From positions 1 to 54,793 of the forward strand of contig CAXBYZ010000004.1 of assembly GCA_963980215.1 (NCBI GenBank): a stretch of DNA of 54,793 nucleotides, written 5' to 3'. Origin of the DNA: an uncultured bacterium (GTDB lineage: Bacteria; Patescibacteriota; Microgenomatia; UBA1400; CG1-02-47-37). Both the position numbers and the translations under genes were made by a program. The notes beneath the pieces were generated by a model. The model worked only from the letters and a program-made list of their open reading frames with translations. It had not been told where the DNA came from and did no database searches. How positions within the stretch are numbered: position 1 is the first letter of the stretch; each line of letters begins with the position of its first letter. Positions 1 through 54,793 of the stretch are shown one piece after another.

Positions 1-49
1 ACTGGACCCTCAATGGTGTTTACAGCCAGTTGTTGAGTTTTGTTTAGCT

Positions 50-589
50 TCATTTCAAGTCTTTGTAGAAGTAGATGGTGTCGACAAATTTTTGGTGAAA
101 TTGATGACCTTGAGGAAGTCTGCCATACTTTTTAAAGCCAAGTTTTTTGTATAGTTTGATAGCAACTTTGTTATTAGCTAGACAATTCAGGGTGATTTTG
201 CTAACTTTTAAGGTTGTCTGAGCTTCACTGATGATGTATTCCATTAGTTTTTTGCCGATGCCCTGAGATCGATATTCTTTTAATAAGGCAATTCCAAAGG
301 TGCCAATATGAGTGCTACGACGGCCATTTTTTTCTATATGGCTGGCTCCGATGATTTGATCTCCATCTAAAACTAGAAAATGAAGTTTGGTTTTTTTGTT
401 AATTTGATCGATGGTGTGTTTTAGAAAAGATTTTTCTTCTTCTAGGGTAATTGGTTCTTTGGGGTTTAAAGTAATATATGTGTCTTCGGCTTCGATGGTT
501 TTGGCGTATTTATATAGAGCGTTAAGGTCGGTTGGTTGTGGAAGCCTGATGGAAATAATTTTACCAAGCTTGGTAGTAAGGGTTTTCAT
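50..589 (-). CDS. GNAT family N-acetyltransferase (RimJ/RimL-like)
   Basis: 179 aa ORF with acetyl-CoA motif 'YRSQGIGKKL' and 'NKVAIKLYKKLGF'. Confidence 0.85.
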   Translation of the reverse strand: MKTLTTKLGKIISIRLPQPTDLNALYKYAKTIEAEDTYITLNPKEPITLEEEKSFLKHTIDQINKKTKLHFLVLDGDQIIGASHIEKNGRRSTHIGTFGIALLKEYRSQGIGKKLMEYIISEAQTTLKVSKITLNCLANNKVAIKLYKKLGFKKYGRLPQGHQFHQKFVDTIYFYKDLK

Positions 590-1590
590 TTTAGTTTTTC
601 AGTCTCTTTTTCTGGAGTGAGAGATCTGGTAGATTCAAGTTTTTGACCAATGAGAGTGAAAGAGGTGGTGACTTCTGAGAACTTGTTGTAGGAGTTGCCG
701 ATGTGAGTGCCTAGGGTGGCTAGCTTGTCTTGGAGTTTTGTGTAGTCACCTTGAATAGCCCTTATGAGGGTAAAAATTTCTTTAGATTTGCTTTCTATTT
801 TTTTACCTTCAAAAGAAAGTAAGATCATCTGAAGGTGAGCATAAAGAGTGGAGGGAGAAACTGAATAAACTCTTTTTTGTCTGGCGTAGTTGCTTAGTTC
901 TGTTAGGTTAGCGATTTCGTAGTAAACGGCCTCTGAGGGAATGTACATTAAGGCAAAATCCATAGTGCCCTCTTCTGGGAGGATGTATTTTTGTGAAATG
1001 GATTTAATGTGTTGTTTGACATCTTTGACAAAAGCTTTGCGGTGAAGGTTTTGATCTTTTTTGTCTTTTGATTTAGCTAGTTTTTGAAAATTTTCCATGG
1101 GGAATTTTGAGTCGATAGGAAGAATGCCGGCATCAGTTTGAATGGCGGCGTCTACTTTGACTCCGGATTTAAATGAGTATTGGAGATGAAAAGAATTCTT
1201 GGGGAACATTTGGGAAATTAGATCTGTTAAAACTTCTTCTCCGATATTGCCTCTTAGCTTTGGAGAGCGTAAGAATTCATTGAGTTCTTGCATAGATCTT
1301 GAAACGGCTGAAAATTGACCGGCTTCTTTTTGGAGAGAGCCGATAACTTTAGTGGCCTTGTCTAGGCGCTGATTCATTTCCTTGGAAGATTGATGGAGGC
1401 TGTTGACTAGATGTTTGTTTGAAGACTGGAGAGAGCTTGAGAGAACGTTTTGCAAGTCTTTGATGTCTTGCTGGGTAGTTTTGGCCCAGTCTAGTAAGGT
1501 AGAATCTTTATTTTTTGAAAGCAACCAAGCGATAATAGAAAAACCTATTATAATTAAGATAATGATTAAATAAAACTCTGGAGAAGTCAT
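586..1590 (-). CDS. rmuC: DNA recombination protein RmuC
   Basis: N-terminal TM helix, coiled coil, 'RGNIGE', 'IDSKFP', 'DFALMYIPSE', 'VSPSTL'. Likely start is ATG at 1590 (MTSPEFY); the ORF track extends to 1641. Confidence 0.88.
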   Translation of the reverse strand: MTSPEFYLIIILIIIGFSIIAWLLSKNKDSTLLDWAKTTQQDIKDLQNVLSSSLQSSNKHLVNSLHQSSKEMNQRLDKATKVIGSLQKEAGQFSAVSRSMQELNEFLRSPKLRGNIGEEVLTDLISQMFPKNSFHLQYSFKSGVKVDAAIQTDAGILPIDSKFPMENFQKLAKSKDKKDQNLHRKAFVKDVKQHIKSISQKYILPEEGTMDFALMYIPSEAVYYEIANLTELSNYARQKRVYSVSPSTLYAHLQMILLSFEGKKIESKSKEIFTLIRAIQGDYTKLQDKLATLGTHIGNSYNKFSEVTTSFTLIGQKLESTRSLTPEKETEKLK

Positions 1591-1610
1591 ATAGAATAAT
1601 TCTAACATAT

Positions 1611-1928
1611 ATGAAGAAATCACGAAAAAACTATTTACCAACTTTGATTTTAGTTTTGGTTCTTTGGAGCTTGTTCTTTGGAATGATTTTTTATGTTGAG
1701 CCGGAGTTGGTGAAAAATGTTTTGGTAGATGGCTTGTATTTGCCGTTTTTTTTGTTGTTTATTCCGGCATGTTTTTTTACCTTGGCGTTGGTATTAGGAA
1801 ATACAAGAAGAGGCTTTTTAGTGACTGTTGGTTTGAGTATTTTTTTGGTGTTGAGGGTCTATGAACTGGGCAATATATTAAACTTATTATTGATATCGGG
1901 GATAGTGATAGCGATTGATAGAAGTTGA
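1611..1928 (+). CDS. small multi-pass membrane protein, function unknown
   Basis: 105 aa with 3-4 hydrophobic segments. Confidence 0.65.
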   Translation: MKKSRKNYLPTLILVLVLWSLFFGMIFYVEPELVKNVLVDGLYLPFFLLFIPACFFTLALVLGNTRRGFLVTVGLSIFLVLRVYELGNILNLLLISGIVIAIDRS

Positions 1929-2009
1929 CAAGAGTGAAGGTTTTTCACTATAGTTTAATTAGTTAAAGTTATTAATTTAGTTGATTAAACTAATTAGAGG
2001 GTTGAATAT

Positions 2010-2381
2010 ATGCAGGTTTCAAAAAAAGATATTAATAAAAAGATAGAAGCAAAAATATTTAAAAGCTTGTATCAGGTGTTGGCAGATTTAAAACAACCGA
2101 AAGATGTGGAGATGTTTTTGGAAGATACTTTGAGTGAAACTGAAAAAACTGTGTTAGCAAAACGTTTGGGTATTGCGTGTTATTTAAACAACAATAAGTC
2201 TTATGAAAGAATTCGACAAGACTTAAGAGTTTCTTCGGCCACGATTGCTAATGTACAAAAGTGGATGGAGAGTGGTGGTGAAGGTTTGCAACTAGCCTTG
2301 AAAACCATTGAAGCTGACGAGTGGGCAGGACAGATGGCAAACAAGATAAGTGATTCTGTAAAAAAAGTTTTTAAGAGATAA
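2010..2381 (+). CDS. TrpR-like (YerC/YecD) HTH protein
   Basis: 'FLEDTLSETEKTVLAKRL...SYERIRQDLRVSSATIANV' matches the TrpR-like fold; upstream TTGACA(1925)-18nt-TATAGT(1949). Confidence 0.8.
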   Translation: MQVSKKDINKKIEAKIFKSLYQVLADLKQPKDVEMFLEDTLSETEKTVLAKRLGIACYLNNNKSYERIRQDLRVSSATIANVQKWMESGGEGLQLALKTIEADEWAGQMANKISDSVKKVFKR

Positions 2382-2410
2382 GAGATTAATTTTTTTGCTA
2401 CAATAAGGTA

Positions 2411-3955
2411 ATGAAAGATAAATTTTATATTACGGCAGCAATCCCCTATACTTCTGGTTTGCCTCATGCTGGTCACACTTTGGAGTACATTATTTCTGAT
2501 GTAGTAAGTAGATACTGGAGACTTTATGGAAAAGAGGTTAGGTTTATTTGTGGGTCTGATGAAAATGGCCAAAAAATTCTTGAGGCTTCAAAAAAAGAAA
2601 AAGTAACTCCTTTGGAGTTGGGAGATAAATATACTAAAGCTTTTCAAGATCATATAAGAAATTTGAATATACAAGTTGATGATTGGAGGAGGGGTAGTGA
2701 TCAAAAACTTCATTGGCTTGGAGTTCAAAATTTGTGGAAAAAATGTTTAGAAAATGGAGATATCTACAAGAAAACATATAAAGGACTTTATTGTGTTGGT
2801 TGTGAACAGTTTTATAAAAAAACTGAGTTAAAAGATGGGAAGTGCCCTGAGCACTTGAGAGAGCCAGAAGTAGTTGAAGAAGAGAATTATTTTTTTAAAC
2901 TTTCTAAATACCAAGATAGGTTGCTGAAATTAATAGAAAGTGATGAGTTGAAAGTTTTCCCTAAAGCAAGGAGGAATGAAACTCTGGGTTTTGTTCGACA
3001 AGGCTTGGAAGATTTTTCTGTGTCTCGTCCAAAAGAGAGATTGGAAGGACTTGGAGTGCCGGTGCCGGGCGATGACTCACAAATAATGTATGTTTGGTTT
3101 GATGCTTTAACTATATATATGACTGCTTCCGGTTGGGGTTATGATGAAACTTTATGGAAAAAATGGTGGCCGGCGGATTTACATGTAATTGGTAAGGGGA
3201 TTTATAGATTTCACACTGTTTATTGGCCGGCGATGTTAATTTCGGCTGGCCTTCCCCTGCCAAAAAGTGTTTTGGTTCATGGTTATGTAACTAGTGGAGG
3301 GCAAAAAATGGCTAAGTCTTTGGGGAATGTGGTGGATCCTGAAGAGCTGTTAAAAAAGTATGGGACTGACCCGGTTCGCTATTACTTGCTTAAAGAAATC
3401 CCCACTCAATCTGATGGTGATTTTACTATTGAGAGATTTAAAAAAGTTTACAATTCTGACTTGGCTAATGGCTTGGGGAATTTAACTTCTAGGATTTTGT
3501 CGATGGCGGAGAAATTTACTGATGGGAAGGTGCCAGAGATTGAGAAAGCAGCCGATGATCATCCGCTGCGAGTAGATGAAAAAATTTATAACTGGAAAAA
3601 GGCTTGGAAAGCGATTGATAAGTATGTACCTGCTTATGAAAACCATAAAGCTTTGGATGGGATTTGGAGATTTATTCACGCTGCGGATAAATATATTGAT
3701 GAGAATAAACCTTGGGAACTAGCAAAAAAGAACAAACAAAAAGAGATTAATTGGGTGGTTTATGGCTTACTTGATGCCTTGCATCAATTGGCGTGGCAAA
3801 TTAATGTTTTCTTACCAGAAACTAGCATGAAGATTGCGGAAGCTTTGTCGATTAAACCGTTGCTTTTGGAGCAGCCAAACTATAAAGATAGTTGGACAAA
3901 TATTAAGCCCGGGGTTAAGATTAAAAAAATTGAAGGATTGTTTCCGAGATTATAA
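2411..3955 (+). CDS. metG: methionine--tRNA ligase (short form, no C-terminal OB domain)
   Basis: 'FYITAAIPY...HAGH', zinc knuckle 'CVGCE...CPEH', 'YVWFDAL', 'KMAKS'. Confidence 0.96.
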   Translation: MKDKFYITAAIPYTSGLPHAGHTLEYIISDVVSRYWRLYGKEVRFICGSDENGQKILEASKKEKVTPLELGDKYTKAFQDHIRNLNIQVDDWRRGSDQKLHWLGVQNLWKKCLENGDIYKKTYKGLYCVGCEQFYKKTELKDGKCPEHLREPEVVEEENYFFKLSKYQDRLLKLIESDELKVFPKARRNETLGFVRQGLEDFSVSRPKERLEGLGVPVPGDDSQIMYVWFDALTIYMTASGWGYDETLWKKWWPADLHVIGKGIYRFHTVYWPAMLISAGLPLPKSVLVHGYVTSGGQKMAKSLGNVVDPEELLKKYGTDPVRYYLLKEIPTQSDGDFTIERFKKVYNSDLANGLGNLTSRILSMAEKFTDGKVPEIEKAADDHPLRVDEKIYNWKKAWKAIDKYVPAYENHKALDGIWRFIHAADKYIDENKPWELAKKNKQKEINWVVYGLLDALHQLAWQINVFLPETSMKIAEALSIKPLLLEQPNYKDSWTNIKPGVKIKKIEGLFPRL

Positions 3956-3985
3956 ATATTACTAGAATTACAAGGAATAAATTGA

Positions 3986-3998
3986 AAGTTCGGAACTT
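3986..3998. repeat. family-I hairpin singlet (AAGTTCGGAACTT), intergenic between convergent metG and relE
   Basis: 6-bp arms around the same core as the other copies. Confidence 0.65.
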
Positions 3999-4002
3999 GA
4001 AA

Positions 4003-4260
4003 TTAGCGGTAGATTTCGCTACGATGGCCAATTTTTAGAATTATGATCATTTTATCTTCTAGGTCAAAAACTACTCTATAATTTCCAATACGAAATCGAA
4101 ATTCTCCTATCTCATTATCAGTTAATTTGTCTGCATAATACAAAGGCTCTTTTTGGCAGAAAAAATCAAGTTTAGAAAAAATTCTAGTTTGGATTTTAAA
4201 AGGAAGTTTTGCTAATTGTTTAAAAGCTTTGGGTTCAAATTTATATTCAAACTTTCCCAT
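4003..4260 (-). CDS. RelE/ParE family type II toxin
   Basis: 85 aa, 'FRFRIGNYRVVF...IGHRSEIY'. Confidence 0.9.
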   Translation of the reverse strand: MGKFEYKFEPKAFKQLAKLPFKIQTRIFSKLDFFCQKEPLYYADKLTDNEIGEFRFRIGNYRVVFDLEDKMIIILKIGHRSEIYR

Positions 4261-4269
4261 ACATTAACG

Positions 4270-4551
4270 TTATTTTATCCCCAAATGTTTTTTTGCTTCT
4301 TTGGCACTAATAAAAGTTTTCGATTGTCTAGCTTTGGAAATGGCTTTAAGGTATTTGGGACTAGATAAAGCCTCAAAATCTTCTAGAAGTGAATCCCAAA
4401 GTTTGTTGGGAATCATAACGCCTAAAGGTTTTTTGTTACGCATAACACGATAAAATTTATTAGCTCTTGAAGCTTTATTAAAAAGTTTGGTGGTTCCGGC
4501 TTGAACTTCCTGAACATTGGTAAAATCTTCTTGGGAAATTAACTGATTCAT
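4270..4551 (-). CDS. antitoxin (Phd/YefM-like) of the RelE toxin
   Basis: 93 aa directly upstream of the toxin; 'VMRNKKPLGVMI...LLEDFEALSSP'. Confidence 0.75.
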   Translation of the reverse strand: MNQLISQEDFTNVQEVQAGTTKLFNKASRANKFYRVMRNKKPLGVMIPNKLWDSLLEDFEALSSPKYLKAISKARQSKTFISAKEAKKHLGIK

Positions 4552-4590
4552 ATGTCATAATTATGACATAATTATGACAGTTATGTCAAG
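4551..4590 (-). promoter_or_regulatory. TA promoter/operator
   Basis: Perfect 20-bp palindrome TATGTCATAATTATGACATA (4551-4570); four TATG(A/T)CA repeats; TTGACA on the minus strand at 4584-4589. Confidence 0.7.
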
Positions 4591-4609
4591 TGTTGTATAA
4601 TGGGATTTA

Positions 4610-5479
4610 ATGTATATAGATACGCATTGCCATCTTAACCTGAAAGATTTTGAGAGTGATTGGAGAGAAGTGGTTGAAAAAGCTAAAAAAGCTGGTGTTT
4701 CAAAGATGATTGTGGTGGGAGCTGACTTAAGTTCTAGCAAGAGAGCTATAGAAATGGCGGAAGAAGTTGAAGGTCTTTATGCTGTGGTTGGATTTCACCC
4801 ACATCACTGTAAGGGTCTTGATGATGTTGATGAGATGATGGCCTCAATAGAAAAACTTACCAAAAACAAGAAAGTGGTGGCTATTGGTGAGTGCGGGTTG
4901 GATTACCATGTGTATCAAAAATCTAAGTATGAAAAAACTCAAGTAACTGAGGATCAAAAAAAATTGCAAAAACGGGTGTTTGGGAGACAAATTCAATTAG
5001 CTAGTAAATTGAATTTACCTCTAGTAATTCACAATCGAGAAGCTCAAAGAGATATTTTGGATACAATTGACCATTTTTGTAAAAGTGATGGCAAGTACCC
5101 AAAAGGAGTGTTTCATTGTATTTCTGGCTCTAAAAAATTTGTGAAACAACTGATAGAGAGGGGTTTTTATGTAGGGGTAGACGGAAATGTTACGTATAGT
5201 AGTGAGGTTCAGGCTTTAGTAGATGAAATACCACTTGAACGATTGTTGCTTGAAACTGATTCTCCTTGGCTAACACCGGAGCCGTTACGTAGCCAACAGA
5301 AGGTTCCGAACCGTCTTTCGCTAAAGCTGCAGACCGCTGATGGTTTGGAACCAAAATTGAGAAATACTCCTATAAGTGTTAGAATCGTGGCCGAGTACTT
5401 ATCTCAAGCAAAAAATGTTAGCTTAGAAAAAATAAGAGCCTCAACGACTAAAAATGCTGAGGCTTTGTTTAATATATGA
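4610..5479 (+). CDS. tatD: TatD family hydrolase carrying a ~20-aa palindromic-element insertion
   Basis: 'IDTHCH', 'GFHPH', 'IGECGLDY', 'LLLETDSP'; extra peptide between 'PEPLR' and 'RNTP'. Confidence 0.93.
   Translation: MYIDTHCHLNLKDFESDWREVVEKAKKAGVSKMIVVGADLSSSKRAIEMAEEVEGLYAVVGFHPHHCKGLDDVDEMMASIEKLTKNKKVVAIGECGLDYHVYQKSKYEKTQVTEDQKKLQKRVFGRQIQLASKLNLPLVIHNREAQRDILDTIDHFCKSDGKYPKGVFHCISGSKKFVKQLIERGFYVGVDGNVTYSSEVQALVDEIPLERLLLETDSPWLTPEPLRSQQKVPNRLSLKLQTADGLEPKLRNTPISVRIVAEYLSQAKNVSLEKIRASTTKNAEALFNI
5300..5352 (+). repeat. family-I doublet, subtype A cargo, inside tatD
   Basis: AAGGTTCCGAAC-cgtctttcgctaaagctgcagaccgctgat-GGTTTGGAACC; homologous to 24054-24105 and 44075-44126. Confidence 0.9.
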
Positions 5480-6963
5480 GAAAATGGTTGATTAAAAATG
5501 AACGAAAGGTGATCCGCTTTTTGGAAATCATGCCGGGATTTATTTCTTGGTCTTTGATTCTGTTTCCAGTTTGGGGGGCTTTTTTTGTCCCAACTGCAGT
5601 GGCATACTATATTATTGGCTTTGATATTTATTGGCTTTATCGATCTGTAGTAGCGGCAGTTATGGCAGTGATGTCAAATTTTAGGATAAAGGCTGCTCAA
5701 AGATTTGATTGGTTTGGAGAAGTTAAATCCTTTTTGGATTGGGATAGAGTTCATCATATAGTAGTTATCCCCACCTATATGGAGCCTTTGCACACTTTAA
5801 AGAGAACTTTAAAAGGGTTATCTAAACAGACATTTCCAAGAAAGAATTTGACTATAGTTTTGGGTTTTGAAAAAAGAGAAGGAGCGAAAGGGAGAGACAA
5901 AGCAAAGAGATTGTTAAAAGAATTTGACGGGGTATTTGGTAATTTAATTACTACTTTTCATCCTGACTTGAAGGGAGAAGTTAAGGGTAAATCTTCAAAT
6001 ACTGCTTGGGCGGCAAAAATTGCTAAAAAATTGTTAATTGATAAACAAGGTAAGGATATAAATTACTGCACAATAACCTCTAATGACGCAGATGCGATAC
6101 TACATCCTCATTATTTTTCATATTTGTCTTTTAAGTTTTTGGATGATCCGAAGAGATACGAGAGAATTTGGCAGTCGGCTATTCATTTTTATAACAACAT
6201 TTGGAAGTTACCGGTGCTAACTAGAACTTTTAACAGAATATCTAGTGTGGTGGCTACAGGAATTTTGATGAGAAAAGATAGATTGATTAACTTTTCGACT
6301 TACTCGATTAGTTTGAAGTTGGTGGATGATATTGGGTATTGGGATGTTGATGTGATTCCGGAAGATTATCGAATGTTTTTTAAAGCATTTTATGCAACTT
6401 CTGGGAGGGTGGAAGTAGAGCCAATTTTCTTACCAAGTTTTGCTGATGCGGCTGAGGCTCATGGTTTCTGGAATACGATGACTAATCAATACGAACAAAT
6501 TAAGCGGTGGGCGTGGGGAGTGAGCGATGATTCGTATATCATCTTTAAGTGGCTGACTGTGCCTAATATGCCGTTTTGGGAGAAGTCGATTAGATCTTTC
6601 TTTGTGGTAAAAGATCATATCTTGTGGCCAGTAAGTTGGTTTGCAATTACTCTGGGAGCAAACATTCCACCTTTGCTTAATAAAGATTTTAATCGAACTA
6701 TTATTGGTAAAACCTTACCTCAAGTTTCATCTGGAATCTTGACAATTACTTTAGTAGCGATGATAGCGATTATTTTTATTGACTGGCAACAGAAACCAAA
6801 AGCTCCAAAGGGAACTAAGTGGTGGAGGAAAGCGATCAGTCCGTTTGAGTTTGTCTTATTGCCAATAATTGGGTTCTTTTTTACAGCTTTACCTGGCTTG
6901 GACGCACACACGAGACTGATGCTAGGGAGATATATGGAATATAGGGTGACAGAAAAGGTATAA
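5476..6963 (+). CDS. glycosyltransferase family 2, membrane-embedded (processive-type)
   Basis: 'VIPTYME', 'DAD', 'EDY', 'QIKRW' (D,D,D,QxxRW) plus TM helices. Confidence 0.88.
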   Translation: MRKWLIKNERKVIRFLEIMPGFISWSLILFPVWGAFFVPTAVAYYIIGFDIYWLYRSVVAAVMAVMSNFRIKAAQRFDWFGEVKSFLDWDRVHHIVVIPTYMEPLHTLKRTLKGLSKQTFPRKNLTIVLGFEKREGAKGRDKAKRLLKEFDGVFGNLITTFHPDLKGEVKGKSSNTAWAAKIAKKLLIDKQGKDINYCTITSNDADAILHPHYFSYLSFKFLDDPKRYERIWQSAIHFYNNIWKLPVLTRTFNRISSVVATGILMRKDRLINFSTYSISLKLVDDIGYWDVDVIPEDYRMFFKAFYATSGRVEVEPIFLPSFADAAEAHGFWNTMTNQYEQIKRWAWGVSDDSYIIFKWLTVPNMPFWEKSIRSFFVVKDHILWPVSWFAITLGANIPPLLNKDFNRTIIGKTLPQVSSGILTITLVAMIAIIFIDWQQKPKAPKGTKWWRKAISPFEFVLLPIIGFFFTALPGLDAHTRLMLGRYMEYRVTEKV

Positions 6964-6970
6964 TTAATTA

Positions 6971-8482
6971 ATGAAGAGGTTTTTTAGTTGGATCCAAAAA
7001 AATGAGGGGATAATATTACTGTTACTTTTGGTGGTGGTGTTAAGAATTCCCTCTTTGTTTGAACCGTATTGGTATGGAGATGAGGGAATTTATTTAGCTT
7101 TAGGTCAGGGGTTTAAAAAGGGTTTGGTGTTTTATCGAGATATTCATGACAATAAACCTCCTCTACTTTATTTCTTGGCGTCTTTGGCAGGAAATGTGTT
7201 TTATTTTAGATTGATGTTGATGGTCTGCTTCTCTGCGGCGGTAACTTTGTTCTTTAAGTTAATGAAGTTATTGTTTCCAAAAACTCCCAAGGCTTGGTAT
7301 TTGTCAAGTTTGTTGATGATATTGTTAACCACTATAACTGAGGGAAATATTGCTAACGCTGAGATTTTTATTGTTTTGCCGGTAGTGTGGGGGTCTTTGA
7401 TTGCTTATAAGGAAACAAAGAGAGAAGTAAAAGAGCAGAAGCTAGTGAGATGGTTTTTTGCGGGACTATTATTTTCTGCCGGGTTTTTGTTAAAAGTGCC
7501 TGGATTGTTTGATTTTATGGCTGTGGTGATCTGGTTGTGGTGGTTTGAAAGCAAGTCTTTTAAGAAGTTTATTGGGGGGATTAAGGATAAGAGATTGTGG
7601 TTGATGGTTGGAGGATTTTTACTACCAATTGTAATAAGTATTGTTTACTACTTTCTTAATGGAGCTGGAGAGAGGTATTTGCGATCGGCTTTGATGCAAA
7701 ATATTGGCTACCTTGCTTCTTGGAGCACGGGCGAGCACTCGAATAGCGGTTTTGCTTCTTCTAGTGGATTGATAGTTAGAGCTGGATTGTTGTTTATATC
7801 TGTAGTTTCTTATTTGATATTTTCCAAGAAGCTTAAGCTGTCATCAGGAGCTAACTTGAGTGTGGTTTGGTTCTTGTTTGGTTTGTTTGGAGCTTTGTTG
7901 TCTGAGAGGCCGTATCCTCACTACTTGATACAGCCGATTGTGCCCTTGGCTATTTTAATTAGTTACTTTTTGTTTGGGAGAAGAAAGGTGATGAAGCTTG
8001 TAGTTTTTGGAGTTGGATTGATTTCTGGGTTTTATTATTATCAAATTAAGTTTTGGTACTACCCTATTGTGCCTTATTATAAAAATTATATTGAGTACTC
8101 TTTGGGTAGGAAGAGTGTTGATGAGTACAGAAACTATTTTGACTGGAGAGTGACGCAGACATACAAGGTGGCTGAGTATGTAAAAGAAAGTACGGTTGAG
8201 TCTGACCGATTGTTTATATGGGGAGATGAGCCTTATATTTACCCCTTGACCGATCGACTACCTATTGGTCGATACACAGTGGCTTATCATGTGGTTGATT
8301 TTAATGGATTTGATGAGACTTTAATTGCTTTTGATAAGTTTAAGCCGAAAGTGGTGATAGTAATGGAGTATGAGAAAAGGCCTTTTCCAGAACTTAAAGC
8401 AAGATTGATGACTGATTATGTATTGATAAAAAAAATTGATCAAGGGTTGATATATCGTCGGGTTAATGGAATTGAAAAATGA
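6971..8482 (+). CDS. GT-C fold membrane glycosyltransferase (ArnT/PMT-like)
   Basis: 'WYGDEGIY...YRDIHDNKPP', many TM helices, C-terminal soluble domain. Confidence 0.75.
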   Translation: MKRFFSWIQKNEGIILLLLLVVVLRIPSLFEPYWYGDEGIYLALGQGFKKGLVFYRDIHDNKPPLLYFLASLAGNVFYFRLMLMVCFSAAVTLFFKLMKLLFPKTPKAWYLSSLLMILLTTITEGNIANAEIFIVLPVVWGSLIAYKETKREVKEQKLVRWFFAGLLFSAGFLLKVPGLFDFMAVVIWLWWFESKSFKKFIGGIKDKRLWLMVGGFLLPIVISIVYYFLNGAGERYLRSALMQNIGYLASWSTGEHSNSGFASSSGLIVRAGLLFISVVSYLIFSKKLKLSSGANLSVVWFLFGLFGALLSERPYPHYLIQPIVPLAILISYFLFGRRKVMKLVVFGVGLISGFYYYQIKFWYYPIVPYYKNYIEYSLGRKSVDEYRNYFDWRVTQTYKVAEYVKESTVESDRLFIWGDEPYIYPLTDRLPIGRYTVAYHVVDFNGFDETLIAFDKFKPKVVIVMEYEKRPFPELKARLMTDYVLIKKIDQGLIYRRVNGIEK

Positions 8483-8889
8483 AGAAGACAAAACAAATAA
8501 AAATATTCCCATCAAAGAAACCAAGCTTTGGTTTGATAAAATCTCAGATTGATAGCTTGGTGCTTGACTCTGTGTCTAGATTGGCTATGAGGATTGGTTT
8601 TGTTGGTTTGGGTTTAAGCGTTGTTATTTTGGCCTTCTATTGGTTAAGGTTGCCCCCGGAAGTTCCTCTTTTGTTTAGTAAGCCTTACGGAGAGAGCCAA
8701 CTGATATCTGTTTGGGGTTTGGGGTTGTTGCCAGGTTTTAGTTTATTGGTTTTGGTGATTTGTGTGAGTTGGGCGGGACAAGCGCTGGAGGAAGATAAAT
8801 TGATGGCACAACTACTTTCTTGGATTGGTGGGGTGGTGGCAATAATGAATCTTATTACTTTGATAAAAGTTGTAGGTTTGGTGGTGTGA
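8479..8889 (+). CDS. membrane protein (DUF1648-like)
   Basis: 'LPPEVPLLFSKPYG' motif with 3 TM helices. Confidence 0.6.
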   Translation: MKKTKQIKIFPSKKPSFGLIKSQIDSLVLDSVSRLAMRIGFVGLGLSVVILAFYWLRLPPEVPLLFSKPYGESQLISVWGLGLLPGFSLLVLVICVSWAGQALEEDKLMAQLLSWIGGVVAIMNLITLIKVVGLVV

Positions 8890-9983
8890 TGGAAATACTT
8901 CAATTAATTAAAGTGTTTGGTTTTAGTTTTTTTACTTCAGTGTTGATTGTTCCAGTAGTTATTTATATCTATAAAAAACTTGGCTGGCTGGATGATCCTA
9001 AAAAACAGAATCATCCAAAAGTGGTTCATAAGTACCCAGTACCCAGAGGTGGTGGGGTGGCAGTTTTCTTGGTAATCTTGATAAGTAGTTTAATTTTTTT
9101 ACCCCTAGATAAACATTTGGTGGGAATATTGCTTGGGGGGCTACTTCTAGCTATCGTGGGAGTCTGGGATGATGTGAAGAATATAAACCCCTACTTGAGG
9201 CTCGGGCTTGGGTTTTTGGCGGCCGGTTTGGTAGTGGGGGTAGGAATTGGAGTGCCTTATATTAGTAATCCTTTTTCTTCTGGAGCAGTGATAAATTTGA
9301 GCCAACCTCAAGTCCAAATTTTTTTGCTGAGAAAAGTAAGAACAATCTGGATATGGGCAGACTTAATGGCATTGTTTTGGATTGTTTCAACGATGAATTT
9401 TGTTAACTGGTCAAAGGGTTTAGATGGACAGCTGCCTGGAATTGTGGTGGTAGCGGCGAGTGTAATTGGATTGTTGAGTTTGAGGTTTGTTGATGATGTG
9501 ACTCAATGGCCGGTAATTCTATTGGCATTTATCGTAGCCGCTAGTTATTTGGGGTTATTGTTGTTTAATTTTTATCCACAAAAAATTATGCCTGGGTATG
9601 GTGGCGGGGCTTTAGCTGGATATTTTCTGGCCGTGTTGTCTATTTTATCTGGAGCAAAGGTAGCTACAGCTATTTTGGTTTTAGGAATTCCAATAATGGA
9701 TGCTTTGTACAGTATTTTAAGAAGAGTTTTTCAGGGTAATTCTCCATTTTGGGGAGATCGAGGACACCTACATCATCGGCTTCTTGATTTTGGCTGGGGG
9801 AAAAGACGGGTAGCGGTGTTTTATTGGCTTGTCTCAGGATTTTTAGGATTTTTAGCTCTTAATTTGAATGCTAAACAAAAAATGTATACAATCGTTCTGA
9901 TAGCAATTTTTGTTGGAGCCTTACTGGTATGGTTAAGTACTTATACGAGCTTTTTAAAGAAGCAAGACCTAGACAGGTCTTAA
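8889..9983 (+). CDS. MraY/WecA (polyprenyl-phosphate HexNAc-1-P transferase) family
   Basis: 'PRGGG', 'GVWDD', 'GLDG', 'DRGHLHHRL'; likely ATG at 8889 overlapping the upstream stop. Confidence 0.88.
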   Translation: MEILQLIKVFGFSFFTSVLIVPVVIYIYKKLGWLDDPKKQNHPKVVHKYPVPRGGGVAVFLVILISSLIFLPLDKHLVGILLGGLLLAIVGVWDDVKNINPYLRLGLGFLAAGLVVGVGIGVPYISNPFSSGAVINLSQPQVQIFLLRKVRTIWIWADLMALFWIVSTMNFVNWSKGLDGQLPGIVVVAASVIGLLSLRFVDDVTQWPVILLAFIVAASYLGLLLFNFYPQKIMPGYGGGALAGYFLAVLSILSGAKVATAILVLGIPIMDALYSILRRVFQGNSPFWGDRGHLHHRLLDFGWGKRRVAVFYWLVSGFLGFLALNLNAKQKMYTIVLIAIFVGALLVWLSTYTSFLKKQDLDRS

Positions 9984-10855
9984 AAAATTTAAGTTTATAT
10001 ACTGGATTGGTTTTCTCTGGTTGGTTGTTTCAATTTGACAAGTTGGTGACGGTGACCTTGGCAATGATTTATTTTTCGATATTAACCTCGAGTGTTTATA
10101 TCCTGAATGATATTGTTGATCTTAAATCAGACAAGAAACATCCTTATAAAAAAAATAGGCCAATTGCTTCTGGAAGATTGCCAGTGGAAGTAGCTTTGTT
10201 TGTGTGTTTGGGTGGATTTTTTATAAGCTTTGCTCTTGGATGGGGTTTATCTTTTTTCTTGTTTTTAACGATGTTGGCCTACTTTGTCTTACAAGTAATC
10301 TACACAAATTTTTTGAAGCATGAGCCGATTATTGACGTAATGATAATTTCTCTTGGTTTTATTTTAAGGGTTTATGCTGGAGCTTTGGTGATAGGAGCCC
10401 ATATCAATGTGTGGTTGTTGTTGTGCATTATTTCTTTTTCACTATTTTTGGCTATTGGAAAAAGAAGAAGTGAGTTGACTTTACTTCAAGGAAAAATAGG
10501 AAGCAGAAAAGTGTTAGGGAGATATCCGGAAAAACTTTTGGATATTTATACTTCGATGTTTGCTAACACGACCTGGTTAACTTATACTCTGTTTACTTTT
10601 ATGTTTCCGGCTTTTTCTTTTTCGGGAAAGGCTTTAACTTTGCTTAATGATTTACCCAAAACTTTTCGATCTGAAAAGTGGCTGATGCTGACTATTCCTC
10701 TGGTGATTTACGGAGTGATGAGGTACCTACATCTAATTTATGAGAAAAATGAAGGGGAGTCTCCTGCTAAGATATTAACTTCTGATAAACCAATGCTCAT
10801 AACTGTAGGAGTTTGGGGGTTATTGGTGGTGGGTATTTTGTATGGACTTAACTAG
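9929..10855 (+). CDS. UbiA family prenyltransferase (decaprenyl-phosphate phosphoribosyltransferase-like)
   Basis: 'RPRQVLKN', 'NDIVDLKSDKKHPYKKNRPIASG', 'GKRRSEL'. Confidence 0.88.
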   Translation: MVKYLYELFKEARPRQVLKNLSLYTGLVFSGWLFQFDKLVTVTLAMIYFSILTSSVYILNDIVDLKSDKKHPYKKNRPIASGRLPVEVALFVCLGGFFISFALGWGLSFFLFLTMLAYFVLQVIYTNFLKHEPIIDVMIISLGFILRVYAGALVIGAHINVWLLLCIISFSLFLAIGKRRSELTLLQGKIGSRKVLGRYPEKLLDIYTSMFANTTWLTYTLFTFMFPAFSFSGKALTLLNDLPKTFRSEKWLMLTIPLVIYGVMRYLHLIYEKNEGESPAKILTSDKPMLITVGVWGLLVVGILYGLN

Positions 10856-10856
10856 G

Positions 10857-11762
10857 TTACTCAAATTTTTCAGCGTACTTGCCTGAAATCCAGCCTTCTT
10901 TGCCGGCTTCATACTCGATTTGATACCAACCGGAATCGGTGTCTACTAGAGGAAAAGTGTCACCGTGATCAACTTTAGTAAGTTCTTCTGATCCAGTGGA
11001 GGCTTCTTCTCGAACCCTAACCCAACCAGCATCTGGAGAGTTGATCTCTACATATGGTCTGGCCAACTCTTCTCCGTCTGCTTTGGGTTTGGGTGAAGAT
11101 TTTGGAGTGGCCTTAGGAGTTGCTTTGGGACTAGTTGTTGGGGAAGCTGAAGGAGTGGCTTCTTGGTCTTTTTCTACTATTACCGGAGTTTCTCCTTCCT
11201 CTCTTGAAAGTTGAACAGAGGCAATGAGTTTGTTGCCTTTGACTGTTTTGGCTTTGATGGTTTTTTGATTAAAACCTGGAGAGGTGATAACTAAAACGTG
11301 GTCACCTTCGGAAATATTATCGATAGATAAAGGGGCAAAACCTCGAGGTTCTCCGTCTAGATTAACTACAGCTCCATCTGGAGTAGAGACAACAGAAATA
11401 GAAGAGGCGCTTTTGTCTGCAAGAGGTTCAAATGAGAGGATTTCTCCTGAAGAAGAGTCGGCAGTAAGACCAAGTTCTCTGTTAACTACGGTTAGAATGC
11501 CTGGGCTTAAAGTAATTCTTCCCTCCCAAGGGTTTAAAGCTTGACCGGTGGATTCAGGAACTATTTTTAAGACGTACTGGCCACTTTTTAGTTTTTCGTT
11601 GTAGTAGGGGGTTTGGCCCAAATGCTCACCGTCCAGAAAGATGGTGGCTTTAGGGGTGGTGGTAACAGAAAGGGCTGATTTTTTACCTCCTGGCAAGATA
11701 GAGCAACCAGAAAGAAGTAAGGGGAAAGCTAGGAGAAATATATATTTTAGTAAGCGATTCAT
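10857..11762 (-). CDS. lipoprotein with two PEGA domains, a Pro/Thr-rich linker and a C-terminal SH3b domain
   Basis: Lipobox 'LSGC'; 'TPKATIFLDG', 'STPDGAVVNLDG'; 'VRVREE...GWYQI...GWISGKY'. Confidence 0.82.
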   Translation of the reverse strand: MNRLLKYIFLLAFPLLLSGCSILPGGKKSALSVTTTPKATIFLDGEHLGQTPYYNEKLKSGQYVLKIVPESTGQALNPWEGRITLSPGILTVVNRELGLTADSSSGEILSFEPLADKSASSISVVSTPDGAVVNLDGEPRGFAPLSIDNISEGDHVLVITSPGFNQKTIKAKTVKGNKLIASVQLSREEGETPVIVEKDQEATPSASPTTSPKATPKATPKSSPKPKADGEELARPYVEINSPDAGWVRVREEASTGSEELTKVDHGDTFPLVDTDSGWYQIEYEAGKEGWISGKYAEKFE

Positions 11763-11824
11763 CTCAAGGAGATTCTATCAAAATAAAGCAATTATTACAA
11801 TAATTCTGGTAGAATAGAGGTTAT

Positions 11825-11899
11825 GGCCTAGTGGCGAAGTGGAAACGCGGCTGTCTGCAAAACAGCTATGCGTCGGTTCGATTCCGACCTAGGCCTCCA
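11825..11899 (+). tRNA. tRNA-Cys (GCA)
   Basis: Acceptor stem GGCCTAG/CTAGGCC, anticodon arm GCTGT-CTGCAAA-ACAGC, T-loop GGTTCGATTCC, discriminator T and encoded CCA. Confidence 0.96.
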
Positions 11900-11902
11900 T
11901 TA

Positions 11903-11930
11903 TTGACATTATAGGTTGTTGTGGTATACT
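11903..11930 (+). promoter_or_regulatory. sigma70-type promoter
   Basis: TTGACA-16nt-TATACT with extended -10 TG. Confidence 0.55.
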
Positions 11931-11937
11931 ACTTGAT

Positions 11938-11967
11938 AGTCCTTGCAAAAACGCGAGGATTTTTTTA
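11938..11967 (+). terminator. putative intrinsic terminator
   Basis: AGTCCTTGC-aaaaac-GCGAGGATT followed by a T-run. Confidence 0.5.
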
Positions 11968-11986
11968 TGGCTGAATAAGCCATAAG

Positions 11987-12706
11987 ATGAAACGAAACTT
12001 ATTTTTGTTTTTAAAACTACTGGCAAGTTGGTTGGTTTTGACCTTCTGGTCAGCCTTGCTAGCTACTGTTATGTTCCCCTATCAGGTCTTTAGAGTTTTT
12101 GTGCCGAAACGAAAACCTGGCAGACCGGGTGGGAGTTTATTGTCTAAATTCTTTAAACAAGCTTTTGAGAATAAGAAAACCAAGAAGTTTGTTGGAGTAG
12201 GTTTAACGGTTGTGATTATGTTTTTTGGGTTGATGGGTAATATCTTGGCAGCTAATACTAGTGTAGCTAATGAACCAACTTTGATAGCTAGCCCAAACGC
12301 AAATATTTTAACCATGACGACTCTTCAAAAACCATTTCATGGGGTAGTGGCTCAAGGGTATCATAGCTTTCACAAGGCTATTGATGTTTTGTCACCTGTG
12401 GGTACTGAGATTAGGCCGATTGCTGCTGGAGTGGTAACTGAAGCTCAATTTGGCAGATTAGGATGGGGTACAACTTTAGTGATTGAACATGATGGAGGCT
12501 TAGTTTCCAGGTATGCTCACTTAAAAGAGATGAAGGTAATTGAGGGAGAGAGAGTTTCTGCCACACAAGCAATTGGGACTGTTGGAATGACGGGTTGGAC
12601 AACTGGACCACATTTACACTTAGAGATTTATCTGGGTGGAAGAGCGATTGACCCTTTGAGTGTGTTGCCTAGTTTTGATCCGGTAAAACTAGCTCGGGTA
12701 CGGTAA
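11987..12706 (+). CDS. membrane-anchored M23 family metallopeptidase
   Basis: 'HKAID', 'YAHL', 'TGWTTGPHLHLE'. Confidence 0.9.
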   Translation: MKRNLFLFLKLLASWLVLTFWSALLATVMFPYQVFRVFVPKRKPGRPGGSLLSKFFKQAFENKKTKKFVGVGLTVVIMFFGLMGNILAANTSVANEPTLIASPNANILTMTTLQKPFHGVVAQGYHSFHKAIDVLSPVGTEIRPIAAGVVTEAQFGRLGWGTTLVIEHDGGLVSRYAHLKEMKVIEGERVSATQAIGTVGMTGWTTGPHLHLEIYLGGRAIDPLSVLPSFDPVKLARVR

Positions 12707-12842
12707 GCAAATTAATTTCTCCGGCTTGCTGGCGATTGGCTGAGAAGAGAGAGATGCCTAGAATAGCGAGGCTTAAAATTAGCAAAGTGATTGAGGTAAG
12801 AATTCCTAGAAAATATTTGTGGAGTTTTTTTAGTTGTAACAT
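12669..12842 (-). CDS. small single-TM protein, 57 aa (below the ORF-track cutoff)
   Basis: Manual translation MLQLKKLHKYFLGILTSITLLILSLAILGISLFSANRQQAGEINLLTVPELVLPDQN*; ATG 3 nt after the SDR stop. Confidence 0.5.
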   Translation of the reverse strand: MLQLKKLHKYFLGILTSITLLILSLAILGISLFSANRQQAGEINLLTVPELVLPDQN

Positions 12843-12845
12843 TTA

Positions 12846-13553
12846 TTAGTATTCTACCCTAATTTCATGAATCCAAATTTTTGGAGGACGAGACAATATA
12901 TAGACAATGGTGTCGGCTAGATCTGCTGGATTAGTGAATTTTTCAAGAGGTGGGGTTTCTCCAGTTTTATGAAACATTTGAGTGTTGGTGCCACTTTGAT
13001 AAATTCCTGCAACCCTAATATGAGTGCCTTTAAGGTCGGCTTTTAGGGTTTCAGTAAAGCCTCTAACACCCCACTTACTAGCAGTGTAGACTGATTGACC
13101 AGCCTGAGCGGTGACACCAGATTTTGAAGAGACGTTGATGATGGCAGCGTCTTTTTGTGTTTTGAGGTGAGGCAAAATAAGATTGGTGGCGTGGATTAAA
13201 GAGGTTAAATTGGTTTGAATAACGTCGTCAATAATTACTGGCTTAACTTTTTCAATAGGCATCATTTTTTGCCAAATGCCAGCACAGTTGATTAAGATAT
13301 TAATTTGCTTGAAGTCTTTGGCAATAGATTTTATGGTTTGAGTTAGTTTTTCGGTGTTGCGAATATCACAAGGGTAGGCTTGAACTTTTTTGGCACCAAG
13401 CTTGCTGGCTTGTTTGGCAACTTCTTTTAAGTTTGATTCTGTTCGACTAATTAAAGCAAGGTTTGTGCCTTGTTTGGCTAGTTTTAGGGCAATTTGTTTG
13501 CCAATACCCTGACTAGCTCCGGTAATAATGGCGGTTTTGTTTTTTAAGTTCAT
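12846..13553 (-). CDS. short-chain dehydrogenase/reductase
   Basis: 'TGASQGIG', 'NCAG', 'YTASK'. Confidence 0.92.
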   Translation of the reverse strand: MNLKNKTAIITGASQGIGKQIALKLAKQGTNLALISRTESNLKEVAKQASKLGAKKVQAYPCDIRNTEKLTQTIKSIAKDFKQINILINCAGIWQKMMPIEKVKPVIIDDVIQTNLTSLIHATNLILPHLKTQKDAAIINVSSKSGVTAQAGQSVYTASKWGVRGFTETLKADLKGTHIRVAGIYQSGTNTQMFHKTGETPPLEKFTNPADLADTIVYILSRPPKIWIHEIRVEY

Positions 13554-14551
13554 AGTTTGTTTTTAATTTCTTTAATTGTATATCTTTTTTGCTTAAGTTG
13601 GCGAATTTTTTTAATTTGTTTAATCATGCTTGAGTCGTAAAGCTGGTAGCCACCGTTTGAGTGACTGCTGACAGTGAGTAAGCTTTGAGTTGTCCAGAAC
13701 CTAATAGTAGAAACTGTTTCTTTTGAGGCTTTAGCTAATTGACCAATTTTAAGTAAAGGTGAAGGTTTTTTGCTTGAAGGTTCCGAACTAAATTTCGGAA
13801 AGTTCGGAACCCGCGGAACTCTGGCGGACAGATAAATATCTAAAGAATTATTGACTGATTGGTAAATTAATTTATAGTAGCTGTCCAAGCTACCGCCTAT
13901 CTGAGCGGTTTCTAAAGATTTTAGATAGGCAAGTCTATTTGTTAGCTTAATAATAATAGGCGGATAGCCTGCTTTAATTAAGAAAAGGTTCATTAGTAGT
14001 CTAGCGGTGCGACCATTTCCGTCTGCAAAAGGGTGAATAGTAACCAAGTGATAGTGAGCATCAGCGGCTAGCTTAACTGGATGAAGTGATTTATTTAAGT
14101 TAATTTTGTGAACAAATTTGGTCATTAAGGTTTTGATTTTTGTTGGATTAGGCATGATGACTCTGGATCCAGCAATTCTAACGGCAGTGCTTCTGTATCT
14201 ACCAGCACTTTGATCGTCTATTTTTGAGAGAATTATTTGGTGAAGATCTAAAATGTCATTTTCTTTTAGAGTGTAGTTTTTTTTAGCAAGAGAATAAACA
14301 TAATCCAAGGCTTGGGCATGATTAGTGGCTTCTAGGTGTTCTTTTAAAGATTTACCGTTAACAGTGATGCCTTTATCTAAAACTATCGCAGTTTGCTGTC
14401 GTGAAAGAGTATTACCCTCAATAGCGTTTGAGGTGTAGGTTAACTCGACTCTAAGCCAATCCTTAAGGTTTCTAGATAGATCCTTTGGAAGAGGCTTGGC
14501 CTGATCGAGTTTTTTCTTTTTATCGTCAATAATCTTAAGCAGGTTTTTCAT
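13550..14551 (-). CDS. Fic family protein with C-terminal MerR-type HTH
   Basis: 'SNAIEGN' autoinhibitory motif, 'HPFADGNGRTAR', C-terminal 'LKIGQLAK...TIRFW...GGYQLY'. Confidence 0.88.
   Translation of the reverse strand: MKNLLKIIDDKKKKLDQAKPLPKDLSRNLKDWLRVELTYTSNAIEGNTLSRQQTAIVLDKGITVNGKSLKEHLEATNHAQALDYVYSLAKKNYTLKENDILDLHQIILSKIDDQSAGRYRSTAVRIAGSRVIMPNPTKIKTLMTKFVHKINLNKSLHPVKLAADAHYHLVTIHPFADGNGRTARLLMNLFLIKAGYPPIIIKLTNRLAYLKSLETAQIGGSLDSYYKLIYQSVNNSLDIYLSARVPRVPNFPKFSSEPSSKKPSPLLKIGQLAKASKETVSTIRFWTTQSLLTVSSHSNGGYQLYDSSMIKQIKKIRQLKQKRYTIKEIKNKL
13777..13811 (+). repeat. family-I doublet in the Fic-MerR linker
   Basis: AAGGTTCCGAAC-taaatttcggaa-AGTTCGGAACC; encodes RVPNFPKFSSEP on the minus strand. 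Confidence 0.88.
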
Positions 14552-14627
14552 TCTAGTGTGAAGTATAAAGTATTACTTAATGGTTGTCAAATTAAAAATA
14601 ATTGACGGGGACCTGTCATAAGGTACC

Positions 14628-14658
14628 AAAAACCCCTCCGATGTGCTCGGAGGGGTTT
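14628..14658 (-). terminator. rho-independent terminator of groES-groEL
   Basis: AAACCCCTCCGA-tgtgc-TCGGAGGGGTTT stem with a T-run on the minus strand. Confidence 0.85.
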
Positions 14659-14675
14659 GAGATTTTTTAACTTGC

Positions 14676-14713
14676 AAGGTTCTGAACTCGAACTTCTTTT
14701 GAAGTTCGGAACC
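14676..14713 (+). repeat. family-I doublet, intergenic (3' of groEL)
   Basis: AAGGTTCTGAAC-tcgaacttcttttga-AGTTCGGAACC, with internal CGAACTTC-tttt-GAAGTTCG hairpin. Confidence 0.85.
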
Positions 14714-14725
14714 AACGAACTTTGC

Positions 14726-16679
<1,954 letters not shown>

Positions 16680-16722
16680 AAGCTTCCTCCTATAAATTAT
16701 TTAAATATTTAATAAAATTAAG

Positions 16723-16749
16723 CTATCACTCGATGATAGCAAGTGCTAG
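16723..16749. promoter_or_regulatory. degenerate CIRCE (HrcA operator)
   Basis: CTATCACTC-N9-AAGTGCTAG versus consensus TTAGCACTC-N9-GAGTGCTAA, immediately upstream of groES. Confidence 0.7.
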
Positions 16750-16772
16750 TGTATGAGATTTAAAAAACTTTG

Positions 16773-17162
16773 TCAAGCAGGGATTGTGTGGGCTTGAAGC
16801 CAAGCGGCTATAATCTCGACTGAGAAATTTTTATTTTCTGAGTTAACGGCAAACTCAACTAACTCCTGATGGGAATATTTTAGCTTAAGGTTATTTATTT
16901 CCAAAAACATCAACGTTGCTGAGCTTGAAGTTCTTTTGTTGCCATCAATAAAACCATGATTTTTTGTTAATGACTGCCAGAGAGCTCCTGCTTTTTTGAA
17001 AATGTTTGGATAAAGATCTTTGCCGGCAAATGATGATTGTGGCCTAAAGATGGCTGAGTGAAGTAAGTTCCAATCTCTGATTCCTAAACTACCACCTGTT
17101 TTTTTAACGATTTCGTCGTGAAGAAAAACAACTTGTTCAATGGTGAGGTATACAATCGACAT
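16773..17162 (-). CDS. Doc (death-on-curing) family toxin
   Basis: 'LLHSAIFRP', 'NHGFIDGNKRT'. Confidence 0.9.
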   Translation of the reverse strand: MSIVYLTIEQVVFLHDEIVKKTGGSLGIRDWNLLHSAIFRPQSSFAGKDLYPNIFKKAGALWQSLTKNHGFIDGNKRTSSSATLMFLEINNLKLKYSHQELVEFAVNSENKNFSVEIIAAWLQAHTIPA

Positions 17163-17419
17163 TAAAGTCTAGCAAGTTTTTCTAAGGCTGGCTTGTGGCG
17201 TTTGATAAAGCTATCAACTCGTTTGACAAATTGAGGAGATAGGCTTGATTTTATTAGTTTATCTGAGTTTTTTATGTTAGTTTGAACTTTAAGAACTCCT
17301 GTGTTTGCTTCGATAGCGGTAGTAACGGTGTGGCCGGTAGAAAGATTAGCTTGTTTGACAAATTCTTTGGGCAAAGTGATTCCTAATGAGTTACCAACTT
17401 TAATTATTTTTTGAGTCAT
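17162..17419 (-). CDS. AbrB/MazE-type antitoxin
   Basis: 'KIIKVGNSLGITLPK'; likely start MTQK at 17419; coupled to doc. Confidence 0.85.
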   Translation of the reverse strand: MTQKIIKVGNSLGITLPKEFVKQANLSTGHTVTTAIEANTGVLKVQTNIKNSDKLIKSSLSPQFVKRVDSFIKRHKPALEKLARL

Positions 17420-17458
17420 AGTTATAACTATGTTATAACATGGGTAATTAACTGTCAA
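17417..17458 (-). promoter_or_regulatory. TA promoter with tandem palindromic operators
   Basis: CATAGTTATAACTATG (17417-17432) and ATGTTATAACAT (17430-17441); TTGACA-17nt-TAACAT on the minus strand. Confidence 0.7.
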
Positions 17459-18191
17459 GTAAAAATTTCTTAACTTTTTGAATTAATACTTCTCTATCCT
17501 CTGGTTTGCTAAAATTGTGACCGCCATTAATTTCTTGATAAGTAAGATTTTTTATTTGCTTGTAGTGTTCGTAGTTGTCATTACCAGCAACATCATCTTG
17601 CATTGGTTTTAGGATTAAAAGTTTGGTGTTTTCAGCTAGTCTCACAACAGCCTGGTGCTCATCAAGATTTTTGATTACTTGCCAAAAAGACGGGCCAATT
17701 TTTGTAATGTCCCCAGAAGATCTGGGATAAATAGTTATCCCTTTTTCATCGACTCTGCCTCCTTGTTTGATAATTCTGTCTTGGATGGCTGGGCCAATAT
17801 CTGCGGCGGTGCTGGGTGGAGCGCCGAGAATGGTTTTGGCTATCCCTTCTGGATTTAACATGGCGGTAATAAAACAACCCATGGAGTGAGCATAAATATA
17901 TATCTGTCCAGAAAAATTATTATTTACGTAGTTAATAATCGTGTTTAAATCTTTCGTTTGTTTTATGTAGTCTACATCTACATCTCTACCCTCTGACAAA
18001 CCATAGCCAGTAAAATCAAAGCGGATAATTCTTAAACTACCTTTTAAGCTTTTAACAAAATCTGGAAAAAGATTTTGGCTTTCATCTTTGCCCGTGCCAA
18101 AGCCGTGAACGAGGATTAAGGTTTTAGATGAGTTTTGGTCTCCTTCAATTACAAAGTCAATATTTTCTCCTGATGGATTATTTATTTTCAT
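17448..18191 (-). CDS. alpha/beta hydrolase
   Basis: 'LVHGFG', 'RFDFTGYGLSEG', 'AHSMG', D and 'GGHNF' catalytic positions. Confidence 0.88.
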   Translation of the reverse strand: MKINNPSGENIDFVIEGDQNSSKTLILVHGFGTGKDESQNLFPDFVKSLKGSLRIIRFDFTGYGLSEGRDVDVDYIKQTKDLNTIINYVNNNFSGQIYIYAHSMGCFITAMLNPEGIAKTILGAPPSTAADIGPAIQDRIIKQGGRVDEKGITIYPRSSGDITKIGPSFWQVIKNLDEHQAVVRLAENTKLLILKPMQDDVAGNDNYEHYKQIKNLTYQEINGGHNFSKPEDREVLIQKVKKFLLDS

Positions 18192-18239
18192 AAGGAATTA
18201 TATCAAAAAATGTAAACGTATTTTATACTATGTGGTAGT

Positions 18240-19115
18240 ATGAACTCTTTATCCTCTCCTGAAACCCCAAAAGGGCTTGAATGTGACACAACATCCCATG
18301 AATTTAATGTTGAGGGTGGAAATGTTCCAATCACTGAATACATTTCTAGGAATCCTGAATCTAAAGTCGATGGTGTGTGTTGTGTCGTTCTGACTGGATT
18401 TAAACAGATGAACCTTGATGACCCAATTCCTGCTATTGCTTCTGTTTGTGCTAATAAATTTGGTAAAAGTGTAATTGTGGGCGAAACTGTAATTGAAGGT
18501 ACAAAATCACCTTTAGAGTTTGTTGTGAATAGGCACCTTGCAATGCTAATGGCTATCAACAATATTGTGGATAAAACACAAGCTAGGGAAATTATCCTGG
18601 TGGGGTTTTCGCTGGGAGGCTCTTTGGCTTTAAGTTTAGCAAGAGGTTTTCCTCCCACGAAACTTAAAGCAAGCTTAAAATCTATTATATCTCTTGGAGC
18701 TCCTAAGCGCCCTCATTGGTTAAATCTGCCATATTTTCAATCTAAGTCTGAATTCGATTTTGAAAGTGGATATTATATAGTTGGCAATAGGGGCTTGAGA
18801 GTTCCATTATTCGAGGCAATGGATGTTTCTAGATTTGATCCAAAGAAAATTATTAATAGATTAACAAAATCTGGTGTTAATATTCATTCTGTTAGAATGA
18901 GGGGTGATAGAGTGGTTCCTAGAAAAGATTCAGTAACTGATGGTATAAATTCAATGTTAACTCCAAGATTGAAAACATATTTAATTTCTGGAGATATTGA
19001 TGGTTTGAGCCCCTCAGATATTCATAGCTGGCGAGGCACGGAAAGAAATCGTCAATTGTTGGTTGATGTTTTGGGAAAAATTTTGGATAATGAAAGGAAG
19101 GAAATAAAGGTATAA
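18240..19115 (+). CDS. divergent alpha/beta hydrolase-fold protein
   Basis: 'LVGFSLGG' nucleophile elbow, 'GDRVVP', 'DIH'. Confidence 0.65.
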   Translation: MNSLSSPETPKGLECDTTSHEFNVEGGNVPITEYISRNPESKVDGVCCVVLTGFKQMNLDDPIPAIASVCANKFGKSVIVGETVIEGTKSPLEFVVNRHLAMLMAINNIVDKTQAREIILVGFSLGGSLALSLARGFPPTKLKASLKSIISLGAPKRPHWLNLPYFQSKSEFDFESGYYIVGNRGLRVPLFEAMDVSRFDPKKIINRLTKSGVNIHSVRMRGDRVVPRKDSVTDGINSMLTPRLKTYLISGDIDGLSPSDIHSWRGTERNRQLLVDVLGKILDNERKEIKV

Positions 19116-19121
19116 TGGTTT

Positions 19122-19883
19122 TTGATGATTGATGGAAATGTAGTTAGATTAATTAATCGGGAAAATTGGGTGGAGATTGATTTGGTGGGGGCAAGAATTA
19201 AGAGGTTGGTTTTGGACAATAAAATAGTTTTGTCGAGCTTTACTAGGATTGATGGCAAGGTGGGGTCAACTCACCCATGCACCCCAAACTTTGATAAAGA
19301 CAAAAGAGGAGTTGGGACTCAATTACCCCAACATGGACCGGCTAGAAATGAGGTTTGGGAAAAGCTGGAAGAACGAAGTAACAAATTAAGGCTGGGATAT
19401 AAGATCGACGGTAAGCTGTATCCTGAGTTTTTGGGACTAGAAGTAGAACAGGTTTTTTTGCTGGAAAATAACTCATTTACGATTGAAACTGGGCATAAAA
19501 ACAAAGGTAACCAGGCAATGCCGGTAAATTTTGGAGAGCATTTTTATTTTAAGACCTTAAAGTCTGGCTGGGAGAGAGTGATGGTAAATGGAGTAAAAAT
19601 AGCCAAGAAAGTTAAAATTACCGGAAGAGTTAATCTAAAAAATCATAATATAATTACGGGTCTTGGTGTTGGGGATATAAATATGGAAATATCTGGATTG
19701 CCGATGGCAACAACTTGGGCGGGTTGTGATGAAAATAAGTATGATCAAGAGTATGTGTGTATAGAACCGGTGGAGGGCAGACGGGCTTTTGGCGATGATC
19801 CTGGATTTTTTGGAACTAAAGAAAGCATGATTCAGGCTGGAGATTCGAGGACAACTATAATTAAGTTGAGTTTAAATAACTAA
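19122..19883 (+). CDS. aldose 1-epimerase / galactose mutarotase-like protein
   Basis: 'LPQHGPAR', 'GEHFYF', 'YVCIEP'. Confidence 0.78.
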   Translation: MMIDGNVVRLINRENWVEIDLVGARIKRLVLDNKIVLSSFTRIDGKVGSTHPCTPNFDKDKRGVGTQLPQHGPARNEVWEKLEERSNKLRLGYKIDGKLYPEFLGLEVEQVFLLENNSFTIETGHKNKGNQAMPVNFGEHFYFKTLKSGWERVMVNGVKIAKKVKITGRVNLKNHNIITGLGVGDINMEISGLPMATTWAGCDENKYDQEYVCIEPVEGRRAFGDDPGFFGTKESMIQAGDSRTTIIKLSLNN

Positions 19884-19885
19884 CT

Positions 19886-20716
19886 TTAGTCATAAAACTG
19901 GCGGTAGCGAGAGTAAAGGGAGTGGAAGTTTTTACACCAAGTTTTTGTGTAGTTAATTGAAGTGAAAAAAGGTCTTAAGTCTGCTATTAAATCTTTTGAT
20001 GTAATGGGCTTGATTTTTTTATCTAGAGCTGGCCAAATAATGGTGGGTGTATAGCCTGAGTGCTTGAGTCGTTTTTTGTCTGGTAAGACTTCTTTGCTCA
20101 TGTACCAAATTAAATCATAAAAGTCGCGACCCTTGATAAGAATATCTGTGTCACCTTTTTTGAAAACTCTTTCTAGGCAAGCAACTATTTTCCCTGCCAT
20201 TAAGACTGGTAGGCTGTAGTGCTTGATAACTGTAGAGATTTGATTTTCCTGAAGCATAGAAATTTTTGTATCCAAACCGCTACCGGAGGATGAGTGAGAA
20301 ATCTCCACCTTAAGATGAAGTTTTTCTGAAGCCATAGGAGATAAACCAAGCTTATTTAAAATAGGAAATTTAAAAGTAATTCTATTAATTTTTTCTCCTG
20401 ACTGAATTTTGTAGTCAACATTTTTAAACTTTAACTTTTTAAAGTAATCGCTGACAGTGTCAGCAAAATCATTAAGATCGACTTTCTTTCCTGAAGTAAA
20501 GTCTAGATCTTCAGACATTCTGTCTAAGCCGTAAGCTTTTTTTAAAGCTGTGCCTCCGTAGAAAATTAAGTTCTGTCCGTGTGGGCTGCTATAAATAGCA
20601 GATAAAATATGGGTTTGAAGGTACTCTTTTAGTAAAATCCTAGTAGTTAAGCTATCAAGCTTGTCTGATTTGGCGTCCCTGACAATTTTTTGAAGTTTTT
20701 TATAAATTGGGTGCAT
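19886..20716 (-). CDS. AbiEii/AbiGii nucleotidyltransferase toxin (type IV TA)
   Basis: 'FYGGTALK...RMSEDLDF', 'KGRDFYDL'. Confidence 0.9.
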   Translation of the reverse strand: MHPIYKKLQKIVRDAKSDKLDSLTTRILLKEYLQTHILSAIYSSPHGQNLIFYGGTALKKAYGLDRMSEDLDFTSGKKVDLNDFADTVSDYFKKLKFKNVDYKIQSGEKINRITFKFPILNKLGLSPMASEKLHLKVEISHSSSGSGLDTKISMLQENQISTVIKHYSLPVLMAGKIVACLERVFKKGDTDILIKGRDFYDLIWYMSKEVLPDKKRLKHSGYTPTIIWPALDKKIKPITSKDLIADLRPFFTSINYTKTWCKNFHSLYSRYRQFYD

Positions 20717-21341
20717 AAGATTTTAGTTGATGTTTAATAAAATTGGCTTTAGGCTGTCCAATTAGCTTGAGATAGCGCTTGAATTCACGCCAATCATTTT
20801 TAGTAAATATATCTAACTTGAGGCGTTTTTCTTCGACTAAGTTGTAGTTTTTATTTAAGTTTGTTGTGGCGAAAAAATATAGATAATCAAACAAAGCCTT
20901 TGCTTTGGAGGCAATAAAGTAAGTGTTATCACCAAAATCTTTTTCTATGTAACCGGTAAATAGATCTTCTTTTATTTTCTGATAAGTGAAAGATCCGAGA
21001 TTATTTTCAAAATTTCTAGTAGTTTTTAGGCTGACGCTGGTAAATAGTCTAACTCCTTCAGTGAGAATATCAAATTTAGCTAAAACATATTCCAATGAGA
21101 GATAGGATGGATTACAAAGAGTATTGGCGATAAATTCTTTATATTCTGATTTGTGGCCGTTTTTTTCAAAATAAGATCCAGTAGTGTAAAAGCCGTTTTT
21201 TAGCTTAACAAGTTTATTTTTGGCCAACATTCTTTTGATGCTGATGTCTAAAGTGTTGCTAGGCTCCTGAGTAATTACTCTTAAAGAGTTTTTAGTGAAG
21301 GAGGGTAGTTTGTTGAGCTGATTTAAAGTGGTTGTTTTCAT
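20700..21341 (-). CDS. AbiEi-type antitoxin / transcriptional regulator
   Basis: 'LKNGFY', 'PSYLSLEYVL', 'KALFDYLY'; likely start MKTTT; overlaps AbiEii. Confidence 0.85.
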   Translation of the reverse strand: MKTTTLNQLNKLPSFTKNSLRVITQEPSNTLDISIKRMLAKNKLVKLKNGFYTTGSYFEKNGHKSEYKEFIANTLCNPSYLSLEYVLAKFDILTEGVRLFTSVSLKTTRNFENNLGSFTYQKIKEDLFTGYIEKDFGDNTYFIASKAKALFDYLYFFATTNLNKNYNLVEEKRLKLDIFTKNDWREFKRYLKLIGQPKANFIKHQLKSYAPNL

Positions 21342-21344
21342 ATT

Positions 21345-21391
21345 ATTTAGAATATGGTACATATTATGTACTAAATCCTAAATATTGTCAA
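21345..21391 (-). promoter_or_regulatory. abiE promoter with overlapping short palindromes
   Basis: TTGACA-17nt-CATAAT on the minus strand; AATATG-gta-CATATT and GTACAT-att-ATGTAC. Confidence 0.55.
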
Positions 21392-22547
21392 GGGGTGGTT
21401 TTGAGGAGTTTTTTAACAAATACAGGGTGATAGCAAAGAGAGATAAGCCAAAGTAGGTAGCGAAAAGCCGGGCTGAAAATTGATCAATAAATTTGCCGAT
21501 AAAAATAGCGGTTAAAGCAAAAGGAATGATGGTAAGTAGATTAAAGGTGGATAGAGTGGTGGCACGATATTTTGACTTGGTGCTTTGATTGACAATATCT
21601 GAGGTAATATTTTTGTTGATGTGATGAATGGCGGCGGTGCCAAATAAAGCTAGACCTCCAAGATATTTTGAGAGAAAAATTAAGATGGACATGAGAGAAG
21701 CATAAGCAAGATTGAGAAGATAAAAGGCTTTGATGGCGGTAAAGCGTTTTTTAATTTTGGGAGCCAGTTGAACTGCACTGGCTGAAATAATAAAGAGTAG
21801 GCTGTAGAAGAAACCCAACTCTTTTGGTTGATAGCCAAAATCAATAATTAAAGAATCTCCTAAAAATTCGTAAGGAATAACTAATATAGAAGTGATGATT
21901 AATAAGCTAATAATTCGTTTTTTAAAGGTTTGGCTGAAAAGTTGACGAAAGCCTTGCTTGGTTTGATTAATGTAGGTGGTAAAGCTAAATTTTTGGGTGT
22001 CGATATTTGGCTCGGTAATAAATAAAGTGCCTATAAGTCCTAAAAAAAAGAAAGCTCCGGTAACAATAAATGGCAAGCCGGGACGAAGAGTATATAGAAA
22101 ACCGCCAATGATGCTGCAGATAGCCCAAGCGACTAAACTGATTGTTTGGATGTTGGCTAGAATTTTTTCATATTTTTTTTCTTTATGATCTTGTTTTAAA
22201 GAATCATAAACTAAAGCCTCGTAAGAACCGGAAAAAAGAGCAGAACCCAAAGTCATAATAACAACGCTAATAATTAGGTAAGAGTAATTTAAGGCTATAC
22301 CCATGATTGTTTGGCCAATGGCTTGGAGAAGAAAAGCAAAGGTGAGGGTGTATTTTTTACCAAAAATATCGGCGATGGCTCCAGTGGGAATTTCACTAAT
22401 AATGGAAATTATAATCCAAGTGGTTTCGATCAAGCCAATACCTTGGTAGTCGGTAAATTTTAAGTAGTATAAAAGCCAAATTCCTAGCCAAAATAAAGAG
22501 TTCCAGCAAAAGGTAAGATAGTAAGCAAGTTTAATGTTTCTTTTCAT
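21378..22547 (-). CDS. MFS transporter
   Basis: About 12 TM helices, 'EIPTGAIADIFGKK', 'YRATTLS'. Confidence 0.88.
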   Translation of the reverse strand: MKRNIKLAYYLTFCWNSLFWLGIWLLYYLKFTDYQGIGLIETTWIIISIISEIPTGAIADIFGKKYTLTFAFLLQAIGQTIMGIALNYSYLIISVVIMTLGSALFSGSYEALVYDSLKQDHKEKKYEKILANIQTISLVAWAICSIIGGFLYTLRPGLPFIVTGAFFFLGLIGTLFITEPNIDTQKFSFTTYINQTKQGFRQLFSQTFKKRIISLLIITSILVIPYEFLGDSLIIDFGYQPKELGFFYSLLFIISASAVQLAPKIKKRFTAIKAFYLLNLAYASLMSILIFLSKYLGGLALFGTAAIHHINKNITSDIVNQSTKSKYRATTLSTFNLLTIIPFALTAIFIGKFIDQFSARLFATYFGLSLFAITLYLLKNSSKPPLDNI

Positions 22548-22561
22548 AAAATGATTTTATC

Positions 22562-22584
22562 ATTTAAGGTTCGGAACCTTAAAT
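22562..22584. repeat. family-I extended singlet overlapping the stop codon of ORF 22579-24222
   Basis: ATTTAAGGTTC-G-GAACCTTAAAT, identical to 23034-23056. Confidence 0.9.
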
Positions 22585-24222
22585 AATTTTGTCATTTCTA
22601 ATAAACTTTTGTAGTTCTTTTTCTGAGTAGTGGCGGACTTTATATTTGAGGATTTTAGTGGTGGAGAGCTTGGGGTTGTGGGGGTGGACGACTATAACGG
22701 AGCCGCCAATTTGCTTCATGAGCTTTCGTTTAGCGGGAAGGTTTGGGGTGTGGGCGGAGACGGCAAGAATGTCAGGTCTAATTTTTTTTAGTAATTTTAG
22801 GTGATCAGTTGGGTTATCAAATTTTTCTGGGAGAGAGAAAATTTGATCGGCAATCCCCCACTTTTTTAGGTTTTTAATTCTGGTGTTTATGGGGTTAATG
22901 GGGCGGTTTTTGCCTTTGAGTTTTTTGACCCGGACGTCTGTTTCGAGGCCGACTAAAAGGATGTTTGGTGATACACCTCCGAGGTGCACCGCAGGTGCAA
23001 CCTCACCTCGGAGGTGGTGAGATTGGGGTGAAAATTTAAGGTTCGGAACCTTAAATTTTTTGGCGGCTTTGAGAAATTTTTTGTGTTCCTCATGAAGAAC
23101 GTCGAAGCAGCCGGTGATGAGGATTTTGGTAGACATTGAAGGTTCCGAACTAGCCTCGACATTCGTCGAGGTCGTCCCGATTAAATCGGAACTGGAAGTT
23201 CGGAACCCTACACCTTTAAGGACTGTCCTTAGCTTGGCTTTGTATTCCTTTATAACTATTTTGCCGGTGGGACGAGGGTGAAAAAAGGCAGAGTGAAGGG
23301 TGACTTTTTCGTTGGTGATTTTTTTCTTCATGTAAGCATATTGAAGCTTGAAGGCGAGGAGGTTGAGATAGTTCAATACAGAAGGTTCGGAACTAGCTCC
23401 GGTGTTCACCGGAGTTGCAAGATTACTTGCTGAAGTTCCGAACCAACGAGGCTTGGTGGTTTTATCTTCTGTTAAGAACTGTTCTTGTAGGGCGTTTTTG
23501 GGTAGTGCATTGGGTAAGAATTTTTTGACCCAAGAGTTTGTAGAGATAAATTTTTCGTAAGTTTGGTCTTTATTGTAAAGGGGTTTGATTTGGCAAACTT
23601 CGTGAGCAGTGTAGAGATTGCGGCGAGATTTAGGTATAGAAATGGATGATTCTTCTAAGAAAAGGTTGAGGCAGATGGCATTCTCGGGTCCGAGTACGGA
23701 CTCGAGTCCTTTAAGGTCCGGCCTTAAAGGAGTACCTTCAAGAACGGACCTTTTTTGAGGACGACGACGGAGGTGAAAGATTTCTAGGAGAGGAATAACC
23801 AACAAGCGAGTCAACCAAAGACGGTTGGTGGTGGTGACAATCATAAGATCGATGTCGTCGTTTTTGTCTGAGTTGTTCATGGCTAAGGCTCCGGTGACGG
23901 CAATTAATTTAACTGAAGGGATAGCACTTAAAATTTTAGATATTTTTTTAGCTTTAGTTAACTTTAATTGACTAAAGTGATGGCGAGATTTGCGGATCTT
24001 GGCAAGATGGGAGCGGTTTGGGAGGTGGTAATAATTGGAGGTTTTCCCAATCAAAGGTTCCGAACTGCCTTTCGCTTTGCTGCAGGTTGCTGAAAGTTCG
24101 GAACCAACGAGTCCTGAAAGAACGGACCTTTTATCTGAAATTAGCCATTTAATTATCTCTTTCTTGGTTAGAGGATAGTCGAAAATATCGGCATAAGCGA
24201 GAGTTTTTAAGATGGCTTCCAT
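22579..24222 (-). CDS. fusion of a Pol-beta-like nucleotidyltransferase domain and a cytidylyltransferase-like domain, with many palindromic insertions
   Basis: N-part 'AVTGALA...DDIDL'; C-part 'ITGCFDVLHEEH...LVGLETD..VKKLKG.NRP'. Confidence 0.72.
   Translation of the reverse strand: MEAILKTLAYADIFDYPLTKKEIIKWLISDKRSVLSGLVGSELSATCSKAKGSSEPLIGKTSNYYHLPNRSHLAKIRKSRHHFSQLKLTKAKKISKILSAIPSVKLIAVTGALAMNNSDKNDDIDLMIVTTTNRLWLTRLLVIPLLEIFHLRRRPQKRSVLEGTPLRPDLKGLESVLGPENAICLNLFLEESSISIPKSRRNLYTAHEVCQIKPLYNKDQTYEKFISTNSWVKKFLPNALPKNALQEQFLTEDKTTKPRWFGTSASNLATPVNTGASSEPSVLNYLNLLAFKLQYAYMKKKITNEKVTLHSAFFHPRPTGKIVIKEYKAKLRTVLKGVGFRTSSSDLIGTTSTNVEASSEPSMSTKILITGCFDVLHEEHKKFLKAAKKFKVPNLKFSPQSHHLRGEVAPAVHLGGVSPNILLVGLETDVRVKKLKGKNRPINPINTRIKNLKKWGIADQIFSLPEKFDNPTDHLKLLKKIRPDILAVSAHTPNLPAKRKLMKQIGGSVIVVHPHNPKLSTTKILKYKVRHYSEKELQKFIRNDKII
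22974..23016 (+). repeat. family-III doublet (CACCT-CCG-AGGTG ... CACCT-CGG-AGGTG)
   Basis: Same architecture as family I with a different stem; inner hairpin GCACC-gca-GGTGC; encodes HLRGEVAPAVHLGG. Confidence 0.85.
23031..23059. repeat. family-I extended singlet, intragenic
   Basis: AAAATTTAAGGTTC-G-GAACCTTAAATTTT (14-bp perfect arms); encodes KFKVPNLKF. Confidence 0.92.
23139..23207 (+). repeat. family-I doublet with two inner hairpins at the domain junction
   Basis: AAGGTTCCGAAC-ta-GCCTCGAC.attc.GTCGAGGT-cgtc-CCGATT.a.AATCGG-aactgga-AGTTCGGAACC. Confidence 0.92.
23217..23231. repeat. family-IV triloop hairpin (TAAGGA-CTG-TCCTTA); a variant AAGAA-CTG-TTCTT lies at 23474-23486
   Basis: Perfect stems with a CTG loop, each next to a family-I doublet. 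Confidence 0.55.
23382..23444 (+). repeat. family-I doublet with two inner hairpins (loop order swapped)
   Basis: AAGGTTCGGAAC-ta-GCTCCGGTG.tt.CACCGGAGT-t-GCAAG.atta.CTTGC-tga-AGTTCCGAACC. Confidence 0.92.
23684..23752 (+). repeat. family-II composite element (69 bp)
   Basis: TCGGGTCCG-agta-CGGACTCGA hairpin plus the 40-mer AAGGTCCGGCCTTAAAGGAGTACCTTCAAGAACGGACCTT (23713-23752). Confidence 0.93.
24054..24130 (+). repeat. family-I subtype A doublet (24054-24105) plus an internally deleted family-II remnant (24108-24130)
   Basis: AAGGTTCCGAAC-tgcctttcgctttgctgcaggttgctgaa-AGTTCGGAACC, then CGAGTCCT-ga-AAGAACGGACCTT. Confidence 0.9.
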
Positions 24223-24223
24223 T

Positions 24224-25732
24224 TTATTTAGCTAAGCCGTATTGGGACAGAACCTGGGTAACACCTTGAGATAAATTTTGAAGAGTGGTTTTTTCTTGAT
24301 CATCTTTTAAGTATGAGTTAATGGCGTCTTCGTAGTACTTGATTAATTTATCGTTAAGACCATTGTCGAAAGTTTTTGAAGCTAGGGGCCACGATTGAGA
24401 TGAAATCGCCTGAGACAAGACAGCTCCTAGGTAGGGATCTGATTGCAAGCTTGAGGCCATATCTTGGCGGCTGTAGGGCTCACCAAACAAACGAATTTGA
24501 GAGGCAATTGAGTACATTTTGGTTAAAACTTCTTTAGTGCTTAGGTATTTTAAGAATTCCCAAGCTTCTTTTGATTGAGTAGAGTTTTTGGAAACACCTT
24601 CGATCCAGTAGGTAGCCCAAGCTACATTAGTGCCTGGTAACTGAGGAACTGGATACATCTTAAAGTTTAGTTGAGGATTGATGGTTTTTATCTCCAAAGC
24701 TCTCCAAGATGGAGCGATAAACATGGCAACTTTGCTGGTGGCAAAGGCATAAGTGGAAGCCGGTAAAGCCGTGTCCCAGCTTTTGTCTTGGGTGGCAAAT
24801 AGGGTGTAGAACTTCATGGCAGAGACAACTTCTTCTGAGTCTGGTTGAGCTGGGTCTCCTCCATTCTGGAGGATCATTAAGCCTAAAATGTCTGAGAAGT
24901 TATCTACATTACCTGTAGTCCCTAAAGCTACTCCCCCTCGAGTTAGTTTTTTGCCAGTTTGATCAAATTGACGTAGCTTGAAAGCGGTTTGGCGAAGGTT
25001 GTTCCAAGTAGTAGGCACTTTTAGATCTGGTGAGGTGGCCAAGATATCTTCGTTGACGTATAGAGAGAGGGCATCAAATTCTAGGGGGATGCCGTAGTAA
25101 CGACCGGCAGAGAAAACATCTTTTTTGACTACTGGGTAGAAAGTGGCGTCAAATTCGTTGCCTGAGTAGATGGCTTCAGGCATGGGTGAGAGGTCTGCTT
25201 TGAGCATTGGAAGCCAAGTGTTGTGGTATCTAAAAATGTCTGGGCCGTCACCTTTGGCTAGAGCAGATTGAAGACGCTCACGATAGTCTTTATGAGATTG
25301 CCTGACGTACTGGATATTGACGTTTGGATGGGCAGCTTGATAGTCGCTAATTATTTGGGAGATAGAAGATTCGGGTTCCCAAAGACCCCAGTACTTTAGA
25401 GAGATAATTTCTGGTTCTTTGTTTTTTGAAAATTGAGGAATAATAACCTTGAAGACTAATAGGGCGGCGAAAATGACAATACCCAGACCAATAAGGAGGG
25501 GTAAAAATCTTTTGAAGATTGGATCAATAACTTGAGCTGGCTCACCTGGCTCTGGAAAAGATGGTGGGGTCTCTTCTGGTGGTGGAACAGAATCTTCTTC
25601 TGTTGGAGTGTCTGGAAGAGGTGGAGAAACAGGAAATGGTGGAGATGCTGACTCTGCAGAATCATTAACTGGAGGAGTTGGAGGGGGTGTTGAAGTTTCT
25701 GCAGATGGTAGGACAGTATTTGAATCATTCAT
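24224..25732 (-). CDS. extracellular solute-binding protein (sugar ABC type) with Pro-rich cytoplasmic N-terminus and TM anchor
   Basis: 'LKYWGLWE', 'GDGPDIF', 'YYGIPL', 'AWEFLKYL'. Confidence 0.85.
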   Translation of the reverse strand: MNDSNTVLPSAETSTPPPTPPVNDSAESASPPFPVSPPLPDTPTEEDSVPPPEETPPSFPEPGEPAQVIDPIFKRFLPLLIGLGIVIFAALLVFKVIIPQFSKNKEPEIISLKYWGLWEPESSISQIISDYQAAHPNVNIQYVRQSHKDYRERLQSALAKGDGPDIFRYHNTWLPMLKADLSPMPEAIYSGNEFDATFYPVVKKDVFSAGRYYGIPLEFDALSLYVNEDILATSPDLKVPTTWNNLRQTAFKLRQFDQTGKKLTRGGVALGTTGNVDNFSDILGLMILQNGGDPAQPDSEEVVSAMKFYTLFATQDKSWDTALPASTYAFATSKVAMFIAPSWRALEIKTINPQLNFKMYPVPQLPGTNVAWATYWIEGVSKNSTQSKEAWEFLKYLSTKEVLTKMYSIASQIRLFGEPYSRQDMASSLQSDPYLGAVLSQAISSQSWPLASKTFDNGLNDKLIKYYEDAINSYLKDDQEKTTLQNLSQGVTQVLSQYGLAK

Positions 25733-25763
25733 ATGTGTGTTATTATCTTAACAAAGACCTCTT

Positions 25764-27503
25764 ATGATAAGCAACATATATAAAAAAACAGTAGTAATAT
25801 TATTGGGGATTTTAGCTGGAATTACAGGGATTATGTTGTTGTATGGAGTTTCTTATTCCCAAAAGATATATCCCTTTTTATATGTTGGAAAAACTAATGT
25901 ATCTAACTTGAGTATTGATGAGGCGGAAAAAATATTGAGAGAGAAAATTCCCGAAGGGTTACAAGTGCTTGATGTTTGGTTTGGAAATCAGAGCTTTGCG
26001 GTGGAAGCGAGTGAGCTGGAGTATGATCCAAAATTGACGGCGGATAAAGCTTATTTGGTGGGGAGAGAAGGAAAGTTTCTTGATAATTTTAAAACTAAGT
26101 GGAGCTTGTGGTTTAGCAAAAAATCTTTAAGTTTTGAGTATAAGCTTAATAGTGAGGTGTTGGAGGAGCAGGTTGATTTATTGATATCTCAAGTGTCGGC
26201 GCCACCGATTTACTACTCTCTTTCTCAAACTCCGGAGGGTCAGATAGTGGTTGTGCCTGGGAAGAGTGGAAGAGTGGTTAATAAGAATAAGCTGATGAAA
26301 GATATTGATAAAGGACTTAGTAACTTGGATTTTTCTAAAATAGTAGTTGAGGCGAGTTTGATAGAAGTTGTTGTGAGTCAAGAAGAGTTGGAAAAAGCAC
26401 AAAGGAGAGGAGAGTTATTGAAAGAGAGAGTTTTGAGTTTGAAGTATGGAGATGGTGAGAAAAAAATTGAAGGTCAGGGCTTGATTGATTTGATTGATTT
26501 TAAGGGTGGTTTTGATGAAGAAAAAGTTAAAAAATTGATGGGATTGGTGAGTGAGGAAGTAAACCGAGAGCCTCAAAATGCTGTTTTTAGATTTGAAGGT
26601 GGAAGAGTGGTTGAGTTTAAGCCGGCTATAGATGGTCTTTTGGTGAATGAAGAAATTTCTATTATTAAGGTGGTTGATGGTCTTTCCAGGCTAGAAACTC
26701 TTAACTGTAAAGAAGTTTGCGAAACAATTATTGTTAACCTAGAAGTAGAGAAGTCTGCTCCAGAAGTTAGAATTAGTGAAGTTAATAATTTAGGAATTGT
26801 TGAGTTAATTGGAAAGGGTGAGTCAACCTTTCATGGATCGATACCCTCTAGAGAACATAATGTGGCTCTAACTGCTTATAAGTTAGATGGGGTATTAATT
26901 AAACCAGGAGAAGTGTTTTCGTTTAATGGAAGTGTGGGTGATATTTCGGCAGCAACTGGATACCAAAGTGCTTACATAATTAAAGATGGAAGAACTGTTT
27001 TGGGTGATGGAGGTGGAGTTTGCCAAGATTCGACAACAATGTTTAGAGCAGCACTTGATGCTGGATTGCCAATTATTGAAAGACACCCTCATGCATATAG
27101 GGTGAGTTATTATGAGCAAGGGTCGCCGGTGGGGATTGATGCTACGATTTACTCTCCTTCTACTGATTTCAAGTTTTTGAATGATACGCCGGCACATATA
27201 TTAATTCAGACAAATGTGAATACTGTGAGCAATTATTTAAAAATTGAAATTTATGGAACAAGCGATGGGAGAGTAGCAACAATTAGCAATACTAGATTGT
27301 GGGACCAGTCTCCCCCGCCAGATCCCAAGTACGAAGATACCCCGTCACTGGCTACTGGAGTAGTAAAACAGGTAGACTGGGCAGCTTGGGGAGGAAAAGC
27401 GGCTTTTGATTGGAGGGTGGTTAGAGGAGGTGAAGTTCTACAAGAAAAAACTTTTTACTCAAGCTATAGACCTTGGCAAGCAGTGTACTTAAGAGGAATA
27501 TGA
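25764..27503 (+). CDS. VanW family protein with peptidoglycan-binding domains
   Basis: 'GEVFSFN', 'GGGVCQDSTT', 'ERHPHAY', 'DATIY'. Confidence 0.9.
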   Translation: MISNIYKKTVVILLGILAGITGIMLLYGVSYSQKIYPFLYVGKTNVSNLSIDEAEKILREKIPEGLQVLDVWFGNQSFAVEASELEYDPKLTADKAYLVGREGKFLDNFKTKWSLWFSKKSLSFEYKLNSEVLEEQVDLLISQVSAPPIYYSLSQTPEGQIVVVPGKSGRVVNKNKLMKDIDKGLSNLDFSKIVVEASLIEVVVSQEELEKAQRRGELLKERVLSLKYGDGEKKIEGQGLIDLIDFKGGFDEEKVKKLMGLVSEEVNREPQNAVFRFEGGRVVEFKPAIDGLLVNEEISIIKVVDGLSRLETLNCKEVCETIIVNLEVEKSAPEVRISEVNNLGIVELIGKGESTFHGSIPSREHNVALTAYKLDGVLIKPGEVFSFNGSVGDISAATGYQSAYIIKDGRTVLGDGGGVCQDSTTMFRAALDAGLPIIERHPHAYRVSYYEQGSPVGIDATIYSPSTDFKFLNDTPAHILIQTNVNTVSNYLKIEIYGTSDGRVATISNTRLWDQSPPPDPKYEDTPSLATGVVKQVDWAAWGGKAAFDWRVVRGGEVLQEKTFYSSYRPWQAVYLRGI

Positions 27504-29029
27504 AAATGTTGCGCCCTCAAAGGTCCGGCCTTAAAGGAGTACCTTCAAGAACGGACCTTACTATGATAATAGTATTGGGTTTGTTAGGGTTACTATTAGT
27601 TCAGTGGTTGACTCCCAATATTTGGGGGGCAGATGGGTATTACCATATTCAACTGGCGGAGATGTTTAAGAATAGTGGTTTTTTGAAAACTTTGCCTCAA
27701 GCTAGATTTTCTCATTTTGTTGATAGATTTTCTAATAAAGATTGGCTCTATCACCTAGTGCTAGTACCCTTTACTGGTTTTAATAACCTTTTTGTGGGAG
27801 CAAAGTGGGCAGCTTTTGTGTTTGGAGGAATTTTATATAGTAGTTTGTTGATGGTTGCTAGTTACTATGTTTCTAGTGTTGGTTTGATAATTGTAGGGGT
27901 GTCCCCTTTTCTATCTAGTCATTTTATTCAGACTTTGTCTCGACCCAGACCGATGGTGCTGGGAATTACTCTTGGTCTATGGGTGGTTCACTTTTTGATT
28001 CAGAAAAAAAACAAGCAAGTTTTTTGGGGGTCTTTGGTTTACTCGATGATGCATATTACTGCGCCTTTGGTGATTGGATATGGAGTGGTGGTGAGTTTCT
28101 GGAGATGGTTGTTTAAAGAAAATTCCAGGTACGGAACCTGGAATTTAGTGGGGATGGCTGTTTTGGGAGTTTTGGGCGGGTTTATTCTACATCCTAATTT
28201 TCCTAATAACTGGTTTTATTTTTACTTAAACGGAATCTTGGTGCCGTTTTTCGCAGCCCGCTGGGGGGTTTTGGAGTTGGGGGCAGAGTTTTTTCCGATG
28301 ACCACCTTGGATTATTTTAAAAATTATCCCTTAATAGTTTTGGGATTGTTGTTTATGGTAGTAGTGGTTTTGGTGGAGAGACCAAAAGTAAAGAGTGAGA
28401 CTCAGGTAATGTTTTTGTTGACAAGTGTGTTTGTGGTGATGGGGATGATGAGTCAGAGATATATTGCTCATGGCTATCCTTTTATGGTTTTGAGTTTAGC
28501 TATGTTTGTTAGTGATTGGCACAGAGATAAGGAGTTTAAGAAATTTTTGAAGAAGATTGAGGGGGCAGTTAACTTAATTATGGTAAGTGGACTAATTATA
28601 GTGATATTGCTGATATTTAGTGGTTTTAAGAGAATGGTGGCAACGGCTAAGGGAACCAGCGTGATGAATGGCCACTACGAAGAGATGGGTGGGTGGCTAA
28701 AGGATAATGTGCCTGAAGGTGAGTTAATCTTTCATTCTAACTGGTCTGACTCCCAGTACTTTATTGGAGTTAATCCCAAAAATGATTATTTTGTAACTAT
28801 GGATCCTGTTTATATGTGGCATAAAAATCAAGAGGTGTATAAACTTTACCGAGCGGTGGCGTTTGGGCAAATCGAGGATCCTTATAAAGTTTTGAAAGAA
28901 GGGTTTAAAGTAAATTATGGTTATGTGGGGAAGAATTATTTTTCCGCTTTGGTTGATCAAATTAACAATGATGAGCGGTTTGAGGTGGTTAAAGAAGACC
29001 AATTTGGATTAATTTTTAAGTTAAAGTAA
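27500..29029 (+). CDS. GT-C-like polytopic membrane protein
   Basis: 'GADGYYHIQLA', 'WLYHLVL', many TM helices; start is ATG 27500 or 27563. Confidence 0.65.
   Translation: MKMLRPQRSGLKGVPSRTDLTMIIVLGLLGLLLVQWLTPNIWGADGYYHIQLAEMFKNSGFLKTLPQARFSHFVDRFSNKDWLYHLVLVPFTGFNNLFVGAKWAAFVFGGILYSSLLMVASYYVSSVGLIIVGVSPFLSSHFIQTLSRPRPMVLGITLGLWVVHFLIQKKNKQVFWGSLVYSMMHITAPLVIGYGVVVSFWRWLFKENSRYGTWNLVGMAVLGVLGGFILHPNFPNNWFYFYLNGILVPFFAARWGVLELGAEFFPMTTLDYFKNYPLIVLGLLFMVVVVLVERPKVKSETQVMFLLTSVFVVMGMMSQRYIAHGYPFMVLSLAMFVSDWHRDKEFKKFLKKIEGAVNLIMVSGLIIVILLIFSGFKRMVATAKGTSVMNGHYEEMGGWLKDNVPEGELIFHSNWSDSQYFIGVNPKNDYFVTMDPVYMWHKNQEVYKLYRAVAFGQIEDPYKVLKEGFKVNYGYVGKNYFSALVDQINNDERFEVVKEDQFGLIFKLK
27520..27559 (+). 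repeat. family-II 40-mer
   Basis: Identical to 23713-23752; reads RSGLKGVPSRTDL in the host frame. Confidence 0.95.
28120..28146. repeat. degenerate family-I extended singlet, intragenic
   Basis: AAATTCCAGGT-acgga-ACCTGGAATTT (core one mismatch from GGTTCGGAACC). Confidence 0.75.
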
Positions 29030-29046
29030 AATATAAATATCGTATA

Positions 29047-29085
29047 TTGACATATATACATAAGTATGTTAGTATGTATATATGT
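29047..29085 (+). promoter_or_regulatory. vapBC promoter/operator
   Basis: TTGACA at 29047; perfect 13-bp inverted repeat ACATATATACATA (29050-29062) / TATGTATATATGT (29073-29085) covering the ATG. Confidence 0.78.
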
Positions 29086-29330
29086 TAACTAGAACCACTG
29101 TGACTTTGCCAGATTATTTAATTGAAGAGGCTAAATACTATGCCGTTTCTCATAAGACTAATTTGAGTCAATTAGTAAGAGAATCTTTAGCAGATAGAAT
29201 ACAGCTAAATTCTTCTTCTAGTCGAAATTCCATATTAAAATTAGCCGGATCACTTAATCTTGGTGGCAAACAACCCCCAAGCCGAAGTGAGCTGTATGAG
29301 AAACATCTTAAGCAAAAGCTTGGCCTTTGA
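29082..29330 (+). CDS. ribbon-helix-helix antitoxin (VapB-like)
   Basis: 'RTTVTLPDYLIEEAK...NLSQLVRESL'. Confidence 0.8.
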   Translation: MLTRTTVTLPDYLIEEAKYYAVSHKTNLSQLVRESLADRIQLNSSSSRNSILKLAGSLNLGGKQPPSRSELYEKHLKQKLGL

Positions 29331-29733
29331 TACAAATATATTAGTTTACTTGTTGGATAAAAAATCTGTTTTTCATGAAGAAACAGTAAATGCAGTTTTA
29401 AAAATTGAGTTAGATAAATTTAAACTAGTGATAGCTCAACAAAGTATTGTGGAGTTGGTTTCTGTGTTGACTGGTCATTATGATTTATCGTTGAAGGAAG
29501 CTTCAAATAAGGTAAGTCAAATTATTGATTCTAAAATTTCAATTGTTTCTCCTTTGCCTCAAACGACAAAAACATATCTTGAGTTGTGTAGAATAAATAA
29601 AAAATCAAAAAATCATTTTGATTTATTTCTGGCAGCTACTTTAATAGATAATAAAATTAATCAAATAATGACTAATGATAAATTTGGATTTAAGAATATT
29701 GAACAACTTAAAGTAATATTAATAAAAAAATAA
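29296..29733 (+). CDS. PIN-domain toxin (VapC-like)
   Basis: 'FDTNILVY', 'VEL', 'FDLFLAAT', 'TND'; likely ATG at 29296. Confidence 0.85.
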   Translation: MRNILSKSLAFDTNILVYLLDKKSVFHEETVNAVLKIELDKFKLVIAQQSIVELVSVLTGHYDLSLKEASNKVSQIIDSKISIVSPLPQTTKTYLELCRINKKSKNHFDLFLAATLIDNKINQIMTNDKFGFKNIEQLKVILIKK

Positions 29734-29739
29734 AAAAAT

Positions 29740-30738
29740 CTAAATTAAGTGTTTGGGTGGGGTTTTGTTGAAGTGGGCAAAAGCTTGTTTGGTAGCAACC
29801 CTGCCTTTGGAGGTGCGTTTTAAGAAACCGATTTGAAGCAAGTAGGGCTCGATAACCTCTTCGAGGGTATCTTTTTCTTCGGCGATGGTGGCGGCTAGAG
29901 TGTCTAAGCCGACTGGTCCGCCCTGATGTTTGTTAATCAAGGCTTTTAACAATCTCTGATCGTTGGCGTCAAGTCCCATGGCGTCAACTTCTAAAAGCTT
30001 CAAGGACTCGTTTAAAACAGATTCAGTAATAGCTGACTCCCCTTTTATTTGAGCCATGTCTCGACATCGTTTTAAGAGTTTTAGGGCGATTCTGGGTGTG
30101 CCTCGGGAACGAAGAGCTAGTTTTTTGGCAACGGATCCATCAATAGTAATTTTGATTTTGGTGGCGGCGTTTTTGATGATTTGAACTAAGTTATCTGGAT
30201 TGTAAAAAGTAAAACGGTGAGTGATGCCAAAACGATCTCTTAAGGGGGCGGCAATTAAGCCAATTCTGGTGGTGGCTCCGACTAGGGTAAATTTAGGAAG
30301 CTCCAGCTGAAGAGTTCTAGCTGATGGTCCTTGGCCGACGACAATGTCTAAACGATAGTCTTCCATAGCTGGGTAGAGAGTTTCCTCAACCACTTTGCTG
30401 AGCCGATGAATTTCGTCAACGAAAAAAATATCACCGTCGTTTAGGTTGGTAAGGATCGAGGCCAAGTCCCCGGCTCTCTCGATAGCCGGACCACTAGAGG
30501 TTCTGATGTTAACTTTCATCTCTTTGGCAATGATGTGAGCCAGGGTGGTCTTGCCTAGTCCAGGAGGGCCATAAAGCAAGATGTGTTCTGAAGCTTCTTT
30601 TCTTTTTTTTGCGGCTGATAAGGCAACGGTGAGAGCTTTTTTGATAGTAGATTGACCGATGAACTCATCCCAAGAGTCAGCTCTTAAATTTTTAAAAGTT
30701 TTTTCTGGTAATGACGATGGTTTTTTTGGTGAAGTCAT
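29740..30738 (-). CDS. ruvB: Holliday junction helicase RuvB
   Basis: 'GPPGLGKTTLA', 'DEIHRL', 'PLRDRFG', 'EPYL'. Confidence 0.98.
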   Translation of the reverse strand: MTSPKKPSSLPEKTFKNLRADSWDEFIGQSTIKKALTVALSAAKKRKEASEHILLYGPPGLGKTTLAHIIAKEMKVNIRTSSGPAIERAGDLASILTNLNDGDIFFVDEIHRLSKVVEETLYPAMEDYRLDIVVGQGPSARTLQLELPKFTLVGATTRIGLIAAPLRDRFGITHRFTFYNPDNLVQIIKNAATKIKITIDGSVAKKLALRSRGTPRIALKLLKRCRDMAQIKGESAITESVLNESLKLLEVDAMGLDANDQRLLKALINKHQGGPVGLDTLAATIAEEKDTLEEVIEPYLLQIGFLKRTSKGRVATKQAFAHFNKTPPKHLI

Positions 30739-31307
30739 TTTTGACCTAAATACTTGATAGCTTTTTTGATTTTATCTTCAATTTTGTCTTCCGGATTAGT
30801 AGATTGATTAAGGGCTTGATGCGCTTGGTGTTTGCTAAAACCAAGGCTGATTAGAGCTTGGATGGTTTCTGATGTTTCTGATGATTCGCCGAGGAGATCT
30901 AGATCATTTAAATCCCCTAGTTTGGGTTTGAGTTCGATGATGATTTTTTGAGCGTTCTTTTTACCCAGTCGCTTAACGCTGGTAAAGAAGTCAACATCGG
31001 CTTTGGAAACAGCAGTGGTAATGGCTGGTACCCCTTTATCGATTAAAGTAATGGCGGTTTTGGGGCCAATGCCGGAAATGTTAATTAGGAGTTTAAATAG
31101 GTAAAGATCTTCTTTGGAGGCAAAGCCATAAAGGTCAAGGGCGTCTTCTTTGACGTGGGTGTGAATGAAGAGGGTGGTGATTTTTTCTTTGATGATTTTT
31201 TGCTGAAGAGATGGAGGGGTAAATACTAGGTAGCCGACACCATTGACATCAATAATAATTGAGTCTTGGTCAAATGTTTTTGGTTTACCTGTTAGTTGGG
31301 CGATCAT
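30735..31307 (-). CDS. ruvA: Holliday junction protein RuvA
   Basis: 'MIAQLTG', 'VNGVGY', 'ISGIGPK', 'ALISLGF'. Confidence 0.96.
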   Translation of the reverse strand: MIAQLTGKPKTFDQDSIIIDVNGVGYLVFTPPSLQQKIIKEKITTLFIHTHVKEDALDLYGFASKEDLYLFKLLINISGIGPKTAITLIDKGVPAITTAVSKADVDFFTSVKRLGKKNAQKIIIELKPKLGDLNDLDLLGESSETSETIQALISLGFSKHQAHQALNQSTNPEDKIEDKIKKAIKYLGQK

Positions 31308-31319
31308 ATATTGTAGATA

Positions 31320-31823
31320 TTATACCTTAAGGTTCGGAACCAAGTGACCTTTCATTTTGTGAGTGAAGGCGTGAGTGAGGGCGACGGCGAGGGCGTCGGC
31401 GGTGTCGTCTGGTTTAGGGATGGTGGTTAATTTTAAGATAGTTTTTGTCATTTGTTGGACTTGGTTTTTGTCGGCCCGACCATAGCCAGTGACGGCCATT
31501 TTTATTTGGAGAGGTGAGTAGGAAAAACAAGCAAGCTGATTAATCTCTCCAGCTAGTAAGATGACTCCCCTAGCTTGACCGACTTTGATAATGGTGGTTT
31601 GATTTTTGAAAAAGAAGAGATCTTCGACAGCCAAGGCGTCTGGTTTGGTGGTTTTGATAATTTTATTAAAGCTATCAAAGAGGTCTTTAAGACGAGCAGA
31701 GTCTGACTTACCCGGTTTGGTTTCTAAACAACCGTAGTTCCCGACTGTTTGGTTGCCAGATTGATCGTTAATAATTCCCCAGCCAAGACGGGCACTGCCT
31801 GGATCGACGCCTAAAATTTTCAT
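31320..31823 (-). CDS. ruvC: crossover junction endonuclease RuvC
   Basis: 'ILGVDPG', 'AVE', 'DDTADALAVA'. Confidence 0.96.
   Translation of the reverse strand: MKILGVDPGSARLGWGIINDQSGNQTVGNYGCLETKPGKSDSARLKDLFDSFNKIIKTTKPDALAVEDLFFFKNQTTIIKVGQARGVILLAGEINQLACFSYSPLQIKMAVTGYGRADKNQVQQMTKTILKLTTIPKPDDTADALAVALTHAFTHKMKGHLVPNLKV
31329..31341. repeat. family-I singlet forming the RuvC C-terminal tail (LVPNLKV*)
   Basis: AAGGTTCGGAACC. Confidence 0.75.
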
Positions 31824-31843
31824 AGTTGTATTATAATACCTTT

Positions 31844-34075
31844 ATGGATAAAACTTATAAAGCATCAGATCATGAGGGGAAGATTTACCAGAAATGGGAG
31901 GAGTCGGGGGCGTTTGCACCTAGTGTAAACGGGAAACCATTTACAATTATTATGCCGCCGCCGAATGCTAATGACCCGCTTCATGTGGGACATGCCATGT
32001 TTATCTCAGTTGAGGATATCTTTATTCGATATAAGAGAATGCAAGGGTTTAGCACTTTGTGGTTGCCGGGAACAGACCACGCTGGGATAGAAACACAGTT
32101 TGTTTTTGAGAAGAAATTAAAAAAACAGGATAAAAGTCGATTTGACTATGACAGGGAGACTTTGTATCAAATGATTTGGGATTATGTGCAAGAAAACTCT
32201 GAGGTGGCAATTAATCAAATGAAGAAGCTTGGAGCTAGTGCTGACTGGAAGAGGAAGAAGTTTTCCTTGGATAAAGATGTTGTTGAGAAAGTTCTTGATA
32301 CTTTTATTCAGTTACATAAAGATGGGCTTATTTACAGGGACAACAAACTGGTTAATTTCTGTACTAGGTGTGGGACTGCATTTTCTAACTTGGAAGTTGT
32401 TCATACTGAGAAGAAATCTCCACTTTACTACATGAAGTATGGGCCATTTGTGTTAGCAACAACAAGGCCAGAAACTAAGTTTGGTGATACGGCAGTAGCC
32501 GTTCACCCCAAAGATAAGAGATATGCTAAATGGATTGGTAAGGAGATAGAAGTTGAGGGGTTGCTGGGTAAATTTATGATAAAAGTAGTGGCGGATGAGT
32601 ATGTGGATCCTAAGTTTGGAACTGGAGTGGTGAAGATAACTCCGGCACATGACTTTAATGACTTTGAAGTGGGTAAGAGACATAAGTTGGAAGTTAAGCA
32701 GGTGATTGGTTTTGATGGAAGATTAAATAAACACTGTGGAGAGTATGCTGGCTTAACGGTGTTTTCGGCCAGAGAAAAAGTGGTAGAGGGTTTGGAGAAA
32801 AAAGGTTTGATGGAAAAAATTGACAAAGATTATGTTCACTCCGTGGGGAGTTGTTATCGATGTGGGCGAGCAATTGAACCTCTTCCCTTACCTCAGTTTT
32901 TTATTAAAGTGAAGAATTTAACCAAGACCGTGCTTAAAGCTTTGAAAGAAAAAAAGGTGAAAGTTTATGGTTCGGGACATGAGAAAATATTAAAACACTG
33001 GCTAGAAAACTTAAATGATTGGAATATTAGTCGACAGATAGTTTGGGGGATTCGAATTCCGGTGTGGTACTGCAAGAAGATTGAAGGTTCCGAACTAGCC
33101 CAATCAAAGATTGGGTTGGCTAAAGCCAGAAGTTCGGAACCCTGTTATGTTGTTAGTAAAGATAAGCCAAACAAATGTAGTAAGTGTGGTTCAACAACGT
33201 TTGCACGGGATGAGGATACTTTTGACACATGGTTTTCTTCTGCACAGTGGCCGGTGGTGACTTTAAAAACAGGCAAAAAATCTGATTTTGAGAAGTTTTA
33301 TCCAACAGATTTGATGGAGACTGGATATGATATTCTTCCCTTCTGGGTGATGAGAATGTTGATGATGGGATTGTACTCAACTGGAAGAGTACCTTTTAAA
33401 AGTGTTTATCTTCATGGAATGGTGAGAGATGGTAGAGGACAAAAGATGAGTAAGAGTAAGGGTAATGTTATTAATCCGGTGGAGATTGTGGATAAGTATG
33501 GGGCCGATGCTCTAAGAATGGCCTTAGTGATGAGTAGTACGGCTGGAAATGATAAGTCTGTGGGGGATGAGACAATTAGAGGAATGAGAAATTTAACTAA
33601 TAAGATTTGGAATGCGGCGAGGTTTGTGATGGAGTTTTTGCCGGAGACGGCTAATAATCAAGGTTCCGAAGAACCTTTTTCGGGTTCGAGTACGAACTCG
33701 AGTCCTCAAAGGTCTGGCCTTAAAGGAGTACCTTCAAGAACAGACCTTAGTCAACAAAGTTCGAAACCATCTAGTTTTGAAGGAGATAAAGAGTTTGAGG
33801 AAGAGATTTCCAAGATTGTAAATGAGGTGACCAAACAGCTTGAAGACTACAAGTTGGGGTTGGCGGCGGAAACGGTGTATAACCAGTTTTGGCATTGGTT
33901 TTGTGATGAGTCCATCGAGTCGGCTAAAGAAGGTAAAGTTAGCTACCCTGTTTTGATGAATGGATTAAAGACATTTTTGAAACTTCTTCATCCTTTTGTA
34001 CCATTTGTAACAGAAGCAGTTTGGCAAGAACTTGGTGAAGAACAATTATTGATTACAAGTAAATGGCCTATTTAA
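31844..34075 (+). CDS. valS: valine--tRNA ligase (no C-terminal coiled coil; two element-derived insertions)
   Basis: 'PPPN', 'HVGH', 'GTDHAGI', 'WNISRQ', 'DTWFSS', 'KMSKS'; likely start MDKTY at 31844. Confidence 0.96.
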   Translation: MDKTYKASDHEGKIYQKWEESGAFAPSVNGKPFTIIMPPPNANDPLHVGHAMFISVEDIFIRYKRMQGFSTLWLPGTDHAGIETQFVFEKKLKKQDKSRFDYDRETLYQMIWDYVQENSEVAINQMKKLGASADWKRKKFSLDKDVVEKVLDTFIQLHKDGLIYRDNKLVNFCTRCGTAFSNLEVVHTEKKSPLYYMKYGPFVLATTRPETKFGDTAVAVHPKDKRYAKWIGKEIEVEGLLGKFMIKVVADEYVDPKFGTGVVKITPAHDFNDFEVGKRHKLEVKQVIGFDGRLNKHCGEYAGLTVFSAREKVVEGLEKKGLMEKIDKDYVHSVGSCYRCGRAIEPLPLPQFFIKVKNLTKTVLKALKEKKVKVYGSGHEKILKHWLENLNDWNISRQIVWGIRIPVWYCKKIEGSELAQSKIGLAKARSSEPCYVVSKDKPNKCSKCGSTTFARDEDTFDTWFSSAQWPVVTLKTGKKSDFEKFYPTDLMETGYDILPFWVMRMLMMGLYSTGRVPFKSVYLHGMVRDGRGQKMSKSKGNVINPVEIVDKYGADALRMALVMSSTAGNDKSVGDETIRGMRNLTNKIWNAARFVMEFLPETANNQGSEEPFSGSSTNSSPQRSGLKGVPSRTDLSQQSSKPSSFEGDKEFEEEISKIVNEVTKQLEDYKLGLAAETVYNQFWHWFCDESIESAKEGKVSYPVLMNGLKTFLKLLHPFVPFVTEAVWQELGEEQLLITSKWPI
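33084..33141 (+). repeat. family-I doublet with two inner hairpins inside valS
   Basis: AAGGTTCCGAAC-ta-GCCCAATC.aaa.GATTGGGT-TGGCT.aa.AGCCA-ga-AGTTCGGAACC. Confidence 0.93.
33660..33768 (+). repeat. nested element in valS: degenerate family-I arms enclosing a family-II composite (33680-33748)
   Basis: AAGGTTCCGAA...TCGGGTTCG-agta-CGAACTCGA...AAGGTCTGGCCTTAAAGGAGTACCTTCAAGAACAGACCTT...AAGTTCGAAACC. Confidence 0.92.
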
Positions 34076-34602
34076 AAGCGTTAAGTAAGAGCTTGTATAG
34101 ACCAATAAAACCGGTGGTGAGTCCCCTGCTAAAAAAAATTACTTTAACTAAGGTTTTTAGTTTGTTGGTGTTAATTGGGGCTGGGGGCTTGTTGGTTAAT
34201 GGCTTTTCAATTAAAGCTCAAGAGAGAGCTTCAAGGTGGCCTTGGTCAAGCAAGTCTCATAGTCAGATGGCTTTGGCTTGGTTTGAAGCGGGAGATGAAG
34301 ATATGGCTCTTAATGAGTTGGAGGTGGCAAATAAGCTATTAATTGTAAAAACAAGAAGGGCAAAAAATAGCTTAAAGGAAGCAAATGATAAAGTTATGGA
34401 ACCGGAGAAAATCCGGGAAGAGATTGTGGATTGGGAGAAAATTCTTGGTGAGATGCCTTCCTTTAAGGATGTGTTTTTGCGATTAGCAGTATTGAATTAT
34501 CAGCTTTACAACGAAACTCAAGCTAGGGATTATTTTGAGAAAGCGGAGTATTTGGATCCAAATAATGAAGAAATTTTAGAAATCAAAAAAATTATTTTTT
34601 AG
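34063..34602 (+). CDS. membrane-anchored TPR protein
   Basis: TM segment, then 'VFLRLAVLNYQL...ARDYFEKAEYLDPNN'. Confidence 0.72.
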   Translation: MAYLKALSKSLYRPIKPVVSPLLKKITLTKVFSLLVLIGAGGLLVNGFSIKAQERASRWPWSSKSHSQMALAWFEAGDEDMALNELEVANKLLIVKTRRAKNSLKEANDKVMEPEKIREEIVDWEKILGEMPSFKDVFLRLAVLNYQLYNETQARDYFEKAEYLDPNNEEILEIKKIIF

Positions 34603-35308
34603 GCTCTTCTTTGGCTGGTTTGGTTTCTTCTTTTTTGTCGTCTGCCTTTTCCTCTGGTTTGACTTCTTCTTTAGTTTCCCCTTCTTTGACTTCAGCTTCT
34701 TCACCCTCAGCAACCTCTTCTTCGACTGGTTTAACCTCTTCCTCTTTGGCTGGTTCTTCAATCTTGACTAGCAAAGCTTCAAGGTCTTCTGAGACTAGTT
34801 TAACTTTTGAGCCAACCTTGATTTCTTTTAGGGAAATGCTTTGACCAATTTCTTCTAAACCAGTAATGTCTACTTCGAACTTATCTGGTAGATCAGAGGG
34901 TAGAGCCTCAACTTCAATTTCTTCGGTAAGCTGAAGAAGAATTCCACCTTTGTTGGTAGCTGGGGCCTCCCCTATTAATTCAACCGGAACGTTGACTGAA
35001 ATAGCTTGAGTGAGGTCAACTTGTCTAAAATCTACGTGGAGATATTCATCGGTAACTGGGTGAAGTTGAGGGTTTTTAACAAGAACTGGTCTTGGTTTGG
35101 CTTCTTTTTCGATGGTGAGGTCTACTATTGAGGTTTCTCCAGCTTTTTCAAGAACTTTGTTAAAGTCTTTGGCATTAATCTTGATAGATTGAGACTTAAC
35201 GCCCTTGCCGTATACGTTTGCTGGAATAAGACCGTCTTTGCGAAGGTTCTTGACCTTGCTACCAGTAATTATTCTTTTTGATGCCTGTAGTGTAATTTTG
35301 TCTGCCAT
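34592..35308 (-). CDS. rplY: 50S ribosomal protein L25/Ctc
   Basis: 'LRKDGLIPANVYG', 'HPVT..YLHVDF', acidic tail. Confidence 0.95.
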   Translation of the reverse strand: MADKITLQASKRIITGSKVKNLRKDGLIPANVYGKGVKSQSIKINAKDFNKVLEKAGETSIVDLTIEKEAKPRPVLVKNPQLHPVTDEYLHVDFRQVDLTQAISVNVPVELIGEAPATNKGGILLQLTEEIEVEALPSDLPDKFEVDITGLEEIGQSISLKEIKVGSKVKLVSEDLEALLVKIEEPAKEEEVKPVEEEVAEGEEAEVKEGETKEEVKPEEKADDKKEETKPAKEEPKK

Positions 35309-35327
35309 AACTTGTGAATAATATCAC

Positions 35328-38300
35328 TTACCTCTCAACAAAGTCAATGGTAAAGATGTTGTCAGTAGTCATATCTGATCTAAAAGTAACAACTTGGGGT
35401 GAAGATAAGGCTTGAGGGTTAACGGCGGCAACAGTTAAAAAACTGGGGTAGTTAACGATGGTTTCGATGGTGTCGTTGATAATACCTGGTTGTTTTGGGA
35501 TTACGATAGCTAGTCTGCCTTGACTATTTTTGAGAGACAAGGCTTTGGGCAAACGATAAGTGATCTCTACATCTAAAGTATTTTTGACTGGAACTGTAAC
35601 TGGAAAGCCAATAGTGGTTTTTTGGTTTTGAATCTTAAGATCAATGTCTTTGTTTATATTTAGTTTTGAGTCCCCTATTTTTACAGAAATTAATTTAGAG
35701 TTTTGAGGAATGTAGTCGCGAAGATAGGTTCTATAGATACCACCTGGCCAAGCGTCGGCTGGACTTTGGTTGTCATAGGTAATAGTGGTGACAGCTAAGA
35801 TTTCTTTGTTTTTTAAAATAGTTAGTTGTTGCTGAATGTTCCTTTTGAGAAAGTAGTTGGCTTTGTTAATGCCAAGATTGGCTTCGACTAAGTAGGTGTA
35901 GTCGGTGGTGACTGGACGGTTGTCTGCTGGAGTTAGGTAAGGATCAAAAATCGTTCCGGCCCAGTTTTGCTCTAGAAGAATTTTTTGGCTGGGTTCATCA
36001 TGAAGATAAACAAGAAGTTGCTTTTGGGCCAAACCAGTTTCGAAGCTTTGAGCAAACCTTAAAACGTCTGAGGCTGAAGAGTTTTTGAGTTTATTAAAGA
36101 TTTCTCTGGATAAGGCTCCCAAGAAATCTTTTTTTTGAGTGGATCCTGGAAAAAAATCTATCTCGGAGCGATACTCGGCTCTTTCAAATAAGTTGTCTGC
36201 TGTGATTTCTTCGTTGTAGTCGGTAAGTTGAATTGGACCAGTGGCTTTTAGAAGTTCTTTGACAGCGGGTAAGTTAACGGCAATTACACCATCTACATTT
36301 CTTCCGGTAGTTTTGTTTAGAAACCACTCTGCTCTTTGAGCGGAGACAGTGAAGTCTGGATCCCAGTTACTATCCCTGAAAAACCAGGTGTTTTGACCTA
36401 AAAATTCTTTGATCGGAGCCGGAGGCTCGACAAAACCTTTTAGCTGGCCATCGGCGCTGTAGATATCTTCAACGCTAAAGTCTAGGAGCTTTCCTTTTTC
36501 AAAAGTGAGAAGGCCATATGAACCGATGAAGCCTCCAGTTGGCCTGATCTCTGAAGAATTTTGGAAGAGAAGAAGGTAGGTTTTTTTGGTGTCACTGGCT
36601 ATTATTGATGGAACTAGGGGTAAAACTTTTCTAACTTGATCAATTTTTTGTCTTGCTAAAGGGAGTTCTTTTGTAAGAGTAATAAATTTTTGTGACATGT
36701 CAGTGGTGATGTCTAGCTCTAGTTGTTTGCCACTTTGAAGCTCTGATTCAACAAAAGAAAGTTCTTGATAACCTTGATCTAGATATACTTGAATTCTTTT
36801 TAATGCTTCTGTGATGTTCCCCTCTTGGTGGTGGAAAATTATCCCGGTTAAGAGTGTACCTGACTCCCCCGCTTTGGCTAAGTGAAGAGCTCCCTGACTA
36901 AGTTTGTCACCGATGTAGATTAGTCTATCTAGGTTGTCTGCGATTTCTTTTAAACCAATTAACCTAGCGGTTAAGTGTGAGCGGCGGAGAAGTTTTCGAC
37001 TGGTTGAAAAGCTAGTTGAAGCTTTGCTGGCTAGCTTGGTAAGCTGATCAATTTGATCTAAGTTAGTAATTTGACTGGCTTTTTTTAGTGAGTTAACTCC
37101 TTGGTAGGCAAAAGCTCCCATTAGAATTGGTGGGGTGAGGATGGAAAAAATTAAGCCTAAAACTAGAACAGTTATGATTTTGGATTTTTGGGTAAATTTT
37201 TTTATGTTTAGTTTTAGAGATATCTTGGGTATGGTTATTTTTTTTAAATTTGGGGTGCTTGGTTTAGGAAGTCGAAGAAGTTTTTTAGTTTTTAGTTTTT
37301 TTGGTTCTAGGGTCTGGTTTGGTTTGTTTAGCTTTAGAGGTTTTGATGGAGTTATTCCAAGATCTTGGGCGGTGTATGTCCTCTCCTCTGATGGTTCAAG
37401 CTCTTTTGGGGTGTTTTTCTTTTTTTGATCAATTTTTTCCCCTCTTAACCAGTCAATGGTGTTTTGAATTCCCTCCTTTAAGTGGGTTTTTGGTTCCCAG
37501 CCAAGACTTGATTGAGACTTTATGGCTTTGTCTGAAATGGTTGGAGAGATGACTTCACCCTCCTCCCCAGTAAATTCAATTTTTAAGTTGTCATTGTTTT
37601 CTAGTTCTTTGATGGCGTAGGAAAAATTTAGAGAGGTGGTTTTTTCTGGATTAATTAGGGTGTAGATGTTGTTGATGGAACTTTGGGAGAACATGGCTTT
37701 GGTGAGACCATAAATTACGTCTGAGATATAGGTGGGATAAAGCTGAGTTAAGCCTTGGCCGTGAATTTTTAAGCTATTCCCCTGCTTTAAATCTAGAAAT
37801 AATTTGGCGATGTCGTTGCCGGCTTCAAGATCCATTCTTGGCCCGTAGACATTTCCAAGCCTAACAATGCGAGCGTCGACATTGTGGCGATTGACGTATT
37901 CAAAAGTCAGAGCTTCTGAGAATCTTTTGGCTTCGTGGTGGGAGTAGGATTCTTCTTGTTTGTGACTTTCCCCAAAGTATTTATTAATGCTGGTGGAGGA
38001 GAGAAAACCTTGAAAAATATCCGTGGTAGAAGCGAGTAGGTATTTTGAGTTTTGAGTTTTGGCAATTTCTAGCAATTCTTTGGTTCCAAGTGAGTTAACC
38101 AAGAGGGTTTCAAGACTAACATCTAGGCCATTAATGTAGCTTTCTACTCCGGCTAGATGAAAAATGTAGTCTACTTTTGGAACAGGGGATTTGAAGGGCT
38201 TATTTAGATCGTGCTCTATAAAAATGAAGTTGTCTTTTTTTAGAAGCTCTTTGATGTTTTCTTTTTTACCCGTAGTCCAGTTGTCAACAGCCACGACCTT

Positions 38301-38429
38301 ACAGTTTTGATGAATTAAACTTTCACAAAGATGAGAGCCAATGAAACCTGCGGCTCCTGCAACCAGCGCAGTTGGAAGATGAGGTGAAGAGTGAGCTTGA
38401 TGATGGCTGGCGGTTGAAGTGGCAGGCAT
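35328..38429 (-). CDS. NAD-dependent epimerase/dehydratase domain fused via a TM helix to a DUF4012 domain
   Basis: 'GAAGFIGSHL', 'RLGNVYGP'; 'LLLFQNSSEIRPTGGFIG', 'RDSNWDPDF', 'NKAN'. Confidence 0.82.
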   Translation of the reverse strand: MPATSTASHHQAHSSPHLPTALVAGAAGFIGSHLCESLIHQNCKVVAVDNWTTGKKENIKELLKKDNFIFIEHDLNKPFKSPVPKVDYIFHLAGVESYINGLDVSLETLLVNSLGTKELLEIAKTQNSKYLLASTTDIFQGFLSSTSINKYFGESHKQEESYSHHEAKRFSEALTFEYVNRHNVDARIVRLGNVYGPRMDLEAGNDIAKLFLDLKQGNSLKIHGQGLTQLYPTYISDVIYGLTKAMFSQSSINNIYTLINPEKTTSLNFSYAIKELENNDNLKIEFTGEEGEVISPTISDKAIKSQSSLGWEPKTHLKEGIQNTIDWLRGEKIDQKKKNTPKELEPSEERTYTAQDLGITPSKPLKLNKPNQTLEPKKLKTKKLLRLPKPSTPNLKKITIPKISLKLNIKKFTQKSKIITVLVLGLIFSILTPPILMGAFAYQGVNSLKKASQITNLDQIDQLTKLASKASTSFSTSRKLLRRSHLTARLIGLKEIADNLDRLIYIGDKLSQGALHLAKAGESGTLLTGIIFHHQEGNITEALKRIQVYLDQGYQELSFVESELQSGKQLELDITTDMSQKFITLTKELPLARQKIDQVRKVLPLVPSIIASDTKKTYLLLFQNSSEIRPTGGFIGSYGLLTFEKGKLLDFSVEDIYSADGQLKGFVEPPAPIKEFLGQNTWFFRDSNWDPDFTVSAQRAEWFLNKTTGRNVDGVIAVNLPAVKELLKATGPIQLTDYNEEITADNLFERAEYRSEIDFFPGSTQKKDFLGALSREIFNKLKNSSASDVLRFAQSFETGLAQKQLLVYLHDEPSQKILLEQNWAGTIFDPYLTPADNRPVTTDYTYLVEANLGINKANYFLKRNIQQQLTILKNKEILAVTTITYDNQSPADAWPGGIYRTYLRDYIPQNSKLISVKIGDSKLNINKDIDLKIQNQKTTIGFPVTVPVKNTLDVEITYRLPKALSLKNSQGRLAIVIPKQPGIINDTIETIVNYPSFLTVAAVNPQALSSPQVVTFRSDMTTDNIFTIDFVER

Positions 38430-38686
38430 AAATTCTATTTATTCATGTTAACTGATAATCGCCCCAAGAGCAAGGTTTGATCTGCGGGAAATAGCGGGAA
38501 TTATTGGCAAAGATAAACACCCTAGAGTGTGTGTAAAAATCAATATAAACTTGACTCATAGTTGGTCATTACATTTTTTTTGTTTGCTTTTCTTGAGTAG
38601 TTAATTTTTTGTCTTACTCTGTTAGTCTGTCTTTATTTCGTGCTTACTCTTTTATGTGAAGTCTTCTTGATAAGAATTATTAGCAC

Positions 38687-38712
38687 AAAAAAAGCTCCTT
38701 TACGGAACTTTG
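38687..38712 (-). terminator. intrinsic terminator after the rpmH...rnhA operon
   Basis: Minus strand AAAGTTCC-gtaaa-GGAGCTTT-TTTT. Confidence 0.65.
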
Positions 38713-38751
38713 TTAACCTATAGCTCAAGTATTTGAGTTTAATTTAGATGT

Positions 38752-39177
38752 TTATTTGGAGGCGTTGTCTAGGGCTTGGTTTAGGAGAGTGTCTGGTTCG
38801 GCGTTTTTCTCACGGGGAATCGCGGTGTAGCTAGTAGCAAGAGACAGCTCACCTTCAAGTTGGCGAATTTTAATTATTAGGGTTCTTAGGTTTGAGTCTT
38901 TTACTTTCCAGAGTCCGTTTAGTTGGTTGGCCACTAAAGCAGAGTCTACAAAAAAATTGCAGTTTTGAGTATTTTTAATTTTTTCTTTATTTTGGGTCAA
39001 CCACTCTAAAGCCGAGATAACTGCACTATACTCAGCCACGTTATTCGTAGCCTTGCCAATAGTGCGACCAAGTTGGTAAATAATTTCTTGAGAGTCATTT
39101 TTGATAACCACCCCAATAGCTGCTGGCCCTGGATTTCCTCGTGAGCCCCCGTCGGTGTTGATGGTAAGGTTACTCAT
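38752..39177 (-). CDS. rnhA: ribonuclease HI family protein
   Basis: 'TDGGSRGNPGPA', 'TNNVAEY', 'DSALV', 'PREKN'. Confidence 0.9.
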   Translation of the reverse strand: MSNLTINTDGGSRGNPGPAAIGVVIKNDSQEIIYQLGRTIGKATNNVAEYSAVISALEWLTQNKEKIKNTQNCNFFVDSALVANQLNGLWKVKDSNLRTLIIKIRQLEGELSLATSYTAIPREKNAEPDTLLNQALDNASK

Positions 39178-39679
39178 TTACTGGCTGGTCGTCTTCAATT
39201 GGAAGGGGTGGAGTGTTGGCTTCTGGGTCTTTAGGCTTGACTATTAAGTGCCTGTTTCTACCTTCTCCCTCTGACTCGGTAATTATGTCTGGATCAGCTT
39301 CTAGGATGAGGTGAACTGTTCTTCTTTCAAATGGATTTAGGTTAAAAAGAGCGATTGGTTCGTTTGAGAACTTAACTCGTTGGGCGGTGTCGTCGGCTAA
39401 GACCTTTAGAGACTCTTCTCTTTTTTGACGATAGTCGCCGATGTTTAAGATGGCTCTAGTCCAAGAACCAGACTCTTTGTAGGCAATAAGGCCGATCATT
39501 AGCTGGAGAGCTGCTAGAGTATCTCCGTGATAACCGATAAGGATACCTGAGTCGGCTTCTGGTAGTTTGATGTCAACACTGAAGGTGTTGGCTTCGTCTT
39601 CTTTGACAGTGATGGCTTCTGGGGTGATGTCGAGTTTGGATAGAAGGTCTTTGGTGATTTTTTCTAGAGATTTTTTCAT
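39170..39679 (-). CDS. jag: Jag/KhpB RNA-binding protein (KH + R3H)
   Basis: 'LIGYHGDTLAALQ', 'ERRTVH', 'SEGEG'. Confidence 0.9.
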   Translation of the reverse strand: MKKSLEKITKDLLSKLDITPEAITVKEDEANTFSVDIKLPEADSGILIGYHGDTLAALQLMIGLIAYKESGSWTRAILNIGDYRQKREESLKVLADDTAQRVKFSNEPIALFNLNPFERRTVHLILEADPDIITESEGEGRNRHLIVKPKDPEANTPPLPIEDDQPVNE

Positions 39680-40461
39680 AACTGTTTATTTTTCAAGTAT
39701 AGTTGCTGAATTAACATAAAGACAGAGAAGGTGAGCCAGTAAAGAACTAGACCAGAGGGGAACTTGAAACCAATAAAAATAGTCATTAAGGGCATCATGT
39801 AGAGCATTTGTGACTGCATGGCGGCGGCCATGTCGTCTGTTTCTTCCTTAGTTTTTTTGGTTTGTTCTTTGGTGGCTTTGGCTGCCGGCATCATTAATTT
39901 GCTGGATAAGAATTGGGCGACTGCGGCGGCTATTAGAAATAAACCTGGCAATCTGTTGATAGTGTATTTTAAGAACTTGATGTCTTTGATGACAAATAAA
40001 TCTGGTTGAGTTAAGTCTAGGTATAAAAATTTAGTGTTTAAAGTAAACTCTTTTGAAAGTTTTAAGCCTTGATAGAGAAGGTTGTTTAAAGTCTCGACTA
40101 TGTTTCCCTCTGGTTTTAAAACTTGATTGAAGGCTTGAAACAAAGCGATGAGAATAACTATCTGAACTATTTGAGGTAAACATCCAGAGGCGGGGTTGAC
40201 GCCGTGTTTTTTGTAAAATTCTAGTTGCTTTTGAGCAAATTGTTGCTTGTCTTTAGAGTACTTGCTCTTTAACTTAGCTAGCTCTGGCTGGAGGCTTTTT
40301 AGTTTTTGGGCTGATTTTAATGAAGGAAGAGTGAGGGGAGTGAGGGCACCTCTAATAAATAAAGTTAAACCAATAATGGCTAGGCCTAAATTTTGACCCA
40401 AAAATTGGTAGAAAAAAATTAAGGCATTAACTAGTGGTTGATAAAAAATTGTGTTCCACAT
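39676..40461 (-). CDS. yidC: membrane protein insertase YidC
   Basis: 'GLAIIGLT', 'NPASGCLP', 'SGLVLYW'; likely start MWNTIF at 40461. Confidence 0.94.
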   Translation of the reverse strand: MWNTIFYQPLVNALIFFYQFLGQNLGLAIIGLTLFIRGALTPLTLPSLKSAQKLKSLQPELAKLKSKYSKDKQQFAQKQLEFYKKHGVNPASGCLPQIVQIVILIALFQAFNQVLKPEGNIVETLNNLLYQGLKLSKEFTLNTKFLYLDLTQPDLFVIKDIKFLKYTINRLPGLFLIAAAVAQFLSSKLMMPAAKATKEQTKKTKEETDDMAAAMQSQMLYMMPLMTIFIGFKFPSGLVLYWLTFSVFMLIQQLYLKNKQL

Positions 40462-40477
40462 AATAAAAATTGTTCCT

Positions 40478-40513
40478 AGGTTACGAACCAAAATTTCGGA
40501 AGGTTTGTAACCT
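40478..40513 (+). repeat. family-I doublet (ACG variant) between yidD and yidC
   Basis: AGGTTACGAACC-aaaatttcgga-AGGTTTGTAACCT; same spacer as 13777. A degenerate singlet CAAGG-cttggaa-CCTTG lies at 40521-40537 in the yidD tail. Confidence 0.85.
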
Positions 40514-40728
40514 TACCCTTCAAGGCTTGGAACCTTGTCTATTCCTCCTTGATTCCAAGGGTGACATTTAAAAATCCTCCTAATACCAAGGAGGCTACCT
40601 CTTAATATACCATATTTGTTAATAGCTTGATAGGAATAATCTGAACAAGTGGGTGAGAATCTACAGTTTTTGGAGTTTTTGGTCAAACTTTGATATATAT
40701 TAATTGTTTTGAGAAGAATTTTTTTCAT
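40513..40728 (-). CDS. yidD: membrane protein insertion efficiency factor YidD
   Basis: 'CRFSPTCSDY', 'RIFKCHPW..GGID'. Confidence 0.94.
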   Translation of the reverse strand: MKKILLKTINIYQSLTKNSKNCRFSPTCSDYSYQAINKYGILRGSLLGIRRIFKCHPWNQGGIDKVPSLEG

Positions 40729-41047
40729 TTAAAGTGATTTTTAGTTCTTTTTTTATTTGATTTAGAGTTTTACCTTTTATATTGGATTTTGCAATGATCA
40801 AAATTGATTGGCCATTTTTAAATTTTTTAAGAATTGGTGTGACGGCTTGACGAAGAAGTCTTTTGACCCTGTTTCTATCGACCGCTTCTTTAGAAATTTT
40901 TTTGGAGACAATAAAACCTATTTTGGGAGGGGTTGGAGAAGTAGCTCCAAGTATTTTAACAATAAATAGGGGGGAGTGAAGGGTGTTGGAAGATAAAAAA
41001 AGTTTTGGAATTAAGTAGCCAGGAAGACGATTATCTTTGTTTAGCAT
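40700..41047 (-). CDS. rnpA: ribonuclease P protein component
   Basis: 'GFIVSKKI...AVDRNRVKRLLR'; ATG overlaps the rpmH TGA. Confidence 0.92.
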   Translation of the reverse strand: MLNKDNRLPGYLIPKLFLSSNTLHSPLFIVKILGATSPTPPKIGFIVSKKISKEAVDRNRVKRLLRQAVTPILKKFKNGQSILIIAKSNIKGKTLNQIKKELKITLNEKNSSQNN

Positions 41048-41181
41048 CAAGCGGTTAGTTTTTTTCTACCTTTGGCTCGGCGTCTTTTGATTAAGTTTCT
41101 GCCAGTTCGTGACCTCATCCTAGAGAAAAAGCCATGAACTTTTGAGCGACGACGTTTTTTGGGTTGGAATGTTTGTTTCAT
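41047..41181 (-). CDS. rpmH: 50S ribosomal protein L34 (missing from the ORF track)
   Basis: Manual translation [44 protein letters not shown]. Confidence 0.96.
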
Positions 41182-41210
41182 ACTGGCTGATTATAGCATA
41201 ATCCCACACC

Positions 41211-41238
41211 AAGGTTCCGAACTCGGAAGTTCGGAACC
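41211..41238 (+). repeat. minimal family-I doublet between rpmH and dnaA
   Basis: AAGGTTCCGAAC-tcgga-AGTTCGGAACC. Confidence 0.88.
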
Positions 41239-41283
41239 CATCTAGCTTCAAGAACTAACCTTGTTATTTATATGTTGACAGGG

Positions 41284-41292
41284 TGTGGATAA
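41284..41292 (-). promoter_or_regulatory. DnaA box upstream of dnaA
   Basis: TGTGGATAA (reverse complement of TTATCCACA). Confidence 0.75.
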
Positions 41293-41351
41293 CTATGTAT
41301 GTTTATATTGAGATGGGTTTTCCATTAAGGTTGAGCCCTGCCTACAATATT

Positions 41352-42734
41352 ATGAATATAGAAAGTTTATGGGCAGCGGTGTTAGCTGACCTTGAGTTAA
41401 ATTTATCCCCTGGAAATTTTACGACCTGGATAGCTCCCTTGAAAGCAGTGGAGTTAAAAGGTGGTAGTGACGAGAAGTTTTCTCTTGTGGTGGGGTGCCC
41501 CTCTGTTTTTCATAAAAACCAAGTTTCTGATAGGTATGTTGGAAAAATTCAAACTGTGGTTGAAGAGAGTTTGAAAACTAAGTGCGAAGTTGAACTTTTG
41601 GTGGTTAGTATTGATAAACCGAACAGTGGTGATAACGAGATAAGTGACGATCTTTTTTCTGTTGATACTGATAAGATGGCTTTAGAGGCATACGAGAATG
41701 GTTTTTATAAGGCTGGTTTGAGCCCAGGGCTTACTTTTGATAACTTTGCGGTTTCGAGCAGTAATGAAGTGGCTCATGCGGGAGCGAGGACTGCGGCTAG
41801 TAAGCCTGGGCAAGTTTATCACCTAATTTTTATTTATGGCGGAGTAGGGGTGGGAAAGACTCACTTGATGCAAGCAGTAGGGCATGAAATGTTGAAAAAA
41901 AACCCTGATCAGTCAATTGTTTATTGCACTGGAGAAGAGTTTACAAATGAGATTATTGAAGCGATTCGAAATAGATCGACCCCTGTTTTTAGACAAAAGT
42001 ATAGAAAAGCTAGAGCTCTATTTCTTGACGATGTTCAGTTTATTGGCGGAAAAGAGAAGGTTCAGGAGGAATTTTTTCATACCTTTAATGCTGTGATAAA
42101 AGAAGGGGGACAAGTTATATTGACCAGCGATAGGCTTCCTAGTGAAATTGTTGGACTAGAAGATAGACTAAGAAGCCGGTTTGAAGGGGGGTTAACTGTT
42201 GATGTCCAGGAGCCTGGGTTTGAGCTACGGGCAGCAATATTATTGATAAAGGCTCAACAAATGGGGGTTGAGTTACCGATGAAGGTGGCTCAGATGATCG
42301 CGGCTAATGTGGAGTCGACCAGGAAACTTGAAGGGATTTTGTTAAGGTTGAGTGGAGAGGTTTTGACTAGAAAAGAGCCTTTAACTGAGGAGTTGGCGAT
42401 GGCCCTACTTAATAAAATTGGGGGAGAGGCTGAGGTGTCTAGAAAAACTGTGACTCCGAAACAAGTTTTAAATGAAGTTTCAAAATTTTACCAAGTAAAG
42501 CCGGCTGAACTTAAGGGTAGCAGGAGGTTAAGGGCGGTGGTTTTACCAAGGCAAGTGGTGATGTATTTGCTTAGAAAAGAGTTAAATTTGCCTTTAAAAG
42601 AGGCGGGTAAACTTTTGGGGGGAAGAGATCACACAACTATTATCCATGGCCAAGATAAAGTTTCCAAGATGTTACCGAGTTCGGAAAAGTTAAGAATGGA
42701 TATTTCTGTGATTAGAAAAAGCTTGTATAGGTAG
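41352..42734 (+). CDS. dnaA: chromosomal replication initiator DnaA
   Basis: 'GGVGVGKTHL', 'DDVQF', 'QEEFFHTFN', 'RLRSRF', 'GGRDHTT'; likely start MNIESLW. Confidence 0.97.
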   Translation: MNIESLWAAVLADLELNLSPGNFTTWIAPLKAVELKGGSDEKFSLVVGCPSVFHKNQVSDRYVGKIQTVVEESLKTKCEVELLVVSIDKPNSGDNEISDDLFSVDTDKMALEAYENGFYKAGLSPGLTFDNFAVSSSNEVAHAGARTAASKPGQVYHLIFIYGGVGVGKTHLMQAVGHEMLKKNPDQSIVYCTGEEFTNEIIEAIRNRSTPVFRQKYRKARALFLDDVQFIGGKEKVQEEFFHTFNAVIKEGGQVILTSDRLPSEIVGLEDRLRSRFEGGLTVDVQEPGFELRAAILLIKAQQMGVELPMKVAQMIAANVESTRKLEGILLRLSGEVLTRKEPLTEELAMALLNKIGGEAEVSRKTVTPKQVLNEVSKFYQVKPAELKGSRRLRAVVLPRQVVMYLLRKELNLPLKEAGKLLGGRDHTTIIHGQDKVSKMLPSSEKLRMDISVIRKSLYR

Positions 42735-42930
42735 TGGATAAGTTTTGATCGAGTGGGGATAAGTTTTCAAGTTATCCACAACTTTGATAGTTATCCACAA
42801 ATTGTTCACAATTGTTTCCACAAAAAGATGTGGGTTTTGCACAAGAAAATATCCCAAAGACACTTGACGAAAAATCGTTTATAATGAAGATATTAACACT
42901 GCCTACTAAAGACTACTACTAAGTATTAAT
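42733..42930. other. oriC-like region: DnaA-box cluster, DnaA-trio-like repeats and AT-rich tail
   Basis: TTATCCACA at 42772 and 42791; near-matches at 42733, 42754, 42802, 42814, 42835; GCC-TACTAAAGACTACTACTAAG at 42901-42923. Confidence 0.8.
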
Positions 42931-42942
42931 AAAGGAGAAGAG

Positions 42943-44067
42943 ATGAAAGTTTCGTTATTGCAAGAGAATTTAGCCAAAGGGGTGATGATGGTTGGTAGGA
43001 TGGTAGCAAGTAAGGCGCAGTTGCCGGTTTTATCTAATATTTTGCTGGTAACAGAGTCTGGAAAGTTAAGAGTGTCAGCAACAAATTTAGAAACAGGAAT
43101 GAATGTGTGGATTTCCTCAAAGATAGATGAGCCTGGAAAGATTACGGTGCCTGCTAAGATATTTATGGAGCTGGTGAGCTCTTTACCTAAAGAGACAGTT
43201 ATTCTTGAGACTGAGGGAGAGAAGATTAAGGTGACTTGCGGCAAGTTTAAAGCAACGGTTAATGGGATATTGGCTGAAGAGTTTCCTGAGGTACCAAGTC
43301 TAAAAAGTGGGAGTAAAAAAGGAGTTGAGTCTTTAAAGATAAAAACAAGCGTTTTTGAGAGCTTTATCGATCAAGTGGCTATGGCAGCTGGAGTGGATGA
43401 AGCAAGGCCAATTTTTACTGGAGTGAAGTGGGAGATAGGTAAAAACATTAAGCTAGCAGCTACAGATGGTTACCGTTTGAGCGTAAAGAAGATTAAGGGG
43501 GTGTCATGGTCTGGAGAGAAAAAAGAGATGATAGTGCCGGCTAAGGCATTAATGGAGATAACCAAGATCGTTTCTAAGGTAGATGATGATGAAGTGTTAG
43601 TAGCGGTGACGGATAAAGATAAGCAGTTAATACTGGCTCTTAAAGATGTTGAGGTGGTAACTAGGTTGATTGAGGGAGAGTTCCCTGATTTTGAGAAGAT
43701 AATTCCAACAACAGCAAGTAGTACGGTTGAACTTGATAGAGAGGAGTTGACTCAGGCGGTGAGGGCGGTGGCCATCTTTGCTAGAGATAGTGCCAACATT
43801 GTTAAGTTTAAGGTGACGGATAAATATTTATTGATTTCGGCAAATGCCCCACAAGTGGGAGAGAACGAGGTCGGAGTGAGTGTTGAAAGAAAGGGAGAAG
43901 AGACAGAGATAGCTTTTAATAGTAGATATTTATTAGAAATTTTATCTTTGGTGAAGGCTGAGAGATTAACTTTATCGATGTCTGGGCCGTTAAATCCTGG
44001 TGTTTTTAGGGAAGTTCCTGACCAAGACTTTTTACATATTATTATGCCGGTGAGGGTGCAGGGGTAG
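42943..44067 (+). CDS. dnaN: DNA polymerase III beta clamp
   Basis: 'PVLSNILL', 'ATNLE', 'ATDGYRL', 'LIEGEFP', 'IIMPVR'; AAGGAG RBS. Confidence 0.97.
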   Translation: MKVSLLQENLAKGVMMVGRMVASKAQLPVLSNILLVTESGKLRVSATNLETGMNVWISSKIDEPGKITVPAKIFMELVSSLPKETVILETEGEKIKVTCGKFKATVNGILAEEFPEVPSLKSGSKKGVESLKIKTSVFESFIDQVAMAAGVDEARPIFTGVKWEIGKNIKLAATDGYRLSVKKIKGVSWSGEKKEMIVPAKALMEITKIVSKVDDDEVLVAVTDKDKQLILALKDVEVVTRLIEGEFPDFEKIIPTTASSTVELDREELTQAVRAVAIFARDSANIVKFKVTDKYLLISANAPQVGENEVGVSVERKGEETEIAFNSRYLLEILSLVKAERLTLSMSGPLNPGVFREVPDQDFLHIIMPVRVQG

Positions 44068-46030
44068 AGTCGTTAGGTTCCGAACTGCCTTTCGCTGGCG
44101 CTGCAGGCCGCTGAAAGTTCGGAACCGTGGCCGGTGAGGGTGCAGGGGTAGATGTTGGGTTGGTTGCGGGGGCGGGCTGTTTGTTGGCCAGTACTTCTTT
44201 GGGGTCACTGGTGATAAGAGCGTGTTCGTCTGGTGAGGCAACCACCTTTACAGCTACGTGGTTTTGACCAGCGAAGATAATACCGTGGCCAATGCCGGCC
44301 CCTAAAAGTAAGTGTTTTTCTCCTTCGGAAAGGTAAAAGATTTTAGCTAGCTTGTCGATAGCGGCGGTACTTTGTTTCATTAAAATTTGAATTGAAGAGT
44401 TGGTGACGATGGCTTTGCCGTAGTCTGAGGAGAGAAAGTCTTCGACATCTTGAGTGATGGTGGTTAAACCCAGATAGTATTTCCTGGCCCTTTTGGCCAT
44501 GGAGTAGAGGAAGCTAGCTGAGTCTGGGTATTTCATCATGTACCAAGCCTCGTCGACGACTAGTAGCCTTTTTTTTAGGTCTTTTTTAACTTTTGTCCAG
44601 ATGTGATCTAGAATCATGAACATGGCAATAGGGCGAAGGGCATCTTCTAGTTCCTGAATAGAGAAAACAGTAAAAGTGTTTTGAATGTCAACATTGGTGT
44701 GTTGGTCAAAGATGCCCCGAAAGGAGCCTTTGACAAATTTTTCTAGGCGAGCGGCCAAGTTAAGGGCAGCGGTTTCTTCCATGCCGATTAAAACTTTATA
44801 CAGGTCTTCAAGGAGAGGGGGTTCTTTTTTTTGAGTGGCAGGGTCGGGGGTGATGCCTTTTTGTTTGTAGGTTAAGATAATACTTCTATCTAGAAGAGCT
44901 TCTTCTTGAGGGGAGAGGTCACCCATGATGATTTTAAAGAGGGAGTGAAGAGAGAGAATTTTTTGGGAAAGTTCGTTTTGACCTTCTTCATAAACTTGAG
45001 ATAGGTCAAAGGGGTTTATTTTTGAAGTAGATTTAAAAGAAAATTGAATGTATTGACCGCCCACGGATTCACAGAGTTTTTGATACTCGTTTTCAGGATC
45101 GATAATGATGACTTCAGTGTCAAACATTAATGACCTTAGGGCTTCAAGTTTAACAAGGTATGATTTACCAGCACCAGATTTAGCAAAGACGACGGAGTTA
45201 GCGTTTTCAAGAGAAAATCGGTCGAGAATAATGAGAGAACTGTTGTGCTGATTGATGCCGTACAAAACACCCGTATCTTGAGTTAACTCTGAAGAGGTAA
45301 AGGGAAAAGTGGTGGCTAGAGAGGTGGTGTCCATGTTTCTGGTGATCATTAGTCGATCTTGAGCTAAAGGGAGAGTGGTTTTGAAGGCGTCATTCATTTG
45401 AAGGCTGGCTGGTTTGGCAATGATCATGAGCGAGCCTAGGGCTGATTGAACTTGTTTGGTAATTTTATTTAATTCTTCTAAGGAGTCGGCAGGGATAGTA
45501 ATGTAGAGGCCAAATTGAAAGAATCTCTCAGAGCCTTTAGCTAACTCAATTTGAAGAGACCTGGCATCTTCTAGTTGAACTTTGGTGGAGACGTCGGCAA
45601 TTTTACCCCTTTCAATGTCTGACTGGATCTCGGCCTCCATTTCCCCGACTTTTCTTCTTAGATCACTCATGATGCCACGGCCATCGATGGGGTAGATATA
45701 CATGGAAATATTAAGAGAGTGTCTAAAGTTGATTAAGGGGGAGAGCCAGTTGGCGTTGACAAAGCGAGGGTAGCCAGAGACAAAAAGGGTGCGAAAGTAG
45801 GTGTTGTCAATTTTTTGGTGAGAAAAGTCAATTTCGATGGCTGAGGGGGCAATTATATCCTGGACAGAGGTGACTCCTCGGGAGAACTGATCTTGTTCAA
45901 AGCTGGTTTCTTGTTTGGTTTGTTTCGGGGTGGCCTGAGAAGCCGGGTTTGGGGTTGGCGAGTCACCTGGTTTTTGATCAGCTTTTGGGGTCGATGGAGG
46001 TTTTTTGGGTAGAGAAAGATTAAGTTTCAT
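44042..46030 (-). CDS. VirB4/TraC-like ATPase
   Basis: Walker A 'AKSGAGKS', 'IIDPENEY', 'VVDEAW', 'RARKY', 'ITQ'; likely start MKLNL at 46030. Confidence 0.88.
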   Translation of the reverse strand: MKLNLSLPKKPPSTPKADQKPGDSPTPNPASQATPKQTKQETSFEQDQFSRGVTSVQDIIAPSAIEIDFSHQKIDNTYFRTLFVSGYPRFVNANWLSPLINFRHSLNISMYIYPIDGRGIMSDLRRKVGEMEAEIQSDIERGKIADVSTKVQLEDARSLQIELAKGSERFFQFGLYITIPADSLEELNKITKQVQSALGSLMIIAKPASLQMNDAFKTTLPLAQDRLMITRNMDTTSLATTFPFTSSELTQDTGVLYGINQHNSSLIILDRFSLENANSVVFAKSGAGKSYLVKLEALRSLMFDTEVIIIDPENEYQKLCESVGGQYIQFSFKSTSKINPFDLSQVYEEGQNELSQKILSLHSLFKIIMGDLSPQEEALLDRSIILTYKQKGITPDPATQKKEPPLLEDLYKVLIGMEETAALNLAARLEKFVKGSFRGIFDQHTNVDIQNTFTVFSIQELEDALRPIAMFMILDHIWTKVKKDLKKRLLVVDEAWYMMKYPDSASFLYSMAKRARKYYLGLTTITQDVEDFLSSDYGKAIVTNSSIQILMKQSTAAIDKLAKIFYLSEGEKHLLLGAGIGHGIIFAGQNHVAVKVVASPDEHALITSDPKEVLANKQPAPATNPTSTPAPSPATVPNFQRPAAPAKGSSEPNDSTPAPSPA
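44046..44152 (+). repeat. family-I subtype A doublet (44075-44126) flanked by a perfect 23-bp direct repeat
   Basis: GCCGGTGAGGGTGCAGGGGTAGA at 44046-44068 and 44130-44152. Confidence 0.93.
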
Positions 46031-46721
46031 TTTGAGTAGGAGTATCTTTTGATATGGAAGCATTGACAATGGCAACTTCTGATTCTGAGCGATTGGTGAA
46101 ATCGACATTGCCAGAATTGGGATTGTAGTAGTTGAAAAAGAGTTTAATTAGTTGTGGGGTGGTGAGTTGCTTGGTTTTTAAACCAAGCCGAGAGAGTTGG
46201 GTGATGAGGTGATCTTTTTTTGGAATTAGGCTAGTTTTGGCTTTTTCAATCAGGACACTTTTGTCTAGGGTAAAGTTTTTTTGTTTTTTAAAAGCGGTAG
46301 ATAAAGTAGAAGAGACGCCCATTTCTAAACTAGAAAAAGGAAGAGATAGGTAAAACTTTTTGTCTAAGACCTCATTTTCTTTGACGGTTTGTTGGATAAA
46401 TTGATAGTATTTTTCCAGTTGAGTTTTAAGGAGGGGGTTGGTGATTCTTTGTTTTTGAGCATTTAAAAGACCAAGGTAAGAGTTGATGTTTTTCTTTTGA
46501 GAAGTAATTAAAATTTGAACTGGAAAGTTTAGAGAGTTTAGAAGACCAGCGTAGGCGTAGATGGTGGCGTCTTGTTCTCCCTCTGAAAGTAAAGAAAAGT
46601 TAACTGCTGATGTTTGAAGAATGATACAGGCAGAGCCATCTTTTAAGACAATCATGTCCTCTCGAATGTCTTCGATGTCCATGTGACTTTGAGTGCTGGT
46701 TTTGATTTGAGTGGCAGGCAT
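46020..46721 (-). CDS. conserved protein upstream of VirB4 (TraC/TraE N-terminal-like)
   Basis: 'STQSHMDIEDIRE', 'AVNFSLLSEGEQDA', 'LNFPVQI'; operon context. Confidence 0.65.
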   Translation of the reverse strand: MPATQIKTSTQSHMDIEDIREDMIVLKDGSACIILQTSAVNFSLLSEGEQDATIYAYAGLLNSLNFPVQILITSQKKNINSYLGLLNAQKQRITNPLLKTQLEKYYQFIQQTVKENEVLDKKFYLSLPFSSLEMGVSSTLSTAFKKQKNFTLDKSVLIEKAKTSLIPKKDHLITQLSRLGLKTKQLTTPQLIKLFFNYYNPNSGNVDFTNRSESEVAIVNASISKDTPTQNET

Positions 46722-47794
46722 TATTTAGCTTGAATTTTTATAGGAGGAATTATCTCTCCCTTGGCTTCGAGTTTGATTATATCAAAGCTTTGATCTTGGT
46801 GCTCGGAAGCGATTTGGTAAACCCCGTCGGGTAAGGGGGTGGCGATAAAAAATTGACCCAACTTGTTGGCTCTTAGGGCTCGAACAGGGAGATCCTTACT
46901 ATCCCTAATTTCGATAATGACATTGGGAATAATTTTGCCGTTTTTGTCTAGAGTAATGCCGGAGATGAGATTCGGTTTAGTTGGCTTTTGAGGCATGATG
47001 TAGTCACCGGTAAACGAAGCAGGAGTGGTTTTTTGCTGGACTACTGGTTTTGGTTGAATTAAAACGGTTTTTTTAACTATGGGCGAAGGTTTTGATTTTT
47101 TAGTTGATTTGAGGTCATTTGTCTTCAAGTTATTATTAATAGTTGGGGTTGGGTGAACTTTGGTTGGCATGGCTGCGGTTGTGGTTGATTGAATTGGTTT
47201 GGTGGCGTGAGGGAGGAGACACATCTGGGGGTGGTGAAGTTTTCTAACCCTAACACCATTAATTTGAGAGTTAATTACTGGAACAAGTTCGGTTTCGGTA
47301 ACAGTGGGTAGTTTTTTGGAGCTAGAGTCAAGGGCGCCAAAAAGGTTTTTGATGTAGTCTAAGTATTTTTGTTCTGATTGATCAAAGATAGTGGCGGGGG
47401 TTTGGGGAAGTGTTTTTAAGTAGTCTTGAAGTTGAGTGGACAAGTGTTGGGATTGTTGAGAATCTGTTGAGGCTACTTTGAGGGGAGAGAAAATATCTAG
47501 AGTTTTGGGAGAGGCTTTGAAGATAAATTGAGTGGGGGCGTAGATAGATTTGAAAAAATTGATGATCCACTTATCTAGGGGGCGTTCTTCAAAAGGAATA
47601 AAGGCTAAGGCGAAACCAAAAAAGGCTGTAAGGGGTCCGAGCATCCATTTGAATAGAAAAAACATTTTGGAAGAAAAAATAATCCAAGCTAAAACAATGC
47701 CAACGGCCAATTCGGAGAATTGTTTTAAGGTCATGTCTCCGACTAGGTGAAACTTATAGCCGGTGACGTGCTGGGGAATGGGATGTTGTTGCAT
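46721..47794 (-). CDS. PrgI family protein with a C-terminal beta-sandwich (carboxypeptidase-regulatory-like) domain
   Basis: 'QHPIPQ...FHLVGDMTLKQF', 2 TM helices, 'ERPL'. Confidence 0.78.
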   Translation of the reverse strand: MQQHPIPQHVTGYKFHLVGDMTLKQFSELAVGIVLAWIIFSSKMFFLFKWMLGPLTAFFGFALAFIPFEERPLDKWIINFFKSIYAPTQFIFKASPKTLDIFSPLKVASTDSQQSQHLSTQLQDYLKTLPQTPATIFDQSEQKYLDYIKNLFGALDSSSKKLPTVTETELVPVINSQINGVRVRKLHHPQMCLLPHATKPIQSTTTAAMPTKVHPTPTINNNLKTNDLKSTKKSKPSPIVKKTVLIQPKPVVQQKTTPASFTGDYIMPQKPTKPNLISGITLDKNGKIIPNVIIEIRDSKDLPVRALRANKLGQFFIATPLPDGVYQIASEHQDQSFDIIKLEAKGEIIPPIKIQAK

Positions 47795-47848
47795 AAGTTA
47801 CTAACTTCATTATATGGAGGCTTTTTAATATTGACAAGAAAAGAGAAA

Positions 47849-48880
47849 CTAAATTGAAGTTTTTATTATTTGTCCATAAAAATTTATGGCATAAAGTTGA
47901 CCATCTGCGTATCCTAGAATTGATCGTAGAGTTTTATCTTTAAGAGAGGGAATTGCCTTAAAGATGGGGTTGGTGGTTAGTGGGGTAATGGTTGCTTGGA
48001 CAACCCCTTCATTGGAGTTTTTGAGAATAACCAACTCGGAGTCATTGATCCAGTAGACACCCAAGGCCTTTTTTATATTTAGAGTTTGTTCAGAGAGATC
48101 AGGTAAATTAATGATGGAAAAAGATTGAGAGGAAATAGTACAAATAGAAATTTTATTTGGAGAAGTAAAGTAGCGATTGGCATTTTTTGTAAAAGTAGTG
48201 GTTGATGTGGGGAGGTTATAGATAGATACTTGACTTAAATCCTCTCCATCAGCATAAGAAAACAATAAAATATTTTGACTTGAGAGAACCTCTAGATCAG
48301 TGGCTGTAGTAGTAGTGAGTTTTTTTGGAATAGGATTTTCAAGAGAAAGGTAGTATAGGTCAGTAGTTCTTTTTATGACATTTAAGTTAGCTAAAAGATA
48401 AAGCTCGGCGGAGTTTGAGCTAAAAGAAACACTAACTATAGGAGAGATATTTTTAAGGTCAATTGTTTGATTTTGGTTGTTATTGAGGTTTTTGATTATA
48501 AGATTATTTTTGTTTTGTTTATCAATGATTGCCAAACTAGAATTGAGGTGAGAGAAAGATTCAACAGGTTTTGAATAAATTGTGGTGGTTTCTTCGGGGG
48601 TAATTTTAATTAGAGAGCCATCTATTTGATTGATCGCATAGAAAAGGTTTGGGGCGGAAAGATTAATAGAATTAAAGTTGGGGGGTTGATTGACCTTAAT
48701 AATTGATATGTCATTGAGGGGTGTGGGGGTGGACTGGAGAGGGGGAGGGGCAAGCTGCTGGTTTTTTTTATTAGAAAAGATAATTAAAAATAAAATAGTT
48801 ATTAGTAAGAAAATAAATACAATAATTAAGCCAATTTTAGGCCTTGAGTGTTGGTGTAAATTTGTGATTATGGGTTGCAT
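47849..48880 (-). CDS. hypothetical membrane-anchored beta-rich protein
   Basis: 343 aa with an N-terminal TM helix; translationally coupled. Confidence 0.6.
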   Translation of the reverse strand: MQPIITNLHQHSRPKIGLIIVFIFLLITILFLIIFSNKKNQQLAPPPLQSTPTPLNDISIIKVNQPPNFNSINLSAPNLFYAINQIDGSLIKITPEETTTIYSKPVESFSHLNSSLAIIDKQNKNNLIIKNLNNNQNQTIDLKNISPIVSVSFSSNSAELYLLANLNVIKRTTDLYYLSLENPIPKKLTTTTATDLEVLSSQNILLFSYADGEDLSQVSIYNLPTSTTTFTKNANRYFTSPNKISICTISSQSFSIINLPDLSEQTLNIKKALGVYWINDSELVILKNSNEGVVQATITPLTTNPIFKAIPSLKDKTLRSILGYADGQLYAINFYGQIIKTSI

Positions 48881-51366
48881 TGTTCGGCGAGACTACATTT
48901 ATTAAGATGAAATTTTGCTTCAAGGTCTTCTGGGGCACAAACAGGGTTACCCCCTTCGTAAATCTCGAAATGAAGATGTTCTGGGGTAGTAGTAGCGTTT
49001 AGTCCGGTTTTATCGGTGGTGGCAACTACTTGGCCGACGGAGACTGACTCACCAGCCTGAACGTAAAGGGCACAGTTGTGGGAGTAGTAATAGGTTCGAC
49101 CATCTTTACCAACAATTGAAAAGTTAATTCCAGCGTTTTTATGGTTGAACTCAACATGGCCAATAACACCAGACACGTATGCAATAACTGGAGCACCGAC
49201 AACTTGATCTGATCCCGTCATGCCAACACCAAAGCCAATGTCGGTGGCCCAACTGGCGTCTCCCCAATGAGTGCAGGAAAGCCAATAATCAGAGCGAGCA
49301 ACAGGAAAGGCATATTGGCCATCATCAGAAAAAAGAATACTGCCTGGGGTGGGTGGAGGTTGGTCAGATAAAGCGCATTCGTAGGAAATTTTTTCTGAGG
49401 AGTTTTCTTCTGAAGAAGGGGATTGATGAAATGAGTCTTCAGGGGTAAAAGGGAGAAAAAAAGCGGAATTGATGGTTTGTTGTTGTTGGTGAATTATTAG
49501 AGCGGTGGGGATGATGGCACCGCCGATGCCGACTAAGGTTAAGCTGGTGGCAGTGGCGGCAGCGGCGGTGCCGGAAAGAGAAGAGAAAAACCCGGATATT
49601 GCCGAGCCTGCAGAACCAACAATGGCAGCGATATTGGGAAGATTATAGCCAAAGATTGCTCCTAAGGAGGTGCCGATGAGGCCGCCGGCAAAGAAGCCAA
49701 CAACGGTTCCAAGTCCAGGAAGAATCAGGGTGCCAATAAAGGCCCCTAAAAGAGAGCCAGCGAACCCCCAAAGACTACCAAAAAGGGCGGCGCTTAAAGC
49801 TTTAAGGGTGCTTAAAAGGGTTTGAAGGGCTTTGGCGCCAGCACCGGCCGAGTCGCCATATTGAGACTCTTTTTCTCTTTTTTCTTTGAGTTTTCTTAAA
49901 GTGGATTTAAAAAATGAAAAGGCAAATTTTAAGACGACTAAAGGGATGCCAATACCGCTGGCGGTGCCAAGAATTGTGCCCCCAAGGTCGGTGAGGAACT
50001 TGATACTTAATTTTTTACCCAACCAGGCAATACTGCGACCAGTTTGTTTGATTGTCCAAGCACCAACCCTTTTTCTAATTCCATTCGGACTCCATTTATT
50101 CCAAAAAGATTTGGTTTTCATTCTGGCTAAACGGAGGCGGGCAATGCGATGACGACGCTCAGGAGTTTTAACTTTGGCGCTTCTAGCCCATGATTTTACG
50201 TCCTTTTTAACCTTGCTTTTAACACTACTGACGGCATTATTAAACCTCATTCTGGGGGCGATAGCCCAGCCAAGAGGATTGGTTTGTTTAAATTCACTCA
50301 CGGCTTTGGTAAAGTCTTTATAGTGACCATCGACTTTGGTATAAAAATTAAAAGGATGTTCGAGAATTTTATTGGCACCGATTAAGGATTTTTGATGAGC
50401 TTTGTAGATGGGGTGATAGAGTTTTTGGGCAACAAAGACTTGAGGCTTGAGAGTGGCAGCAGAGAGATGGCCGGAGAGCCCCATTTGATGGGTAGGGTCG
50501 GTGGGTGTAGAAACAAGGTCGTGAATTCTTGAAACTTCAGTTTGGAGGTCTTTAGAGAGGCGTTCATCAGCTGAGGAAAAACCGGACTTGGTATAAGCAA
50601 GAGCGAGGGGGGAGACACCCATGGCATTTGCTTGGCGAATAGTTTTGGCATCGACTCCCGGCTTGAAAGGGGTAAAGGGGGTGGTTCGGGGAAGGGGGTC
50701 GGTAGAAGCTTGAACATAGTGATGGACTTGGTCGGTATTTTTGAGTAAAGTGTTGGCAAATTGGGCAACCACAACCTGATTTAAACCAAATTTATCAGAT
50801 TGAGCGGCCAAGTCTTTGATGGCCTGGTTGATTCTATTGGGAGTTGGATGATTGATAATGTCTGGCTGGTTTCTTAGGTGTTGAAGCATTTGAGAAGCTT
50901 GTTCCGGTTTGATACCAAAGTCACTTTCTAAGCCTTCAAGAAGTTGGGTGGCAAGAACTTCGCTATCAAGAGGTTTTGGAGTCTTTTTGGCGGCGGCTTT
51001 GGCGGCGTTTTGGGCGTCTTCGTTAGTGAGGTTTTCTCCGATGGATGAGGCAATTTGGTCGCGAATTTTTTGAGGAATTAGATTATTAAACTTGTTATTG
51101 AATTCTGCCTCTCTTTGAATGGCTTTGGCTATGGCTAGCTCTTTGGCATCTTGATAGCTTTCTGGGTCAAGATTGGGGGTTTGTTTGAGTTCCTGAATAA
51201 CTTGATGGCTAATTTGATCTGAGACCTCTTGAGCCATTTGTTGGCGGAATTCTTCAGGATAGGAGCTGTCAACAATTTTTAGAATGGCGGAGCCAACTTG
51301 ATTGACAATACCATTTTTTACGAGATTTAGGTAGTAATTTGAGCGAGAAGAATCTTGGTCGGGCAT
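48868..51366 (-). CDS. large membrane protein with a C-terminal M23 peptidase domain
   Basis: Gly-zipper TM region; 'THW...ATDI', 'YYYSH', 'TPEHLHFE'. Confidence 0.75.
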   Translation of the reverse strand: MPDQDSSRSNYYLNLVKNGIVNQVGSAILKIVDSSYPEEFRQQMAQEVSDQISHQVIQELKQTPNLDPESYQDAKELAIAKAIQREAEFNNKFNNLIPQKIRDQIASSIGENLTNEDAQNAAKAAAKKTPKPLDSEVLATQLLEGLESDFGIKPEQASQMLQHLRNQPDIINHPTPNRINQAIKDLAAQSDKFGLNQVVVAQFANTLLKNTDQVHHYVQASTDPLPRTTPFTPFKPGVDAKTIRQANAMGVSPLALAYTKSGFSSADERLSKDLQTEVSRIHDLVSTPTDPTHQMGLSGHLSAATLKPQVFVAQKLYHPIYKAHQKSLIGANKILEHPFNFYTKVDGHYKDFTKAVSEFKQTNPLGWAIAPRMRFNNAVSSVKSKVKKDVKSWARSAKVKTPERRHRIARLRLARMKTKSFWNKWSPNGIRKRVGAWTIKQTGRSIAWLGKKLSIKFLTDLGGTILGTASGIGIPLVVLKFAFSFFKSTLRKLKEKREKESQYGDSAGAGAKALQTLLSTLKALSAALFGSLWGFAGSLLGAFIGTLILPGLGTVVGFFAGGLIGTSLGAIFGYNLPNIAAIVGSAGSAISGFFSSLSGTAAAATATSLTLVGIGGAIIPTALIIHQQQQTINSAFFLPFTPEDSFHQSPSSEENSSEKISYECALSDQPPPTPGSILFSDDGQYAFPVARSDYWLSCTHWGDASWATDIGFGVGMTGSDQVVGAPVIAYVSGVIGHVEFNHKNAGINFSIVGKDGRTYYYSHNCALYVQAGESVSVGQVVATTDKTGLNATTTPEHLHFEIYEGGNPVCAPEDLEAKFHLNKCSLAEQCNP

Positions 51367-51405
51367 AGCTATAATTAGTATAGCAGAGGAGGGGTTGTTC
51401 GGCTC

Positions 51406-51432
51406 ACATGAAGGTTACGAACCTTCATGTAG
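51406..51432 (+). repeat. RAYT-flanking palindrome (3' of the gene)
   Basis: ACATGAAGGTT-ACG-AACCTTCATGT-AG; identical to 52124-52150. Confidence 0.95.
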
Positions 51433-51435
51433 AAA

Positions 51436-52062
51436 CTATTCTAAGGATAGCTTTGTAAGTTTTTGGGCTATATTTTCTTTGGTGGGGGAGGAAAGAAAAC
51501 TTGAATAATTCTTGGTTAGTTTTAAGACATATTCCGGATACAGCCAGTCTGTGGGATCGGTTTTTTTAAGATATTCTGGTAGAGAAGAATATGAGGTTTT
51601 GTGGAGATGAATGTATTTTGAGAGTTGCAATAACTGTTCACTGGAATCAACAACTACATTTTTGTAGCGACCCTGGAAGATAGCGCCGGAATGTTTGTGA
51701 TGGCTTTGAAAGTACATGGCATAGGTAATCATTAATCTTCGCATAAGATTAGAAATGTTGGTTTTATTGTCTGCAGTGGGCATGGGTTTTAAAATGAAGT
51801 GAAAGTGGTTGGGCATGAGACAGTAGGCAACAATTCTAACGGAGTCAACATGAAGGTTACGAACCTTACTGTAGGGTTTTTGGACGGTGTCTTTGTAGGA
51901 GAAATATTTGGCAGTAGGGAATTTTAGGTAGTAGATGAGAATTTCAATGAAAGTGTCGTAATCTTTTTTGTCTTTAAAGATTTTATGTTTGTAAGCACCA
52001 CGATTAAAGATGTGATAAAAATGTTGAGGTCTGAAATTTCTATTGTAATACTCACTGGGCAT
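51436..52062 (-). mobile_element. HUH/Y1 tyrosine transposase, REP-associated (RAYT, IS200-like Y1_Tnp)
   Basis: 'FYHIFNRG', 'AYCLMPNHFH' (HUH), 'GAIFQGRYK', 'YIH', 'YSS'; palindromes on both sides; no tnpB. Confidence 0.9.
51848..51874 (+). repeat. palindrome copy inside the RAYT coding sequence
   Basis: ACATGAAGGTTACGAACCTTACTGTAG, identical to 52078-52104; encodes YSKVRNLHV. Confidence 0.93.
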
Positions 52063-52077
52063 TAATTTAAGTATAGC

Positions 52078-52150
52078 ACATGAAGGTTACGAACCTTACT
52101 GTAGCGCGAGGGCTTGGGGTGTTACATGAAGGTTACGAACCTTCATGTAG
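52078..52150 (+). repeat. two tandem RAYT-flanking palindromes (5' of the gene)
   Basis: 52078-52104 and 52124-52150; the second supplies the TAA of ORF 52133-52474. Confidence 0.95.
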
Positions 52151-52474
52151 GAGCTGGTGCTTGAGGGCTTCGACTTCTTCTTTTGATTGGGTCTCGTCGA
52201 TTTTGACTAGAAGTTTGTTAAAGATTTCATTTTCGGCGTTGGTGAAGTCTTTTTTCTCGTAGTTGGCTTCTCCTTTGGTCATCTCATCAAACATTTGGTC
52301 TTGCTTGGCTTTGACCAGAACTTGATAGCTCATGGAGATAGCTTGCCAACATTGGGTGGATATTAAGAACTGCTGAGATTCTGACATTGAAGGTAGGGCA
52401 TCTAAAACTTTTTGTTTGGTTTTATTGTTTAAGGGAGTAATGGTAACTAGTTGTTTTAAAGAGATTGGCAACAT
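52133..52474 (-). CDS. hypothetical helical protein
   Basis: 113 aa ORF starting 3 nt after the upstream ORF stop. Confidence 0.6.
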   Translation of the reverse strand: MLPISLKQLVTITPLNNKTKQKVLDALPSMSESQQFLISTQCWQAISMSYQVLVKAKQDQMFDEMTKGEANYEKKDFTNAENEIFNKLLVKIDETQSKEEVEALKHQLLHEGS

Positions 52475-52477
52475 ATT

Positions 52478-54721
52478 TTAAATAAATGATGATTTATATT
52501 GTTCTTGCTGTTCTTGGCTTAAGTTTTGGGCTAGGGGGGGCAAGCTGCCGAAGATGGCATATAGAACAGCTAAGTCCATGCCGTGAACTGAACTAGGGTT
52601 GGCTAAAATATGAGCTTTTAATTTATCGCTATTGCCCTTGCTAAATTTGTCTGGGCTTGTTCCTTCGGAAATATCTTTAACTTCGTCTTGAGTGGGTTGA
52701 GGTAGATCAGCGCTGTCTATCATATCTTTGGAGTATGGATTTTGTTTTAAGCCGGCTAAAGAAACAGCTCCAAGTTCGGCCAATTTGTCTTTGCTGATAT
52801 TCTCTCTTTTGTAGGTTTGCACAGCCTGATCTCTTAATTCTTTTTGAGCCTCAGCAACTCTCTTTTTAACCTCAGTGTTTTTTAGGGCTAAGTTTTTAGA
52901 GTTAGTCATCAAAGTGGAGTAATGAGTATTACTTGGAAGAGGAAGATCATTAACTAAGTAATTGTCTAAGTGAAATTTGGTGTAAGCATCTATGTTATTA
53001 AGACTCATAGAAATACCTGATGTTTTGATGTCATCGATGGCATCTATTCGAGCTTGAGCGTTGGCCAACACGTGGTAATGTTTAAGAACTTCTGGATCGT
53101 CATCGCCAAGCTCAGTTTTTATTTGATCTTCAGCTTGAGCTTTATATTTTGAAAGATCTTCTCTGTCAGAAACATCTTTTTTGTAGTCTAACGGATCTTT
53201 ACCCTCTTTAAATTGAGGTTTGCCAGTGGTTGGGTCAAGAATAAGCGTGCCATCTTCGTTGTGTTTAAAGAAGGTGGTGATGGCGGTTGAGATGTCTGTC
53301 TCAGTGGCTTTTTGGCCTTTGAGTTGGTCTAATTTTTTGCCGTGAGCAATAAGAGTGGCAAGTTGTTTAGGGTTGGCTTTAGAGAGGTCTAAATTTTCAA
53401 ATTTTTCTAGAACCGGTAAAATTTCTGACTCTGAACTGATTTGGTCAAGTCTTCGTAAAAGTAGGGTGTGGGCGGCGTCGATTTTTAGAGTCCAAGGGCC
53501 ATCTTTGAGTTGATTTATGATGCCTGTAGATTCTCCTGCAACTAAAGCAACTCTTTGAGGGTCGGTTAGAGTATCAAGAGCTTTTAGAAAGGCTTCGGGG
53601 GAGGAGGAGTCTGGATTAAGAGTGATTGGCAGTCCTAAGCTGTTTAAGTAGGTGGATAAGTCTTTAAAAGAGGTGGGGTCATTTAAGGCGACGGAGATAA
53701 TGGTTTCGTAATCGGAAGCTTGAGACGAGGTAAGGTCTTTATGGATGTATTTTCTATAGTCGTCTAAAGAATTGATATCGGCGGCGGTTTCGGCGTGTCT
53801 TTGAAAACCGCCTTTTCGAAGTTCGGCTAGGCTGTCTTGAGAACAAGCTTCGGCGATGCCAGCAAAGCCTTTGTTTTTGGCTTGTTCAATGAGAGCGGTT
53901 TTGCCACTGACTTCGGAAGCCTCACTAGTAATTAACCTTTCTAGGTTGGTGCTAGTGCCGGCTTCGATAAAGGCAAGTAGGGCTTTAGTTTCGGCTGGTG
54001 TGGTTCTTAAGTCAAATTTAGCAATTCTTTCAGGAGTTAGGCCACCCATAAAGTTTAGTTGTTTGTTTTCACTTTTTTTTGATAATCTAAAATTTTCTGG
54101 TTGAACGTGGCCAAACCAGCGATCCCTCATAGCTAATTGAAGGCTTAATCGTCTTAATATTCTAAGATTACTGATGGGAATGATGGCTCCACGAAAAAGT
54201 TTGTGTTCGTTTTGGAGGTGCTGGCGGGTGAGTAGAGCAAGTTCTTGAGGGTCTGATTCTCTGTTAAGACTAATTTTCCCTAAGCCTGCTTTCCATTTTG
54301 ATTCGCCGGAGTAAGCTCTGATTAAGAAGTTATTAATATCGTTTTGAGAATTAAATGTACCGCCGGTAAGGGTGGTAATTTCGGCGGGGGGGTAACCGTT
54401 TTGACCAAAGACGGTTAGAAAAGCCAAGAGTCTTTTGGTGTTTTCTGGGTCACCATCAAAATTATCTTTATTGTTTTGAAGCTCAATGATTCTTTTTTGA
54501 AAGCCGGTGAATTCTTGGCCGGTTTTTTTCTGATCTTGATCCCAAATAGTAACAACTCTTTCTATTAGAGATTTTTGGCGCTTGTGGATTCGACTAACAT
54601 TAACTTCGCGGTTTCCCGTTTTCCCATGAACATTATAGAAATCCTTAACCTCAGCCTTTCCGGATCGGGGAGCTTCGGATATTTGAGGAACAACTTTGGT
54701 CATAATTATTTTGTTTAACAA
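52478..54721 (-). CDS. large hypothetical protein
   Basis: 747 aa open frame with no recognisable motif. Confidence 0.65.
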   Translation of the reverse strand: MLNKIIMTKVVPQISEAPRSGKAEVKDFYNVHGKTGNREVNVSRIHKRQKSLIERVVTIWDQDQKKTGQEFTGFQKRIIELQNNKDNFDGDPENTKRLLAFLTVFGQNGYPPAEITTLTGGTFNSQNDINNFLIRAYSGESKWKAGLGKISLNRESDPQELALLTRQHLQNEHKLFRGAIIPISNLRILRRLSLQLAMRDRWFGHVQPENFRLSKKSENKQLNFMGGLTPERIAKFDLRTTPAETKALLAFIEAGTSTNLERLITSEASEVSGKTALIEQAKNKGFAGIAEACSQDSLAELRKGGFQRHAETAADINSLDDYRKYIHKDLTSSQASDYETIISVALNDPTSFKDLSTYLNSLGLPITLNPDSSSPEAFLKALDTLTDPQRVALVAGESTGIINQLKDGPWTLKIDAAHTLLLRRLDQISSESEILPVLEKFENLDLSKANPKQLATLIAHGKKLDQLKGQKATETDISTAITTFFKHNEDGTLILDPTTGKPQFKEGKDPLDYKKDVSDREDLSKYKAQAEDQIKTELGDDDPEVLKHYHVLANAQARIDAIDDIKTSGISMSLNNIDAYTKFHLDNYLVNDLPLPSNTHYSTLMTNSKNLALKNTEVKKRVAEAQKELRDQAVQTYKRENISKDKLAELGAVSLAGLKQNPYSKDMIDSADLPQPTQDEVKDISEGTSPDKFSKGNSDKLKAHILANPSSVHGMDLAVLYAIFGSLPPLAQNLSQEQQEQYKSSFI

Positions 54722-54793
54722 CCATTGTAGTATTAAAGTCGAGATTTAGTCAATTGATTGGTATAATATGACATATGGCGGATAAGGAGGCTA

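Follow-up and report, generated by a model that had tools for sequence, protein, structure and literature searches.

The three branched doublets in this stretch of DNA raise the question of what their copies have kept in common, be it a fold, a primary sequence or a peptide, and of what kind of element would keep it. The window, by which we mean the whole stretch analysed, is a 54,793-nt contig from the genome of this study (G000), an 820-kb genome of a marine member of the Patescibacteria. It holds three such sites, here called Y doublets:

23139..23207, + strand: Y doublet A; core, from GG to CC, 23141-23207 (67 nt); 56.2 bits with model R1
23382..23444, + strand: Y doublet B; core 23384-23444 (61 nt); 89 bits with model R1; arm centres exchanged (G..C)
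33084..33141, + strand: Y doublet C; core 33086-33141 (56 nt); 43.3 bits with model R1

The original prediction gave these sites a common plan of arm, TA, G with a first stem, T, a second stem, GA and arm, and the sequence reads as described. In full, the plan common to all three is arm GGTTCNGAAC, TAG, hairpin 1, T(C/T), hairpin 2, (G)GAA and arm GTTCNGAACC. Each arm repeats the other exactly in inverted orientation and contains the self-complementary core GGTTCNGAACC. As was also predicted, the central arm base of doublet B is exchanged on both sides (G..C for C..G), so that its arms remain complementary. Because two hairpins lie between inverted arms, either strand folds, when single-stranded, to a three-way junction. 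As single-stranded DNA, this fold had z-scores of −6.04 (+ strand) and −6.55 (− strand) for doublet A, −8.49 and −8.14 for doublet B, and −7.91 and −8.02 for doublet C, and none of 200 shuffles matched the stability of any of the three on either strand. The shared branched plan of the window doublets is confirmed. The arm motif itself occurs 58 times in the window with at most one mismatch, against 3.13 matches expected and a shuffle maximum of 7.

Beyond the window, a pattern search of 151 genomes of the order found 31 Y-doublet copies in four genomes (G000, G001, G002 and G003), with nine pattern matches in G000; the reversed pattern had no copies in the same search. Enrichment of arm-core sites over the control is limited to these four genomes (40 versus 5 in G000, 26 versus 2 in G001, 26 versus 3 in G002 and 7 versus 1 in G003), and six other genomes of the family have no sites. 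Shuffled spacers did not fold equally well, the mean z-score being −3.47 across 28 copies when the cargo alone was shuffled, and the additional copies share the topology, with a two-hairpin minimum-energy fold in 27 of 28 distinct copies.

The covariation analysis proposed with the original prediction rests on alignment A4 (26 sequences, 25 pairs and 590 pair cells), which replaced a structurally inconsistent MAFFT alignment (A1) and one that mixed both strands and other doublet families (A3). Bases pair in 98.6% of the 590 cells, and 13 of the 25 pairs covary, with changes on both sides (71 cells), values that none of 500 shuffles reached; with partners slid out of register, pairing was at most 58.7%. 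In hairpin 1, every one of the seven pairs has double changes. The arms pair in 99.3% of their cells, with 8 of 11 arm pairs invariant, and all 27 copies have complementary arm centres (C/G in 17, G/C in 8, T/A in 1 and A/T in 1). G-T pairs occupy 5 of the 590 cells. These data support the view that pairing rather than stem sequence is what the copies keep. Some primary sequence is retained as well: the arms, TAG and the TCG...C(T)GA base of hairpin 2, with its bulged T, are conserved, and unpaired junction bases are nearly absent. The proposal that selection or copying acts on a three-way junction of single-stranded DNA or RNA, and not on primary sequence or peptide, is partly supported, by the conserved pairing and by the use of five reading frames described below, but not for the arms, TAG and the base of hairpin 2. 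Conserved pairing is compatible with either the whole junction or three separate helices as the recognized unit.

A candidate enzyme family is present in the same genome. It has 16 intact Y1_Tnp genes, all over the Pfam cut-off, and the HUH motif and the tyrosine motif YIH.NP are retained in all 16 proteins. A 21-sequence Y1 profile searched against the PDB matched E. coli TnpA-REP best (4ER8, E = 1.3e-6), with the ISDra2 transposase at 1.7e-3; the same database searched with a single Y1 protein sequence gave no match. The proteins are about 210-226 aa long and score 31-50 bits with Y1_Tnp, compared with 140-150 aa and 100-138 bits for IS200 transposases elsewhere in the order. The window holds one of the 16 genes, with its palindromes:

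51436..52062, − strand: Y1 (HUH) tyrosine transposase-like gene, 208 aa; Pfam Y1_Tnp 35 bits (cut-off 23)
cores 51413-51423, 51855-51865, 52085-52095 and 52131-52141: palindromes with core GGTTACGAACC, on both sides of and inside this gene

Its product scores 37.6 bits with NCBIfam REP_Tyr_transpos, below the equivalog cut-off of 80. A perfect palindrome of at least 9 bp lies within 350 nt of 11 of the 16 genes, and for eight of them the gene's own perfect palindrome occurs two or more times, around the gene or within it. The Y1 paralogues have diverged from one another, each having a palindrome of its own, and the doublet-arm core, GGTTCNGAACC or GGTTCGTAACC, is found at five of them (on C14, C23, C5, C4 and C15), so that Y doublets co-occur with Y1 genes flanked by the same core. 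The flanking repeats are simple palindromes and not Y doublets, which counts against a REPIN-like reading, as do the NCBIfam score under the cut-off and the empty single-sequence search of the PDB.

The doublets lie in genes. Of 28 distinct copies, 25 are in open frames of at least 100 aa, with the host frame kept open and the host genes confirmed by orthologues. Ten have the orientation of the host gene and 15 the opposite one, and five reading frames are in use. The host genes, which include a tRNA synthetase and a nucleotidyltransferase, are not related to one another. Those in the window are as follows:

22579..24222, − strand: host gene 1, a 547-aa nucleotidyltransferase / cytidylyltransferase-like protein (Pfam PF01467; orthologue alignment)
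31826..34075, + strand: host gene 2, probably a valyl-tRNA synthetase-like protein of 749 aa (conserved motifs and genome-wide matches)

Host gene 1 carries doublets A and B, both read on the strand opposite to the gene, together with a doublet at 24056-24105 and further palindromic inserts. The G009 and G010 orthologues lack doublet A, and near its site G003 carries another insert; doublet B is missing from the orthologues in G003 and G009, and at its site in G001 the insert is a different one. Each of the 31 relatives searched has a match to host gene 2, in which doublet C is accompanied by a second palindromic insert, a composite one, at about 33663-33767. Doublet C is on the same strand as this gene and would add about 20 residues in a loop after the first Cys of a zinc-finger-like motif; the loop is a seven-residue linker in the L003 and L005 orthologues and holds other inserts in G001 and G003. 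In G002, two identical Y-doublet copies lie 642 nt apart in one ORF. Because the window copies are missing from some orthologues, other palindromic inserts occupy the same loops elsewhere and the G002 pair is identical, the copies are, as judged by sequence comparison, insertions. The base at position −1 is A in 28 of 28 copies and that at −2 is A in 19 of 28; the flanks of the 28 copies have no direct repeats, no extended inverted repeat and no definable conserved target tetranucleotide. Among orthologues (54-80% amino-acid identity) and run contigs, no empty site was close enough to fix the ends of the element. A target-site duplication was considered and rejected because the arm centres are complementary, not identical.

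We consider it probable, at about 0.6, that the Y doublets are REPIN-like, non-autonomous elements of single-stranded DNA, present as in-frame inserts and copied or kept by RAYT-like enzymes. The best reading is that of a lineage-specific family of small palindromic elements of the REP/REPIN kind, about 55-70 nt long. Both strands fold equally, G-T pairs are few, orientation is mixed and five frames are used, so that the signal is DNA-like and not mRNA- or peptide-like; a single-stranded DNA reading gains support from the 16 Y1/HUH genes, the scarcity of G-T pairs and the lack of orientation bias. The TnpA enzymes of IS200/IS605 and E. coli TnpA-REP act on single-stranded DNA and read hairpins plus a few flanking bases, not long sequences. 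We infer that the expanded RAYT-like Y1/HUH tyrosine transposases mobilize the elements, copying or keeping them, through a single-strand intermediate. Only copies that still fold would propagate, leading to compensatory changes. In a gene-dense genome the elements would tend to land in coding sequence, and copies may persist where the frame stays open in a tolerant loop, where they would be translated as 17-24 extra residues.

Several known systems resemble the Y doublets in part. REPIN/RAYT systems are mostly proteobacterial and unbranched. The likeness to them is that two inverted short palindromes form a larger hairpin, that Y1/HUH tyrosine transposase genes are flanked by repeats (here single palindromes), that a genome has several repeat families, each with its own enzyme gene, and that inheritance is lineage restricted. 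Classical REPINs, as characterized in bioRxiv 10.1101/2021.07.10.451892, are about 100 bp long, almost solely extragenic and present in hundreds of copies with a single-copy RAYT. In contrast, Y doublets are 55-70 nt long, branched and largely within ORFs, with few pattern matches in G000, and the enzyme has 16 paralogues, five with the same core. They also lack the tags, since GTAG- and CGTC-tagged hairpins number eight and two in the genome and are not enriched relative to the shuffled-genome level of nine for CTAG.

The IS200/IS605 family shares the enzyme superfamily and the use of single-stranded DNA hairpins with a short foot guide sequence, a mode of recognition that would apply here by analogy. 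In IS608 a bulged T in the hairpin is a recognition feature, and a bulged T is constant in hairpin 2 of the Y doublets. Unlike in IS200/IS605, the ends of Y doublets are not distinct, the arms pair together and no target tetranucleotide can be defined. Integron attC sites are also recognized as a folded single strand, with structure conserved, sequence free, extrahelical bases, and a distal part that varies and can be branched; they are recombined by the IntI tyrosine recombinase between cassettes in arrays, not inside ORFs. The likeness, compared by description only, lies in structure conserved over sequence, the extrahelical base and branching. At about 100-150 bp, Rickettsia palindromic elements (RPEs) exceed the Y doublets in length; they lack an associated transposase, and we know of no branched fold with covarying hairpins described for them. 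Gene-less derivatives of IS200/IS605, termed PATEs, are treated by Quentin et al. 2018 (PMC6006769). Di Nocera et al. 2013 (PMC3733652) describe intragenic REPs, palindromic repeats in frame inside genes. RPEs and intragenic REPs share with Y doublets an in-frame palindromic insert, a seemingly functional gene and a peptide added in a tolerant region, a likeness of behaviour only. The supplement of PMC3733652 lists intragenic REPs and may hold related cases. Literature searches covering main texts, supplements apart, returned no paper linking RAYT or REPIN with Patescibacteria or the candidate phyla radiation, and nothing relevant on palindromic or in-frame insertion in Patescibacteria or Parcubacteria.

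A bolder proposal, which we regard as tentative and somewhat doubtful, is that the Y doublets are an undescribed class of branched single-stranded DNA element in essential genes of Patescibacteria, in which the junction is read by a radiated RAYT-like family, copies are kept folded in place and hairpins are exchanged as cassettes. If true, they would constitute a structure-coded replicator population within coding sequence, one that would vary the surface loops of host proteins as well.

We consider it unlikely that the doublets are composites of separate small palindromes, in which a protein-binding palindrome is present twice, hairpins nest or recombine between its two copies, the Y is a by-product, the helices are kept independently and selection does not act on the junction as such. 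The cargo does lend itself to this explanation. The original prediction held the stem sequences to be unrelated yet paired; each does pair, but the cargo is modular, drawn from a small set of shared hairpin types that are recombined and re-assorted among copies. The same hairpin 1 is found together with differing hairpin 2 classes; one type is hairpin 1 in G003 but hairpin 2 in G000 and G002; a near-identical hairpin occurs on C20 within another outer palindrome; and at an orthologous site G000 and G002 differ in the whole of hairpin 2, with the arms and hairpin 1 unchanged. The same arms also enclose unstructured or very short cargo, and single palindromes occur as well:

24056..24105, + strand: second-family doublet, same arms with about 30 nt of cargo, in host gene 1
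44076-44126 and 5302-5352: sister copies of the second-family doublet
13779..13811, + strand: short doublet, same arms with 13 nt between
14678-14713 and 41213-41238: further copies of the short doublet
23040..23050, unstranded: single palindrome with core GGTTCGGAACC at the apex, inside host gene 1
22568-22578 and 31331-31341: single palindromes with like cores

In doublets of the 24056-24105 type the arms pair and the cargo is weakly structured, without a clear Y fold. One-nucleotide differences at 24076 and 24078 look like cross-alignment of sister copies. Genome-wide there are 211 perfect hairpins, 137 of them inside open frames, where a shuffled genome has 34 in all; the 820-kb genome holds several palindrome families, one sub-family of which has the covarying three-way junction. 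Two observations weigh against independent parts. The genome has 16 CTAG-plus-hairpin units, of which nine are inside Y doublets and seven outside, compared with nine in the shuffled genome; because free-standing hairpin 1 occurs only at the shuffled level, the Y behaves as one unit. In addition, the junction letters (TAG, TCG...C(T)GA and the bulged T) and the scarcity of unpaired bases are constant in 26-27 copies.

Quite unlikely, in our estimate, is a resident DNA-structure element that is old, vertically inherited and kept by the host, for example for replication, recombination or fork pausing or as the site of a domesticated Y1 protein, with no requirement for ongoing transposition. Where orthologous genes from different genomes have a copy at the same site, the copies differ in compensatory fashion, with arm centres of A/T versus C/G and an apical pair of hairpin 1 of C-G versus T-A, in flanking proteins that are 65-70% identical; maintenance or replacement in place fits such copies at least as well as fresh transposition. 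Doublets A and B are covered unchanged by contigs from independent marine runs, and runs from at least three studies, dated 2012 to 2020, have the copies in unchanged form. The contigs of four independent DNA runs, which are blind to rare variants, have no joint that skips a doublet, and at contig level no transposition event or excision product was seen in them. The diverged Y1 paralogues with individual palindromes also recall domesticated RAYTs. Against retention by the host, many orthologues have no copy or have another element in the same loop, the G002 gene has identical copies at two sites, and position indicates no function, the host genes being unrelated.

An RNA element is very improbable, whether the Y fold were to act within the mRNA as a ribozyme, in regulation or as a small intervening sequence that is excised. 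The fold is equally stable under RNA-type pairing and the elements are in transcribed regions. However, both orientations are used and G-U pairs are nearly unused, and the open host frame in 25 of 28 copies argues against excision, since an excised element would not need an open frame. Rfam 15 matched one tRNA only in the window at gathering score, none of the doublets among its matches, and for the region 22900-24300 at E up to 10 it gave chance-level matches only, far below the cut-offs. A hammerhead-like core was also considered; by eye, the junction strands do not fit the hammerhead consensus. A peptide module, selected for the residues that it adds, is rejected because five frames are in use: the inserts read in one frame begin with G-S-E in both orientations and many end in S-S-E-P, but the five frame and orientation combinations give unrelated peptides in unrelated host proteins, and conservation tracks base pairing, not codons.

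The Y doublets appear to be new relatives of the bacterial REPIN elements, set apart by their branching and by their residence in genes. REPIN/RAYT systems are described as lying outside genes, having no branches, depending on an enzyme gene in single copy and belonging mostly to Proteobacteria, and the present case departs from each of these points. If the link to the Y1 enzymes holds, the doublets would provide a small natural model in which to study the reading of DNA shape by HUH enzymes, and an instance of selfish or domesticated DNA evolving under constraints of fold and reading frame at once. They would also be a source of lineage-specific protein inserts that can lead the annotation and alignment of genes in such genomes astray.

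The genome that holds the window (820,410 bases in 45 contigs, G+C 39%; the window is contig C4) carries branched palindromic doublets that are best explained as a REPIN-like family of non-autonomous elements tied to RAYT-like HUH enzymes. When the sequence was re-read at doublets A, B and C (23139-23207, 23382-23444 and 33084-33141, forward strand), the original prediction had described the three sites correctly, the parts following the order arm GGTTCNGAAC, TAG, perfect hairpin 1, T(C/T), hairpin 2, (G)GAA, arm GTTCNGAACC. Allowing at most one mismatch, 58 matches to the arm motif were counted in the window, against 3.13 expected and a shuffle maximum of 7. The three-way junction proposed for A, B and C formed in single-stranded DNA of both strands (z -6.0 to -8.5), and none of 200 shuffles equaled it. 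A search pattern fixing only the arms, TAG and GAA matched 31 places in 4 of 14 family genomes (9 in the genome under study, G000, and 1, 14 and 7 in its relatives G001, G002 and G003), the reversed control pattern matched nowhere in the same genomes, and an order-wide search of 151 genomes returned the same four, representing 2 of 95 genera. Counts from here on omit one G002 copy, on contig C113, to which no locus was assigned, and collapse duplicates. The minimum-energy fold has two hairpins in 27 of 28 distinct copies, and real copies fold better than versions in which only the cargo between the untouched arms was shuffled (mean z -3.47). In all 27 distinct copies parsed, the arm centers are complementary (C/G 17, G/C 8, T/A 1, A/T 1) and hairpin 1 is perfectly Watson-Crick paired over 3-7 pairs; the base of hairpin 2 is constant, TCG ... 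C-T-GA with a bulged T.

Covariation was scored on 26 top-strand copies recovered at E <= 4e-6 by a covariance model seeded with six 61-nt copies and the Y structure. The cut-off, chosen to exclude reverse-strand matches, also lost three true copies of 31-32 bits (L025, L045 and L046), and the model alignment gained two that the script pattern had overlooked (L024 and L042). Paired cells make up 98.6% of 590, only five of them G-T, and sliding the partner columns by 1-3 lowers pairing to at most 58.7%. For covariation the score was 0.291, compared with 0.096 in shuffles, and 0 of 500 shuffles match any observed measure, in an alignment that was fitted to the structure and whose copies are related to each other. 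The proposal that structure rather than primary sequence is kept stands for the pairing, which changes on both sides at 13 of 25 pairs (71 cells), but not for the arms, which are conserved as sequence too because 8 of their 11 pairs never vary.

The doublets lie largely within genes: 25 of 28 copies fall in open frames of at least 100 aa, 10 in the same orientation as the host gene and 15 opposite, using five frame combinations; the open stretches around the remaining three span 34, 35 and 64 aa. The host frames in the window, and smaller palindromes within the first of them, are as follows.

22579-24222, minus strand: ORF for a cytidylyltransferase-like protein, host of doublets A and B, also holding a doublet at 24056-24105 and further palindromes
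near 23000-23025: hairpin inside ORF 22579-24222
about 23038-23058: single GGTTCGGAACC palindrome inside ORF 22579-24222
near 23216-23232: AGGACTGTCCT-type palindrome inside ORF 22579-24222
31826-34075: valyl-tRNA synthetase-like ORF, host of doublet C

The site of doublet C is a 7-residue linker in the L003 and L005 orthologues and holds different, unrelated palindromic inserts in those of G001 and G003; the A and B inserts are missing from some orthologues (G009, G010 and G003), and others have different inserts nearby. Since orthologues thus lack the doublets or carry other inserts, A, B and C are insertions. The palindromic inserts in ORF 22579-24222 number six or more and belong to several families, and the orthologues of this ORF are 70-100 residues shorter. 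The valyl-tRNA synthetase-like gene has a second composite insert of about 40 extra residues (33663-33767), in which degenerate arm-like ends enclose other palindromes and which is missing from the aligned orthologues. Core lengths among the 28 Y doublets (L021-L050) are mostly 1 or 2 modulo 3, with a skew of about 17 : 10 : 2; A precedes the core in 28 of 28 copies and AA in 19, including 15 of the 17 whose cores need two more letters for a multiple of three, so that core plus A or AA tends to be divisible by three. This pattern, read from the table post hoc and among related copies, is only a hint that element length is shaped for life within reading frames.

The elements also turn over. Hairpin types are common to several copies and genomes in re-assorted combinations, and one type is also present in another palindrome on contig C20, which favors the exchange of hairpins as modules between copies. 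A free-standing CTAG-plus-hairpin module is disfavored, since of 16 such units in G000 nine lie within Y doublets and the seven outside match the nine expected from shuffling. For two G000 copies, an orthologous gene in another genome has a Y doublet at the identical position, with flanking proteins 65-70% identical. The copy at C36:781 and its counterpart on G002 contig C16 share their arms and, almost exactly, hairpin 1, and differ completely in hairpin 2; C31:496 and G003 C10:12214 differ in arm center (A/T versus C/G), in the apical pair of hairpin 1 (C-G versus T-A) and in hairpin 2 class. These pairs would reflect maintenance or replacement of the fold at a fixed site, or else hot spots that are struck repeatedly. 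A single glycosyltransferase-like ORF contains two identical doublets at a distance of 642 nt (G002:C16:6019-6077 and 6661-6719, L025), which suggests recent copying; in its G000 orthologue the first of these sites is occupied by a Y doublet, the second by another insert. Sequencing runs with matching stretches are marine or seawater metagenomes, with no RNA run among those listed, and in contigs of independent runs doublets A and B are unchanged and no joint skips a doublet. One contig (run X6, record 16) resembles the window through 33141, where doublet C ends, and is unlike it beyond; another (run X5), with a loose end at 33110, links doublet C, by its right half, to the left half of the sister copy on contig C8. 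These breaks are probably assembly switches at the common arm and hairpin 2, and may instead record real recombination between copies.

Y doublets co-occur with Y1 transposase genes, 16 of which (IS200-like, HUH; about 208-226 aa) exceed the Pfam cut-off in G000, including one in the window:

51436-52062, minus strand: Y1 gene, with an internal core at 51855-51865

All 16 proteins keep an N-terminal YH..NRG, the HUH motif and the tyrosine motif YIH.NP. A PDB search with a single Y1 sequence gave no match; a 21-relative profile best matched E. coli TnpA-REP (4ER8, E = 1.3e-6), followed by the ISDra2 transposase (1.7e-3). The NCBIfam RAYT model scored 37.6 bits against a cut-off of 80. The closest named relatives of the Y1 protein are from Patescibacteria MAGs, some labeled Candidatus Beckwithbacteria, and Y1 gene counts are high family-wide (G001 11, G002 18, G003 9, others 1-9). 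The 16 intact G000 genes have diverged as paralogues and do not stem from recent copying of a single insertion sequence; at about 0.65 kb each, they occupy roughly 1.3% of the 820-kb genome. G000 contains 211 perfect hairpins (stem >= 8, loop 3-5), of which 137 lie within open frames and whose most frequent apexes are GGTTACGAACC (25) and GGTTCCGAACC (20); a shuffled genome contains 34. Perfect palindromes of at least 9 bp lie near 11 of 16 Y1 genes; at eight the gene's own palindrome recurs in two or three copies, upstream, downstream and inside the gene at about +186, and at five the apex is the core of the doublet arms. The internal palindrome (contigs C14, C23, C5, C8, C15, C19 and C7, and the window gene) sits at its conserved position in a variable loop before the HUH motif, equal to the flanking copies within one paralogue and different between paralogues. 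Enrichment of the GGTTCNGAACC core is confined to the four Y-doublet genomes (sites versus control: G000 40/5, G001 26/2, G002 26/3, G003 7/1), and six other family genomes have no site.

Compared with REPIN/RAYT systems as described in bioRxiv 10.1101/2021.07.10.451892, Y doublets are branched, shorter and fewer, lie within genes, are without a GTAG or CGTC tag and are accompanied by 16 enzyme paralogues. In-frame palindromic inserts are already known in Rickettsia and some REPs (PMC3733652); the literature searched contained no report of them in Patescibacteria. In relatives without the GGTTCNGAACC core, the corresponding loops of the same proteins contain different recurring peptides, also encoded by palindromes (L002, L006, L008, L010, L051, L053 and L054; G010, G012, G008, G003 and G001), and in-frame palindromic inserts therefore seem common to the whole family, with repeat families differing between genera. 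For the Y doublets, the analysis shows the fold, its covariation, the position within genes, the turnover and the co-occurrence with Y1 genes. On the reading preferred here, RAYT-like HUH enzymes would read the folded single-stranded DNA, the likely intermediate of a presumed mobilization, and the elements would persist inside genes as in-frame inserts that are probably translated.

Follow-up and report, generated by a model that had tools for sequence, protein, structure and literature searches.

The two in-frame insertions in the valyl-tRNA synthetase (ValRS) of this uncultured bacterium belong to a set of dispersed palindromic repeats whose ends are of the GGTTCCGAAC...GTTCGGAACC type, as sequence comparisons confirmed, and most likely they are short, non-autonomous REP/REPIN-like hairpin elements, which would be retained and translated as disordered loops of a functional enzyme. 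The window analysed here is the whole stretch of 54,793 nucleotides in which the valS gene lies. The initial annotation of this DNA had described the inserts as element-derived, and this is borne out by near-identical copies elsewhere and by an end motif that occurs far above chance. It had further proposed that they are tolerated even in an essential enzyme, or else removed or bypassed at the RNA level. For removal or bypass we found nothing positive, the intragenic copies being open and in frame. Tolerance is favoured: the gene is single copy, its conserved columns are intact and its product scores above the equivalog cut-off. In the aggregate, then, the dispersed copies, the shorter loops of orthologues, the sole valS gene and the lack of decay lead us to infer that the inserts are tolerated.

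The features of valS that are relevant to these observations are as follows.

31826..34075, forward strand: valS (valine--tRNA ligase), longest open reading frame, 749 aa
33086..33141, unstranded: insert 1, a "class C" palindromic element of 56 nt, in frame and stop-free, residues 421-439 (GSELAQSKIGLAKARSSEP)
33176..33187, forward strand: second half of the zinc knuckle, C451-S-K-C454, intact, aligned to 1gax C438-x2-C441
33662..33768, unstranded: insert 2, 107 nt, composite, in frame and stop-free, residues 613-648, 36 aa
33660-33677: part of insert 2, small REP-like hairpin AAGGTTCCGAAGAACCTT
33677-33749: part of insert 2, "D1" two-hairpin module
33759-33768: part of insert 2, degenerate end GTTCGAAACC

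The true start of the gene is likely the ATG at 31844 (M7, MDKTYK), which matches where relatives begin.

Insert 1 is flanked by Cys416 (33071-33073) and Cys440 (33143-33145) of the zinc knuckle, so that the first Cys pair is 23 residues apart. The region reads VWYC416-KKIE-GSELAQSKIGLAKARSSEP-C440-YVVSKDKPNK-C451-SK-C454; all four Cys residues (416, 440, 451, 454) are kept, the first pair as C-x23-C. The WYC-[sequence]-C...CSKC arrangement described in the initial annotation is present in the 31826..34075 reading frame. The CxxC...CxxC baseline against which it had been set is found in 1gax, the Thermus thermophilus enzyme (C417-x2-C420 ... C438-x2-C441 in alignment numbering), and in 30 of 65 ValRS of the Microgenomates group, but a spacing of about 2 for the first pair is uncertain in this lineage: deletion of the element in silico leaves C-x4-C, not C-x2-C, the nearest Cys-bearing relatives (L010 and L012) have C-x8-C, and the knuckle is lost in several others, the loop being without any Cys in 21/65. 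At the nucleotide level, the inverted ends of insert 1 are perfect over 10 nt (GGTTCCGAAC/GTTCGGAACC), and the predicted structure is an 11-bp closing stem with two inner hairpins, that is, a three-way junction, of -32.1 kcal/mol (z -7.4; 0/200 shuffles equally stable). All 11 class C copies share an insert 1-like fold, as judged from per-copy folds, which we used instead of a MAFFT alignment of the 11 copies that placed the inner stems in different registers.

The second insert, noted earlier as about 36 aa, is 36 aa in length and precedes the anticodon-binding domain in the context ...NKIWNAARFVMEFLPETANNQ-GSEEPFSGSSTNSSPQRSGLKGVPSRTDLSQQSSKP-SSFEG.... Its predicted fold is -38.6 kcal/mol (z -4.2). 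The core of this insert (33677-33748) is 90% identical to 23681-23752, a third copy is located at 27488-27559, and the D1 peptide is found again in three other long ORFs. Between the ValRS D1 and the 23681 copy 6/72 positions differ, and four of these make up two compensatory C.G to T.A pairs; the peptide is altered (P to S, D to N) while the hairpin is kept. Both inserts are real DNA in independent samples and are not assembly artefacts: a contig from an independent sample covers insert 1 over 32992-33187 and another covers insert 2 over 33601-33847, each with 0 differences, and the insert sequence is identical across samples dated 2012-2020.

Allowing 1 mismatch, we counted 58 occurrences of the end motif GGTTCSGAAC in the window, as compared with 3.1 expected (100 shuffles, sd 1.8, maximum 7). 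Perfect hairpins with a stem of 9 or more and a loop of 5 or fewer number 158, against 17-24 in shuffles, and hairpin families reach about 20 copies. Genome-wide we found about 50 paired elements, in families of 9-18 copies each, and catalogued 49 composite copies after exclusion of pairing-script artefacts (for example 32969-33096, 23040-23151 and, on contig C2, 20791-20928). In the REPIN-like elements, which are two inverted REPs folding as one, terminal stems of 10-11 bp enclose 12-87 nt. As many as 32/49 composite copies, including 11/11 of class C, are located 20 codons or more inside ORFs whose length is 150 aa or above. This count derives from a rough map of longest ORFs, with a coding fraction of 0.95 and probably too many calls, and is confirmed by homology only for those host genes that were scanned. 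The intragenic copies are stop-free and preserve the frame, usually with 1-2 of 3 frames open in the host orientation and mostly with 1 of 3 in class C. Host genes are found on both strands and include Sua5-TsaE, TsaD, IF-2, TrmD, Obg, RecF, an ATP-dependent DNA ligase, a P-type ATPase and TatD. The elements belong to families limited to three genera (counts of 17, 5, 17, 5, 2 and 1), with 0 in 35 other genomes and 0 in the reversed control. Further copies in the window are listed here.

5302..5352, unstranded: B50-class copy, in frame in the TatD-family gene 4610..5479 (forward), whose product matches Pfam TatD_DNase over residues 3-288 for a 253-position profile
13779..13811, unstranded: A34-class copy, in frame between the Fic and MerR domains of ORF 13550..14551 (reverse)
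14678..14713, unstranded: A34-class copy, intergenic, in the spacer just downstream of ORF 14726..16384 (reverse)
22973-23017 and 23030-23060: palindromes inside ORF 22579..24222 (reverse)
23141..23207, unstranded: class C copy inside the same ORF, of 547 aa
23384-23444: class C copy inside the same ORF
23680-23756: D1 copy inside the same ORF
24056-24105: B50 copy inside the same ORF
44076..44126, unstranded: B50-class copy in the last 11 codons of the TraG-like ORF 44042..46108 (reverse)

Alignment with relatives, as had been proposed, showed that orthologues without these two inserts have shorter loops. The loop that holds insert 2 is 80 residues long here, whereas in 64 others its median length is 48 and the longest has 69; the loop that holds insert 1 is 51 residues, against modes of 32-33, 69-75 and 25-26. 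In some relatives these two loops are occupied by other palindromes. Fold z-scores of -3.3 or below were obtained for 5/30 loops at site 1 and 7/29 at site 2, and loops without an insert gave z of about 0. These scores replaced an inverted-repeat scan of 30 valS genes (9-nt perfect stems) that was close to chance noise. The TrmD and IF-2 sites show the same recurrent occupation by different palindromes across species. We found no empty-site allele of the elements; apparent empty sites (for example, 33049 to 33215) were contigs of other organisms with unknown letters between, and were not used.

Such repeated occupation of the same ValRS loops and of the TrmD and IF-2 sites in different species could indicate that the inserts are co-opted and kept by selection, either as peptide loops that contact tRNA, protein or membrane, or as cis-acting hairpins with roles in stability, translational pausing, or replication or transcription signals. 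The maintenance of the hairpins by compensatory changes and the constancy of the insert sequence over the sampling years are in keeping with this idea, and a hairpin of -32 kcal/mol in an essential mRNA might carry a cost or have a role. Yet a given site has different occupants in different species, so that neither a particular peptide nor a particular hairpin is conserved there; many relatives have none at all. Also, where a hairpin has been preserved the encoded peptide has not, disorder is predicted for both inserts, and the compensatory changes may stem from a mobile source copy rather than having arisen in place. By these criteria, we consider co-option unlikely.

The great predicted stability of both folds bears also on the proposal that the inserts are excised from the RNA, with ligation, or are bypassed by the ribosome in the manner of T4 gene 60 or the mitochondrial "byp" elements, to yield a mature protein that lacks them. 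As in those systems, the ValRS inserts are short hairpin-forming sequences within a coding region, and the identical GAA codons at the ends of insert 1 (ATT GAA GGT ... TCG GAA CCC) are possible take-off and landing sites. However, the gaps known to be bypassed have stops or frame shifts, matched take-off and landing codons and a stop beside the take-off codon, whereas the ValRS inserts are open and in frame and no stop codon follows the putative take-off codon. Sequence that is skipped would be free of any open-frame constraint, and the stop-free, in-frame condition of the intragenic copies therefore counts against removal. Loss of the 56-nt or 107-nt units bounded by inverted repeats would moreover shift the frame, and the elements are far smaller than self-splicing introns. 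No Rfam family, self-cleaving ribozymes and introns included, matched 33040-33820 at E up to 1; the only match in the window at the gathering score was a tRNA (11825-11896), and visual inspection of classes B and C revealed no hammerhead-like core motif. Considerations of size and motif led us to set aside an intein, an intron or a bulge-helix-bulge. We thus regard removal or bypass as very improbable. Frame and stop statistics suggest instead that the inserts are translated.

The remainder of the enzyme is well conserved. The product of valS scored 837.2 bits with the NCBIfam ValRS equivalog NF004349 (cut-off 704) and 806.2 bits with TIGR00422 (cut-off 612.1), it contains the Pfam domains tRNA-synt_1 and Anticodon_1, and it differs from its relatives at 0/173 columns that are conserved at 95% or above. 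The motifs PLHVGH (about residues 51-56), KMSKS (540-544), TTRPET and GTGVVKITPAHD are all present; we take these to be the HIGH-type motif, the KMSKS signature and editing-domain motifs. An AlphaFold (AF2) model of the protein had a pTM of 0.85 and a mean pLDDT of 87.6, with pLDDT below 50 only at residues 1-4, at 419-434, within and around insert 1, and at 610-626 and 628-649, in the region of insert 2; thus, structure prediction, which the initial annotation had suggested, gave a confident model except at both inserts. The best PDB match of the model was 1gax_A (E 8.3e-62, TMq 0.82), and the same Thermus thermophilus ValRS was matched by sequence at E 1.5e-166. Judged from this sequence and model, ValRS looks functional and, apart from two floppy loops, normal.

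These observations bear directly on the possibility, also raised in the initial annotation, that a second valS exists and this one is decaying. Its function would then be supplied by that second valS, or else by a host or partner cell, and the inserts would mark relaxed selection. CPR bacteria are thought to be dependent on partner cells, and, the genome being in 45 contigs, a gene could be missing from the assembly. Nevertheless, the assembly is 99.97% complete and contains one ValRS gene, other matches to a ValRS query being 26-39% identical class-I paralogues and repeat-peptide matches only. With no conserved column changed, no stops or frameshifts in the reading frame, an equivalog score above cut-off, a confident fold model, and many other core genes that carry the same kind of insert, we consider decay extremely unlikely. 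Ordinary lineage-specific loop expansion with a secondary or coincidental likeness to repeats, for which one could cite the natural variability of loop 1 in the group (25 to 80 residues), has next to no probability, as it is contradicted by the near-identical DNA copies dispersed in unrelated genes and in spacers, by inverted ends far above chance and by the restriction of the families to three genera.

Candidate enzymes for mobilisation of the elements are encoded in the same genome, which contains 16 RAYT-like Y1 transposase genes in 0.82 Mb. All 16 are above the Pfam Y1_Tnp cut-off (30.7-50 bits vs 23), and REP_Tyr_transpos is the sole NCBIfam match for 3/16 Y1 proteins scanned, at 37.6-41.6 bits, which is below its 80-bit cut-off. 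Genomes of the same family have 1-18 Y1 genes each, as compared with 0-6 in other families. One such gene lies within the window.

51436..52062, reverse strand: RAYT-like Y1 transposase gene, REPtron-like (Y1_Tnp 33.9 bits, cut-off 23; REP_Tyr_transpos 37.6 bits, cut-off 80)

Its own palindrome, ACATGAAGGTTACGAACCTTCATGT, lies on either side of it (51406-51430 and 52123-52149), and at least 9/16 of the Y1 genes have their own identical perfect palindrome on both sides. A Y1 gene on contig C14 is flanked by ATTTAAGGTTCCGAACCTTAAAT, of which an 11-nt core, GGTTCCGAACC, is common to the ends of the ValRS inserts. None of the genome's Y1 genes is flanked by a full composite element.

DNA hairpins are the recognition sites of the Y1 HUH transposases of IS608 and ISDra2, and since these enzymes work on the lagging-strand template, their elements should all be oriented in one way relative to replication. 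We observed such a pattern relative to GC skew, which itself points to one-directional replication in this CPR lineage. Orientation was the same with respect to the G-rich strand for 9/9 D1 and 11/11 B50 copies, the latter determined by alignment of catalogued copies (a fuzzy motif scan gave many spurious matches), and for A34 it was the same in 15, opposite in 0 and ambiguous in 3 (n=18). Junction motifs gave 11/11 for class C; alignment-based calling, for which class C interiors are too variable, scored 9 of the 11 as same, 1 as opposite and 1 as ambiguous. One element orientation relative to the G-rich strand fits single-strand transposition, background to which is given for the IS200/IS605 family in PMC6006769. 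The elements differ from that family in that they contain no transposase.

From these results we infer the following scheme, for whose mobilisation step the evidence is indirect and consists of the core shared with a Y1 palindrome, the strand orientation and the expansion of Y1 genes in the same family. The elements would be REP-dimers or REPIN-like units, with GGTTCCGAAC...GTTCGGAACC ends around variable hairpins, that are mobilised as single-stranded DNA by the RAYT-like Y1 (HUH) transposases, the target being the strand that is single-stranded at replication. In a gene-dense Microgenomates-group genome of about 0.8 Mb they would land mostly inside genes, and the survivors would be only those stop-free, frame-preserving copies that lie in permissive surface loops. 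The valS inserts would then be transcribed and translated into disordered loops of 19 aa and 36 aa, the first in a dispensable zinc-knuckle loop and the second in the linker ahead of the anticodon-binding helical domain. A broader and more tentative proposal, which we think possible although somewhat doubtful, is that a Y1-driven REPIN-like population, with hardly any room left between genes, has spread into the coding sequence. To persist there it would have to satisfy two constraints at once, compensatory changes preserving the hairpin while the frame stays open, and it would repeatedly re-use the same permissive loops of essential proteins (ValRS, TrmD, IF-2). If true, such elements would systematically generate variation in the protein loops of minimal genomes, and their positions would provide a naturally made map of the sites that tolerate insertion.

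That essential genes can harbour in-frame "selfish" palindromes is known from textbooks as a curiosity of Rickettsia, and REPs within genes have been recorded from a few other bacteria. The original details of the Rickettsia palindromic elements (RPEs) are said to be in Ogata et al. 2000, 2002, and their retention at the RNA level has reportedly been observed. One review describes RPEs as in-frame palindromes in many genes whose peptide fits the fold of the host protein (PMC10969869). The elements described here resemble RPEs in that a small genome has short palindromes in frame in many of its genes, which are unrelated and often essential, as well as copies in spacers. They differ in size (33-107 nt vs about 100-150 bp), are presumably unrelated in sequence, and coexist with 16 RAYT-like genes that have cognate palindromes and with a near-absolute orientation. 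Since their host is, by its ValRS relatives, a Microgenomates-group CPR bacterium and not an alphaproteobacterium, they are an RPE analogue rather than a member.

REP/REPIN-RAYT systems, of which Bertels and Rainey 2011 is said to be an account, offer a second comparison: in both, hairpin repeats often occur as inverted dimers, there are REPtrons, and a genome has several REP/RAYT types. Yet classical REPs are mostly extragenic, whereas about 2/3 of the composite copies here are intragenic. Classical REPs also have a GTAG or CGTC tag that the outer ends of our elements lack; in class C the inner hairpin is always preceded by (C)TAG. Further, the Y1 proteins scanned here fall below the NCBIfam RAYT cut-off, and RAYTs usually number one to few copies per genome, not 16 in 0.82 Mb. 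REPs inside genes are described in one study as mostly dimers that encode 20-30 aa, sometimes twice per ORF (Di Nocera et al. 2013, PMC3733652).

In-frame hairpin elements are thus of a known kind (RPEs, intragenic REPs) but apparently unreported for CPR bacteria, as we found no report of in-gene palindromes or of RAYT/REPIN in CPR/Patescibacteria in the openly accessible literature, including papers that have cited the RPE work since 2012. The occurrence of the same phenomenon in an ultra-small CPR genome would mean that the activity of hairpin elements leads to it generally where genomes are gene-dense. The CPR case is dense, affects genes of the translation apparatus, and is tied to many RAYT-like transposases and a near-absolute orientation. 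The lineage could serve as an experiment of nature that shows which protein loops can accommodate 10-40 additional residues, and as a clean system in which to relate single-strand transposition to one-directional replication. In practical terms, such inserts make the proteins of metagenome-derived CPR genomes longer and more variable in length, and as repeats they interrupt the assemblies.

For ValRS itself the finding is a modest one. The enzyme has the same fold as that of T. thermophilus (1gax), with the knuckle at the position of insert 1, and differs from it in the split of the first Cys pair and in a linker to the anticodon-binding domain that is about 35 residues longer. Also, it ends at about profile position 696 of 860, and therefore, unlike the T. 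thermophilus enzyme, is without the C-terminal extension.

The valS gene of the window encodes a valine--tRNA ligase (ValRS) interrupted by two inserts, whose locations are as follows.

31826..34075, + strand, valS ORF, valine--tRNA ligase, 749 aa
33086-33141, insert 1, at the zinc knuckle (site 1)
33662-33768, insert 2 (site 2), with its D1 core at 33677-33749

The insert strings quoted in the initial annotation were found exactly in the translated ORF. The first region reads WYC416, KKIE, GSELAQSKIGLAKARSSEP, C440, then C451-SK-C454, where the aligned Thermus thermophilus ValRS (1gax) has C417-x2-C420 ... C438-x2-C441. The second is a 36-residue Ser/Pro/Gly-rich stretch (residues 613-648) directly after NKIWNAARF; the linker past NAARFV is 50 residues long in the window ValRS and about 15 in 1gax. 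Both inserts are real DNA, being spanned without difference by contigs from other samples and years (run X7, record 26; run X10, record 12) and covered with one difference by another (run X5, record 21), all from marine or seawater metagenomes.

As had been proposed, the inserts derive from dispersed elements. Insert 1 ends in a perfect 10-nt inverted pair, GGTTCCGAAC / GTTCGGAACC, and folds into an 11-bp closing stem with two inner hairpins (-32.1 kcal/mol, z -7.4). The window contains 58 occurrences of this end motif at up to 1 mismatch, where 3.1 are expected, and about 50 pairs of such motifs are present in the 820 kb of the genome. Insert 2 is composite, running from a small hairpin, AAGGTTCCGAAGAACCTT, through a D1 module to a degenerate end, GTTCGAAACC; its D1 core is 90% identical to 23681-23752. 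Comparison of the genome with itself gave 185 short repeated stretches, almost all palindromic, and four composite families were catalogued.

Families of composite palindromic elements in the genome
A34: about 33-37 nt, 18 copies
B50: about 50-59 nt, 11 copies
Class C: 55-67 nt, 11 copies, insert 1 among them
D1: 42-77 nt, 9 copies, the insert 2 core among them

Folded copy by copy, all 11 class C members share a three-way shape despite differing inner-stem sequences. Between the ValRS D1 copy and that at 23681-23752, 6 of 72 positions differ. Four of these differences represent two compensatory base-pair exchanges (C.G to T.A) located in the two stems; in the ValRS frame the exchanges alter the peptide (P to S and D to N). 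On these sequence grounds the hairpins are conserved and the peptides are not, and a mobile source copy may be where the exchanges originated. Elements of the four families with exact ends were confined to three genera of one family (17, 5, 17, 5, 2 and 1 per genome), and none was found in the 35 other genomes of the order; a reversed control gave 0.

By several criteria the interrupted enzyme looks functional. It scores 837 bits against NF004349 (equivalog cut-off 704) and 806 bits against TIGR00422 (cut-off 612) in NCBIfam, contains the Pfam domains tRNA-synt_1 and Anticodon_1, has 1gax as its nearest solved structure (E 1.5e-166), and shows no mismatch at any of the 173 alignment columns whose conservation across 64 other Microgenomates-group ValRS reaches 95% or more. 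An AlphaFold2 model computed from the Microgenomates-group alignment (mean pLDDT 87.6, pTM 0.85; TMq 0.82 against 1gax_A) falls below a pLDDT of 50 solely at residues 1-4, 419-434, 610-626 and 628-649, the last three of which are the two inserts; in this model, both look like loops. A search of the genome, which is 99.97% complete, with the ValRS query recovered this one ValRS alone. The other matches were three long ORFs of 26-39% identity, which are class-I paralogues (one of them the MetRS encoded in the window), and short D1-peptide matches in other ORFs. The TTG start of the ORF probably lies 6 codons 5' of the true ATG (31844). Like its CPR relatives (about 690-820 aa), the protein stops near profile position 696 of 860 and has no counterpart of the C-terminal extension of the T. 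thermophilus enzyme (862 aa).

Loop 2 (R599 to A680), at 80 residues, is the longest of the 65 compared (next 69, median 48), so that none of the 64 orthologues has an equally long one. Loop 1 (P412 to D464) has 51 residues here, and three modes are seen across the group: the simple CxxC...CxxC knuckle at 32-33 residues, an additional domain of about 40 aa at 69-75 residues, and a cysteine-free form at 25-26 residues. Of the 65 proteins, 30 have CxxC...CxxC and 21 lack Cys in loop 1, so that this clade can dispense with the zinc knuckle. The initial annotation had insert 1 splitting a zinc-knuckle CxxC. The first Cys pair is indeed split, but the baseline is not strictly CxxC, since the window protein minus the element has C-x4-C and its closest Cys-bearing relatives have C-x8-C. 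In a valS gene from another family of the order (L031, genome G017), the loop 1 stretch folds strongly (z -7.3) and encodes extra cysteines (...KKDCPCKK...); it may represent a palindromic insertion that arose independently, outside family f1.

We consider it likely that an essential enzyme here tolerates element-derived inserts, a reading already suggested in the initial annotation and upheld by the single valS, the unchanged conserved columns and the confident model outside the inserts. Translated copies would survive when open and frame-keeping. Removal of the inserts at the RNA level, or their bypass by the ribosome, found no support: open, frame-keeping inserts are predicted by survivorship under translation and not by excision or bypass, and an Rfam search over both inserts matched no family.

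Such inserts are not confined to valS. Of the 49 composite copies, 32, including all 11 of class C, are located 20 codons or more within ORFs of 150 aa or longer, an approximate fraction because the map of longest ORFs is crude (95% 'coding'). Most copies leave only one or two frames out of three stop-free in the host direction.

Pfam-confirmed host genes, among others
Sua5-TsaE, TsaD, IF-2, TrmD, Obg
Two inserts each: RecF, ATP-dependent DNA ligase
Further hosts: RadA-like ATPase, P-type ATPase, adenylosuccinate lyase, TatD, Fic-MerR protein

Spacer copies occupy usual REP positions, e.g. 14678-14713, directly past a stop codon. A D1 copy (27488-27562) at the junction of a VanW-like ORF (25764..27503) and the TTG start of the ORF 27473..29029 may be intergenic or the N-terminus of the downstream protein. 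The 547-aa ORF 22579-24222 (- strand) has a cytidylyltransferase-like sequence (residues 422-524) as its sole Pfam domain, and at least 6 palindromic elements in its N-terminal ~400 residues (22973-23017, 23030-23060, 23141-23207, 23384-23444, 23680-23756 and 24056-24105); this part is either a mostly repeat-built protein region or a repeat-filled spacer that stays open by chance.

Different palindromic DNA occupies the same two ValRS sites in relatives within this family: site 1 in the valS records L016 (ends AAGGTCGGACCTT), L018 (a D1-like hairpin) and L013, and site 2 in L030, L009, L011, L015 and L024. At site 1, 5 of 30 genes have loop DNA that folds with z of -3.3 or below; at site 2, 7 of 29 do. 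In the remainder z lies around zero (about -2.8 to +1.3). TrmD and IF-2 follow the same pattern, with different elements at one site in the window's genome and its congeners and none in G003, G004 and G010. Such re-use could reflect selection for permissive loops, a preference for insertion beside an existing hairpin, or both. In the trmD of relative G001 (L158, contig C32), a D1-type element (peptide FSGSSTNSSPQRSGLKGLPSRTDL..., cf. ValRS insert 2) stands where the window's genome has a B50-type one; a further insert, about 50 aa long, is also present, and the open frame is 315 aa against about 225-250 in relatives.

A candidate source of mobility is a set of 16 genes above the Pfam Y1_Tnp cut-off, each of about 210-235 aa. 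At least 9 have their own perfect palindrome on either side, different for each gene, which is a REPtron layout. The window holds one such gene.

51406-51430, palindrome
51436..52062, Y1 transposase gene
52123-52149, palindrome

On contig C14 the palindrome flanking the Y1 gene, ATTTAAGGTTCCGAACCTTAAAT, includes the 11-nt core found in the ends of the ValRS inserts. We term the proteins RAYT-like because in the 3 of 16 scanned the sole NCBIfam match, 'REP-associated tyrosine transposase', scored 38-42 bits, below the cut-off of 80. Genomes of this family have 1-18 Y1 genes, against 0-6 in the order's other families. Several RAYT-like genes hold their own flanking palindrome within the reading frame (C14 5700-5722, C23 4787-4807, C5 33788-33808, C8 24945-24965, C15 8632-8656 and C30 6931-6947), in three of them some 62 codons past the start; the internal copy could serve self-regulation or be a self-target.

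GC skew is strong and keeps one sign along every contig, and the + strand of the window is G-rich throughout (0.05 to 0.49 in 1-kb bins, one bin at -0.06) whatever the gene direction. This agrees with the skew which PMC7143001 gives for the order UBA1400 (Collier-, Beckwithbacteria, Ch65) and interprets as one-directional replication. On the G-rich strand all 9 D1 and all 11 B50 copies are oriented alike, as are 15 of 18 A34 copies (0 opposite, 3 ambiguous) and, by conserved junction motifs, all 11 of class C; alignment, for which their interiors vary too much, placed 9 of the latter the same way and 1 the opposite way and left 1 ambiguous. The simple palindromes GGTTACGAACC (29 to 3) and TCGAGGTTACGAACCTCGA (14 to 1) are likewise biased. 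Since host genes lie on both strands, the orientation rule tracks replication, not transcription. Hairpin-recognising Y1 transposases act on the lagging-strand template (the IS608 and ISDra2 mechanism), and the rule is the signature to be expected of such enzymes, though as evidence it is indirect. On this model the RAYT-like proteins would mobilise the elements as single-stranded DNA, a proposal that, taken alone, we regard as evenly balanced.

Related cases are on record. According to a review (PMC10969869), Rickettsia RPEs are palindromic repeats in frame within essential genes, as here; PMC3733652 describes intragenic REPs in several bacteria, together with REPtrons. Most of those REPs are dimers that encode 20-30 aa, and an ORF sometimes holds two. 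A Y1 endonuclease survey (PMC6006769) contains none of the terms Microgenomates, Parcubacteria, Patescibacteria and intragenic, and literature outside subscription journals and supplements yielded no report of in-frame palindromic inserts in CPR bacteria. Notable in the present case are the density in a 0.8-Mb genome, the translation-gene hosts, the large number of RAYT-like genes, the strand rule and the re-use of loops. Repeat-induced fragmentation may conceal such inserts in metagenome-recovered CPR genomes. Assemblies break at these repeats: the valS of G001 (L016) is divided between contigs C4 and C10, with one break at ~residue 603, adjoining site 2, and Logan contigs of run X1 begin or end at insert 1 (window 33112-33139).

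Follow-up and report, generated by a model that had tools for sequence, protein, structure and literature searches.

Apparent insertion of a REP doublet with a 23-bp duplication of a dnaN gene overlap in a patescibacterial genome

Comparison with related genomes supports the reading that the 3′ end of dnaN in the window, i.e., the whole stretch of 54,793 nucleotides analysed here, carries an insertion together with a duplication of a gene overlap, relative to an ancestral site with one copy. In three relatives, G001 (which belongs to the same genus), G011 and G005, the corresponding 23-mer is found once and both of its flanks are continuous, while dnaN and a VirB4-like ATPase gene overlap tail to tail and the ATPase ends within dnaN with TPAPSPA or GPAPA directly before its stop. 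The insertion at the end of dnaN that a preliminary description of this DNA had proposed is thus borne out by empty sites with one 23-mer. The inserted sequence is a palindromic doublet of a REP family that otherwise leaves no duplication.

Results

The coordinates of the features discussed here are collected in Table 1. The product of dnaN matches all three Pfam beta-clamp domains (E 1e-24 to 1e-30), and dnaA is found upstream (41283-42734). The convergent gene encodes a P-loop ATPase; one relative is labelled a VirB4-like conjugal transfer ATPase by its source. The two open reading frames overlap tail to tail by 26 bp, the tail of the ATPase running first through copy 2 of the repeat, then through the hairpin element and copy 1, to a stop inside dnaN, and the translated minus-strand product ends in ...STPAPSPA-TVPNFQRPAAPAKGSSEPND-STPAPSPA. 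Compared with a single-copy site, the extra length is 84 bp, or 28 codons; the ATPase frame remains open across these bases, which in the window's species add 28 residues, read in frame, to the disordered tail of the protein.

Table 1. Positions of the features at the dnaN site and of the Y1 gene in the window.
Feature	Position	Strand	Basis or remark
dnaN (DNA polymerase III beta clamp), end ...IIMPVRVQG and stop	42943..44067	+	ORF list, translation, Pfam
VirB4/TraG-type P-loop ATPase gene	44042..46108	-	translation; Pfam P-loop_TraG E 5e-28, AAA_10, DUF87
Direct repeat copy 1 (T1)	44046..44068	.	last dnaN codons and stop; opposite strand, final STPAPSPA of the ATPase
Conserved flank of the element itself, GTCGTTA	44069..44075	.	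other copies: CTCGTT directly before the core
REP doublet "type A"	44076..44126	.	pattern search, fold, alignment
GTG spacer (3 bp) between hairpin and repeat copy 2	44127..44129	.
Direct repeat copy 2 (T2)	44130..44152	.	codes solely for the internal STPAPSPA of the ATPase tail
Y1 (RAYT-like) transposase gene	51436..52062	-	Pfam Y1_Tnp E 1.7e-8, above cut-off

The repeated 23-mer, GCCGGTGAGGGTGCAGGGGTAGA, occurs in the window as the two tabulated copies only, even when up to three mismatches are allowed (0 of 100 shuffles matched, none of the matches being expected by chance), and a search of the 820-kb genome at up to four mismatches returned no third copy, the sequence being unique to the dnaN site. 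The bases that border the two copies are unlike, T versus G before and G versus T after them, and no microhomology was detected at the edges of the repeat unit or outside the repeat. The copies are separated by 61 bp that contain the REP doublet with hairpin arms GGTTCCGAAC. Two structural statements of the preliminary description, that the 23-mer occurs twice around a type A doublet, and that it yields a repeated STPAPSPA on the minus strand next to a 26-bp convergent overlap, are therefore confirmed by the window search with its shuffles and by the open reading frames and translations, respectively.

The type A doublet consists of the arms GGTTCCGAACT (44076-44086) and AGTTCGGAACC (44116-44126) around a conserved interior of 29 bp. 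When folded as RNA it reaches -26.2 kcal/mol (z -3.0) with the 11-bp arms paired, and an alignment of 20 type A copies from four species indicates that this pairing is kept via compensatory changes. The closest type A copy within the same genome is 90% identical, and (C)TCGTT or CCGTT abuts GGTTC[CG]GAAC in six other copies of the genome. Hairpins with GGTTCCGAAC / GTTCGGAACC arms, at most one mismatch being allowed per arm, number 43 in the 820-kb genome, which holds 81 exact core occurrences; 22 core matches lie in the window, against 0.58 expected. At Rfam gathering thresholds the whole window yielded a tRNA only, so none of the curated RNA families includes these hairpins. A role of the dnaN-site hairpin as a classical terminator was considered and found no support, the terminator scan being negative there and a T-run being absent.

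The same genome contains 16 Pfam Y1_Tnp matches above cut-off. Half of these genes (8 of 16) are bracketed on both sides by the same hairpin, four of the eight with a GGTT-NNN-AACC core. The Y1 gene of the window is bracketed by CATGAAGGTTACGAACCTTCATG hairpins (51407-51429 and 52125-52147), which represent a related REP family whose core likewise follows the GGTT-NNN-AACC plan, and ATTTAAGGTTCCGAACCTTAAAT stands on both sides of the Y1 gene at C14:5503-6159. The translated product of the window gene contains ..MPNHFHFIL.. and ..GRYKN.., which we assign tentatively as the putative HUH motif and the putative catalytic tyrosine, respectively.

Beyond the empty sites described above, a filled site was recognised in G002, a second member of the same genus, in the order copy 1, ATAGAA, an 86-bp doublet, AGTA and copy 2, as read from a 141-base overlap of two contigs at whose ends the site sits. 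Copy 2 of G002 matches its copy 1 in 15 of 16 bases over the best stretch, a score reached by none of 1000 shuffles, and the left edge of the duplication coincides, to the base, with that in the window. The doublets themselves are of different types, three-stem in G002 versus type A in the window, and no clear similarity was found between the spacers and interiors of the two inserts. The ATPase of G002 stops inside the element (..TTGSEL before the stop), and an independently deposited protein agrees. Four further orthologous sites differ in content between this genome and G002 (C2:3439, C18 near 11660, C8 near 7431 and C1:50657), and at a site common to another genus 48 of 51 bases are kept between flanks that are 73-80% identical. 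A diverged second copy of the 23-mer in G003, where about 270 bp lie between the genes, was rejected, the best alignment being matched by 341 of 1000 shuffles; no significant relic of the repeat was found in G009 and G007, in which other genes stand between dnaN and the ATPase gene. DnaN scans returned distant proteins only, both among genome contigs (5 loci, 29-52% identity) and among metagenome contigs (6 loci, 29-36% identity), and a family-wide search of 14 genomes revealed no further member of the genus.

The 23-bp repeat is not the normal footprint of this REP family, which leaves no duplication. Among the 43 hairpins of the genome, a flanking repeat above chance is found at one, the dnaN site (score 23); the second-best score is 11, which is also the maximum over a background of 2000 random places, and that repeat is itself another palindromic motif. 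Where clean filled sites in G002 could be compared with empty sites in this genome, duplication was found in neither of two. Among 25 hairpins in the loci of relatives, a flanking repeat other than the REP core was seen solely at the dnaN site of G002. No other non-REP repeat surrounds a hairpin among all 44 local direct repeats of at least 14 bp that were scanned, and in a genome search at up to four mismatches no other copy of the element adjoins a sequence resembling the 23-mer. A 13-bp imperfect repeat at a type A copy of G003 (score 10) was set aside as being at chance level for about 70 tests. The remark in the preliminary description that other copies lack comparable repeats, for which it had suggested a survey of flanking repeats, accordingly holds for 42 of 43 hairpins. 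Its premise that IS200/IS605-type transposition makes no target duplication agrees with the literature, in which such enzymes are reported not to make larger target duplications (PMC2817692).

The filled allele is found without any difference in contigs of runs from three further independent marine studies dated 2012-2020. Contigs of these three runs cover the junctions that the preliminary description had wished to see supported by reads, and include contigs spanning 44005-44500 (run X5) and 44010-44162 (run X7). No contig of four runs joins across an empty site, although contigs can hide rare variants. The empty allele that had been anticipated was thus encountered in the relatives G001, G011 and G005 and in none of the contigs of these four runs, and the further claim that the insertion is recent finds no support, given the unchanged filled allele in three studies and the homologous duplication in G002. 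In addition, the protein tail of a sister species, ..TSTPVSSP-SSEPKSF-IPAPSPA followed by the stop, aligns with the junction between arm and copy 1 in the window (SSEPND-STPAPSPA, stop), and this protein tail alone suggests that the insertion predates the split between the window's species and its sister.

The relationships within the genus differ with the gene considered. In the DnaN tree this genome groups with G002 (92/92), in the ATPase tree G002 groups with G001 (98/93), and all seven neighbouring genes show their highest similarity between G001 and G002. Since G002 is filled and its closest relative G001 is empty, the history would comprise either one old gain followed by precise loss in G001 or two gains, and both explain the empty G001 equally well; precise excision through the 23-mers is a plausible route for the former. 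Near the junction (44160-44910), sites common to this genome and G002 are relatively enriched, at 67 against 62, the ratio elsewhere being 332 against 464, in a region picked post hoc and by weak tests (chi-square p 0.09, binomial p 0.02). At most, these counts hint that recombination carried the filled allele from one lineage to another.

Discussion

We favour, with a probability of roughly 0.45, a reading in which a REP element would have inserted into the 26-bp tail-to-tail overlap and the 23-bp duplication would have arisen with it through staggered breaks in the two strands. In the ancestor, one stretch of DNA would have encoded the C-termini of both DnaN and the VirB4-like ATPase, and a palindromic repeat of the REP/RAYT type would have entered this overlap, whether as a lone GGTTCCGAACC core or already in doublet form. 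Strand breaks some 23 nt apart would have produced overhangs that were filled in, with the element joined between them, so that the duplicated sequence would be almost exactly the shared coding stretch. Its length differs by at most 1 nt from the minimum needed to preserve both the stop of dnaN and every sense codon of the ATPase. An event of this type would correspond to what the literature terms "insertion with long target duplication" and not to the usual, duplication-free route of the family. Insertion without copying of the overlap would have removed the essential C-terminus of the clamp, and the duplication may be visible at the dnaN site because any such insert would truncate it. Thereafter the core would have served as a fixed landing site, at which the sequence between the arms was turned over to give type A in the window, the three-stem type in G002 and, in a third species, what is probably a single core, and recombination of the two 23-mers could restore the overlapped state.

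Several observations sit less easily with this reading. The copies are identical at 23 of 23 positions in the window and diverged in G002, while a single old event predicts about five changes, judged by G002; the identity would call for local gene conversion or else a separate younger event in the lineage of the window. Selection accounts for the right edge of the repeat, at the stop of dnaN, more readily than for its left edge, and a need to keep the last eight codons of the ATPase is doubtful, since the tails of relatives vary freely and the protein of G002 ends inside the element. The converse order of events we regard as rather unlikely: tandem slippage of these eight codons (23-24 bp), in the low-complexity tail of the ATPase over the end of dnaN, would have come first, separating the gene ends by a gap of zero length, and REPs would have colonised the junction later, independently or repeatedly, the repeat then being no footprint of the element. 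It would account for the absence of duplication elsewhere in the family, for the unlike elements and spacers at one junction in the window and G002, and for the different REP types or families that other intergenic sites hold in these two genomes. ATPase tails of this family also carry internal proline/serine-rich expansions, and 84 bp taken as 24 + 60 would stay in the ATPase frame at each step, provided that base 44129 changed once. Yet duplication without the element, the counter-case raised in the preliminary description, was encountered in no genome or contig examined as a bare tandem, the unit edges lack microhomology that would favour slippage, and the near equality of repeat and overlap lengths becomes a coincidence.

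The number of Y1 genes in the genome invites an explanation by their own enzymes or by replication, namely that a single-stranded circle excised with 23 nt of flank was reopened at its normal end and reinserted after the 23-mer, or that a stalled fork copied a REP from elsewhere and restarted 23 nt upstream. IS200/IS605-type enzymes act on single-stranded DNA via intermediates that are circular, and how REPs are spread by their enzyme is described as still unexplained (both in PMC8266576); moreover, GTCGTTA at the left junction is the flank of the family, which implies that a complete unit moved. We nevertheless consider this route improbable, as it requires several unlikely steps, microhomology outside the repeat is absent, and searches of the genome with both junction strings at up to two mismatches returned remote matches only and no flank-matched donor. 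A recent and possibly still polymorphic insertion confined to the lineage of the window, as originally proposed, would fit the identity of the two copies and the 90% identical type A copy elsewhere in the genome, but it conflicts with the unchanged allele in three further studies, in whose contigs no empty site was seen, with the homologous duplication in G002 and, at the level of protein sequence only, with the sister-species tail; we hold it to be quite doubtful. That the duplication was made by assembly is hardly conceivable: the assembly is a metagenomic one of 45 contigs, repeats break assemblies and the G002 site lies at two contig ends, but the independent X5 and X7 contigs span the site without difference and the reading frame is open.

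On a more far-reaching reading, overlap splitting by a small insert with a just-sufficient duplication would be a general and reversible process, the insert arriving along with the duplication and leaving precisely when the copies recombine; the same-site duplication in two species and the empty close relative would be instances of it. We consider this generalisation unlikely; if it were true, compact genomes would toggle convergent genes between overlapped and separated states, and REP/RAYT elements would often ride along or act as agents. The site itself illustrates how a very compact genome can accommodate an insert where both strands are coding: with the shared codons copied, an essential replication protein stays intact. 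Precise deletion is also to be expected where two 23-bp repeats flank a strong hairpin, which offers a simple system in which to measure gain and loss.

Comparison With Known Systems

Rickettsia palindromic elements are translated in frame inside genes, where they add residues to a tolerant region, and the element described here likewise is a palindromic repeat that is read through as part of a protein; we know of no link between the Rickettsia elements and the duplication of gene overlaps. Two other classes of mobile DNA were considered and rejected: a DDE-type or MITE transposon with regular target-site duplication, as a duplication of fixed length is present at just one of 43 copies, and site-specific integration with an att core, as the 61-bp insert holds no gene and the 23-mer is absent from the other copies.

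A close parallel is found in REP/REPIN-RAYT systems, as portrayed in PMC3116915, PMC2817692 and PMC8266576. Shared features are short palindromes in many copies, doublets whose inverted cores pair into a long hairpin, Y1 genes that lie between hairpins of their own, ordinary copies without target duplication, and singlets related to doublets through loss of the stretch between the cores. The present system differs in having 16 Y1 genes in 820 kb instead of the usual one or few, in the coexistence of several core variants and interior types, in copies that lie in frame inside genes, and in the copy at the dnaN site with its 23-bp flanking duplication. Such a duplication was not found described for REPINs in the portions of the REP/RAYT literature examined, and among the papers listed by a literature search, by their titles unrelated microbiome studies, none reported REP/RAYT systems in Patescibacteria. 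How REPs arrive at new sites is still unexplained, and a copy with both an empty site and a flanking duplication is a rare natural record of one such arrival.

With regard to the duplication itself, insertion with long target duplication (Nobusato et al., 2000, via Furuta et al., 2010, PMC2853133) offers a precedent, the latter describing long, variable target duplications without a mobility gene. Here as in those cases, the duplicated host sequence is unique, stands singly at the uninterrupted locus of related genomes and flanks the insert on either side; neither an integrase nor a transposase is encoded by the insert, and the repeats may cover part of a gene's 3′ end. The published inserts are gene cassettes whose repeats, by the criterion of PMC2853133, exceed 30 bp, whereas a 61-bp mobile repeat is involved here and the duplication is 23 bp, below that length. 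Similar lengths are known from IS1630 of Mycoplasma fermentans (IS30 type), whose target duplications of 19-26 bp are cited in PMC2853133, but this element is autonomous, has a DDE-type transposase and duplicates its target at every insertion, in contrast to 1 of 43 copies here. Set beside these systems, the dnaN-site case reveals no new element, enzyme or system and is a neat, uncommon trace of an already known type of event.

The duplication at the ends of dnaN and the ATPase gene

In the window, dnaN (with Pfam-confirmed dnaA upstream of it) and a convergent gene for a VirB4/TraG-type ATPase overlap by 26 bp. A 23-mer occurs at this place in two copies that enclose a hairpin element; they are the only two in the window with 3 mismatches allowed (0/100 shuffles gave a match), and no third copy at up to 4 mismatches is found anywhere in the genome, which comprises 45 contigs totalling 820,410 bases, the window being contig 4. 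The repeat around an element at the 3′ end of dnaN, to which the preliminary description had drawn attention, is thus real. As the bases flanking the two copies differ, its length is exactly 23 bp. Repeat and enclosed 61 bp together make 84 bp, or 28 codons, through which the ATPase frame remains open, the translated product ending in ...STPAPSPA TVPNFQRPAAPAKGSSEPND STPAPSPA*. The repeat is bounded at one end by the last sense codon of the ATPase gene and at the other by the base directly after the dnaN stop, and the duplication is at most 1 nt off the shortest one that would leave both reading frames whole.

We also observed that the GC skew of the window (1-54793) is positive everywhere except in 15001-16000, and that the cumulative skew climbs throughout, with no turn near dnaA/dnaN; either the replication origin of this genome lies elsewhere than beside dnaA, or something else shapes the skew.

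Coordinates of the features discussed (window positions unless a contig is named)
Feature	Position	Strand	Sequence	Remarks
dnaN	42943-44067	+		C-terminus IIMPVRVQG*; Pfam-confirmed
Repeat, copy 1	44046-44068		GCCGGTGAGGGTGCAGGGGTAGA	
Element arm	44076-44086		GGTTCCGAACT	pairs with the other arm across a 29-nt interior
Element arm	44116-44126		AGTTCGGAACC	
Repeat, copy 2	44130-44152		GCCGGTGAGGGTGCAGGGGTAGA	
VirB4/TraG-type ATPase gene	46108 down to 44042	-		Pfam-confirmed
Y1 gene	51436-52062	-	CATGAAGGTTACGAACCTTCATG	bracketing hairpins at 51407-51429 and 52125-52147
Y1 gene, contig 14	5503-6159		ATTTAAGGTTCCGAACCTTAAAT	bracketed by this hairpin

Empty and filled sites in related genomes

The site was compared by a search across 41 related genomes. 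In G001, another species of the same genus, the dnaN-side and ATPase-side matches come in two pieces overlapping by 22 bases, and the site is empty: a single 23-mer (GCCGGTGAGGGTGCGGGGGTAGT) leads directly into the ATPase tail, and the protein ends in TTPAPSPA* inside dnaN. The same arrangement is found in G011 and G005, which belong to other genera of the family. The empty allele with one 23-mer, which the preliminary description had suggested looking for in relatives, therefore exists in three of them, so that the gene overlap is ancestral and the state of the window results from insertion and duplication. We consider the insertion, the 23-bp duplication and the ancestral overlap to be established.

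G002, a further species of the genus, is filled, in the order GCCGGTGAGGGTGCAGGGATAAT, ATAGAA, an 86-bp doublet of two inverted REPs (short palindromic repeats) of the two-inner-stem type, AGTA and GTCGGTGAGGGTACAGGGGTTTG, as read from two contigs overlapping by 141 bases. Over the best stretch its two repeat copies agree at 15/16 bases, which 0/1000 shuffles equalled, and the left edge of the repeat falls on the identical base in G002 and in the window. In G002 the ATPase frame enters the element and stops after five codons of it (..TTGSEL*), and the overlap of the two genes is thereby lost; an independently deposited protein has the same C-terminal end. A fourth species, represented by protein sequence only (P0010), has the tail ..TSTPVSSP SSEPKSF IPAPSPA*, whose last 15 residues align gap-free with ..SSEPND STPAPSPA* of the window, and we read its site as a putative copy 2, single core and copy 1. 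At locus L004 of G003, a further relative, ~270 bp of unrelated sequence separate dnaN from the ATPase gene, and an overlap duplication is not demonstrable (341/1000 shuffles scoring equally well).

Among other ATPase relatives, P0052 and P0098 have intein and LAGLIDADG domains in precomputed Pfam hits, and the tails of P0009 and P0015, as well as the N-terminus of P0015, contain stretches like GLANAKPTTK..HPANAG that resemble translations of palindromic repeats from a different family.

The element and its family

The element folds at -26.2 kcal/mol as RNA (z -3.0), with the same stem in the DNA fold. Four exact doublets of its plan and 22 core matches at up to 1 mismatch (0.58 expected) are present in the window; the genome has 81 exact cores and, at up to 1 mismatch per arm, 43 hairpins of this plan, of which some are nested. 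Doublet interiors comprise short 34-bp forms, the 50-bp type A to which the dnaN copy belongs, and forms of 55-67 bp that contain two inner stems. Type-A copies, 20 of them and drawn from four species, can be aligned well, their outer stem and 4-bp inner stem being kept by compensatory changes, which in the inner stem give the pairs GTCT/AGAC, GCCT/AGGC and ACCT/AGGT. The type-A interior (window 44087-44115 and 19 other copies) also has a conserved unpaired (A/G)CCGCTGA on its 3′ side, between the inner 4-bp and outer stems, which may serve as a protein recognition site.

RAYTs, the REP-associated Y1 transposases, are usually single-copy. The genome contains 16 IS200-like Y1 transposase matches, all over the Pfam cut-off, with open frames of 213-282 residues. 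In a simple hairpin scan, 8/16 have the same 19-23-bp hairpin on both sides, the variant differing from gene to gene, and four of these eight hairpins follow the plan NNNNNN-GGTT-NNN-AACC-NNNNNN. These GGTT-NNN-AACC hairpins identify the arms of the dnaN element as a REP core, palindromic in its own right, that is present twice in inverted orientation. Several Y1 genes also carry an extra hairpin copy within their own reading frame.

Comparison of G002, G003 and G001 loci with this genome revealed four orthologous sites filled in both species with different contents (type A vs two-inner-stem type; doublet vs single core; doublet vs doublet with a decayed arm; type A vs doublet from another REP family), and the dnaN-site interior is reversed relative to the conserved CTCGTT flank, as compared with 3/3 other type-A copies having that flank. 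One orthologous type-A copy (window 5302-5352, G003 L050:1502-1552) has kept 48/51 bases across two genera, its flanks being just 73-80% identical; conserved better than the surrounding DNA, it lies directly before an apparent tRNA gene start. From these comparisons, cores stay, and interiors are swapped, flipped or lost. In Pseudomonas, loss of the segment between two REPs is described as leaving a singlet (PMC3116915). Given such turnover, the unlike interiors in the window and G002 are no argument against a common origin.

Flanking repeats at other copies

The 23-bp repeat is not the footprint of the hairpin family. Of the 43 genome hairpins, the dnaN copy is alone in having a direct repeat beside it that exceeds chance: it scores 23, and 2000 random places average 5.9, with 9 as the 99th percentile and 11 as the highest score. 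The second-best hairpin, at 11, owes its score to another palindromic motif. The 44 local direct repeats (at least 14 bp, spacing 22-300 bp) are REP copies and coding tandem repeats, and none is a further unique repeat enclosing a hairpin. Of 25 hairpins in relatives' loci, those scoring above chance do so through REP cores, the G002 dnaN site excepted, and two sites filled in G002 and cleanly empty here have no duplication. One of the two is a type-A doublet within a conserved GTPase gene (G002 L062:169-218, ..NYPFATIEPNVGVVEV..), uninterrupted in this genome near 16683-16743 of contig 15. That comparable repeats are lacking at other copies had been noticed early on and is borne out for 42/43 genome hairpins, in agreement with the account in PMC2817692 that IS200/IS605 elements make no larger target duplications. 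Separately, two direct repeats of 30 bp and 33 bp interleave at 15497-15639 of contig 11, forming a tandem repeat whose period is 75 bp.

History of the site and origin of the duplication

The filled allele recurs with 0 differences in contigs of three further studies, the marine runs X5 (44005-44500), X7 (44010-44162) and X6 (43700-44141); with G002 filled too, the earlier view of the insertion as recent is unsupported. No contig of the runs joins the empty-site junction, contigs, not reads, being a material in which rare variants would escape. In 7/7 neighbouring genes similarity is highest between G001 and G002, and the ATPase tree is ((this genome, P0010), (G002, G001)) with supports of 93/90 and 98/93, whereas in the DnaN tree this genome and G002 form a group (92/92); site patterns beside the junction lean weakly with the DnaN tree. 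At 44300-44800 of the window, this genome and G002 have relatively more common derived sites than in the rest of the dnaA-dnaN-ATPase region, possibly a trace of recombination between lineages (a weak signal, p 0.02-0.09, in a region picked after looking). A single gain in the common ancestor of the genus with a later precise loss in G001, for which the common left edge and the frequency of interior turnover speak, and two gains stand at near even odds; two gains, or later conversion, would fit the identity of the copies here, set against five or six differences between those of G002.

How the duplication arose is inferred, the leading reading being an insertion that itself brought it about; such an event would have been kept because any insertion not copying the clamp C-terminus would have been lost. 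The ATPase tail is apparently dispensable, so selection accounts for the right edge of the repeat better than for the left. The main rival to this reading has the tail duplicated in tandem first and a REP then colonising the new junction in the ordinary way. Less likely, an aberrant reaction of Y1 or of the fork would have taken the flank along; no donor copy with matching flanks was found in this genome.

Comparison with known systems

Among the literature results listed, nothing on REP/RAYT systems in Patescibacteria came up. The arrangement seen here, Y1 genes within cognate hairpins and inverted palindromic cores, is that described for the REP/REPIN-RAYT systems of Proteobacteria (PMC3116915, PMC2817692), and the dnaN element agrees with them in all tested features except the flanking duplication of this copy. 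Gene cassettes are a described case of insertion with long target duplication, and for IS1630 the known duplications measure 19-26 bp (PMC2853133). The event at dnaN is alike, but its 23 bp fall below the 30-bp criterion of that paper, and the insert there is a gene cassette, whereas here it is a 61-bp repeat.

Follow-up and report, generated by a model that had tools for sequence, protein, structure and literature searches.

The window (the whole 54,793-nt stretch of DNA analyzed here) contains a gene for a Y1/HUH tyrosine-transposase-like protein that is flanked by copies of a short hairpin and carries a further copy in frame within its own coding sequence. On sequence grounds, the gene is a member of a large Patescibacteria family of Y1 genes in which each locus has its own private hairpin. 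The internal and flanking copies of one locus evolve in concert, and the internal copies are old, inherited within clades, and constrained as nucleotide sequence rather than as peptide. REPtrons are reportedly tnpAREP/RAYT genes flanked by cognate REPs. The explanation that we favor, and regard as somewhat probable, is a vertically inherited REPtron-like unit whose private hairpin occupies the flanks and two in-frame sites (A and B), with enzyme-linked copy-and-replace within the hairpin family. The features of the window locus are listed below.

51436-52062, minus strand: Y1/HUH tyrosine-transposase-like gene (208 aa, open reading frame intact)
51799-51807, minus strand: HUH motif codons H86-F87-H88, invariant or near-invariant in 110 relatives
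51613-51615, minus strand: putative catalytic Tyr150 (Y-I-H); Y150, I151, and H152 conserved across the 110 relatives
51406-51432: outer (P-type) hairpin, 4 nt beyond the stop codon; perfect 11-bp stem and 3-nt loop; identical to the copy at 52124
52124-52150: outer (P-type) hairpin, 62-88 nt 5' of the ATG; perfect 12-bp stem
51848-51874: inner (I-type) hairpin, intragenic, codons 63-72, site A; identical to the copy at 52078
52078-52104: inner (I-type) hairpin, 16 nt 5' of the ATG; adjoins a -10-like element, at the expected place of a -35 box
52070-52078, minus strand: extended -10-like element TGCTATACT, a motif read from the sequence, which ends 7 nt before the ATG

Profile and structure comparisons support the identification of the window protein as a Y1/HUH enzyme of a RAYT-like kind. 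It scored 35 bits against Pfam Y1_Tnp (PF01797), above the gathering cut-off of 23, and 37.6 bits against NCBIfam REP_Tyr_transpos (NF047646), below the equivalog cut-off of 80. This RAYT model was matched by 108/110 relatives at an E value of ≤0.001 (best E, 5.5e-18), and the NCBIfam IS200 model by one of the 110. A search of solved structures with the single window sequence returned no match, while a profile search returned ISDra2 TnpA as its sole match (E, 0.005). With an AF2 model (pLDDT 91.4) as the query, Foldseek gave a probability of 1.00 to ISDra2 TnpA, IS608 TnpA, and the Escherichia coli RAYT (4er8), the IS200/IS605 structures among the matches being 2xqc, 2vjv, and 2a6m. The alignment of 110 relatives, from which one locus with an internal stop was excluded, yielded a family consensus with an FQ motif and the NP-type Y motif Y-I-H-x-N-P. 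The window protein itself reads Y-I-H-L-H-K, so that the usual N-P is absent, and it has also lost the site-B segment after the tyrosine. In two AF2 models, the hairpin-encoded segments were the least confident interior blocks. No tnpB was found in the stretches examined.

A first-pass annotation of this DNA had described two identical pairs of 27-mers, all in the same orientation and with one copy inside the gene. This description holds at the exact positions (51406 and 52124; 51848 and 52078), as does the ACG loop and the TGTAG end on the plus strand in all four copies. The outer pair (51406-51432 and 52124-52150) matched exactly and the inner pair (51848-51874 and 52078-52104) at 2 mismatches, where 100 shuffles gave an expectation of 0 matches for the 27-mer. 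Folded as single-stranded DNA, the outer pair formed perfect stems of 11 to 12 bp (-10.2 and -10.6 kcal/mol; z, about -6.8), and the inner pair formed a 6-bp stem, a 2x2 internal loop, and 3 further pairs (-4.2 and -5.3 kcal/mol; z, -1.75 and -2.06). The P-type hairpin is dispersed in the genome, while the I-type occurs in two copies genome-wide, both at the locus. The copy at 51848 spans codons 63 (third base) to 72 (second base), read as P-Y-S-K-V-R-N-L-H-V, and lies, as had been noted, in the variable segment before the HUH strand. The foot of the window-family hairpin is GTAG at the 3' side on the plus strand and CTAC at the 5' side on the gene strand, and it thus lacks the conserved 5' GT[AG]G foot of REPs; most sibling hairpin families have AT-rich feet, likewise without GT[AG]G.

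The position of TGCTATACT suggests a candidate leaderless-type promoter element. In 13 of 21 clade members, a TGnTATA(C/T)T-like element is present at -14 to -17, and the upstream hairpin occupies the -35 place just before it. The two hairpin-free clade members have a plain TTGACA at the place of the upstream hairpin. At the window locus, a two-hexamer promoter scan called no promoter on the gene strand, a terminator scan of the same strand found neither terminators nor terminator-like T runs, and Rfam gave no match.

The pairing of gene and hairpin was observed throughout the family. The 0.82-Mb genome G000 encodes 16 diverged paralogs, all above the Pfam Y1_Tnp cut-off; near-identical duplicates are absent (maximum identity, 68%), each paralog clusters on the tree with copies from related genomes, and the flanking hairpin differs for every paralog. 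Because 10-mers proved too noisy, being shared by 44% of cross-locus pairs, hairpin sharing was scored with exact 13-mers. Among 131 loci from 28 related genomes, many of them related by descent and hence nonindependent, as are the hairpin pairs counted below, the upstream and downstream flanks had a 13-mer in common in 103, compared with 274 of 17,030 in the cross-locus control; the coding interior shared one with its own flanks in 84 (control, 541/17,030, or ~3%). A further 67 Patescibacteria loci replicated both results (46/67 flank to flank and 32/67 interior to flank), and all of their internal copies were located at aa 50-71 or 150-167. No internal copy was present in 47/131 loci, including whole clades; internal copies are therefore dispensable for the family. 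The palindromes had been proposed to be the enzyme's own ends, a proposal that agrees with the private set, with the different flanking hairpin of each paralog, and with the restriction of the window family to the three genomes of the genus among 41 searched. Neither of the two outcomes that would have spoken against it was encountered: flanking palindromes were present in homologous loci (the 103/131 above), and a search for multiple identical copies, expected of an ordinary IS200, found none, the best paralog being 68% identical.

Within the genes, the hairpins occupy fixed positions. In window-protein numbering, the 73 matched internal hairpins mapped to residues 60, 63, and 68 (37 hairpins), 154 (34), and 172 (2). 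Site A precedes the HUH strands and site B follows the helix of the catalytic tyrosine; a single codon phase was used in 37/37 cases at site A and in 33/36 at site B. The codon aligned with R68 was the hairpin center in 19/21 clade members, each of which has a stem sequence of its own, and in an ascertainment-free test of the 21 members around this codon, 178/210 positions were Watson-Crick paired, versus 26 to 79 of 210 at shifted centers. Scored on a quick tree, the distribution of site states required 13 changes for site A, versus 40.4 in shuffles (minimum, 33), and 13 versus 41.6 for site B. At 15 loci, the same hairpin is translated in one frame at site A and in another at site B, yielding unrelated peptides. 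Third codon positions in the hairpin were conserved above amino acids: amino acid identity was 0.51 in hairpin codons versus 0.65, and third-position identity was 0.61 versus 0.46.

An ortholog in another species (81% identical) has all four hairpins as well, down to the imperfection of the inner copies, and is syntenic with the window locus, both neighboring genes being conserved. Both species carry an identical I-type 27-mer at both places, versus an overall identity of 77%. At the outermost stem position, both outer copies read T in G000 and C in the related genome G001. One 5'-truncated gene of the family begins exactly at the site-A hairpin. A test for exchange of modules at the internal hairpin gave a correlation of 0.44 between N- and C-terminal identities (120 clade pairs) and no clear recombinant.

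Hairpins of the AAGGTT-NNN-AACCTT form also occur elsewhere in the window (at about 5300, 22565, 23037, and 40499) and at 29 genome sites in all, mostly with CCG or CGG loops, as the first-pass annotation had reported for the dispersed copies. That annotation had taken the CCG copies to be either older or the property of a sibling RAYT elsewhere in the genome, and had advised a genome search for the latter. The sibling was found: the CCG/CGG-loop ATTTAAGG family belongs to a gene at G000 C14:5515-6159, with copies upstream, inside, and at the stop codon. Greater age is not needed to account for these copies. Site counts for the window hairpin family were 6, 9, and 13 in the three genomes of the genus and zero in the 38 others, and each hairpin family of G000 had 0 to 12 additional dispersed copies. 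Genome G002 (96% complete) has 13 copies of the window hairpin, but the window query detected no ortholog of the window enzyme in it. Hairpin copies may outlast the enzyme, or the gene may be unassembled. Two window-type hairpins separated by 860 nt in G002 bracket a gene that is unrelated and not a Y1 gene.

The same hairpin families were found in frame in housekeeping genes, often without a change in length. Compared with hairpin-free orthologs, no length difference was observed for CysRS, TruB (two slots), and DegT, i.e., in 4/6 slots examined. The hairpin regions of ArgRS and Fpg vary in length, which implies that insertion occurs as well. One slot held different hairpin families in different genomes, and in the four cases compared each family was that of a resident Y1 locus.

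In the REPtron-like explanation, the enzyme would recognize its own hairpin as folded single-stranded DNA, as suggested by the association of the two, and flanking, internal, and dispersed family members would be rewritten repeatedly from one another by length-preserving, enzyme-linked copy-and-replace. The protein would tolerate the internal copies as passengers, not needed for catalysis, in two peripheral segments of low confidence, and the same process would place hairpins in housekeeping genes, in slots of unchanged length. The perfect outer pair in the window is the dispersing form, and the two identical, imperfect inner copies in promoter and coding sequence, which are restricted to the locus, may be binding-only sites.

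Several other explanations have to be weighed against this one. For the internal copy, the first-pass annotation had proposed a self-insertion, taken here as a recent event in which the enzyme's current end entered its own gene. The inner copy does equal the upstream inner copy over 27 nt and sits in the variable stretch that precedes the HUH strands; however, the 81% ortholog has the same copy with the same imperfection, the homologous codon is the hairpin center in 19/21 clade members with different sequences, and the site state is inherited, which makes self-insertion at the window locus scarcely credible. An ancient in-frame colonization of this segment is possible. An unlikely alternative, although one to be taken seriously, is a selected regulatory role for the internal and promoter-proximal copies: the enzyme would bind its own extruded hairpin and limit its own expression or act preferentially in cis, and this selection would keep the copies matched to its specificity. 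The restriction of the I-type pair to the locus and its identity at both places in two species whose genes are 77% identical would fit such a role, as would the hairpin at the -35 place in 13/21 clade members, the TTGACA in the two hairpin-free ones, and the phase-locked, inherited internal sites with their nucleotide-level constraint. Whole clades nevertheless function without internal copies (47/131 loci), the same hairpins occur in unrelated housekeeping genes without an evident role of this kind, and the promoter scan called no promoter. A role of the hairpins as RNA, in mRNA stability, translation pausing, or 3' end formation, would agree with the sense-strand mismatches of downstream hairpins, which are of the wobble type (14 G.T versus 3 A.C), as expected of a 3' RNA stem. 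Internal (6 versus 9) and upstream (8 versus 14) hairpins gave no such strand signal, though, and with neither terminator-like T runs nor an Rfam match, with loop orientation unfixed, and with the upstream copy expected to lie outside a leaderless transcript, we consider this role very improbable.

An ordinary IS200-type mobile element, with the end hairpins as left and right ends and the internal copies as alternative ends, is nearly as improbable. The loci resemble IS200/IS605 TnpA in fold, in the HUH and tyrosine residues, and in the hairpins near both gene ends, most of them in the same orientation (40 upstream-downstream pairs the same and 17 flipped); the truncated copy that starts exactly at the internal hairpin and the match of the fold to IS608 and ISDra2 TnpA also point this way. 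They differ in that copies are at most 68% identical and the locus is syntenic between species, and solo hairpins are dispersed without a gene. Neither the near-identical copies nor the Y---Q motif that characterize IS200/IS605 were found; relatives matched the RAYT rather than the IS200 model (108 versus 1 of 110), and the family consensus Y-I-H-x-N-P, from which the window protein departs, is a class 2 type Y motif (Y---NP) and not the IS200 type in Table 1 of Quentin 2018, to which this comparison is confined. Finally, the palindromes could be homogenized without any enzyme, by stalled replication and template switching, the Y1 genes merely collecting hairpins. Replication template switching accounts for the loop flips, seen in about one third of hairpin pairs, without an enzyme. 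The length-neutral replacement in CysRS, where a short palindromic core was already in place, and the 13 copies retained in G002, where the cognate enzyme was undetected, are in line with this as well. However, enzyme-free homogenization leaves unexplained why >100 Y1 loci have a different private hairpin at both ends and why the hairpins in slots match the resident Y1 loci of the genome, and cross-locus sharing is about 2 to 3%; we regard it as improbable.

Beyond the REPtron-like unit, we tentatively put forward a broader proposal, in the knowledge that it may well be wrong: Y1 enzymes would perform a length-preserving "overwrite" of short single-stranded DNA with the cognate hairpin, such that families replace one another at fixed coding slots, their own gene included. 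As an equally tentative part of this proposal, the in-gene copies would physically tie each enzyme to its target sequence. If overwriting is real, it would mean that a domesticated transposase edits coding DNA naturally and in a sequence-programmed way, and it would provide a ready-made library of >100 enzyme-hairpin specificity pairs. The spread of REP-type palindromes, and how they stay matched to their tyrosine enzymes, have been studied chiefly in a small number of Proteobacteria. In the present case, a single small genome provides 16 enzyme-hairpin pairs and its relatives well over a hundred, with up to four target copies beside or inside the gene; this is a natural specificity table that is directly testable with oligonucleotides and could supply new sequence-specific enzymes for binding and linking single-stranded DNA. 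The inherited arrangement of enzyme and in-gene hairpin shows the joint evolution of enzymes and their DNA targets, and the in-gene copies are a clean case in which DNA-level constraint overrides protein sequence. Slots in essential genes show that repeat turnover imposes some of the protein variation seen in these reduced genomes.

In the available portions of two previous studies, a REPtron comprises a Y1/HUH enzyme that is single copy per type and vertically inherited, with its own dispersed palindrome family, and several types may coexist (Quentin 2018, PMC6006769; Corneloup 2021, PMC8266576). As far as those portions describe REPtrons, the Patescibacteria loci resemble them in single copy per type, vertical inheritance, palindromes of their own that are dispersed, though in few copies, coexistence of several types in one genome, and apparent enzyme-hairpin coevolution. 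They differ in the lack of a 5' GT[AG]G foot in most families, in their short, mostly perfect stems with 3-nt loops, in low copy numbers (6 to 13 per genome for the window family), in the presence of 16 paralogs in 0.82 Mb, in the Patescibacteria host, and in the score below the NCBIfam RAYT equivalog cut-off (37.6 versus 80 bits).

In-frame REPs in tnpAREP genes have already been reported for subclass 2.4, where they lie within a peripheral variable region of genes with WQ and YIxNNP motifs; the same source, as far as its text was available, also cites REPs inside unrelated genes (Quentin 2018, PMC6006769). The Patescibacteria loci extend this finding. They share with subclass 2.4, as described there, a cognate palindrome inside the gene of its own enzyme, with the frame kept and in a variable region at the periphery, but they lack the subclass 2.4 features: their sites lie before HUH (residues 60 to 68) and after the tyrosine (about 154), and their motifs are FQ and YIHxNP. 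The fixed sites, codon phase, inheritance across speciation, and covariation with the flanks are features of the Patescibacteria loci that section 12 of Quentin 2018 does not describe for subclass 2.4. In the literature covered, in part as partial texts, we found in-gene REPs reported for subclass 2.4 alone and no publication that treats REP/RAYT systems of the Candidate Phyla Radiation.

By motif, the loci resemble subclass 2.1 (TnpAY1, TIRYT, or Bertels group 1), for which the available text of two papers gives no REP-like sequences nearby (Quentin 2018, PMC6006769; Bertels 2017, PMC5581495). Shared traits, within that text, are the motifs N-H-[YF]-H, F-Q, and Y-[IV]-H-L-N-P and a serine pair in the tail, all present in the family consensus, as well as a length of just over 200 aa, and several diverged copies per genome. 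In contrast, the Patescibacteria loci have REP-like hairpins at both ends and inside, and their tentative assignment to subclass 2.1 is by motif only. Intragenic REPs and Rickettsia palindromic elements are described, in the part of Di Nocera 2013 (PMC3733652) available, as insertions that add 20 to 30 or more residues. On that description, the hairpins reported here are comparable as in-frame palindromic repeats in housekeeping genes, among them those for tRNA synthetases and repair functions, but differ in that 4/6 slots are without length change and that one slot holds different families across genomes.

The window stretch is present, as contigs, in 20 marine or seawater metagenome runs, and no RNA run is among those listed for it. 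Contigs of runs X5 to X8 break at hairpins, with loose ends that derive from other hairpin copies, and no hairpin-to-hairpin joint was found in the public contigs of these runs. One contig of the same runs shows a single skip of the "same length, diverged" kind, at 51681-51786.

The locus holds a single long open reading frame (51436-52062, minus strand, 208 aa) and four hairpins. A search of the window recovered exact matches to the previously recognized 27-mer at 51406 and 52124 (the perfect outer hairpins), while the imperfect inner hairpins at 51848 and 52078 carry two changes and do not differ from one another. The four copies share one orientation, with none expected by chance. The exact and two-change matches, together with the reading frame, bear out the first-pass annotation's description of four same-orientation palindromes, one of them in the gene. 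On the gene strand, these features are arranged as follows:

52124, perfect outer hairpin, at -87 relative to the ATG
52078, imperfect inner hairpin, at -35 relative to the ATG
51848, imperfect inner hairpin, second copy, codons 63-72, in the coding sequence
51406, perfect outer hairpin, second copy, 5 nt past the stop codon

As single-stranded DNA, the outer pair folds strongly (about -10 kcal/mol; z, -6.8), and the inner pair, at about -4 to -5 kcal/mol, combines a 6-bp stem and a 2x2 internal loop. The Patescibacteria Y1 family to which this REPtron-like unit belongs has in-gene hairpins as a conserved, phase-locked, and co-varying part of its architecture; these hairpins are inherited, constrained at the nucleotide level, and changed in concert.

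The window protein exceeded the cut-off of the Pfam Y1_Tnp model and reached 37.6 bits with the NCBIfam RAYT model, far under the 80-bit cut-off. Among 110 relatives, the RAYT model was matched by 108 and the IS200 model by 1. The AlphaFold model, built with an alignment of these relatives, was confident (pLDDT, 91.4), and its best structural matches were ISDra2 TnpA, 4er8, and IS608 TnpA, with the highest TM score for 4er8, the Escherichia coli REP-associated transposase with bound REP hairpin. The HUH motif (H86-F87-H88) and Tyr150 are present. The enzyme probably binds its own hairpins. Of the Y-I-H-L-N-P motif found in relatives, the N-P is absent from both the window protein (residues 150 to 160) and its ortholog, as are the 9 to 14 residues that follow. 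The missing segment lies where other clades bear the internal hairpin after the catalytic-Tyr helix (site B).

Relatives were collected from 41 genomes of the same order by searching with the window protein (E up to 1e-20). They were present in 28 genomes, often at 5 to 17 per genome, and all matches were fetched (131 loci, 16 from the window's genome and 115 from others). Sharing was scored as an exact 13-mer on either strand, with cross-locus pairs as the control. Upstream and downstream flanks shared a 13-mer at 103/131 loci (cross-locus, 274/17030), and the coding interior shared one with its own flanks at 84/131 (cross-locus, 541/17030). This comparison of homologous loci upholds the earlier reading of the hairpins as cognate ends. 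Under a stricter perfect-stem criterion, an internal hairpin matched a flank at 55/131 loci (cross-locus, 210/17030).

Internal hairpins occupy two fixed places, site A, before the HUH strands, and site B, after the catalytic-Tyr helix. Site A only was found at 26 of the 131 loci, site B only at 27, both at 28, hairpins elsewhere at 3, and none at 47. In window-protein numbering, the 73 matched internal hairpins fell at residues 60/63/68 (37), 154 (34), and 172 (2), with constant codon phase at site A (37/37) and site B (33/36). A broader, largely independent second sample with one genome per species, whose record titles include Candidatus Beckwith-, Woese-, Davies-, Gottesman-, Chisholm-, Collier-, and Saccharibacteria, contributed 67 new loci. 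Here, a 13-mer was common to both flanks at 46/67 loci and to interior and flank at 32/67, with all 32 interior matches at aa 50 to 71 or 150 to 167.

The internal copy had been interpreted as a self-insertion. Site A was examined in 21 clade members, centered on the codon aligned with window R68, which was chosen without looking for hairpins. At distances 2 to 11 from this codon, 178/210 positions formed Watson-Crick pairs, versus 26 to 79/210 at shifted centers. At least 7/10 pairs were present in 19/21 members, with a wide variety of stem sequences; only the two most distant members fell short. In a quick maximum-likelihood tree built from 128 proteins, site A presence required 13 changes, versus 40.4 (minimum, 33) with shuffled labels, and site B likewise required 13, versus 41.6. 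Every member of a well-supported clade of 16 has site A. Furthermore, an ortholog from a congeneric species (81% protein identity; 77% DNA identity over 1015 nt), flanked by both conserved neighboring genes, has the same four hairpins. As site A is inherited and shared with the ortholog, a recent self-insertion is excluded.

What needs explaining is the concerted evolution of the hairpin copies. The imperfect 27-mer has the same sequence at both places in both species, and at the outermost stem position the two perfect copies both have T in the window and C in the ortholog. The copies would have been rewritten from one another with length unchanged. In another genome of the genus, a 5'-truncated 160-aa Y1 remnant (L054; G001 C44, oriented gene 980-1462) has homology from residue 63, exactly at the site A hairpin, as far as the downstream hairpin; either the stretch between the upstream and internal hairpins was deleted, or the remnant is a partial copy. 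Contigs from two independent runs (X6 and X8) follow the window to 52261 with 6 to 7 differences and then continue into unlike sequence, suggesting that the right-hand neighborhood past this point is a strain or species variant.

The constraint on the hairpins acts on DNA, not on the peptide. At 15 loci with perfect copies at both internal sites, one hairpin is read in two frames as unrelated peptides. In 323 related, non-independent gene pairs, amino acid identity was 0.51 in hairpin codons versus 0.65 in the rest of the gene, while third-position identity was 0.61 versus 0.46. The least confident interior blocks of two AlphaFold models were those encoded by the hairpins; they sat between core elements, A before the two HUH strands and B after the Tyr helix.

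Of the hairpin pairs within a locus, about two thirds had the same loop, and in one third it was flipped (same/flipped: upstream-downstream, 40/17; upstream-internal, 37/19; internal-downstream, 37/23). The shared orientation in the window is therefore usual, not a rule. Sense-strand wobble-type stem mismatches prevailed in downstream hairpins only (14 versus 3), a bias absent from internal (6 versus 9) and upstream (8 versus 14) hairpins. The motif TGnTATA(C/T)T directly follows the upstream hairpin, 14 to 17 nt before the ATG, at 13/21 loci of the window's clade, and both hairpin-free members have TTGACA at the hairpin's place. These motifs suggest a putative leaderless-type promoter whose -35 position is taken by the hairpin; a simple scan called no promoter or terminator at the locus. 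The hairpins may have a regulatory role.

The window's genome (820 kb, 45 contigs, 39% G+C, 99.97% complete) has 16 intact Y1 genes, with identities to the window gene of at most 68%. In a perfect-stem scan, most had their own different hairpin about 35 to 50 nt upstream and at or just past the stop, and many also had it inside the coding sequence. The CCG/CGG-loop hairpins dispersed across the window belong to the paralog at C14:5515-6159, where they lie upstream of the gene, at codon 62, and at the stop; their proposed assignment to a sibling RAYT is thereby supported. Two such hairpins, with CGG loops on the plus strand, lie at 23031-23059 and about 22562-22584, one within a 547-aa reading frame (22579-24222, minus strand), in frame near residue 390, and the other at its 3' end. 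A Y1 paralog in a further genome (L125; G003 C17) has a single in-frame TGA but retains its upstream and stop hairpins as well as those of both internal sites.

The sections of Quentin et al. (2018, PMC6006769) compared here classify TnpAY1 proteins and assign each tnpAREP its own REP family. There, in-frame REPs within tnpAREP are reported as unique to subclass 2.4, where they generally lie in a peripheral region between HuH and Y. The present family fits the motifs of subclass 2.1 in Table 1 (NH[YF]H, FQ, Y[IV]HLNP, SS); however, that subclass is listed there without REP, whereas this family has hairpins. This was the sole paper found on REPs inside tnpAREP, and the literature searched yielded no relevant paper combining REP/RAYT with Candidate Phyla Radiation or Patescibacteria. 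In the portions considered, Corneloup et al. (2021, PMC8266576) demonstrate enzyme-REP co-evolution with two recognition modes, for bulged and perfect palindromes, and Bertels et al. (2017, PMC5581495) describe group 1 as weakly associated with repeats.

The three genomes of the genus have 6, 9, and 13 sites with the perfect window-type hairpin, and the 38 others have none; the imperfect type is confined to the locus. The genome with 13 copies (G002) nevertheless yielded no ortholog of the window enzyme with the window query. Other hairpin families have 0 to 12 extra copies each in the window's genome. Many of the copies are read in frame as part of housekeeping genes (loci L132-L145), including genes for glycosyltransferases, a Wzy_C protein, a GHMP kinase, and the following (window's genome, contig:positions):

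C7:2142-3518, CysRS with hairpin
C15:2438-3058, TruB with two hairpins
C2:22692-24437, ArgRS with hairpin
C13:4241-5122, Fpg with hairpin
C3:41841-43043, DegT-type aminotransferase with hairpin

The encoded peptides include F-E-V-T-N-L-E and I-R-G-Y-E-P-R. Intragenic REPs, including those in tRNA synthetase and repair genes, are described as insertions in the parts of Di Nocera et al. (2013, PMC3733652) considered. In alignments with hairpin-free orthologs, length was unchanged in 4/6 slots (CysRS, both TruB slots, and DegT), and the ArgRS and Fpg hairpins lie in variable-length regions. The G001 ArgRS (L251) has two hairpins in its linker, and the G002 Fpg (L266/L278) has about 20 extra residues with two hairpin-like stretches; therefore, insertions with length gain also occur. 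The hairpin family in a given slot can differ from genome to genome, and in all four cases compared, the slot hairpin was identical to the hairpin of a Y1 locus resident in that genome. Hairpin-free CysRS orthologs already have a short palindromic core at the later hairpin's center.

Two window-type hairpins in G002 (L294; C93), at 155-177 and 1014-1036, are embedded in a direct repeat some 45 nt long and stand on either side of an unrelated gene of about 230 codons. The window's genome has a similar repeat end at C15:17633.
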